In this document: in pieces, positions 1 to 24,000 of the stretch
How the letters are laid out: each line of letters begins with the position of its first letter
How positions within the stretch are numbered: the stretch's first letter is position 1
Source of the DNA: an uncultured Lachnospiraceae bacterium
Lineage (GTDB): Bacteria; Bacillota; Clostridia; Lachnospirales; Lachnospiraceae
Length of the DNA stretch: 24,000 nt
Direction: 5' to 3'
NCBI GenBank assembly: GCA_964369755.1
Contig: CAYJFY010000020.1
Span: 1,408-25,407, forward strand
The notes under the pieces: model-generated
Database searches by the model: none
What the model was told of the DNA's origin: nothing
Seen by the model: the letters and a program-made list of their open reading frames with translations, nothing else
Position numbers and translations under genes: made by a program

Positions 1-546
1 TCTGATAAAAACAGTTCAATTGTGGTAGAGTGTACGAAGACTGGAATGCAAATATATGAAAATAAAACAGGTGTATTAACAAATAACCCGTCGTTTGACA
101 TGCAGGTGCACAATCTAAATAATTATATGCATTTGACAAATAAAAATCCTATCAATACAATGACAGATGAAATTGAATTGAATTATTATTGCATGGGGAT
201 GGGTGCACTGGGGCTGCCAGGAGATTTTTCATCACAATCTAGATTTGTGAAGGCATATTTCTTGAAGGCGAAAGCAGTTGCTCCCCAAAATGAAGCAAGT
301 TCCACTGCAGAGATGTTTCATATGCTTGGTGCGGTTTCTATGGTTCGAGGCAGCGTGGTTGATGGAGAGAATTATGACATCACTGTATATTCGTGTTGTA
401 TCAATGCAGATCTAGGAATCTATTACTACAAAACATATGAGAGCAGTGCAATTTCAGCCGTGAACATGTATCATGAAAACTTAGATAGCGATGAGCTTAT
501 TGTATATCCTTATCATACCAATACAGAAATTCATAATGTTAATTGA
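1..546 (+). CDS. Choloylglycine hydrolase / linear amide C-N hydrolase family protein (bile-salt hydrolase or penicillin V acylase-like), C-terminal part; the 5' end lies outside the window
   Basis: The frame is open from nt 1 to the TGA at 544-546. Strings typical of the family are present: VLTNNPSFDMQVHNLNNY, GLPGDFSSQSRFVKAYF, MVRGSV. The N-terminal catalytic Cys is not in the window. Confidence 0.75.
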   Translation, partial: SDKNSSIVVECTKTGMQIYENKTGVLTNNPSFDMQVHNLNNYMHLTNKNPINTMTDEIELNYYCMGMGALGLPGDFSSQSRFVKAYFLKAKAVAPQNEASSTAEMFHMLGAVSMVRGSVVDGENYDITVYSCCINADLGIYYYKTYESSAISAVNMYHENLDSDELIVYPYHTNTEIHNVN

Positions 547-625
547 TTATTGGATGCGCTACTAATTTGATGTTAAAATGAGTCTTCAAATAGAATGAAT
601 CATAGTGTATAATGAAGAAAAGTAG

Positions 626-819
626 GAGGATATAACAGAGTTTGTTAGAGAAAGAGGAGGCAGCGTATGATTGTATATCATGGAGGAGTTTATATTATTC
701 AAAATCCAGAAGTAAAGTTTTCGCGTAATTATCTTGATTTTGGAAAGGGATTTTATCTTACTACATAAAACGAAACACTAAAATTTTTAGGTTCTTATGA
801 GGTGGAATCAAATGGTTAA
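626..819 (+). pseudogene. Decayed remnant of a DUF3791/DUF3990 gene pair
   Basis: 667-768 encodes MIVYHGGVYIIQNPEVKFSRNYLDFGKGFYLTT*, which matches the conserved N-terminus of DUF3990 proteins (xLYHGS...DFGxGFYxT). The same frame continues after the TAA with NETLKFLGSYEVESNG* (769-819), which resembles the family's C-terminal end. About 100 central codons appear to be missing. Upstream, 626-670 (..EFVRERGGSV*) ends in an ATGA overlap, as DUF3791 partners do, but it has no start codon. Confidence 0.4.
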
Positions 820-839
820 AATAGATAAAGGAGAATAAA

Positions 840-1511
840 ATGCATGAAATTTTAATCATAGACGATGATATACATATCGGAAATCTGATAGAAGAATTGC
901 TAGTGAAAGAAAATTACAAAGTATTAAGAGCCTATTCAGGAACGGAGGCTCTATTATTATTGTCTACATACACACCAAATCTTGTGTTGTTGGACTTGAT
1001 GTTGCCAGGATTAAGTGGGGAAGAAGTTTTGCCGAAGATAAAAAATATTCCAACGATCATTATGAGTGCGAAGATAGACGTAGACCATAAGGTGGAATTA
1101 TTACTTGGTGGAGCAGTTGACTATATTACAAAACCATTTAACACAAAAGAATTACTTGCAAGGATTGCGGTGCAACTTAGAAAAGCCAATCATGTTACAG
1201 ATGAGTTCTTGTATTATGATAATTTGAAATTGGACACGCTACAGCATACAGTTTATGTAGGTGGAAAAGAAATAAAATTAACGAGAACAGAGTATGCTAT
1301 TTTGAAACTATTGATGCAAAACCATTCACAAGTAGTTACGAAATCCCTGATGTTGGATAGAATCAGTGGTGATACGCCAGATTGTACAGAAAATTCATTA
1401 AAAATCCATATTAGTAATCTGAGGAAGAAATTACGAGAGTTAGATGAAAAAGATTATATTGAAGCTGTTTGGGGAATTGGGTTTAAGTTAAGGGAGCATA
1501 ATCTTAACTAA
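840..1511 (+). CDS. OmpR/PhoB-family two-component response regulator (receiver + winged-helix DNA-binding domain)
   Basis: Receiver motifs are ILIIDDD, LVLLDLMLPGLSG (phospho-acceptor Asp) and a conserved Lys in ITKPF. The C-terminal Trans_reg_C-like region reads LTRTEYAILKLL...VWGIGFKL. An AAGGAG RBS lies 5-6 nt upstream of the ATG. Confidence 0.9.
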   Translation: MHEILIIDDDIHIGNLIEELLVKENYKVLRAYSGTEALLLLSTYTPNLVLLDLMLPGLSGEEVLPKIKNIPTIIMSAKIDVDHKVELLLGGAVDYITKPFNTKELLARIAVQLRKANHVTDEFLYYDNLKLDTLQHTVYVGGKEIKLTRTEYAILKLLMQNHSQVVTKSLMLDRISGDTPDCTENSLKIHISNLRKKLRELDEKDYIEAVWGIGFKLREHNLN

Positions 1512-1545
1512 ATCTTAACTATTTTCTTAACCACTTCCTTAACTC
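1501..1545. promoter_or_regulatory. Four phased direct repeats (core CTTAAC); candidate response-regulator binding site upstream of the ABC transporter genes
   Basis: ATCTTAACTA occurs at 1501-1510 and again, perfectly, at 1512-1521. TTCTTAACCA is at 1524-1533 and TCCTTAACTC at 1536-1545. Spacing is 11, 12 and 12 bp, about one helical turn. The array overlaps the stop codon of the RR gene and ends 43 nt before the ABC ATPase start. Confidence 0.4.
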
Positions 1546-1587
1546 TTTTGTTTTATTCTGTTTCTATCAAAGAAAAGGAAGGAATTG

Positions 1588-2508
1588 ATGAATATGAATC
1601 ATGTATTATGTGTCAATGGGGTATCGAAACGATATCGAAAAACAAAGGTGTTAAATAATCTTACTATGCAGATTCCTAGAGGATCTATCTATGGACTAGT
1701 GGGGAAAAACGGAGCGGGAAAGACTACAATTATTCGAATTATTTGTGGTTTACAAAATCCAACGGGCGGAAATTATAGTCTATATGGAGTAGATTATACC
1801 GATGAACAAATCGTGAAATTTCGAAAAAGAATGGGAGCAATTGTGGAAACACCCTCGATGTATCTGGATATGACTGCAAGTGATAATCTAAAGCAACAAT
1901 CCACTATCTTAGGCTTACCATCGTATGATGGAATAGATGAGCTTCTGAAACTTGTTAAGCTAGACCATGTGGGAAAGAAAAAGGCAAAACATTTTTCTCT
2001 GGGCATGAAACAGAGGCTTGCTATTGCAATTTCCCTTGTAGGCAATCCAGATTTTATCGTATTAGATGAACCAATCAATGGTTTGGATCCTCAGGGAGTA
2101 ATTGAAATCAGGGAATTGATCTTAAGACTCAACCGCGAACATCAGATTACTGTGCTTATATCTAGCCATATTTTAAGTGAGTTATCAAAACTTGCGACAC
2201 ATTTTGGTTTTATTGATGATGGTCGTATGGTAAAAGAATTGAGTGCAGAAGAATTGGAACAGGAATGCAGGAAATGTACCCGAATCGAAGTGACAAATAT
2301 AAAAACATTGGTCTATGTATTGGATGAAAAGGGAATTGATTACAAGATTTACTCAGATACAAAAGCAGATATTTATTCCAAGGTTCAGATTACAGAACTA
2401 GCCAATTTATTGTACAATAAAGGCTGTGAAATACTCTCTATATCAGAAAAAGACGAAGACTTGGAGAGTTACTATATGAATCTAGTGGGAGGTGGTAAGC
2501 ATGAATAA
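1588..2508 (+). CDS. ABC transporter ATP-binding protein (ABC-2/BcrA-like exporter ATPase with a C-terminal extension)
   Basis: Walker A is GKNGAGKTT, the signature is FSLGMKQRL, Walker B is FIVLDEPINGLD and the H-loop is SSH. The ORF track begins at TTG 1585. ATG 1588 sits 6-8 nt after a GGAAGGA RBS and is preferred. Confidence 0.9.
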   Translation: MNMNHVLCVNGVSKRYRKTKVLNNLTMQIPRGSIYGLVGKNGAGKTTIIRIICGLQNPTGGNYSLYGVDYTDEQIVKFRKRMGAIVETPSMYLDMTASDNLKQQSTILGLPSYDGIDELLKLVKLDHVGKKKAKHFSLGMKQRLAIAISLVGNPDFIVLDEPINGLDPQGVIEIRELILRLNREHQITVLISSHILSELSKLATHFGFIDDGRMVKELSAEELEQECRKCTRIEVTNIKTLVYVLDEKGIDYKIYSDTKADIYSKVQITELANLLYNKGCEILSISEKDEDLESYYMNLVGGGKHE

Positions 2509-3337
2509 CTTATTATCTTCTAATGTTATAAGAATCAAACGGGATAAAATATTCTGGAGTGTTGTAATAGCACTGTTTCTCGTGGTATTAGGTAGTATGA
2601 TAATCACTTGCGTCAATGTAGAGAAGTTGCCCGAAGATGCTACCTTCGAAGAGTATTACTTTAATTCAGCAACATATGTTGGTATGTTTTTGGCAGTGTT
2701 TTCTAGCATGTTTTTGGGAACGGAATATTCCAACGGTACCATCCGTAATAAAATGATTATCGGGAAGACTAGAACTTCGATTTATCTATCAAATTTTATT
2801 ACAAATGTTGTTGTATCTTTTCTATTAATTGTTGTAATATCTACAACTGCATTAGTTGGAATGCCCACATTGGGATTCTTCGACATTGGGATTCCAAATG
2901 TAATCGGAAATTTGATGGTTCTGCTATTTTCCATGGTTTCGTTGTCGGCAATCTTTACTTTTGTAGGAATGATTTGCTCAAATAGAACTTATACATTATT
3001 AATTTCACTCCTTGTATTATTAGTTCTTATCATGGCGGCGTCAAAATTAGATAGTATGCTTAAGGAGCCTGAAATGCTTGCTAGCGGTATTACACTGATT
3101 ACAGAAACGGGAGAATATGCCACAGAAATTAATCCAGAACCTAATCCCAACTATCTTACAGAAGATGCAAGGAATCTAGTTGAGTTAGCTATGGAGATGG
3201 TGCCTACAGGACCAATGATTAAAGTGGCTTATCTAGAGATGGAGAATTCTGTTAGAATGATGCTATTTTCAGTATTGAGTGCTAGTGTTATAACCTTCTT
3301 AGGGGTTCGGTGTTTTAGTAAAAAGGATTTAAAATAA
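2501..3337 (+). CDS. ABC-2 family transporter permease (about 6 TM segments)
   Basis: It overlaps the ATPase stop (ATGAATAA, ATG 2501; alternative GTG 2492). There are multiple hydrophobic helices (FWSVVIALFLVVLGSMIITC, YVGMFLAVFSSMFLG, ITNVVVSFLLIVVISTTALVG, LMVLLFSMVSLSAIFTFVGMI, TLLISLLVLLVLIMA, MLFSVLSASVITFLGV). Its position directly after an ABC ATPase supports the call. Confidence 0.75.
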   Translation: MNNLLSSNVIRIKRDKIFWSVVIALFLVVLGSMIITCVNVEKLPEDATFEEYYFNSATYVGMFLAVFSSMFLGTEYSNGTIRNKMIIGKTRTSIYLSNFITNVVVSFLLIVVISTTALVGMPTLGFFDIGIPNVIGNLMVLLFSMVSLSAIFTFVGMICSNRTYTLLISLLVLLVLIMAASKLDSMLKEPEMLASGITLITETGEYATEINPEPNPNYLTEDARNLVELAMEMVPTGPMIKVAYLEMENSVRMMLFSVLSASVITFLGVRCFSKKDLK

Positions 3338-3347
3338 GGAGAGTACT

Positions 3348-4229
3348 ATGGGTGTATGGATTTTATGTGTGGTTTTGTCTTTGGTAGTTATGATATTGAT
3401 TATCAAGTTACGTCTTATGAAAAAAAGCATGACAGAAATCCATACACAAATAGATACATGTTTGAGCGAAGATACTAATGCTTTGATTACTGTTACATCA
3501 AATGACAAAGATATCAAGTATCTGGCAATGAAACTGAATGAAGAACTAAGGATGCTTAGGTCTCAGAGTTTGAAGTATAAAAATGGTGACAATGAGTTAA
3601 AAGAAGCGGTTACGAATATTGCACATGACCTTCGAACTCCGCTGACTGCATTATGTGGTTACTTAGAACTGTTAGAAGAGAAAGAAAAAACAGAGGATGT
3701 AGCACGTTATATTGAATTAATTCGCAACCGTGCTGATAATCTAAAGGGACTGACAGAAGAGTTATTTCGATACTCAGTTATTATCTCTACATTGGATGAT
3801 ATCAATCTAGAGCCACTTTCTGTGAATCGTGTTTTGGAAGAATGTATTGCTAAGTCCTATGATTCGCTTACAGAGAGAGGAATTACACCTAGAATTGATA
3901 TTACTACGAATAAAATCATTCGAACACTAGATAAGGCAGCACTAATACGAGTGATTGAGAATATCATAAGCAATGCAATCAAGTACAGTGATGGAGATTT
4001 GGACATCGAATTGACAGATAGCGGAGAAATGATATTCACCAATACAGCAAGACGATTGGACGATATACAGGTTGGAAAGTTATTCAACCGTTTTTTTACG
4101 GTTGAAACAGCAGGGAAGGGAACTGGATTGGGACTGTCTGTTGCAAAAACATTGGTGGAACAAATGAATGGAAAGATAGCTGCTGAATATGTGGAGGGTA
4201 GGTTGAGTATTTGTATTTCTTATCATTAG
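3348..4229 (+). CDS. Sensor histidine kinase (single N-terminal TM, HisKA + HATPase_c; no extracytoplasmic sensor domain)
   Basis: The H-box is IAHDLRTPLTAL, the N-box NIISNAIKYS, the D/F region FNRFF and the G-box GTGLGLSVAKTLVEQMNG. The only hydrophobic segment is WILCVVLSLVVMILII, starting at residue 4. Confidence 0.9.
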   Translation: MGVWILCVVLSLVVMILIIKLRLMKKSMTEIHTQIDTCLSEDTNALITVTSNDKDIKYLAMKLNEELRMLRSQSLKYKNGDNELKEAVTNIAHDLRTPLTALCGYLELLEEKEKTEDVARYIELIRNRADNLKGLTEELFRYSVIISTLDDINLEPLSVNRVLEECIAKSYDSLTERGITPRIDITTNKIIRTLDKAALIRVIENIISNAIKYSDGDLDIELTDSGEMIFTNTARRLDDIQVGKLFNRFFTVETAGKGTGLGLSVAKTLVEQMNGKIAAEYVEGRLSICISYH

Positions 4230-4245
4230 TTCATTGTACGAAAAA

Positions 4246-4272
4246 TAAAATGCGGTCGTTTGACCGCATTTT
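4246..4272 (+). terminator. Rho-independent terminator after the histidine kinase gene
   Basis: There is a perfect 11-bp stem, AAAATGCGGTC (4246-4256) and GACCGCATTTT (4262-4272), with a 5-nt loop (4257-4261). The flanks are A-rich 5' and T-rich 3'. It lies 17 nt after the HK stop codon. Confidence 0.7.
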
Positions 4273-4274
4273 AT

Positions 4275-4303
4275 TTGACAATTTTCAAATTTATAAGTAT
4301 AAT
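4275..4303 (+). promoter_or_regulatory. Consensus sigma-A type promoter driving the toxin-antitoxin / R-M gene string
   Basis: TTGACA is at 4275-4280 and TATAAT at 4298-4303, separated by an exact 17-bp spacer. An AGGAGG RBS (4312-4317) follows. A small TACGTA palindrome (4305-4310) sits between the -10 element and the RBS. Confidence 0.65.
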
Positions 4304-4324
4304 GTACGTATAGGAGGTGGGTCG

Positions 4325-4675
4325 TTGGAGAATCAATCAAATAATTCAGACATAATAAGATTTCTTGAAAAAGTTAAAATATTATTATCTTCAGGGAAAT
4401 ATGATTTTGTTCCAAGAAGAAAAAATCTACAATCCTTAGCACTGCATGGACTTACAATCGCAGATGCTAGAGATGAGATTTTAGGATTAGTTGTAGATGA
4501 TTACTATAAAGGTCCTAAGCGAGATTTTGATACAAATAGACCCGGAGAAATATGGGAGTTTAAAAAGAATATTAATGGAATAAATTTCTATGTAAAAGTA
4601 AAAATAGTAAATGAAAATGGTGAAGATATATTGAAATGTCTAGGATTTCATGAAGATGAATTTTATAATAGATAG
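4325..4675 (+). CDS. MqsR-like type II toxin (putative ribosome-independent mRNA interferase)
   Basis: The start is assigned to TTG 4325, 7 nt after AGGAGG. The ORF-track start at 4211 would span the terminator and promoter. The sequence (..LHGLTIADARDEILGLVVDDYYKGPKRD...IWEFKK..FYVKVKIV..ILKCLGFHED) parallels my recollection of E. coli MqsR (LGLDFDGMCNVIIGLSESDFYKSM...IWQDVY..VYLKITV..LIVSFKE). The toxin-first gene order followed by a Zn-ribbon/HTH protein is as in mqsRA. Confidence 0.6.
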   Translation: MENQSNNSDIIRFLEKVKILLSSGKYDFVPRRKNLQSLALHGLTIADARDEILGLVVDDYYKGPKRDFDTNRPGEIWEFKKNINGINFYVKVKIVNENGEDILKCLGFHEDEFYNR

Positions 4676-4687
4676 GTGGTGGAGTTG

Positions 4688-5692
4688 ATGAAAAAATATT
4701 GTGAAGAATGTGGTAGAGAAGTAAAAACTACAATAATTGTAAAAAAAGAAGATTATAATGTTTGTGGTGAAACAATAGAAGTAGATGCTCAAATATTGAC
4801 ATGTGAAGAATGCGGTGAAGAATTTTATTGTGAAGAACTTGATAGTCAAACATTGATAGAAGCATACAATAAATATCGTAGACGACATAAACTTTTATTT
4901 GCTGAAGATATAAAGAGAATCAGAGTGCAATATGGACTAAGCCAGAGAAGTTTTGCAAAACTTCTTGGTTGGAGCGACAAAACTATTCGTAGATATGAAA
5001 ATGGTTCGATACAAGATAAATCACATAATAGTTTGCTTTTATTTTTGAAAGAACCTGAAAATATGAAAAGCTACATTGAAGAAAATGAAATAAAATTGGA
5101 TGATAAGCAAATCAATAAGCTATTACAGACAATTGAACAATTAGAACAAGGTAATGAGGATCAAATGAGGAGACGTCTATTTGAAATATTTTTTTCAACA
5201 ACTCCATCAGAAGATAACGGATTTAAAGTTTTTGATTATGATAAAACATGTGCAATGGTACTTTTTTTTGTAAATAAAATGGATGAGTTATTAAAAACAA
5301 AACTGTTGAAGCTCATCAATTATTCTGATATGATTTTTTATAAAGAGAATGGGGTATCTATTTCAGGAAGTCGCTATATTCATATGCCGTTTGGACCTGT
5401 TTTGAAAAATCATGATATTTTATTTGGAAAAATGGAATCTGACAATATTGCTCATATCAATATTGCAACCGAAGGGAAATATGAAAAACATCAAGTGGTT
5501 TCGGAGCATTCGTTTCCGAAGGACATATTATCTAAGAGTGAAATTGAAGTTTTAGAACGTGTATACAAGAAGTTCAAAGATTTTGGCTCTGTAGAAATAT
5601 CTGATTATTCTCATAAAGAAAAAGGATATTGCTCAACATCACATGGAGATATAATTTCATATTCGTATGCCAAATATATGTCATTGGATTAG
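4688..5692 (+). CDS. Tri-domain antitoxin: MqsA/YgiT-type zinc ribbon + XRE-family HTH + C-terminal Panacea (DUF4065, SocA/GepA-like) domain
   Basis: The zinc ribbon is CEECGREV...(about 30 aa)...CEECGEEF. The HTH reads IKRIRVQYGLSQRSFAKLLGWSDKTIRRYENG. The DUF4065-like core reads LLKTKLLKLINYSDMIFYKENGVSISGSRYIHMPFGPVLKNH. ATG 4688 follows a GGTGGTGGAG RBS, and in-frame GTGs at 4676 and 4679 are alternatives. It abuts the stop of the toxin gene. Confidence 0.75.
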   Translation: MKKYCEECGREVKTTIIVKKEDYNVCGETIEVDAQILTCEECGEEFYCEELDSQTLIEAYNKYRRRHKLLFAEDIKRIRVQYGLSQRSFAKLLGWSDKTIRRYENGSIQDKSHNSLLLFLKEPENMKSYIEENEIKLDDKQINKLLQTIEQLEQGNEDQMRRRLFEIFFSTTPSEDNGFKVFDYDKTCAMVLFFVNKMDELLKTKLLKLINYSDMIFYKENGVSISGSRYIHMPFGPVLKNHDILFGKMESDNIAHINIATEGKYEKHQVVSEHSFPKDILSKSEIEVLERVYKKFKDFGSVEISDYSHKEKGYCSTSHGDIISYSYAKYMSLD

Positions 5693-5754
5693 AACAGTAA
5701 AATAATCCCTGCAAAAGAGATTTTATAAATGAAGATGCAATTGGAGGAATAAAA

Positions 5755-7470
5755 TTGACGGATAAAGAGTTAAAAGAATTAAAAGCAAAATTATGGAGTG
5801 CAGCAGATACATTACGTGCAGATTCAGGTTTGAAGTCTACTGAGTATTCGACGCCGATATTAGGTTTGATATTTCTAAGATTTGCAGACAGCAAGTATAG
5901 GGAATACGAAACCTGTATCGCAGAAGAATATAACCAGAATAAAGGTTCACGAATGGAAAGAGAAATCAGCGAAATAGCTATTGAAAAATGTGGTTTTTAC
6001 TTGCCAGAAGAGGCGAGATACGAATATTTACTGAATCTACCAGAGAGTGAAAATATTCCTGAAAAAGTAAAGAATGCTATGTTGGCTGTTGAGAAATATA
6101 CTCCAAATTTAGCAGATACCTTACCTAAAGACGAATATTATGCTGTTGATGGTAAAGATGGAAAGGCGGTTGTAAAAAGGCTGCTAAAAGCTTTTAAAGA
6201 TATACCAGATAATACGACAATTGATATTTTTGGTGAAATATATGAGTATTTTCTTGGAGAATTTGCACTTGCAGAAGGTCAAGGGGGCGGACAGTTCTTT
6301 ACTCCACCGTCAGTAGTTAAATATATGGTAGAGGTTCTTTCACCTGTTGACGGCGAGATATTCGATCCTGCTTGTGGTAGTGGTGGGATGTTTGTGCAAG
6401 CGGCTCACTATATCCAAAAGCATAAGAAAAACGGAAATAATATTAATCTTCGTGCTTATGGTGTAGAAAAGGACAAGTCTACAGTAAATTTAGCTAAAAT
6501 CAATATGGCATTACATAATATTCGTGGAACTATTATCGAAGCAAATAGTTACTATTCGGATCCATATGAATGTTTTGGGCGATTTGATTATGTTATGGCA
6601 AATCCACCATTTAATGTAGATGGAGTTGAACTTGAGGATGTTAAAAACCAAGCGAGGTTCAATACATATGGTGTGCCACAGAATAAAACCAAAAGCAAAA
6701 AATCAGCAGGAGAAACTGTACCAAACGGCAACTACTTATGGATTAACATGTTTGCAACATCTTTAAAAGCAAATACTGGAAAAGCAGCACTAGTTATGGC
6801 AAACTCTGCGTCGGATGCAGGGAAAAGTGAAAAAGACATTAGAACTAAATTGATAGAAAGTGGTGTAATAAGTCAAATGGTAACATTGCCTTCTAATATG
6901 TTTTCCACGGTAACATTGCCAGCAACCCTATGGTTTTTTGATGCTGCACGTAAAAATAAAGATGAAATTTTATTTGTAGATGCAAGAAATGTATTCACTC
7001 AAGTGGATAGAGCACATAGAAAATTCACTGATGAGCAAATCAAAAACCTTGCTATAATCTCAAGACTTTATGAAGGTAATACCGATGAATTCACTGCTTT
7101 GATTGAGGAATATAAAGTCGAAATCACTCGCTTAGAACAAGGTGGAGAAATTGAAGAGAAGAAAGATATAGAATATTGGCAGTCCAATATTGATTGGTTA
7201 CAAGAACGATTCCCAGAAGGTAAATATCAAGATGTAACTGGACTTTGTAAAGTTGCAAAAATAGAGGGTGAGGATGGAATCAAAGACCAAGACTATTCAT
7301 TAAACCCTGGACGATATGTTGGGGTTGTTATCGAAGATGATGGTATGACAGAGGAAGAATTTAAAGAAGAAATGTTGAGCTTACAGGCCGAACTCGAAAA
7401 GCTAAATGAAGAAGCACGAGAGCTTGAGAATAAAATTTCACAGAATTTGAAAGGACTGTTCAATGAATAA
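5755..7470 (+). CDS. hsdM: Type I restriction-modification system DNA methyltransferase subunit (N6-adenine)
   Basis: The N-terminal HsdM_N-like region reads LWSAADTLR...ILGLIFLRF. Other motifs are GQFFTPPSVV, motif I DPACGSGGMF and motif IV MANPPFN. TTG start at 5755 is 6 nt after a GGAGGA RBS. Confidence 0.95.
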   Translation: MTDKELKELKAKLWSAADTLRADSGLKSTEYSTPILGLIFLRFADSKYREYETCIAEEYNQNKGSRMEREISEIAIEKCGFYLPEEARYEYLLNLPESENIPEKVKNAMLAVEKYTPNLADTLPKDEYYAVDGKDGKAVVKRLLKAFKDIPDNTTIDIFGEIYEYFLGEFALAEGQGGGQFFTPPSVVKYMVEVLSPVDGEIFDPACGSGGMFVQAAHYIQKHKKNGNNINLRAYGVEKDKSTVNLAKINMALHNIRGTIIEANSYYSDPYECFGRFDYVMANPPFNVDGVELEDVKNQARFNTYGVPQNKTKSKKSAGETVPNGNYLWINMFATSLKANTGKAALVMANSASDAGKSEKDIRTKLIESGVISQMVTLPSNMFSTVTLPATLWFFDAARKNKDEILFVDARNVFTQVDRAHRKFTDEQIKNLAIISRLYEGNTDEFTALIEEYKVEITRLEQGGEIEEKKDIEYWQSNIDWLQERFPEGKYQDVTGLCKVAKIEGEDGIKDQDYSLNPGRYVGVVIEDDGMTEEEFKEEMLSLQAELEKLNEEARELENKISQNLKGLFNE

Positions 7471-8152
7471 TGAAAATTTACAATACTCTTTACAACCACT
7501 GAATAAGTTATTAGAGCAGTATGAGAAAGTAAATATAACTTTGATTAATAGTGTTTCAAATACATTACTAGACATTATAAAAATGTTTGAGAATATAGAA
7601 ATATCTCTTTGTGAAAATCAATATAAATTGGCTGAAACATTATCTTTGCTTGGAGGAGTACCGGCGAATTTCAAGGCATTAGAAAAACTAGGAGATAATC
7701 AGTTTATATGGTTTAAATCATTAGATAAAGGCTTGGTAGAAAAATTGAATACAAGCGAAAATACGAATCATTTATTGGATGAGTATATTAAGAAAGGTGA
7801 ATGTTTTGAAACTGATGAAATAATTAAAGCAATCAAAAAATCTAGTGCAATAAAAAAAAGAAAATTATTGTTTTCACAATCAATTACTGCTTATCGTAAT
7901 AAACATTATTTGCTAGGATGTGTAGGGCTAATTTCTATAATTGATATTTTTCTCAGTCAAATCAGTGGAGATGCAACAACAAAATTTATGAAAAAAGTGG
8001 ATTATATAGTAAAACAAGCATGTGCAGATGAAGTTCTTAATGATTACGATGCCAAATATTTTTATATGTCATTTGGTATTGAGAGAACATTAAAAACGTT
8101 ATTTGATTTTTCTGATTTTACGAAAGATGAACCAAACAATATACGAAACTAG
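7463..8152 (+). CDS. Hypothetical protein (229 aa, soluble, predicted helical) inserted between hsdM and hsdS
   Basis: ATG 7463 overlaps the hsdM stop by 8 nt (ATGAATAA), and an AAGGA lies 8 nt upstream. It is a clean 690-nt ORF in an otherwise tightly packed operon. I recognise no catalytic motif. The region LFSQSITAYRNKHYLLGCVGLISIIDIFLSQISGD recalls uncharacterised Firmicutes and phage-associated helical proteins. Confidence 0.6.
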   Translation: MNNENLQYSLQPLNKLLEQYEKVNITLINSVSNTLLDIIKMFENIEISLCENQYKLAETLSLLGGVPANFKALEKLGDNQFIWFKSLDKGLVEKLNTSENTNHLLDEYIKKGECFETDEIIKAIKKSSAIKKRKLLFSQSITAYRNKHYLLGCVGLISIIDIFLSQISGDATTKFMKKVDYIVKQACADEVLNDYDAKYFYMSFGIERTLKTLFDFSDFTKDEPNNIRN

Positions 8153-8221
8153 ATTGTGTTAAGCTTATTCATTTGATTTATGCATTGTTGCTTGTTGACA
8201 ATATAGAAGGTGGTGAATTGG

Positions 8222-9466
8222 ATGGGTAATTGGGAAGAAAAGAAACTTGGTGATATTTTGAAAATCAAGCATGGCTATGCTTTTGAAGGAGAATTTATTA
8301 CTAATATTGAAAATGAAAATATTCTTGTTACTCCTGGGAATTTTAAAACAGGTGGTGGATTCAAATATTCAGGCAAGAAGTTTTATAATGGTAAGATTCC
8401 AGAAGAGTATAGATTAAAATCTAATGATATTATACTAACCATGACGGATTTAAGCAAAGAAAGTGATACTTTAGGGTATGCTGCATTAGTACCTAATGAT
8501 AAAAGGATATATTTGCATAATCAGCGAATTGGCTTGGTATATGACATTGATAATCGAGTAAGTAAAAATTTTTTGTATTGGATGTTAAGAACACCTTGGT
8601 ATCAAAAAAGAATAGTAAATACATCTAATGGAGCAAATGTTAAACATACTTCACCTAGCAGGATATATGCGTATGTCACAAAAGTCCCAGATTTCTCTAC
8701 ACAAGAACGCATTGCTGATATTTTATCTAATTATGATGATTTAATTGAAAATAATACTCGTAGGATTGAATTACTAGAAAAAGCATCACAGGAATTATAT
8801 AAAGAATGGTTTGTGCGTTTTCGTTTCCCTAATCATGAAAATACCAAGTTTGTAAATGGACTGCCAGAGGGATGGGAAGAGAAGAAACTAAAAACAATGT
8901 TTGATATAGGGTCGAGCAAAAGAGTATATTTATCTGATTACGTGGAAGAAGGGATTCCGTTTTATAGATCTAAAGAAATCATCCGACTTTCGGAAGGTCA
9001 AGCAATTAATGAACCATTATATATTAGTGACCAAGCTTTCAACAACTTTAATAATAAATTCGGAGCACCTAATAAAAATGATATCCTTATTACATCGGTA
9101 GGTACTATTGGTAAATGCTATATCTCGGATGGGCATGAATTTTATTTTAAAGATGGAAACCTAACTTGGCTAAGAAGTTCTAAAAATCCTTTGACTGCTC
9201 TCTTTGTTTTTTGTTGGTTAAATAGCAATTATGGACAACAGATACTAATAACATCTACTATTGGTACGTCGCAGAGTGCATTAACGATTGAAAATTTAAA
9301 AAACATTAAATTAATAGTACCATCTGAGGAAGTATTGATAAAGTTTACAAATCAAATTACGCTTATATTCGAAGAAAAAAATCAACTACAAAAACAAAAC
9401 CAAAATATAGCAAAACAACGTGATTTATTATTGCCACGTCTTATGAGCGGAAAATTGGAGGTGTAA
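8222..9466 (+). CDS. hsdS: Type I restriction-modification system specificity subunit (two target-recognition domains)
   Basis: TRD-leading strings are duplicated: GNWEEKKLGDILK at the N-terminus and EGWEEKKLKTMFD mid-protein. The central conserved spacer is IADILSNYDDLIENNTRRIELLEKASQELYKEWFVRFRFPNHE. The C-terminal conserved helix is QRDLLLPRLMSGKLEV. ATG 8222 follows a GAAGGTGGTG RBS, although the ORF track begins at 8210. Confidence 0.9.
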   Translation: MGNWEEKKLGDILKIKHGYAFEGEFITNIENENILVTPGNFKTGGGFKYSGKKFYNGKIPEEYRLKSNDIILTMTDLSKESDTLGYAALVPNDKRIYLHNQRIGLVYDIDNRVSKNFLYWMLRTPWYQKRIVNTSNGANVKHTSPSRIYAYVTKVPDFSTQERIADILSNYDDLIENNTRRIELLEKASQELYKEWFVRFRFPNHENTKFVNGLPEGWEEKKLKTMFDIGSSKRVYLSDYVEEGIPFYRSKEIIRLSEGQAINEPLYISDQAFNNFNNKFGAPNKNDILITSVGTIGKCYISDGHEFYFKDGNLTWLRSSKNPLTALFVFCWLNSNYGQQILITSTIGTSQSALTIENLKNIKLIVPSEEVLIKFTNQITLIFEEKNQLQKQNQNIAKQRDLLLPRLMSGKLEV

Positions 9467-9468
9467 AT

Positions 9469-9996
9469 ATGTCTGAAGAAATAAAAACACATTTAGTATC
9501 AAAAGTTTTTGATAATTTAAAAGATATTACACCTGCACTTATAGCCGTTGATATATGCACAGGTCTATTTATTTTTTTACCTGAAGAAATTTTATTACAA
9601 ATGAGATTAAATTTAATACCTGACTCGTGGTATTTAGTCATTAGTTTGATATTTATATTTTGCATATCATTAACAATTGTTATTGGTCTACGGTATATGT
9701 TAAATAAAGTTTATTTACAAATAAAGTATAAAAAAAGAATTAAAGGTTTAAGAACTAGTTATATTAATCTAAATAAAAAGCATAAAAACTTGATAAAAGA
9801 GTTGTTGAGATCTCAAGAAAAATCACTTCATTTTAATTATTATTCTGGTGATATAAAGTATTTGGTTAAAAATGCATTTATATATCAAACATCAAATATG
9901 ACAACACAATATGGAGAAACACACTTATACTTTCCATATAGTCCTCAACCTTGGCTTATAGATTTATATAATAGAGAACCAGAATTATTTGAGTAA
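9469..9996 (+). CDS. Small membrane protein, possibly superinfection-exclusion protein B (SieB)-family, inserted between hsdS and hsdR
   Basis: ATG 9469 is 2 nt after the hsdS stop, with a GGAGG RBS inside the hsdS 3' end. There are two hydrophobic segments (ITPALIAVDICTGLFIFL and WYLVISLIFIFCISLTIVIGL), a basic linker (KYKKRIKGLR) and a roughly 90-aa C-terminal domain ending YFPYSPQPWLIDLY. This pattern (..LFLP.., two TM segments, ..FPY.LQPW..) matches my recollection of Firmicutes proteins annotated as SieB family. It is unverified. Confidence 0.5.
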   Translation: MSEEIKTHLVSKVFDNLKDITPALIAVDICTGLFIFLPEEILLQMRLNLIPDSWYLVISLIFIFCISLTIVIGLRYMLNKVYLQIKYKKRIKGLRTSYINLNKKHKNLIKELLRSQEKSLHFNYYSGDIKYLVKNAFIYQTSNMTTQYGETHLYFPYSPQPWLIDLYNREPELFE

Positions 9997-10008
9997 AGGA
10001 GAAACTTT

Positions 10009-13000
10009 ATGCCAAACTTTATATCAGAAGATAACATTGAGCAAGCTGCCATTCAAAAACTTGTAGATACAAATAAGTACAATTCCATCAATTGTTATAC
10101 TGCTGATCCCGACACCTTAGAGGATGGCAGTGGTAGAGCAGAGAAAAAGCAGGTTATATTACCAACTGTATTGCTAGAGAGTCTTGTACGGTTGAATCCA
10201 CAATTGCCTTTGCATTGTGTGGAGAAGGTAGCAGATGAATTGTCTAAAACACCTACAACAGTGGAATTGATGCGTGCCAATTATCTTGCATATCAACAAA
10301 TTCGAAATGGTATAAAAGTAGAGTATGATGAAAAAGGAAAAGAGCGTAAATCCAAGTTACAGATAATCGATTTTGAAGAACCTACAAACAATGATTTTAC
10401 TGTGGTATCCCAGCTATGGATTCGTGGAGAGGTTCACTGGCGTAGACCTGATTTGATTCTCTATGTAAATGGATTACCAATGGTATTCATCGAACTTAAA
10501 AATTCTAATATTAATGTGAAAAATGCGTATGATAAGAATTTAAGAGATTATCTAAAAGATATTCCATATCTATTTCACTACAATCAAGTCTGTGTACTAT
10601 CTAATGGTACTGAAACGAGACTTGGTAGTTTTGCTGCTGGATATGAACATTTTTTTGAATGGTTAAAAGTAGAAGATGAAAAGGAAAACCCAGATCGCAA
10701 AGCGATCAAAGAACATGCAATCAGTCTGGAATATTTGATTGATGGTTTACTAAAAAAAGAGACACTGATTGATTATATAGAAAATTTCATTTTATATGAC
10801 AGACAGAGAGTAAAGCTGATAGCGAAAAATCATCAATACCTTGGGGTAAACAATGCTTATAATGCTTTTCTAAATCGTGGAAATCTTGAGGGTAAATTGG
10901 GTGTATTCTGGCATACTCAAGGTAGCGGGAAGAGTTACTCAATGGTTATGCTTGCACGTAAAATTAAACATAAAGTCAATGGAAATTTCACATTTTTAGT
11001 TATAACAGATAGGGCAGATTTAGACACGCAAATCTGGAAGAACTTTTGCCGAACAGAATTTATCTCAAAGGATGAAAATGTTCGTCCGGCAACGGGAGCA
11101 AAGCTTCGAGAAGAATTAAAAAGCAATAAGACTATTTTGTTTACACTCATACATAAATTTAAATACGATAAGGGGAAATCGTATCCTATTTTATCAGAAC
11201 GTAATGATATTATTGTAATCGTTGATGAAGCGCACCGAACACAATATAAAGACTTGGCAGAGAATATGAGAAAAGGGTTGCCGAATGCACAATTCATGGC
11301 ATTTACAGGAACGCCATTGTTAGGTGCGAAAAGATTGACAAACTCTTGGTTCGGCGATTATGTTTCTGAGTATAATTTCGCCCAATCAGTAAAGGATAGT
11401 GCTACAGTTCCGCTATATTATGTAAATGGGATGAAAGAAGTTCGCCTACAAAACGATTTCTTGGATGAGGATTTGGCTGAAATACTGGAAGAGGAAGATT
11501 TAAAAGATGCTGAAAAAGAACGTCTTGAAAATCATTATGCAAAAGAGTTAGAAGTTATTAAGCGTGATGATCGGCTAGATAAAATAGCGAGACATATAGC
11601 GTATCATTTTCCACGTAGAGGATTTTTAGGAAAGGGCATGGTCATCTCTGTTGATAAATTTACAGTTGTTCGAATGTATAATAAGGTGAATTATTATTGG
11701 GATGAAGAAATTAAAAGCATTAACGCAGAAATCACAAAAACAGCTGATCAAGATAAGCGAATAGAATTGAAGCGAATGGTAGACTACATGCGAAAAGTTC
11801 AAATGGCAGTTGTCGTTAGCGAAGAAGATAAGGAAGAAGAAAAATTTCAAGAAGAAAAATTAACGATAAAACCACATAGAGATAGAATGAATGCTGTGGA
11901 TGAGAATGGCTTTGATATTGAAGATAACTTCAAAGACCCAGAACATCCCCTGAGTCTAGTTTTTGTGTGCTCCATGTGGCTAACTGGTTTTGATGCTCCT
12001 TCAGTATCAACTCTATATTTAGATAAACCGATGAAAGGTCATACCTTGATGCAGACCATTGCACGAGCAAACAGGGTGTACCCAAACAAAGAAAATGGTA
12101 TAGTCATCGGTTATCTTGACGTATTCAAATCTCTGAAAAAGGCATTGGTGGACTATGCAACAGATGATAGTGACGAGCTACCTGTTAAGGAAATAGACAA
12201 GCTGTATGACCAACTTTTAGAGTCGATTGAAGTTACTAAGACGTTTTGTCTAGCACAAGAAATTGATTTATCAAGATTAAATAATAGTGAAGATACATTT
12301 GCTAATCTATCTGATTTCGAAGATTTTGCTAATATTATTGTATCCAATGATGAAGTGAAGAATGAGTTTAGGGTGCTTGCTAATACAGTTGGGAATCTAT
12401 ATGAATCTTTGCGTCCAGATATTTTTAAAATGAATTTTGAAGCTAGCGATAAAGAAAAAATTCTTTATTTAAAAGAAATTATTGATGGAAAAATAAGACC
12501 AGAAAAAATAGAAAAAGCAAAGTACAGAATTGGTGAACTATTGAATCAAAGTATTATTGCAGAAGAGACAGCACCATATGGCACTAAAAATTCAGAAGAA
12601 ACAATGCAAATTATCACTATGGCAGAGCCGATTGATTTATCTAAAATAGATATTGATATATTAAAGGATAAAATAAAAAGATCAAATCATAAAAATTTAG
12701 AAATAGCAAATTTAAGACAGTATATAGATAAAAAATTAGCTCAGATGATAAAGAAAAATGTCTCCCGTATAAGTTTTGCCGAAAGATTTCGAAATATTAT
12801 AGATGAGTATAATGCAGGCGGTGCGTATAACGACGAATTTTATAAAAAACTATTAGAGTTTATGAGTGAATTAAGAGAAGAAGAAAGTAGACATGTCAAA
12901 GAAGAGTTAAGTGAAGAGGAATTAGAACTTTTTGATCTATTACAAAAGGAAAAGCTTACAAAAGAAGAATTGAAGCGTGTCAAACTTGCTGCAAGGCAAC

Positions 13001-13215
13001 TGTATCAGACATTAAAGGCAAAAAAAGATGAACTTTTTGTTGTAGGTTGGGAAAAAGATGAACAGCCAAAAGAAAAAGTAAGAAAAGAAATCAAGACTAT
13101 ATTAAATAAATATTTGCCAGATAGTTATAATCGGGAAATTTTTGTAAGTAAATCAGATACTATTTTCTACCATATTGTTGATCAGGCACTAATGGGTGTG
13201 AACTGGATTGCTTAA
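10009..13215 (+). CDS. hsdR: Type I restriction endonuclease R subunit (PD-(D/E)xK nuclease + SF2 DEAD/DEAH translocase)
   Basis: The N-terminal nuclease core is RPDLILYVNGLPMVFIELKN. Helicase motifs are I (HTQGSGKS), II (IVDEAHRTQY), III (MAFTGTP) and VI (QTIARANR). The C-terminal helical region has FAERFRNIIDEYNAG, typical of HsdR tails. An AAGGAG RBS lies 7 nt upstream. Confidence 0.95.
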   Translation: MPNFISEDNIEQAAIQKLVDTNKYNSINCYTADPDTLEDGSGRAEKKQVILPTVLLESLVRLNPQLPLHCVEKVADELSKTPTTVELMRANYLAYQQIRNGIKVEYDEKGKERKSKLQIIDFEEPTNNDFTVVSQLWIRGEVHWRRPDLILYVNGLPMVFIELKNSNINVKNAYDKNLRDYLKDIPYLFHYNQVCVLSNGTETRLGSFAAGYEHFFEWLKVEDEKENPDRKAIKEHAISLEYLIDGLLKKETLIDYIENFILYDRQRVKLIAKNHQYLGVNNAYNAFLNRGNLEGKLGVFWHTQGSGKSYSMVMLARKIKHKVNGNFTFLVITDRADLDTQIWKNFCRTEFISKDENVRPATGAKLREELKSNKTILFTLIHKFKYDKGKSYPILSERNDIIVIVDEAHRTQYKDLAENMRKGLPNAQFMAFTGTPLLGAKRLTNSWFGDYVSEYNFAQSVKDSATVPLYYVNGMKEVRLQNDFLDEDLAEILEEEDLKDAEKERLENHYAKELEVIKRDDRLDKIARHIAYHFPRRGFLGKGMVISVDKFTVVRMYNKVNYYWDEEIKSINAEITKTADQDKRIELKRMVDYMRKVQMAVVVSEEDKEEEKFQEEKLTIKPHRDRMNAVDENGFDIEDNFKDPEHPLSLVFVCSMWLTGFDAPSVSTLYLDKPMKGHTLMQTIARANRVYPNKENGIVIGYLDVFKSLKKALVDYATDDSDELPVKEIDKLYDQLLESIEVTKTFCLAQEIDLSRLNNSEDTFANLSDFEDFANIIVSNDEVKNEFRVLANTVGNLYESLRPDIFKMNFEASDKEKILYLKEIIDGKIRPEKIEKAKYRIGELLNQSIIAEETAPYGTKNSEETMQIITMAEPIDLSKIDIDILKDKIKRSNHKNLEIANLRQYIDKKLAQMIKKNVSRISFAERFRNIIDEYNAGGAYNDEFYKKLLEFMSELREEESRHVKEELSEEELELFDLLQKEKLTKEELKRVKLAARQLYQTLKAKKDELFVVGWEKDEQPKEKVRKEIKTILNKYLPDSYNREIFVSKSDTIFYHIVDQALMGVNWIA

Positions 13216-13283
13216 TATGACTTTTGTACCGAAAAACATGAAGAATATTGCTTATAGTTGCGAATATAGAGAGGGGGACAATT

Positions 13284-14012
13284 TTGAATATTTCATTGCT
13301 ATTGGAAAAAAAGGATTTATATAATAAAAACTTATACTTGATACCAGAAGAGGTGTTGAAAAAAATAAGAACAAGCTTTCATGTAGAATTTACACATAAC
13401 TCCACAGCTATCGAGGGTAATACTTTGACATTGATAGAAACAAAAGTATTATTAGAAGACAACGTTTCTATAGGTGGCAAAAAACTTCGTGAGATTTACG
13501 AAGTTGTGAATAACCACAAAGCTACTTTATATGTAGAAGAATGTATTGTACAAAATTTACCCTTAGATGAAAAAATCACAAAGGAAATTCATGCAATTAT
13601 CAATGAAAATATCATTGTTGGTGGAGTGTATCGAAATGATGTGGTTATGATTACAGGTGCGAGCTTCAGACCGCCCGTGGGTCAACAAATGTATCACGAA
13701 GTAAAAAATTTCTTTGCTGACTTAGATTATCGAACTGACCTAAACCCTATCGAACTTGCAGCATGGACGCACGCTGAATTTGTTCGTATTCATCCTTTTG
13801 TTGACGGAAATGGACGGACTGCAAGGCAGATTATGAACTATCAGCTTATGCGGAACGGATTTCCGCCTGTGTCAATATCAGCGAAGGAAAGTTTAGCTTA
13901 TTACAATGCACTTGATAAATATGGCTCTGTAAGAGATTTAACGTCATTTGCGGAACTTCTTGCAAATCTGGTAGAGAAAAGGTTTGATGAGTTTTTAGGA
14001 GATTTTGTATAG
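13284..14012 (+). CDS. Fic family protein (putative AMPylase) with an N-terminal auto-inhibitory helix motif (class II architecture)
   Basis: The Fic active-site motif HPFVDGNGRTAR is at 13791-13826. The inhibitory (S/T)xxxE(G/N) motif STAIEG is at 13401-13418. The start is assigned to in-frame TTG 13284, 6 nt after GAGGGGG, although the ORF track begins at 13248. Confidence 0.9.
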   Translation: MNISLLLEKKDLYNKNLYLIPEEVLKKIRTSFHVEFTHNSTAIEGNTLTLIETKVLLEDNVSIGGKKLREIYEVVNNHKATLYVEECIVQNLPLDEKITKEIHAIINENIIVGGVYRNDVVMITGASFRPPVGQQMYHEVKNFFADLDYRTDLNPIELAAWTHAEFVRIHPFVDGNGRTARQIMNYQLMRNGFPPVSISAKESLAYYNALDKYGSVRDLTSFAELLANLVEKRFDEFLGDFV

Positions 14013-14041
14013 TATGGTGGAATTAAGTTTATATTATGATA

Positions 14042-14084
14042 AATAATTATACTTGAAATTATTATAATTTCAAGTATAATTATT
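14042..14084. repeat. Perfect palindrome (19-bp arms, 5-nt centre) between fic and the ATPase gene; possible weak terminator and/or bidirectional promoter/operator
   Basis: AATAATTATACTTGAAATT (14042-14060), ATTAT, AATTTCAAGTATAATTATT (14066-14084). One further A:T pair would extend the arms to 20 bp around a 3-nt loop. It contains TTGAAA (14053-14058), a 16-bp spacer and TATAAT (14075-14080). By symmetry the same hexamers occur on the minus strand. The stem is almost entirely A/T. Confidence 0.6.
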
Positions 14085-14143
14085 TTATAGAGATATATCG
14101 AGAAAACTAGGGGCAGTTCTTATGAGTAAGAAAGGGGCTTGAA

Positions 14144-15541
14144 ATGAATAAATTTGTGAATCGAATATCAGAACTCAATACTCTGAATTCTGAGTACGAA
14201 AGTAAACAATCTAATTTTGTTGTCATTTATGGTCGTCGTAGGGTTGGAAAAACATCATTGATTACAGAGTTTTTGAAGGACAAAGAAGATAGCATTTATT
14301 TTCTGGCTACAGAAGAATCGGAGAAACAAAATTTAAAAGGTTTTAGAAATCTTGTGGCTGATTATTTAGGGAATGAGCTTTTGAAGTCTGCGGACGTAGA
14401 GTGGTCAACGGTGTTTGAATATTTAGAAAAGTATCAATCCAATAGTAAACAGGTTATTGTTATTGATGAGTTCCAATATATTGGACAATCCAATCCTGCC
14501 TTTCCATCCGTGGTTCAAAAAATATGGGATACTCTGTTGAAAGATAGCAATATAATGATGATTATCTGTGGATCCTATATTTCTCTGATGAAGTCCCAAG
14601 CACTTAACTATTCAAGTCCTTTGTATGGGAGAAGAACGGCACAGATTAAGTTGAAACAAGTAGAATTTAAACATTATAATGAATTTTATCAAAACAAGTC
14701 TAATGAAGAACTGATTCCATTCTATGCGGTAACAGGAGGAGTTCCCAAGTATATTGAAATGCTCAGTGACCATGATGATGTGTATCGTGCGATAGAGAAA
14801 AATATTCTAGATAAGCAAAGTTTCTTGTATGAGGAACCTTATTTTCTGTTACAGAAAGAGGTAAATGAAATTGGGAGTTATTTCACACTGATTAAGGCTA
14901 TCGCTTTCGGCAATCATAAGCTTTCTGATATTTCAGCTGAAATGGGGGTGAAAGCCACAGGTATTACAAAATATCTGAAAGTTTTAATGGATTTAGATCT
15001 TGTGGTAAGAGAGGTACCGATTACGGAATCCAATCCAGAAAAATCAAAAAAAGGATTATATAAGTTGACGGATAACTATATAGCATTTTGGTTTAAATTC
15101 GTATACCCTTATCGAGTTTTTCTAGAAAGGGGGGAGAAGGATTTTGTTTTAAATAAGATGAAAGAAGGATTTGTTCAGAATTATGTATCCTATGTATATG
15201 AAGATATCGCAAGAGAGAAGATGTGGGCACTAAATATAGCGGGAACGTGGGGATTCAACTTCGATAAATTAGGTCGATATTGGGGGAATAAACTAGGTGA
15301 AGTAGATATTGTAGCAATTGATAGCATCGAGAAAAATTTGATTGTAGGGGAATGCAAATATACAAAATCTGAAAAGGGATTGAATGTACTTCACGCATTA
15401 GAAGAAAAAGGCGAGGTATTAAGAAAACTCACAAAATCTAAAAATGTAGAATATATTCTCTTCAGCACAGGTGGATTTACAAAAGGACTTTTAGATGTAG
15501 CGGAACAAAATCCCAAAATAAAACTTATTGATAAGCTGTGA
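14144..15541 (+). CDS. ATP-binding protein: P-loop ATPase (archaeal-ATPase/ATPase_2-like) + winged-helix + C-terminal DUF234-type PD-(D/E)xK nuclease-like domain
   Basis: The N-terminus FVNRISELNTLNSEY...FVVIYGRRRVGKTSL contains Walker A, and Walker B is VIVIDEFQY. The wHTH-like region is LSDISAEMGVKATGITKYLKVLMDLDLVVRE. The C-terminal GEVDIVAIDS...LIVGECKY fits a D...ExK nuclease signature. Confidence 0.8.
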   Translation: MNKFVNRISELNTLNSEYESKQSNFVVIYGRRRVGKTSLITEFLKDKEDSIYFLATEESEKQNLKGFRNLVADYLGNELLKSADVEWSTVFEYLEKYQSNSKQVIVIDEFQYIGQSNPAFPSVVQKIWDTLLKDSNIMMIICGSYISLMKSQALNYSSPLYGRRTAQIKLKQVEFKHYNEFYQNKSNEELIPFYAVTGGVPKYIEMLSDHDDVYRAIEKNILDKQSFLYEEPYFLLQKEVNEIGSYFTLIKAIAFGNHKLSDISAEMGVKATGITKYLKVLMDLDLVVREVPITESNPEKSKKGLYKLTDNYIAFWFKFVYPYRVFLERGEKDFVLNKMKEGFVQNYVSYVYEDIAREKMWALNIAGTWGFNFDKLGRYWGNKLGEVDIVAIDSIEKNLIVGECKYTKSEKGLNVLHALEEKGEVLRKLTKSKNVEYILFSTGGFTKGLLDVAEQNPKIKLIDKL

Positions 15542-15611
15542 AGAAAGCGATATACTAAAGAAAAGATTCTAGAACATACCAGTAGAAAAGTACTGACAGG
15601 GGGTAGCATCC

Positions 15612-17561
15612 ATGGGAAGCTCGGGAAAGAACAAAAGAAAAAATATATTAGGAAAATTTTCAACCAAACTAGAGTATAAGATTGCACTTGTGGTCTTTGT
15701 GTGTTTATTCGTCGTTTTGGGAGCTATTCAAGTGATGAATAGCATTGCTTCATCGAACACAGTTCATTATATTTATGATGAGATTGCGACGAAGAACGTA
15801 TCTGCTTTCGAGATTTATTTTGAAGAGGAAAAAGATCATTTAAATCTAATTAACCAATTATTGGTGAGCGGGGAAGATGTAGGGGCGATTGCAGAAGAGG
15901 AACATATCAATGTATTTACGGTTGACTCGAAGGGAAATACAACACACAATCAGTCAAAGTACGATTCCATTGACCAGATTCTGGATTTAGAGAAGCCTTA
16001 TATCAAGGATGTTGATTTTTTCAATGATATTGTGAAGATGGAGAATGGAGAGATTGGCATTCTCAATATACAGGTTGGGGCTGGCGGTGAGAGGTCTGTC
16101 TTGTTTCTGTCTTTTGCAGATTTTACGAAGTTAGAAGAGTTGAAGGATTTTACAGGAGCAGACTTTACCATCTTCAATGGGGATACTAGGATGGCAACTA
16201 CGGTATATGACTCAGAAGGGAATTCGGCGGTAGGAACGAAGATTTCAGAAGGACCGTATCAGACGGTGTTTGTGGAAGACAGTGTTTATAGAGGTAGTGC
16301 TGTGGTAAATGGTATGGACTATATCACAAGTTATACGCCACTGAAGGATTATGAAGGACAAACCATAGGGGCAATCTTCTCAGGATATCCGATTAGTGAA
16401 GTACAAGTGAGAAATAATGAGGCGACTTTGACTACTACAATCATTGCGATTGTATTGTTTATATTGATTGTATTTGTCCTTAATTTTGCAGTTCGAAAGA
16501 TTATGATTAAACCGATCAAGAATCTTGTGTCTGTATCAGAAGACATTAGTAAGGGTAATTTAGATATATTGATTGAAAATCATTCACAGGATGAAATTGG
16601 ACAGTTATGCAATTCGTTTCGTGTGATGACAGAGTCTATTCATATGATTATCTATGATGTGACGAATATCCTGTCTGAGATGGGGGATAAGAATTTTACC
16701 GTGGATAGCATCTGTGGCAGTGAGGCTTATGTTGGAGAATATTATGCAATCTATGAATCCATCCAGAGAATAAAGGGGAATTTATCAGAAGCTCTAAGGG
16801 AAATCGATGTTCGTGCGCTACAATTTAGCAATGCAACGGATCAGATGAGTCAAGGAGCACAGTATTTAAGCCATGGAGCGATTCAACAGAGTGCTGCCAT
16901 TGATAAGTTGAGTGGAACCATGGAAGAGATTGTGACTATGGTGAATGAGACTTCTGATTTTACGAGAAATATTGATAAAGCATTTGATGATACGATGACT
17001 GATATTGTAGATGGAAAAGACCAGATGCAGAAATTGATTACTGCGATGGATGAAATTGATACCAAGTCAGTGGAGATAAAGAAAATTATCAGCACCATTG
17101 ATAATATTGCATTCCAAACCAATATCTTGGCTCTGAATGCAGCGGTAGAGGCGGCAAGAGCAGGTATGGCAGGAAAGGGATTTTCGGTGGTTGCAGATGA
17201 AATCAGAAATCTAGCAAAGAAATCAGCCGACGCAGCAAGAACGACTGCGGAATTAATCAGTGGAACAATCGATGCGGTTGAAACAGGAACCAAAATTGCA
17301 CATACAACTTCCTCTACCTTCGAAGTAATCGTGGATAAAACGAACTACATAGAAAGTAATATTAAGTCTATTGCACAGGCAAGTGAGCGGCAATCAGGTG
17401 CAATTCAGGAGACAAGGGATGGGTTTAGTCAAATCTCAGAAGTAATACAAAATAACAGTGCAACAGCAGAGGAGAGTGCGGCTTCTTGTGAAGAATTAGC
17501 GAGTGAATCTGCATTACTGAAGGAAATGGTTTTATCATTCAAATTAAGCGATAAGGAATAA
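15612..17561 (+). CDS. Methyl-accepting chemotaxis protein (TM, Cache-like extracellular domain, TM, HAMP, MCP signalling domain)
   Basis: TM1 is [16 protein letters not shown]. The ligand-binding region is about 240 aa ([25 protein letters not shown]). TM2 is [18 protein letters not shown]. The HAMP region reads [18 protein letters not shown]...[13 protein letters not shown]. The highly conserved hairpin is [20 protein letters not shown]. Confidence 0.9.
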
Positions 17562-17571
17562 GTGGAGTTCT

Positions 17572-18615
17572 ATGAATAAGACAATAGCAGTAGCTTTAAG
17601 CGGTGGTGTAGATAGTGCGACCACCGCTTATCTTTTAAAAAACAAAGGACATGAGGTATTTGGAATCACGATGAAAGTACATGATTCTTCGGAAGTAAAT
17701 GAGGCGAAGAAGGTGGCAGACATTCTAGGGATTAGGCATTATGTGGTGGATTACAGAGATTACTTTCAGAAAGAAATTATCCAGAAGTTCGTTGATATGT
17801 ATCTGCAAGGAGAAACACCCAATCCTTGTGTTATGTGTAATCAAAAATTAAAATATGGAAAACTATTAGAAGATGCGATGGCACTTGGTGCAGATGCAAT
17901 GGCGCTAGGACACTATGCTTCGATTTTTCTAGAAGAAGATGGTTGTTATCACTTGCGTAAAGCGTCTGCAGAGAGGAAGGATCAGTCTTATGTGTTGTAT
18001 CATCTCCGTCAGAAACAGTTGGAACGGGTTATCTTACCGCTCAATGACTTTCAGAGCAAAGAGGATGTGAGAGAGATTTTAGCTAAAGAAGGTTTAGAAA
18101 TTGCGAAGAAGAAAGATAGTGTTGGAATCTGTTTCACGGAAGGGAAATCGGTAGAGATATTTATAAAAGAACAAATACCAGAGTGCATAGGGGAAGGGAA
18201 CTTTGTTGATTGTAAAGGAAATGTTTTAGGAAAGCACAGAGGAATTTTTGCTTATACCATTGGGCAGAAGCGTGGACTGAATATTGCAGATAAGCACACG
18301 TACTTCGTTCGTGAAATTCGGTCAAAGACCAATGAAGTTGTTTTAACAAAAGATGAAAATGAGTTATACAAAAATGAAGTGAAACTTACAGAAATCAGTT
18401 TTACTAACGAGAAATATTACCAGAAAGATAGGATGCGTGTAGCTGTGAAGATGTTTCAATGGGGCTATGAACTTTTAGCAACCTTACGTATGGAAGGAGA
18501 GAGTGGAAGGATTATTTTTGATCAGCCAGAGAGAGCCCCTACAAAGGGGCAAATTGCGGTTTTTTATATTAACGATGAAGTAATTGGTGGTGGAAGGGTT
18601 TGTGATTGTTTTTGA
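17572..18615 (+). CDS. mnmA: tRNA 2-thiouridine(34) synthase
   Basis: The PP-loop is VALSGGVDSATTA. The catalytic cysteine context is TPNPCVMCNQKLKYGKL. Other family strings are DQSYVLY and GICF. The length of 347 aa is typical. Confidence 0.9.
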   Translation: MNKTIAVALSGGVDSATTAYLLKNKGHEVFGITMKVHDSSEVNEAKKVADILGIRHYVVDYRDYFQKEIIQKFVDMYLQGETPNPCVMCNQKLKYGKLLEDAMALGADAMALGHYASIFLEEDGCYHLRKASAERKDQSYVLYHLRQKQLERVILPLNDFQSKEDVREILAKEGLEIAKKKDSVGICFTEGKSVEIFIKEQIPECIGEGNFVDCKGNVLGKHRGIFAYTIGQKRGLNIADKHTYFVREIRSKTNEVVLTKDENELYKNEVKLTEISFTNEKYYQKDRMRVAVKMFQWGYELLATLRMEGESGRIIFDQPERAPTKGQIAVFYINDEVIGGGRVCDCF

Positions 18616-18638
18616 TATGTGAGAACTTATTCCCTTGT

Positions 18639-19814
18639 TTAAATATCATCGTAGCAAACACTACGATTACGGCCGATTTGCTTTGCGTGATATAATGCCT
18701 TATCTGCTCTTGCTAGTAAATCATCACTTTTTGTAGAAGAATCTGGTATCATAGAATGAATTCCACAACTACAGGTAACAACGGAATTTGTAGAATGGTT
18801 AAACAAATTTAAGTCAGAAACTGCTTGGTTGATCGTATCTGCGATATCTTTTGCGCTCTCTGTATCTAATCCGGGTAATAGTACAGCGAATTCTTCGCCA
18901 CCATAACGAAATACGCTATCAGAAGAACGTCGTAATGCTGAATTGATTGTTGTAGATATTTTTTTTAGACATTCGTCTCCTTCTAAATGTCCATAATAAT
19001 CGTTGTATAACTTAAAGTAGTCGATATCGATGAAAATCATGGCAATTTGGCTATGAGCAGATAACGCTTGATGCCAAAGGACATGCAATAACATGTCAAA
19101 AGAACGGCGATTCAACACACCGGTTAATGCATCAGTCATAGCAACAGATTCAAGTTCTTTGTTTTGTATTTCTAATTCCATATTAGCAATTTGTAAGTTA
19201 GTTGTCGCTTTCTCAAGTTCTTTCTTTTGTATGAATTTTTCTACTCTTGAGTTATAAAGAGTTAGGTTCGTGGCACAACAGATGATCGTGAGAAATAAGC
19301 AATTTAACAGGTTTCCAATAAATATACTTTCGGTGATATCAAGGAATAAGGTTGATACAACTAATATAATATTGCCTAGGATGATTAATGATTGAGATAA
19401 AAGTAATTTCAAATGAACTACGGTAACAATGATAAAAGTTGCAACGATAAACACGGTGGTTTGTGGGAATTCACCCTCTAATTCATTCACTGACATGAAA
19501 ATAGCAGCAGCTAAGATTGTAATTGTAACAAGAGTATCCGTAATTGGTTGGATTGGTTCTAATTTCGATTTTTCTTTGAAATAATAAAATCCAGAAAACA
19601 GCAAGGATACGATGCATACAGTAACATAGATGAAAAAATATATTTTTGTAAATAAATCACTCTGATACCGCGTGTATTGAATTAGTATAATCATGAATTC
19701 AACAATAGCCAATGCAAGTAGTGCAGGTCTGAATAGTTTCGCGTTATGCCTAGAGCATTGGATGTTGAATTCTTCTTTTAGTTGCTGTGGAACATTATTT
19801 ATTGTTAATTTCAT
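18639..19814 (-). CDS. Membrane-anchored diguanylate cyclase (multi-TM N-terminal region, coiled coil, GGDEF domain with I-site)
   Basis: The active site is RYGGEEF. An RxxD I-site (RSSD) lies 5 residues upstream. DALTGVLNRR opens the domain. There are about 5-6 N-terminal hydrophobic helices and a heptad-like linker (LEKATTNLQIANMELEIQNKELE). Confidence 0.9.
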   Translation of the reverse strand: MKLTINNVPQQLKEEFNIQCSRHNAKLFRPALLALAIVEFMIILIQYTRYQSDLFTKIYFFIYVTVCIVSLLFSGFYYFKEKSKLEPIQPITDTLVTITILAAAIFMSVNELEGEFPQTTVFIVATFIIVTVVHLKLLLSQSLIILGNIILVVSTLFLDITESIFIGNLLNCLFLTIICCATNLTLYNSRVEKFIQKKELEKATTNLQIANMELEIQNKELESVAMTDALTGVLNRRSFDMLLHVLWHQALSAHSQIAMIFIDIDYFKLYNDYYGHLEGDECLKKISTTINSALRRSSDSVFRYGGEEFAVLLPGLDTESAKDIADTINQAVSDLNLFNHSTNSVVTCSCGIHSMIPDSSTKSDDLLARADKALYHAKQIGRNRSVCYDDI

Positions 19815-20003
19815 ATTGTATTTTCTCCTAAGACGATATTTATCACGTTAATCATTCTAACATTTTATATCGTCAACTATCAAGAAAAATTTATTTTAAG
19901 TACATGTATGATTTGTGAGAAGGATTTCTACTTGTATTTTTCAATGAAAAATGTATAATTATAAGCAATGCACAAAATTAGAAGGAGTGGCGGTCGATAG
20001 CCA

Positions 20004-20879
20004 ATGATGGAAGGGATGACAAGGGAACATAAAAAATATTTAATGTATGTGCATGTGGCAATGATTCTATTGGGATTATCTGGTGTGTTGGGGAAGTATG
20101 TAACTGTTCCAGCGATTATGATAACATTTGGACGAGTTGTTTCGTCTGTAGCGGTGTTGCTGCCCATTGCACTTGTGAAGAAGGAAAACTTGAGACTAGC
20201 AAGTAAGAAGCATTATCTTCTAGTGTTGTTAGGAGGTATCTTGGTTTCTATTCACTGGATTGCATTTTTTCAGTCGATTCAGATGTCGACGGTGGCGATT
20301 GGGGTAATTTCTTTTTCTACCTATCCATTGTTTCTGACATTCTTAGAGCCGATTGTGTATAGAGAGAAGCTTCAGCTTAAAAATGTAGGGATTGCCTGCT
20401 GTCTCTTGCTAGGTGTTGCGATAACAGTACCAGAATTTACCATGAGCAATGAGGTGACGGTAGGGATTTTATGGGGCGTGCTATCTGGATTTGTTTATGC
20501 AATTCTAGCCCTGCTAAATCGATTTTTGACACAGGAGCATACAGGGCGAGTGATTTGCATTTATCAGCACGGTACGGCAATCCTTTTCTTGTTTCCATTT
20601 GTGTTGACTATGAATGTTGCGTGGACTATGCAAGACCTGATAGGGGTTGGATTACTGGGTGTTGTCTGCACTGCATTTGCAATGACTTTATATGTGAGTT
20701 CACAAAAACATCTAAAGGCACAGACTGTTGGTGTGATTACCACATTGGAAACGGTCTATGGTATCGTGTTCGCATTGGTTTTACTTGGAGAGTATCCCAG
20801 TGGGAATGAAATAATTGGAGGAATAGTGATTGTAGGAATAGCAATCTATACTTCCGTCAAAGATAGGAGTATCATGTGA
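20004..20879 (+). CDS. EamA/DMT-superfamily transporter (10-TM type)
   Basis: The 291-aa protein is hydrophobic throughout and shows a two-fold EamA-like repeat pattern. The start is uncertain (ATG 20004 or 20007) and the nearest AGGAG is 17 nt upstream. Confidence 0.75.
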   Translation: MMEGMTREHKKYLMYVHVAMILLGLSGVLGKYVTVPAIMITFGRVVSSVAVLLPIALVKKENLRLASKKHYLLVLLGGILVSIHWIAFFQSIQMSTVAIGVISFSTYPLFLTFLEPIVYREKLQLKNVGIACCLLLGVAITVPEFTMSNEVTVGILWGVLSGFVYAILALLNRFLTQEHTGRVICIYQHGTAILFLFPFVLTMNVAWTMQDLIGVGLLGVVCTAFAMTLYVSSQKHLKAQTVGVITTLETVYGIVFALVLLGEYPSGNEIIGGIVIVGIAIYTSVKDRSIM

Positions 20880-22105
20880 AAAAAATAATAATAATCGGTG
20901 GTGGTGCCGCAGGGATGCTTGCAGCAATTATGGTTGCGAGGCAAGGACATCAAGTACATGTATATGAAAAAAATGAAAAATTAGGAAAAAAACTATTTAT
21001 TACAGGCAAAGGGAGATGTAATATTACTAATGCTTGTGATATAGAGGAGTTGTTCCCGGCAATCATGTCTAATTCCAAATTTTTGTATAGTGCATTTTAC
21101 TCATTTACCAATGAACAAGTCATTGATTTTTTCAATGAGCTAGGTGTTCCGACGAAGATTGAACGCGGAAATCGTGTATTTCCAACCTCCGATCATTCTT
21201 CGGATGTAATCTATGCGATGACTAGGGAGATGAAGCGACTTGGAGTTGTGGTGCATTACAAGTGTCCTGTAGTTAAAGTATTATCCAGCAATGGCGCGTT
21301 TCAAAATGTGGAACTATTAAATGGTGAGCGTGTTTCGGGAGATGCTTGTATCATTGCGACAGGAGGCTGTAGTTATACCACAACAGGGTCCACGGGAGAT
21401 GGATATCAGTTTGCTGAGAAACTTGGACATAAGCTAGTTTCCCGTTATCCTTCCTTAGTACCGTTAGAAGTTAAGGAATGGTATGCGAAGGATTTGCAAG
21501 GGCTTTCTCTAAAAAATGTACAGGTTACAATCAAAGATGGGAAGAAAGTATTTTATCAGAATCAAGGAGAGATGTTGTTTACCCATTTTGGAGTCAGTGG
21601 ACCATTGATATTGAGTGGAAGTGCATATGTTTCACACGTGTTAGAAAAACAGTCGTTGCAATTATCCATTGACTTGAAGCCAGCATTATCCTTTGACCAA
21701 TTGGATAAACGTGTGTTAAGGGATTTTGAAGAGTGTAAGAATAAACAGTTCAAAAATTCCTTGAGTAAATTATTGCCGAGTAAGCTACAGGAGACAATCA
21801 TTGAGTTGTCTAAGATACCAAGTGATAAGAAGGTTCATGAGATTACGAAGGAAGAGAGACAGGGCTTTGTTCAGTTGCTAAAAGATTTTTCTATGGAGCT
21901 AACGGGAACACGTGGGTTTAAAGAAGCGATTATTACAAAAGGTGGAGTTGCTGTTTCAGAGATTAATCCCTCTACGATGGAGTCAAAGAAAGTGGAATCA
22001 CTTTATTTTGTGGGGGAAGTATTGGATTTAGATGCGTTGACTGGAGGGTATAACCTTCAAATCGCTTGGTCGACAGCATATCTAGCAGCAATCAGTATTA
22101 TATAA
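20876..22105 (+). CDS. NAD(P)/FAD-dependent oxidoreductase, HI0933/BaiN-like flavoprotein family
   Basis: The Rossmann dinucleotide motif is IIIIGGGAAGMLAA. GKGRCNITN is typical of the HI0933 family. The C-terminal region reads LYFVGEVLDLDALTGGYNLQIAWSTAY. GTG 20876 overlaps the upstream TGA stop (GTGA). Confidence 0.85.
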   Translation: MKKIIIIGGGAAGMLAAIMVARQGHQVHVYEKNEKLGKKLFITGKGRCNITNACDIEELFPAIMSNSKFLYSAFYSFTNEQVIDFFNELGVPTKIERGNRVFPTSDHSSDVIYAMTREMKRLGVVVHYKCPVVKVLSSNGAFQNVELLNGERVSGDACIIATGGCSYTTTGSTGDGYQFAEKLGHKLVSRYPSLVPLEVKEWYAKDLQGLSLKNVQVTIKDGKKVFYQNQGEMLFTHFGVSGPLILSGSAYVSHVLEKQSLQLSIDLKPALSFDQLDKRVLRDFEECKNKQFKNSLSKLLPSKLQETIIELSKIPSDKKVHEITKEERQGFVQLLKDFSMELTGTRGFKEAIITKGGVAVSEINPSTMESKKVESLYFVGEVLDLDALTGGYNLQIAWSTAYLAAISII

Positions 22106-22123
22106 TTAGGAATGGAGATTAAA

Positions 22124-22789
22124 ATGGGATTTAATATTGCAATCGATGGACCTGCTGGAGCAGGGAAGAGCACTATTGCTAAATTAGTAGCAAAAGAAAA
22201 GGGATTTATTTATGTAGATACTGGAGCACTGTATCGTGCCATGGCGGTGTATCATATTCAGAATCAAACAGAGGTGGATGATGAGGAGAAGGTTACGGTC
22301 GCAAATAAAGGGGCGAAAGTTTCTCTGCACTATGTAGATGGACAGCAGAGAGTTTTTCTCAATGATGAAGATATTACTCAAGAATTACGACAAGAAGAAG
22401 TAGGAAATATGGCTTCGAAAATAGCAGCGATTCCAAGTGTTAGGGCGCAGTTGTTATCTCTACAAAAAGATATTGCAAGAGAAAATGATGTGGTGATGGA
22501 TGGAAGAGATATTGGAACTCAAGTTTTACCTAAGGCAGATGTAAAAATCTATCTGACGGCAAGTTCACAAGCAAGAGCAGAGCGAAGATATCTCGAGTTG
22601 AAAGAAAAGGGACTTGGTACAGAGATTGAAGAAATTAAAAGGGATATCGAAGAAAGAGACCAACGTGATATGACTCGTGAAACTGCTCCGCTAAAACAAG
22701 CAGAGGATGCAATCTTAGTAGATTCCTCAGATATGAGTATTGCAGAGGTCGTGTCTGCAATATTAGAAGCGTGTAATGGGAAGAGATAG
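22124..22789 (+). CDS. cmk: Cytidylate kinase
   Basis: The P-loop is IAIDGPAGAGKST. Other family strings are DTGALYRA and MDGRDIGTQVLP. ATG 22124 is 6 nt after a GGAG, although the ORF track begins at 22112. Confidence 0.9.
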   Translation: MGFNIAIDGPAGAGKSTIAKLVAKEKGFIYVDTGALYRAMAVYHIQNQTEVDDEEKVTVANKGAKVSLHYVDGQQRVFLNDEDITQELRQEEVGNMASKIAAIPSVRAQLLSLQKDIARENDVVMDGRDIGTQVLPKADVKIYLTASSQARAERRYLELKEKGLGTEIEEIKRDIEERDQRDMTRETAPLKQAEDAILVDSSDMSIAEVVSAILEACNGKR

Positions 22790-22810
22790 CGTGCATTCTG
22801 TCAGAAAGGG

Positions 22811-23677
22811 ATGGTGATGCAAATGAAGGTGATTACTGCAAAGACAGCTGGGTTTTGTTTTGGAGTAAAACGTGCGGTTGATATGGTTTATGAACAAGCA
22901 GCGAAATCAGAAAATGGACAGGTGTATACTTATGGTCCAATCATTCATAATGAAGAGGTGAATAAGGATTTAGGACGATTGGGTGTGAAGATTCTGAATT
23001 CGATTGAAGAGTTAAAAGCATTGAAATCCGGTACGGTAGTGATTCGATCTCATGGAGTTGCAAAAGAAGTTTATGACATTCTAGAGGAAAAGAAGATTGC
23101 ATATGTAGATGCTACTTGTCCATTTGTGAAGAAGATTCATAAGATTGTAATTGAGAGGAGTAGTGCTGGGGATCAAATCGTTGTAGTTGGGAATCCGGAG
23201 CATCCAGAAGTGATAGGAATTGTGGGCTGGTCCCCTGTTCCTGTAAAAGTTGTACAATCTATACAAAATGCGATGGATATAGGGTTAGATTATAGTAAAA
23301 AGGTAAGTGTTGTTTCTCAAACGACATTTAATTACAATAAATTTCAAGATATAGTTGAAATTATATTCAAAAAGAGTTATGATGTAAGTGTTTTAAATAC
23401 AATTTGTAATGCGACGAAGGACAGACAGCTAGAAGCAGAGGATATAGCGAACCGAGTGGACGCTATGATTGTGATTGGCGATGTCCATAGTTCAAACACA
23501 CAAAAGCTATTTGAAATATGCGAAAATGCATGTGAAAATACGTACTATATACAAACTTTAAAAGATTTAGATACAAGTCAGTTAGAGTCAATGGAGACAG
23601 TAGGTATTACAGCAGGGGCGTCTACGCCAAATAATATAATTGAGGAGGTTCAAATTAATGTCAGAGTTAACTTTTGA
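22811..23677 (+). CDS. ispH: 4-hydroxy-3-methylbut-2-enyl diphosphate reductase (IspH/LytB)
   Basis: Family strings are GFCFGVKRAV, IIHN, RSHGV, DATCPFV, VVGNPEHPEV, SQTT, ICNAT, IVIGDVHSSNTQKL and GITAGASTP. Three in-frame ATGs are available (22811, 22817, 22823), so the exact start is uncertain. Confidence 0.9.
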   Translation: MVMQMKVITAKTAGFCFGVKRAVDMVYEQAAKSENGQVYTYGPIIHNEEVNKDLGRLGVKILNSIEELKALKSGTVVIRSHGVAKEVYDILEEKKIAYVDATCPFVKKIHKIVIERSSAGDQIVVVGNPEHPEVIGIVGWSPVPVKVVQSIQNAMDIGLDYSKKVSVVSQTTFNYNKFQDIVEIIFKKSYDVSVLNTICNATKDRQLEAEDIANRVDAMIVIGDVHSSNTQKLFEICENACENTYYIQTLKDLDTSQLESMETVGITAGASTPNNIIEEVQINVRVNF

Positions 23678-23939
23678 ACAAATGTTAGAAGAATCACTGA
23701 AAACAATTCGTAACGGGGAGGTTGTCGATGGTACAGTAATCGATGTGAAAACAGATGAAATCGTGCTAAATATCGGATATAAGGCAGATGGAATCATTTC
23801 TCGCAATGAATATTCAAACGATTCTAATATCGACTTGACTGCAGTAGTATCTGTTGGTGACGTGATGACTGTAAAAGTTATGAAGGTAAATGACGGAGAT
23901 GGTCAAGTTTTATTAAGCTATATAAAAGTAATATCTTAA
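23658..23939 (+). CDS. rpsA: 30S ribosomal protein S1, first S1 domain; the frame is interrupted by an in-frame TAA at 23937-23939, and S1-like sequence continues to the window end
   Basis: ATG 23658 is 9 nt after a GAGGAGG RBS. The first S1 domain reads GEVVDGTVIDVKTDEIVLNIGYKADGIISRNEY...VGDVMTVKVMKVNDGDGQVLLSY. After the TAA the same frame reads KGNEKLREAFENKQVLKAKV (23940-23999), the expected inter-domain continuation of S1. The cmk-ispH-rpsA synteny is typical of Clostridia. Confidence 0.75.
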   Translation: MSELTFEQMLEESLKTIRNGEVVDGTVIDVKTDEIVLNIGYKADGIISRNEYSNDSNIDLTAVVSVGDVMTVKVMKVNDGDGQVLLSYIKVIS

Positions 23940-24000
23940 AAAGGAAATGAAAAATTAAGAGAAGCTTTCGAGAACAAGCAAGTTCTAAAAGCAAAGGTAG

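Follow-up and report, generated by a model that had tools for sequence, protein, structure and literature searches.

An antitoxin that carries two domains, each of which could neutralize its toxin, raises an obvious question: which of them does so, and what is the other one for? The pair considered here lies in a 24,000-nucleotide stretch of DNA (the window) from an uncultured Lachnospiraceae bacterium (contig CAYJFY010000020.1), just ahead of a type I restriction-modification (R-M) operon. The locus is a two-gene toxin-antitoxin cassette, encoding a predicted RNase toxin of the MqsR type and an antitoxin made of a zinc ribbon, a helix-turn-helix (HTH), and a Panacea domain. It is an ordinary member of a large annotated family with an experimentally dissected architecture, and not a new kind of system. 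What is new in this analysis is a conserved 34-bp inverted repeat that travels with the cassette. The features are as follows.

4243-4276: 34-bp inverted repeat, AAATAAAATGCGGTC GTTT GACCGCATTTTATTT, with 15-bp arms and a 4-nt spacer; its core, GCGGTC-N4-GACCGC, lies at 4252-4267

4275-4303, + strand: sigma-70-type promoter, TTGACA (4275-4280), 17-nt spacer, TATAAT (4298-4303)

4313-4320, + strand: toxin ribosome-binding site (RBS), AGGAGGTG, read from the sequence; GGAGGTG is conserved in related loci

4325-4675, + strand: MqsR-family toxin gene, 116 aa, TTG start; predicted RelE/MqsR-fold endoribonuclease

4688-5692, + strand: antitoxin gene, 334 aa, ATG start; PanA of the ZBD-HTH-Panacea type (ZBD, the zinc-ribbon domain), from HMM matches and homologues

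4700-5068, + strand: MqsA-like module of the antitoxin (residues 5-127), a Cys4 zinc ribbon followed by an XRE-type HTH (approximately residues 71-109)

5303-5623, + strand: Panacea domain of the antitoxin (DUF4065 / SocA_Panacea, residues 206-312), from a PF13274 match; many residues are invariant across homologues

5693-5754, + strand: 62-nt gap from the antitoxin stop to the hsdM start, in which no intrinsic terminator was detected

Transcription from the strong promoter would copy the toxin gene first and the antitoxin gene second. The two reading frames are separated by 12 nt, and the antitoxin RBS, GGTGGTGGAG, spans the toxin stop codon, an arrangement that suggests translational coupling. 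The antitoxin start is placed at ATG 4688, not at GTG 4676, because the homologues all begin MKKYCEEC.

Is the smaller protein an MqsR? It had been called MqsR-like from the sequence alone, and profile searches stop short of that: the Pfam MqsR_toxin match (PF15723) scores 22.0 bits against a gathering score of 26.2 (E 2.2e-4, profile positions 6-89 of 95), an NCBIfam search with the toxin returned zero matches, and a profile-to-sequence comparison matches MqsR weakly (E 0.4). The assignment is made despite the sub-threshold Pfam score because of the predicted structure, its fold match, and the annotation of relatives. The AF2 model is confident (pLDDT 90.4, pTM 0.82), and a Foldseek search of the PDB with this model places E. 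coli MqsR (3hi2_B) at the top (E 5.6e-4, probability 1.00, TM 0.61/0.71, the higher value on the target), as the sole match at E<=0.001. Most toxin relatives at 73-79% identity have a precomputed PF15723 match, and some of them go by 'MqsR family toxin' at NCBI; homologues form 723 clusters, many of them with PF15723 or that name. Catalysis by E. coli MqsR reportedly depends on residues K56, Q68, Y81, and K96. Two of these, K56 and Y81, align with K62 (in DYYK) and Y89 (in FYVK) of the toxin, both invariant. At the C-terminal position an invariant H109 stands in place of K96, and the equivalent of Q68 is uncertain, the alignment being weak there. By homology, then, the toxin would be an endoribonuclease of the MqsR/RelE fold.

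The larger protein is more easily placed. The amino-terminal MqsA reading (zinc ribbon plus HTH) holds in three models, each above its cut-off: TIGR03830, the MqsA family (94.5 bits against 61.8, residues 5-127); PF15731, MqsA_antitoxin (33.6 bits against 30); and PF01381, HTH_3 (34.3 bits against 23, residues 75-107). HTH_31 also matches, with 28 bits. The predicted zinc ribbon contains cysteines C5-x2-C8 and C39-x2-C42, invariant in 17 homologues, and AF2 models it well, as a beta-ribbon (pLDDT 77-91 over residues 1-50). The carboxyl-terminal DUF4065/Panacea call is equally firm: PF13274 (SocA_Panacea) scores 68.8 bits against 25.7 (E 9.7e-19, profile positions 1-110 of 113), and the motifs first quoted for it are present, KLLKLINYSDMIFY at residues 205-218 and MPFGPVLKNH at residues 233-242. 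Direct resemblance to proteins of known structure is slighter. The alignment with E. coli MqsA (3gn5_A) is colinear and weak (E 0.08), and a profile search of PDB sequences brought up nothing but generic HTH antitoxins (HigA2) at E<=0.01. The AF2 model of the full-length antitoxin, built with 17 close homologues, is poor (pLDDT 49.7, with the Panacea part below 50), and was not used for fold searches.

Both candidate neutralizers are thus present in one protein, as the sequence-only reading had noted. The closest guide to their roles is the Bacillus fungorum MqsR:PanA pair. There, the toxin is neutralized by the ZBD, alone or joined to the HTH, but not by Panacea, whether alone or with the HTH (Ernits et al. 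2023, PMC10440598). From this result and from E. coli MqsA we infer that the antitoxin described here blocks its toxin by direct binding through the N-terminal Cys4 zinc-ribbon domain. The result is carried over from distant dissected homologues, at approximately 26% identity to a B. cereus-group proxy. At that distance from Bacillus-type pairs the mechanism could differ, and in some PanATs, such as that of B. choladocola, Panacea itself neutralizes directly (PMC10440598). In E. coli, the toxin of a Herbaspirillum MqsR:PanA pair was toxic and its PanA gave no rescue (PMC8832971). Nevertheless, it is very unlikely that Panacea has taken over neutralization in this pair and left the MqsA-like part as a DNA-binding autoregulator only: the only dissected ZBD-HTH-Panacea antitoxin neutralizes through its ZBD and not through Panacea (PMC10440598), and invariant positions take in the four zinc cysteines and much of the ZBD, as expected if this domain still binds toxin.

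A different proposal is that Panacea works as a SocA-like protease adaptor, delivering the toxin to ClpXP (the type VI mechanism). SocA has the same Pfam domain and acts in this way in Caulobacter (PMC8832971). For PanAs generally, however, the proposal is disfavored: in the pairs tested, neutralization needs neither ClpXP nor Lon, and PanAs pull down their toxins directly (PMC8832971). The toxin encoded here has an MqsR fold, not a SocB-like one, and its antitoxin has a dedicated binding domain in the ZBD, so an adaptor role is extremely unlikely.

With neutralization assigned to the ZBD, the Panacea domain, conserved and under selection, would most likely be accessory. Another role considered in the sequence-only reading, that of a trigger sensor, survives as a published proposal (Ernits et al. 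2023, PMC10440598). Panacea could, hypothetically, sense a trigger such as phage infection, whereupon the toxin would be released or activated. The idea fits the setting of the cassette in a defence island, and this clean example from gut Clostridia could help to test the function of Panacea in antitoxins that neutralize by other means.

How unusual is the architecture? It had been regarded as noteworthy unless it proved to be a common, already characterized family, and that is what the survey returned: 1269 antitoxin clusters at 90% identity, with the architecture dissected in PMC10440598. Clustering at 50% identity leaves 438 clusters at E<=1e-30, with full-length members making up most of the top 150. 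PGAP names such antitoxins routinely, and among annotated PanT partners MqsR-like proteins are the most frequent (n = 90; Kurata et al. 2022, PMC8832971). The B. fungorum MqsR_D2:PanA pair (WP_099686063.1 / WP_099686064.1) and its Lactobacillus rossiae counterpart (WP_017263062.1 / WP_017263061.1) are both described as 'Panacea; ZBD (MqsA); HTH' (PMC10440598). PGAP annotates a pair on the B. thuringiensis (B. cereus-group) plasmid pKK3 as MqsR family toxin and SocA-domain antitoxin; both proteins align over their full length with those of the window pair, at 26-27% identity (E 4e-22 and 2e-11). Predicted in 2013, catalogued in 2022, dissected in 2023, and named by annotation pipelines, the ZBD-HTH-Panacea architecture carries little weight as a discovery. 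(PADLOC has no model for the MqsR/MqsA-Panacea pair, and gives weak HTH matches only.)

The limits of the cassette are sharp. DNA homology to relatives, the nearest of which are uncultured Clostridia and Candidatus Epulonipiscioides, is confined to 4243-5692: the left edge falls at 4241-4249, and the right edge is the antitoxin stop codon. Toxin and antitoxin are kept as a unit, with an intact toxin copy directly 5' of the antitoxin, in 69 of the 77 assessable loci, and these loci lie in unrelated contexts. Very probably, the locus is a type II toxin-antitoxin cassette of the MqsR:PanA type, approximately 1.45 kb long, self-contained and horizontally mobile. The remaining eight loci contain a full-length antitoxin without an intact toxin, and such orphans may point to an antitoxin role that is independent of the toxin. 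One relative is a putative single-chain toxin-antitoxin fusion of 448 aa, encoded on a 56.9-kb contig; orphans and fusion together hint at routes by which the cassette decays or is rewired.

The left end is marked by the inverted repeat, whose right arm abuts the -35 box. The consensus promoter noted earlier ahead of the cassette is confirmed, matching at 12 of 12 positions, and related loci have TTGAC(A/T) and TATAAT in the corresponding place, usually 16 nt apart. Of 84 related loci, with different genes upstream, 76 have the repeat. Its inner GGTC/GACC is invariant in these loci and an ATAT spacer is at least 90% conserved. The outer pairs covary: 89.5% of cells are paired, against 38-53% in slid controls, and both sides have changed in 8 of 12 pairs. 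Within the window the exact core occurs once (0.05 expected). In 67 of 68 loci, 14-16 bp separate the repeat centre from the -35 hexamer downstream of it, and repeat and promoter are retained even ahead of orphan antitoxins.

Earlier attention had gone to a different palindrome, TACGTA, as the candidate operator. It lies at 4305-4310 as described, but among 69 related promoters only that of the window has it (49 of them have a GTAYA-type sequence there), and it was rejected in this role. By analogy with homologues, the HTH would dimerize and repress its own operon, and the most likely repressor site is the 4243-4276 repeat rather than TACGTA. As RNA, the same element may also stop incoming transcription. 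The conserved GGTC-N4-GACC repeat may be both a previously undescribed operator for the MqsA-Panacea clade and an insulating terminator; being so sharply conserved at the left end of the cassette, it offers a concrete operator candidate for the clade.

With its centre approximately 15 bp ahead of the -35 hexamer, the repeat leaves the -10 element clear, and in most loci A and T runs flank it. Given these flanks and this position, it could be a terminator alone, an intrinsic one that works in both directions and insulates the cassette, and not a protein-binding operator. That reading is possible, if doubtful. The predicted hairpin is strong (-20.3 kcal/mol, z -6.6, and approximately -20 kcal/mol on either strand), most loci have the A-run and T-run flanks, the outer stem shows compensatory changes, and in the window the repeat sits 14 nt past the stop codon of an upstream histidine kinase gene. 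Against it, the inner GGTC/GACC does not vary and the ATAT loop is at least 90% conserved, whereas in these loci the sequences of the promoter spacer and of the 3' terminator hairpins are free to drift. Approximately ten loci (e.g., L001-L006, L035, L039, L048, and L051) have AAAA for the T-tail, none of them with a U-tail on the + strand, and among these only L051 also exchanges the 5' A-run for T's, keeping the extended palindrome. The fixed spacing to the -35 box and the retention of repeat and promoter in front of orphan antitoxins likewise argue against a terminator alone. A simpler version, in which the hairpin at 4252-4267 merely terminates the upstream histidine kinase gene, was dropped; the hairpin travels with the cassette.

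Downstream, the type I R-M genes follow directly (hsdM 5755-7470, hsdS 8210-9466, and hsdR 10009-13215), and the neighbours are defence genes: besides the R-M system, a SieB-domain protein, a Fic protein (PDC-S04), and an ATPase (PDC-S27). The 62-nt gap ahead of hsdM, with no terminator detected, makes read-through from the cassette promoter into the R-M operon possible, and the sole promoter-like site near this gap is weak (9/12, at 5678-5706). Among related loci, 31 of 81 have a hairpin with a T-tail within 110 nt of the antitoxin stop. Might the pair be a functional part of the R-M operon, its HTH protein a C-protein-like controller and its promoter the driver of hsdM, hsdS, and hsdR? That no other gene comes between the consensus promoter and the pair is in keeping with this, as is the open gap, and so is a distant homologue on a Clostridium estertheticum plasmid that has an N-6 DNA methylase one gene later. 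Although the cassette does precede a type I R-M operon in the window, the arrangement is not conserved: of 80 related loci, only 3 have type I R-M genes within 6 kb, short of the linkage expected of a C-protein, and none of the three has the direct adjacency of the window (in L006, the antitoxin is followed by hsdM after approximately 1 kb; L013 and L069 have their R-M genes upstream). DNA homology does not extend past the antitoxin stop codon, Tannockella and others have the cassette by itself, and the PADLOC 'Control_protein' match is a weak, generic HTH match (15.9 bits). A functional place in the R-M operon is distinctly unlikely.

A looser connection is improbable as well, though slightly less so: that the presumably antitoxin-repressed promoter also drives the R-M operon, with its embedded SieB-like gene and gene of unknown function, while the repeat separately serves as an undescribed operator/terminator. 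If this were true, restriction, modification, and superinfection exclusion would be induced together upon loss of the antitoxin or upon sensing of a trigger by Panacea.

As a self-contained cassette, the pair can be set beside several known systems. E. coli MqsR/MqsA (YgiU/YgiT; 3hi2, 3gn5, and 3o9x) has the same plan of a toxin gene first, a RelE-like MqsR fold, and an N-terminal Cys4 zinc domain followed by an HTH. However, the HTH is the last domain of E. coli MqsA (131 aa), whereas the window antitoxin continues into Panacea, and direct similarity is weak (E 0.08-0.4). The E. coli mqsRA operators are ACCT-N(2-4)-AGGT palindromes that overlap the core promoter; the window repeat is built around GGTC-N4-GACC and sits immediately ahead of the -35 box. 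As in E. coli, autoregulation through a promoter palindrome is expected.

Closer still are the MqsR_D2:PanA pairs of B. fungorum and L. rossiae: toxin-first bicistrons with an MqsR-type toxin, the ZBD-HTH-Panacea order, and antitoxins of similar length. Those pairs are from Bacilli and have been validated as toxin-antitoxin systems, with the ZBD as neutralizer in B. fungorum, whereas the window cassette is a predicted one, of a gut Clostridia/Lachnospiraceae type; identity between them is probably 25-30% or so, judging from the pKK3 proxy.

More broadly, the cassette resembles PanATs in general (PMC8832971), with a Panacea/DUF4065 antitoxin in a mobile two-gene module that occurs in many contexts, and with the commonest recognizable PanT, an MqsR-like protein. 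Caulobacter SocAB shares the Panacea/DUF4065 domain in its antitoxin, there as a ClpXP adaptor and with a toxin unlike the MqsR-fold protein described here. And whereas Panacea is itself the neutralizer in many PanATs, the window antitoxin has a dedicated ZBD, and its Panacea domain, by homology, is probably accessory.

Both open reading frames that the sequence-only reading had described are present, in the same orientation, behind a consensus promoter. The gap between them is 12 nt and holds the antitoxin ribosome-binding site (RBS). The cassette comprises the following elements:

4243-4276: near-perfect inverted repeat, 15-bp arms, consensus AAAATGCGGTCATATGACCGCATTTT, directly upstream of the -35 box and abutting it
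4275-4303, plus strand: promoter TTGACA-17-TATAAT, a perfect consensus
4313-4320, plus strand: toxin RBS AGGAGGTG, read from the sequence
4325-4675, plus strand: toxin, 116 aa, TTG start
4688-5692, plus strand: antitoxin, 334 aa, ATG start

The domain assignment of the antitoxin (MqsA zinc ribbon, HTH, and Panacea) was borne out, as curated cut-offs were passed for TIGR03830 (MqsA family; 94.5 bits, cut-off 61.8), PF15731 (33.6 bits, cut-off 30), HTH_3 (34.3 bits, cut-off 23), and SocA_Panacea (68.8 bits, cut-off 25.7; residues 206-312). Cysteines C5, C8, C39, and C42 are invariant in homologues. The toxin alone scores just below the Pfam MqsR cut-off (22 bits versus a gathering score of 26.2; E 2.2e-4), and E. 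coli MqsR matches the toxin-family profile weakly (E 0.4). Yet the assignment holds: the sole significant PDB match of the confident AF2 model (pLDDT 90.4) is MqsR 3hi2_B (E 5.6e-4, probability 1.00, TM 0.71 on target), and most toxin relatives at 73-79% identity match PF15723, some bearing the NCBI name "MqsR family toxin". Residues K62 and Y89 are invariant and correspond in the alignment to E. coli K56 and Y81; H109 also is invariant.

In the database, a copy of the toxin (P0121) has been given a length of 141 aa, with ATG 4250 as its start (4250-4675). This codon falls within the inverted repeat, upstream of the promoter, and is almost certainly the wrong start because toxin homologues have 114 aa. 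The two genes share a reading frame and are separated only by TAG and the four codons GTG GTG GAG TTG (4673-4687), so stop-codon read-through would yield a fusion like database protein P0294. That 448-aa protein, from a 56.9-kb metagenome contig, joins MqsR_toxin (10-97), MqsA (119-227), and Panacea (319-427) in one polypeptide; P0049 (354 aa) joins about 20 N-terminal toxin residues to the antitoxin. Both may be genuine fusions, or else artefacts of assembly or gene calling.

Antitoxin homologues form 1269 clusters at 90% identity. Nearly all of the best 120 are 334-aa proteins with an identical set of three Pfam domains; the names given to some of them are "type II TA system antitoxin MqsA family protein" and "DUF4065 domain-containing protein". 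Clustering at 50% identity leaves 438 clusters with E<=1e-30; of the best 150, more than 120 align with the query over its full length (31-66% identity), and a domain scan found MqsA and Panacea both retained in three divergent representatives. Distant full-length homologues (about 29% identity) occur on Clostridium plasmids and human-faecal phage contigs. One of these, at 29.5% identity, lies on Clostridium estertheticum plasmid pCF008-B (NZ_CP077626.1, 14441-17937). Downstream of it come a hypothetical gene and then an N-6 DNA methylase, and an AbiEi antitoxin gene is nearby; this too is a defence-type neighbourhood.

Loci were surveyed in species-representative genomes, mainly Lachnospiraceae and other gut or rumen Clostridia (80 loci). 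DNA homology to the window begins at 4241-4249, with the inverted repeat as left edge, and ends at about 5690; the cassette, so delimited, spans about 1.45 kb between unrelated flanks. It is common and mobile. In Tannockella kyphosi it is surrounded by unrelated housekeeping genes. Cassettes in three Bacteroidaceae/Bacteroides bins (L017, L018, L059) and one Methanomethylophilaceae archaeon bin (L057) are 63-68% identical to those of Clostridia; binning contamination or recent horizontal transfer is possible. An intact toxin gene directly precedes the antitoxin at 69 of 77 assessable loci. At the other eight, and at L001 (T. kyphosi), the toxin gene is truncated or deleted and the antitoxin is full length (L001, L014, L023, L034, L056, L062, L063, L066, and L081). 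These orphan antitoxins keep the promoter and inverted repeat; their occurrence suggests either cassette decay or a toxin-independent role.

Of 69 related promoters, only that of the window itself has the proposed operator, TACGTA (4305-4310), which is set aside. The inverted repeat is the better candidate. It is present at 76 of 84 loci, some 430 nt before the antitoxin start and independent of the upstream gene (in the window, a histidine kinase gene). In 67 of 68 loci, 14-16 bp separate its centre from the -35 hexamer; the -10 box lies outside it. The inner GGTC/GACC shows no variation, the central 4 nt are at least 90% conserved, and the outer pairs covary: paired cells make up 89.5% (38-53% in slid controls), both sides have changed in 8 of 12 outer pairs, and none of 500 shuffles reached the observed covariation score. 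Read as RNA from either strand, the repeat folds into a strong hairpin (-20 kcal/mol), in most cases bordered by A and T runs, and so may end incoming transcription. That it serves solely as a terminator is nevertheless doubtful: about ten loci have AAAA in place of the T-tail, and among these only L051 keeps an extended palindrome (its 5' A-run changed to T's). Moreover, the 3' terminator hairpins of the related loci drift in sequence, with compensatory changes (for example L012:1917-1951, L022, L025, L041, and L068). These features favour a putative protein-binding operator, possibly with a double role as terminator.

At least 19 loci share such a related 3' hairpin, AGCGGCYTCCGG...CCGGRAGCCGCT followed by T's, 7-21 nt past the antitoxin stop. 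The window has none, and a search of the stretch from the antitoxin stop to hsdM detected no terminator, so co-transcription of the cassette with hsdM is possible. The genes that follow, all on the plus strand, are:

5755-7470: hsdM, type I R-M
7463-8152: 229-aa ORF between hsdM and hsdS, overlapping the hsdM end by 8 nt
8210-9466: hsdS, type I R-M
9469-9996: 175-aa SieB-domain protein (superinfection exclusion protein B, 58.1 bits), between hsdS and hsdR
10009-13215: hsdR, type I R-M
13248-14012: Fic/DOC protein directly after hsdR (PADLOC candidate system PDC-S04, 122.7 bits)
14144-15541: ATPase_2/DUF234 protein (PDC-S27, 190 bits)

The 229-aa ORF had no match in Pfam, NCBIfam, or PADLOC; it is a gene without family assignment that sits within the type I R-M operon. 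The whole of 4243-15541 looks like a defence island. The position ahead of this operon, singled out in the sequence-only reading, is real in the window but not a conserved feature: only 3 of 80 loci have type I R-M homologues within 6 kb of the cassette. The lack of a detectable terminator before hsdM could point to the antitoxin as a controller of the R-M genes, an unlikely role given this poor conservation and the 50 of 81 related loci that, by the same test, also have no detectable 3' terminator. Defence-gene clustering explains this arrangement better than a functional unit does.

Kurata et al. (2022; PMC8832971) defined Panacea and PanA. MqsR-like toxins were the most frequent recognisable PanA partners (n = 90), 343 PanAs had N-terminal HTH extensions, and the paper cites a prediction, from 2013, that DUF4065 is an alternative antitoxin of MqsR. 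Ernits et al. (2023; PMC10440598) validated two MqsR_D2:PanA pairs, from B. fungorum and L. rossiae, with "Panacea; ZBD (MqsA); HTH" given for both antitoxins. In B. fungorum, the zinc-ribbon domain (ZBD) alone or ZBD-HTH neutralised the toxin; Panacea alone or HTH-Panacea did not, which makes neutralisation by Panacea improbable in the window pair. AF2 supported HTH-mediated dimerisation of the B. fungorum PanA, and the authors favoured a sensory role for Panacea. A protease-adaptor role is more improbable still, as PanAs neutralise without need for ClpXP or Lon (PMC8832971). The window pair, then, is quite likely a type II MqsR:PanA module, in which the toxin would be an RNase neutralised by the antitoxin zinc ribbon, an HTH dimer at the upstream inverted repeat would autoregulate the operon, and Panacea would be accessory, a conserved domain that may sense a trigger.

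As a stand-in for the published pairs, a B. cereus-group pair from B. thuringiensis plasmid pKK3 (PGAP: MqsR family toxin and SocA-domain antitoxin) was compared with the window pair. The two pairs align end to end (26% identity, E 4e-22, and 27% identity, E 2e-11) and have identical Pfam domains. The sequence-only reading had allowed for a common, already characterised family, and the cluster count together with the two publications, including the dissection in PMC10440598, identifies one: the window pair belongs to a known, experimentally characterised kind. Only two points go beyond published work: the conserved inverted repeat, and the possibility that transcription reads through into the R-M operon.

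Follow-up and report, generated by a model that had tools for sequence, protein, structure and literature searches.

What stands between hsdM and hsdS in this type I restriction-modification (R-M) operon, and is it still a working gene? The window, by which we mean the whole 24,000-nt stretch of DNA that was analysed, comes from an uncultured Lachnospiraceae bacterium, and an open reading frame of 229 codons (orf229) fills the junction between the two genes. An earlier note had suggested that its product is an R-M accessory or back-up defence factor or, instead, a modulator of methyltransferase assembly. Through comparison with homologues, we came to regard orf229, with reasonable confidence, as an inactivated and truncated copy of a gene from a family of predicted HEPN-type RNase effectors embedded in R-M operons. 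The operon is laid out as follows.

5755 to 7470, forward strand: hsdM, type I R-M methyltransferase subunit, 571 aa (Pfam N6_Mtase, E = 5e-77; HsdM_N, E = 7e-21)
7450 to 7455, forward strand: Shine-Dalgarno-like AAAGGA, 7 nt 5′ of the orf229 ATG (read from the sequence)
7463 to 8152, forward strand: orf229, probable 5′ remnant of a gene of the coiled-coil and HEPN-like family (ORF list; homologue alignment)
8222 to 9466, forward strand: hsdS, specificity subunit (Pfam Methylase_S, two stretches, E = 2.5e-27)
9469 to 9996, forward strand: a second embedded gene, at the hsdS/hsdR junction, for a SieB-like membrane protein of 175 aa
10009 to 13215, forward strand: hsdR, restriction subunit, 1068 aa, full length (Pfam HSDR_N, SWI2_SNF2, ResIII, T1R_D3-like, T1RH-like_C)

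The domain matches of the flanking genes confirm that orf229 splits hsdM from hsdS. Residues 1 to 569 of HsdM are 83% identical to HsdM of the related locus L001, HsdR aligns over residues 1 to 1068 with HsdR of related loci, and hsdM, hsdS and hsdR are all full length despite the broken orf229. No further frameshift was seen across the 10-kb operon, and tblastn found no second copy of orf229 within the window. The product of the second embedded gene matches Pfam SieB (PF14163; E = 9.8e-16, with 58 bits where the cutoff is 26). The corresponding hsdS-hsdR slot of related operons holds varied cargo (AbiJ_NTD4, RelA_SpoT, or unknown proteins).

orf229 is ATG initiated and free of internal stops. 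Its ATG overlaps the end of hsdM by 8 nt (ATGAATAA), with the hsdM TAA at 7468 to 7470 falling within the orf229 start, and is preceded by the AAAGGA listed above; on this overlap the earlier note was correct. We also found orf229 to be real coding sequence rather than a chance ORF, its best homologue having an E value of 9e-57 and 167 cluster representatives matching at E ≤ 1e-3. At 50% identity, the family comprises at least that number of clusters. Searches of Pfam, NCBIfam, PADLOC (0 families) and PHROGs with orf229 gave no family match; the sole hit, to CDI_toxin_EC869_like, was below threshold (E = 0.005, 17.5 bits, cutoff 27) and was taken as noise.

Intact homologues of orf229 are 250 to 320 aa long and consist of a variable N-terminal coiled coil followed by a C-terminal helical domain. 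Among 137 full-length members, the only invariant columns are R270 and H275 (numbering of the intact homologue P0002), which give the family the motif R-[H/N/D]-x3-H; the residue after the arginine is H in 123 members, N in 12 and D in 2. In an upstream helix, position 202 is D in 134 of the 137 and E in the other 3. HEPN proteins are recognized by an Rx4-6H motif, by N, D or H after the arginine, and by an upstream acidic residue, typically in an Ex3[KR] context (Anantharaman et al. 2013, PMC3710099); their four-helix up-down bundle acts as a metal-independent RNase (PMC3710099). The family displays both the Rx4-6H spacing and the polar residue, and its acidic position does not lie in an Ex3[KR] context.

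The copy in the window lacks this motif. In the main tblastn HSP, orf229 aligns to residues 47 to 268 of P0002 at 47% identity; it keeps some of the coiled coil together with the first helices of the helical domain. The block NRHWIAHG, present in all 18 other sequences of alignment A2, is missing from orf229, its codons having been deleted, and it is encoded in no frame of the window. The remains of the 3′ part are these.

8133/8134, forward strand: deletion junction, 43 nt missing relative to loci L001 and L002 (43-column gap in DNA alignment A1)
8131 to 8229, forward strand: out-of-frame relic of the ancestral C terminus, T-KQYTKLDCVKLIHLIYALLLVDNIEGGELDG-stop (other-frame translation)
8206 to 8216, forward strand: Shine-Dalgarno-like GAAGGTGGTGA for hsdS, within the relic coding sequence (read from the sequence)

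The position of the junction is accurate to a few nucleotides, and the deletion itself is deduced from homologues of 47% identity and from a window that is a single assembly. The codons lost encode HTLNRHWIAHGNTK, 14 codons that include the R and H of the motif. The spacing between the conserved EP and LDC makes the same point: it is 19 residues in 130 of the 137 family members versus only 14 nt in the window. By tblastn, residues 269 to 279 of P0002 have no counterpart in the window, and residues 280 to 309 reappear at 8134 to 8223 with 80% identity in a frame that differs from that of the main HSP. The 43-nt deletion shifts the reading frame and so leads to the premature TAG at 8150 to 8152. 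Thus, the ORF at 7463 to 8152 is present and ATG initiated as had been described, but 8152 is not its natural gene end. Likewise, orf229 is all-helical and shows no enzymatic motif, as was first read; the motif is absent because it was deleted. Given that the deletion both removed the motif and shifted the frame, the product has neither the catalytic loop nor the last core helix, which the relic at 8131 to 8229 would have formed. Programmed frameshifting was considered as a rescue and rejected; a corrected frame would still miss the 14 lost codons, R and H among them.

The relic also bears on how the start of hsdS is best read. Its TAA overlaps the ATG at 8222 (ATGGGTAA), and the gene that follows the homologue in L001 and L002 has its start at the corresponding ATG (ATGAGTAAATGGGAAGA). 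Most likely, therefore, hsdS starts at 8222 (MGNWEEKKLG...) and not at the GTG at 8210 chosen by the ORF finder. Because the ancestral C terminus persists out of frame up to this ATG, the 57 nt that look like a “spacer” ahead of hsdS are dead coding sequence. The GAAGGTGGTGA site is conserved in L001 and L002; having its own Shine-Dalgarno-like site, hsdS should be translated without coupling. The ancestral gene would have run from 7463 to 8229 plus the 43 nt now missing, encoding about 269 aa, with translational coupling to hsdM upstream and to hsdS downstream. The relic has kept 80% identity with the homologue, which speaks for recent damage and against an adapted short form, and the window copy is probably a recently inactivated, nonfunctional allele. 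We found no near-identical intact allele of orf229. A search for recurrent inactivation by way of other truncated alleles traced two, P0137 and P0159, which come from a 0.7×-coverage contig and a heavily fragmented assembly.

What the intact gene encodes has to be read from its relatives, and the family is an unnamed one for which Pfam, NCBIfam, PADLOC and PHROGs have no matching model. Among 41 full-length members, Pfam gave only scattered coiled-coil or chance matches, and no PADLOC model (PADLOC-DB v2) was matched by more than one member; 10 isolated C-terminal domains likewise gave scattered coiled-coil or chance Pfam matches and no HEPN family. PF13910 (DUF4209) was matched neither by the 41 members at E ≤ 0.01 nor by the 10 C-terminal domains at E ≤ 10. 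A profile search with A4 against a set of 5.8 billion proteins recovered close members only, none of them named or with a Pfam domain. Against PDB sequences, the whole-family profile returned coiled-coil noise only and the C-terminal profile (A6) nothing below E = 0.2, and hhalign detected no relation between A6 and the AbiJ_NTD4 protein of locus L009. The family does not look phage-borne, since tblastn with P0013 found nothing in phage genomes and one weak Bacillus match among plasmids, and a scan of IMG/VR gave no relatives.

An AF2 model built on the 137-sequence alignment (pLDDT 88) was used in place of a single-sequence model of P0002, which reached a pLDDT of 40; it is all-helical, with long helices or a coiled coil at the N terminus. 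In Foldseek searches of BFVD with the whole model, the top match (E = 2e-5, probability 1.00) is a phage-metagenome protein whose DUF4209 label was assigned automatically, and three more matches have a probability of 1.00. Against the PDB, no match had an E value below 0.09, and the sole HEPN structure among the matches was 1ufb (E = 5, TM 0.47). From the motif and the predicted fold together, we infer that the helical domain of the family is a HEPN-fold, metal-independent RNase.

DUF4209/C6orf70 (PF13910) has been classed as a HEPN family and is reported from R-M related operons (Anantharaman et al. 2013, PMC3710099). The present family resembles it in the Rx4H motif with a polar residue after the arginine, in its association with R-M operons and in the best BFVD match, but differs in lacking a PF13910 match and in having a coiled-coil N terminus in place of TPR/WD40 fusions; the window copy differs further in having no motif at all. 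The PrrC gene is located between hsdS and hsdR, whereas the family gene lies between hsdM and hsdS. What the family shares with PrrC and RloC is the embedding of its gene in a type I hsd operon, seen in the window, in 7 of 19 genome loci and in L001 to L006; PrrC and RloC, however, carry an N-terminal ABC/Rad50-like NTPase, where the family has a coiled coil and no ATPase match. PrrC, an anticodon nuclease, is a HEPN-type RNase embedded in the hsdMSR operon of the EcoprrI type I system that serves as second-line defence, being silenced by the R-M complex and freed by a phage anti-restriction peptide (PMC3710099; bioRxiv 10.1101/2024.01.29.577857). There is experimental precedent for embedded HEPN genes in defence operons: in HEC-08, a DUF3644 HEPN protein embedded in Hma systems, mutation of the motif histidine abolished defence (bioRxiv 10.1101/2024.01.29.577857). 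HEC-08, DUF4145-type and other HEPN genes, whose HEPN domains stand alone or are fused, are similar to the family in their recurrent linkage to R-M or defence operons, although HEC-08 and the DUF4145-type proteins are separate sequence families and no profile match connects them with it.

Recurrence near R-M or defence genes was evident in the genomic context of the relatives, for which we used 19 species-level loci, all of them metagenome-assembled genomes and mostly labelled Clostridia. The gene lies between hsdM and hsdS in 7 of these and directly downstream of an MmeI-type enzyme in 2 (L016 and L020); others lie in defence or mobile islands, and roughly half of all loci lack an R-M neighbour. 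The order hsdM-X-hsdS-(cargo)-hsdR, in which X is the family gene, occurs in L001 to L006, L009 to L012, L017, L021 and L027, where L001 to L006 are metagenome loci additional to the 7 of 19. In all 7 genome loci with the gene between hsdM and hsdS, X starts 8 to 14 nt inside the hsdM ORF (with a clean 8-nt ATG start, ATGAGTGA, ATGAGTAG or ATGGGTGA, in 6) and the motif is intact. In one lineage of type I operons of gut and rumen bacteria, the family gene occupies this fixed slot at the hsdM/hsdS junction. Elsewhere, the family gene stands beside SduA_C (Shedu), Abi_alpha and PIN genes, beside AbiH, and beside HNH and Kiwa genes in an integrase island. The minimal nucleotidyltransferase (MNT) is the classical partner of HEPN proteins, and a 101-aa Polbeta/NTP_transf_2 gene of this kind begins 6 nt downstream of the family member P0084 (locus L030). 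This pairing recalls HEPN-MNT toxin-antitoxin systems but was seen in one locus only, with no MNT gene in the window or in the R-M-embedded loci.

It might be argued that the shortened protein of 229 aa continues to be produced and serves a noncatalytic purpose, binding HsdM or the M2S complex through its retained coiled coil, or acting as a regulator, a dominant-negative form or a decoy of the effector. Nothing is damaged in the start codon, the AAAGGA or the 8-nt coupling to hsdM, no stop interrupts the 229 codons, and catalytically dead HEPN domains that serve as binding modules are known (PMC3710099). Nevertheless, we consider such a role quite improbable: the last core helix was lost along with the motif, so that the helical domain is unlikely to fold, the motif is kept in all 10 of the other R-M-embedded loci examined, and the 80% identity of the relic speaks of recent damage and not of adaptation to a shorter form.

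A second alternative is that the family is neither an RNase nor a defence effector but assists gamma-class N6-adenine methyltransferases structurally, for example in their assembly or specificity, and that its R/H motif serves for binding and not for catalysis. Where R-M genes adjoin, the family gene is immediately downstream of the methyltransferase-bearing gene and on the same strand in 9 of 9 cases, and none of the solved HEPN structures in the PDB was matched significantly by Foldseek. We nonetheless think this very improbable, since members occur in defence or mobile islands without a nearby methyltransferase, one member has an MNT gene as its partner in the fashion of HEPN toxins, the R-M system of the window appears intact in the absence of a functional copy, and the motif matches the HEPN catalytic signature down to the polar residue after the arginine. 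The related suggestion that orf229 modulates methyltransferase assembly is weakened on similar grounds, because hsdM, hsdS and hsdR are full length with orf229 broken and because members exist without a nearby R-M gene. It is highly improbable that the 43 nt are missing through an error of assembly or sequencing, or through a minority variant picked up by the assembler, and that the organism in fact has an unbroken gene for about 269 aa. Records of the exact 229-aa protein are confined to this one contig, with none found on any other, and several other short members come from low-coverage or fragmented assemblies, but a clean 43-nt loss in nonrepetitive sequence is not typical of sequencing errors, both flanks of the gap are colinear with L001 and L002, and the operon is otherwise free of frameshifts.

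Returning to orf229 as the remnant of an embedded effector gene, the idea of an R-M accessory or back-up defence factor fares well for the gene family, with its invariant HEPN-type motif and its R-M or defence neighbours, but not for the window copy, in which the 43-nt frameshifting deletion has removed the motif and the last core helix. The intact protein would dimerize through its coiled coil and work in abortive infection or as a back-up defence by cutting RNA of the cell or of the phage, and the R-M-embedded form would be made together with HsdM. By analogy with PrrC in EcoprrI, the R-M complex may hold the intact protein inactive until a phage anti-restriction protein disables the complex, and the physical control may be exerted by HsdM. 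One broader, albeit speculative, extension is that the intact family acts as a guard RNase, held inactive by gamma-class N6-adenine methyltransferase modules (HsdM and MmeI-type) and firing upon anti-restriction; cotranslation with the methyltransferase module and docking via the coiled coil would then underlie the control. We regard this analogy-based extension as unlikely. If it were true, the family would be a PrrC-like safeguard without an ATPase sensor, widespread in gut and rumen Clostridia, and the window would show a guard being lost while its R-M system is kept.

For the annotation of this operon, the consequence is that orf229 should be treated as a disrupted gene, the “intergenic” stretch from 8153 to 8221 as dead coding sequence, and hsdS as beginning at 8222. 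That HEPN RNases are embedded in R-M operons is a principle established since 2013, so a specialist would find the result useful rather than surprising. The intact relatives, an as yet unnamed family bearing a HEPN-type signature, are candidates for the “guilt-by-embedding” class of back-up defences. The loss of the window copy would fit the cost of carrying a toxic RNase, and the locus adds a case in which a defence operon sheds a probably toxic passenger and keeps restriction intact.

As judged from homologues that are just 47% identical to it, orf229, the 229-aa ORF flagged between hsdM and hsdS, is a truncated gene. It belongs to a row of co-directional genes, which the ORF list and Pfam gave as follows.

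Gene row of the window (window coordinates)
4211-4675, + strand: MqsR-like ORF (weak match, E = 5e-4, under the Pfam cutoff)
4676-5692, + strand: MqsA-type zinc-ribbon/HTH and SocA/Panacea fusion, 338 aa (SocA/Panacea E = 1e-18)
5755-7470, + strand: hsdM
7463-8152, + strand: orf229
8210-9466 by ORF finder, + strand: hsdS
9469-9996, + strand: SieB-like membrane protein, 175 aa (Pfam SieB, superinfection exclusion B, E = 9.8e-16)
10009-13215, + strand: hsdR
13248-14012, + strand: Fic protein (PADLOC candidate PDC-S04, E = 4e-36; also SoFic)
14144-15541, + strand: ATPase_2/DUF234 protein, next after the Fic gene

The three R-M genes of the window, hsdM, hsdS and hsdR, all appear to be full length. 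The MqsR-like and MqsA/SocA genes (4211-5692, +) abut one another directly upstream of hsdM and probably form a toxin-antitoxin or regulatory module heading the operon. On its upstream side the row borders a two-component system and an ABC transporter and on its downstream side a chemotaxis receptor and mnmA, all of them ordinary genes of the chromosome. Its G+C content is 0.24-0.30 compared with 0.35-0.41 outside, and it has the look of a defence island in the chromosome. The R-M operon and the Fic and ATPase_2/DUF234 genes make up 11 kb of low-GC defence island amid chromosomal genes.

The start that the earlier note assigned to orf229 was right: there is an 8-nt overlap (ATGAATAA) between the start at ATG 7463 and the hsdM TAA, with AAAGGA found 7 nt 5′ of this ATG. 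A search of 5.8 billion proteins returned a sole relative of the 229-aa protein, P0002 (310 aa, 47% identity), which is encoded directly 3′ of hsdM on two metagenome contigs and runs beyond the point at which orf229 stops (...DEPHTLNRHWIAHGNTKKHYEKLDCIKLINLIYALLLIANIEGGELDE). Translation of the DNA past this stop (8131-8229) in another frame yields T-KQYTKLDCVKLIHLIYALLLVDNIEGGELDG-stop, the P0002 C terminus, which terminates in ATGGGTAA upon the hsdS ATG at 8222. By tblastn, P0002 matched the window as two HSPs in differing frames (residues 47-268 at 7475-8143, and residues 280-309 at 8134-8223 with 80% identity), and residues 269-279 had no counterpart in the window. DNA alignment with metagenome loci L001 and L002 placed a single 43-column gap in the window, under which the codons encode HTLNRHWIAHGNTK. 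Given that the conserved EP-to-LDC spacing is nearly constant (19 residues in 130 of 137 family members, 18-20 in the others), the lesion is a loss in the window and not an insertion in the relatives. That the gap is an artefact of assembly, a reading allowed by the fact that the window is known from a single assembly, strikes us as very improbable. The relic frame contains no stop codons and its similarity is still high, so the deletion of 43 nt looks recent. As this copy is without the motif described below and the last helix, we infer that the window allele is a loss-of-function remnant, which fits the expectation for a costly toxin. An A8 homopolymer within orf229 (7851-7859, +; ATAAAAAAAAGA) is in frame and is a potential slippage site; no sign of such use was seen there.

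The hsdS start chosen by the ORF finder, GTG 8210, falls in what used to code for the C terminus of orf229 and is now dead sequence. Both homology and a strong SD-like GAAGGTGGTGA at 8206-8216 favor ATG 8222 as the genuine start, and because this SD-like element has been retained, hsdS should still be translated.

Exhaustive HMMER searching gave 167 cluster representatives at E <= 1e-3, and a P0002-seeded search gave 18 further members, none of them named or carrying a Pfam domain. Across 137 aligned full-length members, the sole invariant residues are R270 and H275 (P0002 numbering); N269, W272, G276, R277, D202, G196, F260, E264, P265, D286 and K289 are near-invariant, and all 137 have H, N or D directly after the R. 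As read from this alignment, the motif matches the HEPN signature, namely, Rx4-6H with a polar N, D or H next to the R and, further upstream, an acidic residue; the R and H have been shown to be catalytic in KEN, PrrC and RloC (Anantharaman et al. 2013, PMC3710099). None of the models in Pfam, NCBIfam, PADLOC or PHROGs matched the family, nor did any PDB sequence.

With the 137-sequence alignment as input, AF2 produced a confident model (pLDDT 88, pTM 0.70) that predicts a long helical hairpin or coiled coil (residues 1-119) and a helical domain (residues 130-305), with the motif on a short helix (270-274) right before the last long helix. Foldseek found nothing significant in the PDB, where the HEPN protein TT1696 (1ufb) reached just E = 5 and TM 0.47, and four prob-1.00 matches in BFVD, the top one (E = 2e-5) being a phage-metagenome protein labelled DUF4209. 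DUF4209/C6orf70 is a HEPN family of the 2013 survey, noted in R-M-related operons (PMC3710099), to which our family is linked by this structural match and by no profile match. On the basis of motif, context and that one structural link, we consider it likely that the domain is HEPN-like.

A scan that took one genome for each species turned up 19 loci, all in gut or rumen MAGs and most labelled Clostridia, chiefly Oscillospiraceae and Lachnospiraceae. The order hsdM-X-hsdS-(cargo)-hsdR, X being the family member, occurs in seven (L009-L012, L017, L021 and L027), and metagenome loci L001-L006 share the arrangement; homologues do recur at the hsdM-hsdS junction, as the earlier note had proposed to check. 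In these seven type I loci (HsdM ~60% and HsdR ~52% identical to those of the window), X invariably begins 8-14 nt inside hsdM, with a clean 8-nt ATG start in six (ATGAGTGA, ATGAGTAG or ATGGGTGA), and the motif is intact in every one. Two further members lie directly 3′ of an MmeI-type (type IIL) R-M enzyme (L016 4075-8002, gap 214 nt; L020 4980-8606, gap 27 nt), and the association is therefore with methyltransferase-bearing R-M genes generally, beyond type I hsdM. Other members adjoin AbiH, have a Shedu SduA_C gene on one side and Abi_alpha/PIN genes on the other, share an integrase-bounded island with HNH and Kiwa genes (one member), adjoin integrases with MobL, or follow a RelA_SpoT gene. 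The divergent member P0084 (253 aa; L030 4271-5343) is followed 6 nt on by a 101-aa Polbeta/NTP_transf_2 gene, a layout similar to that of HEPN-MNT toxin-antitoxin pairs; a minimal nucleotidyltransferase is the classical HEPN partner. Searches of phage genomes and of IMG/VR yielded no relatives. These neighbourhoods show the family to be a passenger of defence islands and R-M operons.

Between the window (5755-7470) and L001 (675-2381), HsdM identity is 83%, whereas the embedded proteins share just 47%; hence either the embedded gene is evolving much faster than the adjacent hsdM or it is swapped as a cassette. A second embedded gene, the SieB-like one (9469-9996, +), begins 2 nt past the hsdS stop. 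The hsdS-hsdR slot holds AbiJ_NTD4 in L009, RelA_SpoT in L012, the SieB-like gene in the window and unknown proteins elsewhere in related operons, and with such differing contents it acts as a site for variable cargo.

HEPN RNases in R-M operons are an established theme (PrrC, RloC, DUF4145 and C6orf70/DUF4209; PMC3710099). HEC-08 is a HEPN example embedded in Hma systems, guilt-by-embedding in type I operons has already been surveyed (both in bioRxiv 10.1101/2024.01.29.577857), and experimental validation exists for embedded genes of a type I operon in Vibrio cholerae (PMC11411939). The present family went undetected by every curated model tested. Unlike PrrC and RloC, it is without an ATPase domain, and its gene sits between hsdM and hsdS.

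A role in methyltransferase assembly, which the earlier note had offered as an alternative, is disfavored as an essential function because the R-M genes are intact without an intact orf229 and because members occur without an R-M neighbour. Its main suggestion, a back-up defence factor, suits the family, with its HEPN-type motif and defence or R-M setting, but not the window copy, in which motif and last helix are gone. In the mechanism that we propose, the ancestral gene, shown to be coupled to hsdM and hsdS, would have encoded such a factor; intact members would be dimeric, metal-independent RNases and may cause abortive infection or growth arrest. That they are ATPase-less guards under the control of a methyltransferase module is an idea we hold tentatively and think unlikely. 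When embedded in R-M operons, the protein may serve as a second line of defence, the role that PrrC has in EcoprrI, and the gene singled out in the earlier note is most probably an inactivated copy.

Follow-up and report, generated by a model that had tools for sequence, protein, structure and literature searches.

SieB is among the oldest known exclusion or abortive-infection (Abi) genes. In both lambda and P22, sieB adjoins the anti-type-I gene ral. P22 SieB halts macromolecular synthesis midway in the lytic cycle (PMC10883804). Accessory Abi genes are also already known from within type I restriction-modification (R-M) operons. The gene for PrrC lies within a type IC locus, and inhibition of EcoPrrI by the T4 protein Stp activates PrrC (PMC12707154). 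RonA, a protein of 61 residues with a single transmembrane (TM) helix, is toxic alone, suppressed by HsdMS and triggered by ArdA, Ocr or Aop1; RonA-type systems typically come without hsdR, and 77% of the E. coli genomes that have one contain no type I system (bioRxiv 10.1101/2023.04.06.535777). With Ronin as an experimental precedent, the pairing of R-M with a membrane effector is less novel than was assumed in the first-pass annotation of the locus described here.

This locus lies on contig CAYJFY010000020.1 of an uncultured Lachnospiraceae bacterium (assembly GCA_964369755.1), within the stretch of 24,000 nucleotides that was analysed (the window). Its ORF175 very probably encodes a membrane protein of the SieB family that serves the surrounding R-M operon as a defence accessory. 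What is new is the tie of a SieB clade to type I R-M; in the literature searched on SieB and type I R-M, no report was found of a PF14163 member among type I R-M-linked open reading frames.

The gene and its place in the hsd operon

The genes are arranged on one strand in the order hsdM-orf229-hsdS-ORF175-hsdR (Table 1). The identities proposed for the flanking hsd genes are borne out by their Pfam domains, and ORF175 indeed occupies the position of prrC (hsdM-hsdS-X-hsdR, same strand). The hsdS stop codon (TAA, 9464-9466) is followed by 2 nt and then by the ATG of ORF175, while the 12-nt spacer between ORF175 and the hsdR ATG (10009) holds hsdR's own AGGAG; this placement, with the ribosome-binding site inside hsdS, had been described in the same way before and is confirmed from the sequence. 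ORF175 is translationally coupled to hsdS. On the plus strand, no terminator-like site is present from hsdM to the Fic gene. Promoter-like sites number 59, with 59.8 expected from shuffling, and an internal promoter is therefore not claimed.

The interval between hsdM and hsdS is also occupied. For orf229, searches of Pfam, NCBIfam, PHROGs and PADLOC gave no family beyond a weak match to CDI_toxin_EC869_like (E 0.005), and its single homologue (P0191, 47% identity) is likewise located directly 3' of an hsdM gene, for a product of 570 aa. The window contains no phage genes around the hsd locus, and a search for flanking repeats marking an insertion cassette around ORF175 yielded just short, chance-level repeats.

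The AT-richness noted at first (about 23% GC) is computed as 23.9% GC for ORF175, against 34.7% for the window, 31.3% for hsdS, 33.7% for hsdR and 35.9% for hsdM. This composition would suit a horizontally acquired passenger gene with no current role, merely tolerated in the operon, but the Shine-Dalgarno sequence is strong and well placed. Taken with the conservation described below, we regard a functionless gene as very improbable.

Table 1. Features of the hsd operon and of ORF175 (window coordinates).
Feature	Position	Strand	Description	Basis
hsdM	5755..7470	+	type I methyltransferase subunit, 571 aa	Pfam N6_Mtase 5e-77, HsdM_N 7e-21
orf229	7463..8152	+	accessory ORF in the hsdM-hsdS interval, 'mlo'-type; 8-nt overlap with hsdM stop	26.8% GC
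hsdS	8210..9466	+	specificity subunit, 418 aa	Pfam Methylase_S x2, 2.5e-27
Shine-Dalgarno GGAGG for ORF175	9457..9461	+	within last hsdS codons, 7 nt upstream of ATG	direct sequence reading
ORF175	9469..9996	+	SieB-family predicted membrane protein, 175 aa, ATG start, stop 9994-9996	PF14163
N-terminal helix	9469..9528	+	aa 1-20, conserved K-x-F-D-x-F/L-K motif	AF2 helix 2-36, family conservation
TM1	9529..9582	+	aa 21-38, first hydrophobic segment, ends in conserved LF-x-P	Kyte-Doolittle 1.5-1.9
Acidic loop	9583..9627	+	aa 39-53, short; 1 K/R vs 3 D/E	family net charge -0.6
TM2	9628..9696	+	aa 54-76, second hydrophobic segment	Kyte-Doolittle up to 2.95
Basic stalk	9697..9768	+	aa 77-100, helical, prolongs TM2; 7 K/R, 0 D/E	AF2 helix 52-99
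C-terminal domain	9769..9993	+	aa 101-175, compact alpha/beta, winged-helix-like	domain-only AF2 pLDDT 93.1, pTM 0.81
hsdR	10009..13215	+	restriction/translocase subunit, 1068 aa, complete	Pfam HSDR_N, SWI2_SNF2, ResIII, T1R_D3-like, T1RH-like_C

Membership of the SieB family

ORF175 matches Pfam PF14163 with 58.1 bits (gathering score 26, E 9.8e-16), from position 4 to position 146 of the 147-position profile, on which lambda SieB scores 103.5 bits. A 50-sequence family profile was aligned with hhalign to lambda SieB (94.8% probability, E 5e-8, 135 columns) and to P22 SieB (83% probability, E 9e-6, 121 columns); both alignments are collinear through TM1, TM2, the basic stalk and the start of the C-terminal domain. 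The earlier assignment to the SieB family thus turns out to be correct. A structural search of BFVD gave as its second-best match a P22 protein of 195 aa, encoded in the N-operon region that holds sieB (probability 1.0, TMq 0.43).

An exhaustive HMMER search returned 561 cluster representatives at E<=1e-3. Nearly all are stand-alone proteins, 165-200 aa long, in which an N-terminal helix is followed by two hydrophobic segments, a basic linker and a C-terminal domain. ORF175 fits this layout and, together with the match to a curated family, this means that it is not a chance reading frame. SieB is the sole significant family; no ATPase or nuclease domain was found in ORF175, and a profile search of PDB sequences gave no solved relative. 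PADLOC also matched aa 25-106 to ThsA1 of TM-Macro Thoeris (E 0.004). Among 50 family members checked, three match ThsA1 (best E 0.0015), in the TM region only, so the similarity is taken to be compositional, with no link to Thoeris.

The founding SieB proteins are prophage-borne and ORF175 is not, but as many PF14163 members are found in islands, prophage location describes the founders and is not part of the family definition. Searching 50,697 phage genomes with ORF175 by tblastn gave no match, nor did viral contigs contain a member of the close clade; plasmid collections were negative both for ORF175 (tblastn) and for the whole hsd locus (megablast).

Predicted protein architecture

The AlphaFold (AF2) model of ORF175 has a pLDDT of 91.7. 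It starts with an N-terminal helix that leads into a hydrophobic hairpin of two helices, and a basic stalk then connects the hairpin to a winged-helix-like domain; helices 2-36 and 52-99 are continuous. The two hydrophobic helices and the basic juxtamembrane stretch recognised earlier are thus present, approximately at the limits given for TM1, TM2 and the stalk in Table 1. Mean hydropathy over 152 family sequences has two peaks, at TM1 and TM2, and the stalk carries a family net charge of +6.1 over the same number of members. Hydropathy and charge bias predict that ORF175 inserts into the membrane; by the positive-inside rule, the loop of aa 39-53 would face outward and the stalk the cytoplasm, giving an N-in/C-in topology.

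Residues 1-20 are the counterpart of the segment absent from Esc, the inhibitor form of P22 SieB; esc is annotated as sieB minus its first 24 codons, starting at codon 25. Unlike P22 sieB, ORF175 is without an in-frame internal start of this type, codons 2-44 containing no ATG, GTG or TTG, and no conserved internal methionine column exists among the 152 family members.

In the C-terminal domain, the conserved positions are L101, K106, G127, L132, I138, Y157 and Q160-P161-W162. The motif YFPYSPQPW, which had been thought to end the protein, spans aa 154-162 and is followed by 13 further residues (LIDLYNREPELFE). Over its whole length, ORF175 keeps every family-conserved residue except one, S59 replacing a glycine, which again argues against a functionless gene.

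In a Foldseek search of the PDB, the top matches to the C-terminal domain are all winged-helix proteins of the MarR, HxlR or RTP type (TM-scores 0.5-0.61), none of them a significant fold match (best E 0.13). The winged-helix-like topology would be compatible with a helper function, either as a tether holding the type I enzyme at the inner membrane near the site of phage DNA entry or as a membrane-anchored winged-helix regulator of hsdR expression or activity. EcoKI has been reported to be membrane-associated, and ORF175 is co-translated with HsdS, the subunit around which the complex nucleates. However, apart from the insignificant fold matches, the domain has little excess of basic residues (9 K/R, 8 D/E), most of the SieB family has no R-M partner, and the phenotypes known for homologues, those of P22 and lambda SieB, are exclusion or abortion of infection. 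A helper function is therefore considered improbable.

Linkage of the close clade to type I systems

Related loci were sought with a narrower alignment (A4), biased towards the close clade. Full-length close-clade copies are located directly 3' of hsdS and/or 5' of hsdR in 10 of 14 cases (the window, L001, L002, L004, L015, L016, L019, L020, L021 and L039), so the association with R-M is not a one-off. Three or more unrelated type I families show it, one of them with the order R-M-S-SieB. Of the ten linked copies, eight belong to a single R-M family and could all stem from one capture. At all seven direct junctions, the gene is 3' of hsdS with a gap of at most 14 nt. In L009 the order is hsdR-hsdM-hsdS-SieB, which ties the SieB gene to hsdS and not to hsdR. 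The only close-clade copy clearly without R-M is that of L003, which is intact and has no R-M genes within 12 kb. Two further loci, L014 and L017, are contigs of 1.3 kb and hold little information on R-M linkage. Among the distant-subfamily loci, none of the 12 has an hsd gene within 7 kb, and eight are on viral contigs.

This placement allows for a guard function like that of PrrC or RonA. By analogy, HsdS/HsdM or the whole R-M enzyme might bind and silence the SieB-like protein through the winged-helix-like domain, a possibility that we put forward only tentatively. Just as tentatively, the trigger could be an attack on the enzyme by an anti-restriction protein (Ocr, ArdA or Stp-like), which would free the SieB-like protein to kill or arrest the cell through its hairpin. 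The shared prrC slot, the short gaps to hsdS and the position 3' of hsdS also in L009 all argue for such control, and RonA shows directly that a membrane effector can be tied to HsdMS. On the other hand, the wider family does without R-M, the L003 copy has no R-M genes near it, and RonA-type systems typically go without hsdR, which is complete in the window.

Sequence divergence bears on both sides. Across loci in which HsdR and HsdM are 71-75% and 71-74% identical, respectively, the SieB-like protein is only 35-58% identical. It thus evolves fast, as conflict genes do, and out of step with the R-M core, and the missing co-conservation with HsdM or HsdR counts against a guard. Conversely, the window HsdR can barely be aligned with those of other clade loci (25-33% identity over 50-230 aa), whereas the SieB-like proteins are 34-41% identical. 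It follows that the gene was captured by, or exchanged between, at least three type I families, a point in favour of a guard. The retention of intact copies in the same slot of many divergent loci, at 34-58% identity, indicates purifying selection and is hard to reconcile with a gene that is merely tolerated.

Unrelated Abi-type cargo is also carried in these operons (AbiH, DUF4062, NERD, AbiJ_NTD4 and a STAND-like ATPase), and AbiH adjoins the SieB-like gene in L001, L016 and L018. That other Abi genes use the same slot is a further point against specific control by the enzyme. In human-gut lineages the SieB-like gene is a decayed pseudogene next to an intact 1101-aa hsdR. Such decay would suit a passenger, but speaks against both a guard and a helper, as the R-M system remains intact. 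An apparent fusion of a SieB remnant to HsdR (L033-L035) was rejected: the pseudogene has lost its stop codon, ahead of an hsdR start that is unchanged. The SieB family is missing from the models of PADLOC 2.0, and such loci are consequently now annotated as plain R-M.

A probable back-up layer travelling with restriction-modification

The gene structure, the family membership, the predicted architecture and the clade-specific linkage to type I R-M are directly established. As to function, the SieB-like protein probably accompanies R-M as a suicide defence held in reserve. In our best explanation, to which we give an even chance, ORF175 is an autonomous SieB-type abortive-infection or exclusion protein, co-expressed with R-M as a second layer. 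Before infection, its product would be idle and harmless in the inner membrane. Once a phage had evaded restriction, the cytoplasmic domain would sense a cue from it, and the hairpin, probably oligomeric, would compromise the membrane, as the architecture and the old P22 phenotype suggest. Macromolecular synthesis would then halt ahead of progeny formation. Co-transcription with R-M would ensure that both layers are inherited and expressed together, making physical control by the R-M enzyme unnecessary. We infer the defence activity itself, the trigger, the membrane mode of action and the autonomy from R-M.

Autonomy is favoured by the lambda and P22 SieB proteins, which act from a prophage, by the distant loci without hsd genes, by the solitary copy in L003, by the Abi cargo shared between these operons, by fast divergence and by decay beside intact hsdR. 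Pointing the other way, the gene steadily comes immediately 3' of hsdS, after a tiny gap, in three unrelated type I families. Such precision exceeds what a generic cargo hot spot would call for and better fits a guard. The earlier proposal that ORF175 is wired into the R-M complex, kept latent and freed by anti-restriction proteins, draws on analogy. That the R-M-embedded clade consists of true guard effectors, freed when phage DNA mimics or other anti-restriction proteins put the type I enzyme out of action, as the full-R-M counterpart of Ronin and PrrC, is possible but appears doubtful. Should it nevertheless hold, it would give a handle on the mechanism of SieB and hint that prophage SieB, as a neighbour of ral, senses something of type I restriction biology. 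A chromosomal SieB clade consistently placed right after hsdS in several unrelated type I families offers a defined and simple context in which trigger and mode of action can be tested.

Comparison with known systems

With lambda and P22 SieB, ORF175 shares the Pfam family, a similar length (175 aa, against 184-192 aa) and a collinear layout, but only about 17-21% of aligned positions are identical, and the gene is chromosomal, within a type I R-M operon, where theirs are in a prophage immunity region. Like prrC of EcoprrI (type IC), ORF175 is an accessory gene that separates hsdS from hsdR, is read in the same direction as both and may provide a back-up Abi layer. The two proteins are related neither in sequence nor in domains, PrrC being a soluble, ABC-ATPase-like tRNA-Lys anticodon nuclease and ORF175 a predicted two-TM membrane protein, and control by the R-M enzyme, proven for PrrC, is suggested for ORF175 by analogy only.

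Ronin (RonA with HsdM/HsdS, from E. coli ECOR55) resembles the present locus in having a small membrane protein tightly linked to hsdS/hsdM (here with a 2-nt gap). Size and architecture set the proteins apart: RonA has 61 residues, one TM helix and no soluble domain, ORF175 has 175 residues, two predicted TM helices and a folded domain. Furthermore, Ronin is a decoy that usually has no hsdR, whereas ORF175 is part of a complete R-M system, with a 1068-aa HsdR encoded directly downstream. In the type I loci of Campylobacter jejuni, with their rlo and mlo genes, ORF175 would correspond to the rlo slot and orf229 to the mlo slot. The SieB clade described here further points to the S-R and M-S junctions of type I operons in gut Firmicutes as rich sites for new Abi cargo. 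To the type I-embedded effectors PrrC, RloC and RonA, ORF175 adds a folded membrane protein that can be assigned to a family.

The ORF175 gene and its operon

The gene for ORF175, a SieB-like protein of 175 amino acids, lies exactly where the first-pass annotation had placed it, with its ATG 2 nt past the hsdS stop codon and its ribosome-binding site, as also noted there, within the final hsdS codons. Its GC content is 23.9%, agreeing with an earlier spot count of about 23%, compared with 34.7% for the window and 31–36% for the three hsd genes. The motif YFPYSPQPW had been taken for the C-terminal end of the protein, but it comprises residues 154–162, and thirteen residues lie beyond it.

The type I restriction-modification (R-M) system around ORF175 is complete, hsdM, hsdS and hsdR all being identified by their domains. 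No terminator-like site was found on the + strand between hsdM and the gene after hsdR, and promoter-like matches are no commoner than in shuffled sequence. The simplest reading is that the operon forms a single transcript, in which ORF175 would be translationally coupled to hsdS.

Other genes of this region were also noted. Between hsdM and hsdS lies orf229 (26.8% GC), overlapping the hsdM stop by 8 nt. Its only family match is a weak one to CDI_toxin_EC869_like (restriction-endonuclease-like, E = 0.005), and its sole homologue in 5.8 billion proteins, P0191 (310 amino acids, 47% identity), is encoded directly after a 570-aa hsdM (L055, L056); orf229 looks like a second accessory gene of the window's R-M family. 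Directly 5' of hsdM is a toxin-antitoxin-like pair, consisting of a 154-aa MqsR-like ORF (E = 5e-4, under the Pfam cut-off) and a 338-aa protein with MqsA-like zinc-ribbon/HTH and SocA/Panacea domains. Past hsdR, at a distance of 32 nt, comes a Fic-domain gene (PADLOC PDC-S04/SoFic-like). In two loci that carry SieB-like genes and belong to a different R-M family, a Fic-like ORF immediately precedes hsdM, so operons of this sort may repeatedly be accompanied by Fic genes. Further on, a protein containing ATPase_2 and DUF234 domains gives a match to PADLOC candidate system PDC-S27 (E = 1.4e-56), so that the stretch between 4.2 and 15.5 kb of the window can be read as a defence island. MCP, GGDEF and MnmA genes lie downstream, on what seems to be a low-GC, probably clostridial chromosome.

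Features of the window and of the compared loci
Sequence	Feature	Position	Strand	Remarks
Window	Toxin-antitoxin-like pair	4211-5692	+	5' of hsdM
Window	hsdM			N6_Mtase, HsdM_N
Window	orf229	7463-8152	+
Window	hsdS			two Methylase_S stretches
Window	Shine-Dalgarno GGAGG of ORF175	9457-9461	+	inside hsdS end, 7 nt before ATG
Window	hsdS stop TAA	9464-9466	+
Window	ORF175	9469-9996	+	175 codons, ATG start, stop 9994-9996
Window	hsdR start	10009	+	12-nt spacer after ORF175 stop, holding hsdR's own AGGAG; 1068 aa; HSDR_N, SWI2_SNF2, ResIII, T1R_D3-like, T1RH-like_C
Window	Fic-domain gene	13248-14012	+
Window	ATPase_2 + DUF234 gene	14144-15541	+
L002	Fic-like ORF	2648-3709
L004	Fic-like ORF	3796-4854
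L001	AbiH	10544-11572
L016	AbiH	759-1145
L018	AbiH	1538-2794
L002	Small membrane protein	7644-7982
L027	Small membrane protein	4886-5293
L019	Small membrane protein	1230-1796
L034	Small membrane protein	4158-4799
L004	Small membrane protein	6353-6826
L027	SieB-like pseudogene	7815-8213
L005	Frameshifted SieB-like gene	807-1336
L005	DUF262/GmrSD-like gene	1436-3199
L040 (lambda)	sieB and ral	34087-35036
L046 (P22)	sieB and ral	29349-30336

Family membership and predicted structure

By sequence, profile and architecture, ORF175 is a member of the SieB family, which confirms the first-pass assignment. The PF14163 (SieB) model matches it at positions 4–146 of 147, with an E-value of 9.8e-16 and 58.1 bits (gathering score 26). 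NCBIfam, PHROGs and PADLOC gave nothing significant for ORF175; PADLOC 2.0 contains no model for PF14163 proteins. Among 1.84 billion cluster representatives, searched exhaustively with HMMER, 561 relatives were found at E<=1e-3, of which 95 reach E<=1e-10; almost every one is a stand-alone protein of 165–200 amino acids. SieB of phage lambda, which itself scores 103.5 bits on PF14163, was aligned to a 50-sequence family profile by hhalign with 94.8% probability (E = 5e-8, 135 columns), collinearly from the N-terminus across the two hydrophobic segments and the basic linker and as far as the middle of the C-terminal domain. For P22 SieB, the same profile gave 83% probability (E = 9e-6).

The AlphaFold2 model (36-sequence alignment, mean pLDDT 91.7) consists of a helix at residues 2–36, a short helix at 39–44, a long helix at 52–99 and then a compact alpha/beta domain. 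The two hydrophobic helices and basic juxtamembrane stretch of the first-pass annotation were both recovered: hydropathy places the segments at about residues 21–38 and 54–76, with both peaks conserved across 152 family members, and the stretch after the second contains seven Lys/Arg and no Asp/Glu (family mean net charge +6.1). The loop between the segments is slightly acidic and, applying the positive-inside rule, we infer an N-in/C-in membrane hairpin with a cytoplasmic C-terminal domain. Modelled by itself, this domain reached a pLDDT of 93.1 and a pTM of 0.81. Foldseek found no significant match in the PDB for the full or the domain-only model (best E about 0.1). The top matches of both are almost all winged-helix proteins (MarR-family TcaR, AbfR, NadR, HsmR and MepR; also QsrR, HxlR and replication terminator protein), with query TM-scores of 0.5–0.61 for the domain alone; as none is significant, we call the domain winged-helix-like in topology and carry the claim no further. 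A 195-aa protein of P22, encoded in the N-operon region that contains sieB, ranked second among the matches in a viral structure library (probability 1.0, TMq 0.43). A profile search of PDB sequences found no relative with a solved structure.

When P22-like phages superinfect, P22 SieB brings macromolecular synthesis to a halt midway in their lytic cycle (PMC10883804); it is inhibited by Esc, encoded in frame within sieB (PMC3224144; PMC12197685). In the P22 record, esc is sieB without its first 24 codons, and the missing segment corresponds to the conserved N-terminal helix of the family. This suggests that activity requires the helix and that the protein acts as an oligomer. There is no possible start codon in codons 2–44 of ORF175 and no conserved internal methionine in the SieB family; judging from the sequence, ORF175 is without an Esc analogue, as expected where no resident phage needs sparing.

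Linkage to type I restriction-modification operons

A word-indexed search of 5.8 billion proteins yielded a single relative above 35% identity; its gene comes straight after hsdS, the operon being ordered hsdM-96aa-hsdS-SieB-AbiH-three small ORFs-hsdR. GTDB genomes and JGI metagenomes were scanned with the motifs KVFDNFKKIT and PWLIDLY of the close clade, the nearest relatives of ORF175, and Hsd genes were sought at all loci by phmmer with Hsd queries. Full-length or contig-cut close-clade copies (34–58% identity) are present in 14 loci. The co-occurrence with hsdS and hsdR that it had been proposed to check was found: 10 of the 14 copies directly adjoin one or both, in a motif-based search biased towards the close clade and with many metagenomic contigs short or near-duplicates. 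None of the seven direct hsdS-SieB junctions has a gap of more than about 14 nt.

Gene order at close-clade loci (M, S and R are hsdM, hsdS and hsdR)
Locus	Arrangement
Window	S-SieB-R
L001	S-SieB-AbiH-...-R
L002	S-112aa-SieB-R
L004	S-SieB-DUF4062-R
L015, L020	SieB-R
L016, L019	S-SieB
L021	S-SieB-176aa-R
L039	M-S-SieB
L018	within R-M locus, SieB-like gene upstream of hsdM, beside AbiH
L003	Neisseriaceae MAG; no R-M in 12 kb; between hydrolase gene and HEPN/MNT-like pair
L014, L017	1.3-kb contigs, flanks without recognisable hsd

Metagenomic and MAG copies mostly lie in one R-M family (mutual identities of 71–75% for HsdR and 71–74% for HsdM), which eight of the ten linked copies share; one capture could account for them. 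The window's system is of a different family, its HsdR aligning over 50–230 residues only (25–33%) and its HsdM being 24–27% identical; yet ORF175 is 34–41% identical to the SieB-like proteins of that other family, inside the range that these show among themselves (35–58%). In a third family, ordered hsdR-hsdM-hsdS-SieB and with an EcoR124-type C-terminus, hsdS is followed by the gene of a distant member, P0064 (22% identical). Gene order thus places a SieB-like gene 3' of hsdS in at least three unrelated type I families, one of them without hsdR adjacency.

No hsd gene was found within 7 kb at any of 12 sampled loci of distant PF14163 members. Sampled settings include an MmeI-like type IIG methyltransferase in an integrative element, the vicinity of SIR2 and EAD7 genes or of prophage, and positions beside integrases or TCAD9 genes; others are uninformative. 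A scan for the 'NIQPWAW' subfamily motif found eight copies, on viral contigs, and the close-clade motifs found none there. The picture is of a mobile-element and prophage family, including lambda and P22 SieB, of which one clade appears to have been domesticated into type I operons. In both phages, sieB and ral, the phage gene that alleviates type I restriction, are neighbours transcribed divergently; lambdoid synteny may make this a coincidence, but it is curious beside a chromosomal SieB clade in type I operons.

Several arrangements were noted in passing. AbiH lies directly beside the SieB-like gene, on either side, at three loci, and the pairing may be recurrent inside type I operons. Mutually unrelated small membrane proteins (112–213 amino acids, one to several hydrophobic helices) are embedded beside hsdS or hsdM of these type I operons, which suggests a wider habit of pairing hsdS with membrane proteins, echoing RonA. 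In human-gut metagenome contigs (L022–L038), a SieB-like pseudogene stands directly 5' of an intact 1101-aa hsdR; its N-terminal motif is readable in another frame, the transmembrane region is gone and the last 67–90 codons are intact. In L033–L035 the old stop codon is lost too, and the remnant reads through into hsdR. On a 3.5-kb Bacteroidales MAG contig (L005), a frameshifted close-clade gene adjoins that of a 587-aa DUF262/GmrSD-like protein, a defence context without type I genes.

Possible mode of action

ORF175 is very probably a membrane protein of the SieB family that acts as a defence accessory to the R-M operon. There is about an even chance that it works autonomously, as an abortive-infection or exclusion module expressed together with the R-M system to form a second layer; a phage cue would be sensed by its own cytoplasmic domain and the arrest executed by its membrane hairpin. 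Autonomy is favoured because neither the characterised nor the distant members of the family depend on R-M, and because the intact close-clade copy in L003 stands alone. Unrelated Abi-type genes (AbiH, DUF4062, NERD, AbiJ_NTD4, STAND-like ATPase) share these operons, the SieB-like protein evolves much faster than HsdM and HsdR of the same loci, and the gene has decayed in human-gut lineages with hsdR intact, all of which argue likewise. A guard model, in which the protein would be under physical control of the R-M enzyme and freed by an anti-restriction protein, is less likely, although it has real support: in three R-M families the gene lies strictly 3' of hsdS at a very short distance, and PrrC and RonA provide precedents. 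A tether or regulator of the enzyme is improbable, and a passenger without function very improbable indeed.

Comparison with known systems

No report associating PF14163 proteins with type I R-M was found in the literature. From comparative genomics, the R-M-linked ORF175 clade would be a new case of a known kind, Abi-type accessory genes inside type I operons; intervening 'rlo' and 'mlo' ORFs have been described in Campylobacter type I loci (PMC5183652). PrrC belongs to a type IC locus, where inhibition of the enzyme by T4 Stp activates it (PMC12707154); ORF175 occupies the same slot but is unrelated to PrrC. In Ronin, the 61-aa, single-transmembrane RonA is paired with HsdMS, which suppresses it; by itself RonA is toxic, and ArdA, Ocr or Aop1 acts as the trigger (bioRxiv 10.1101/2023.04.06.535777). 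The concept of a membrane protein tied to hsdS is alike, although size and domain content differ and hsdR is present in the ORF175 operon. Lambda and P22 SieB are the founders of its family, but their prophage setting and Esc device are missing in ORF175.
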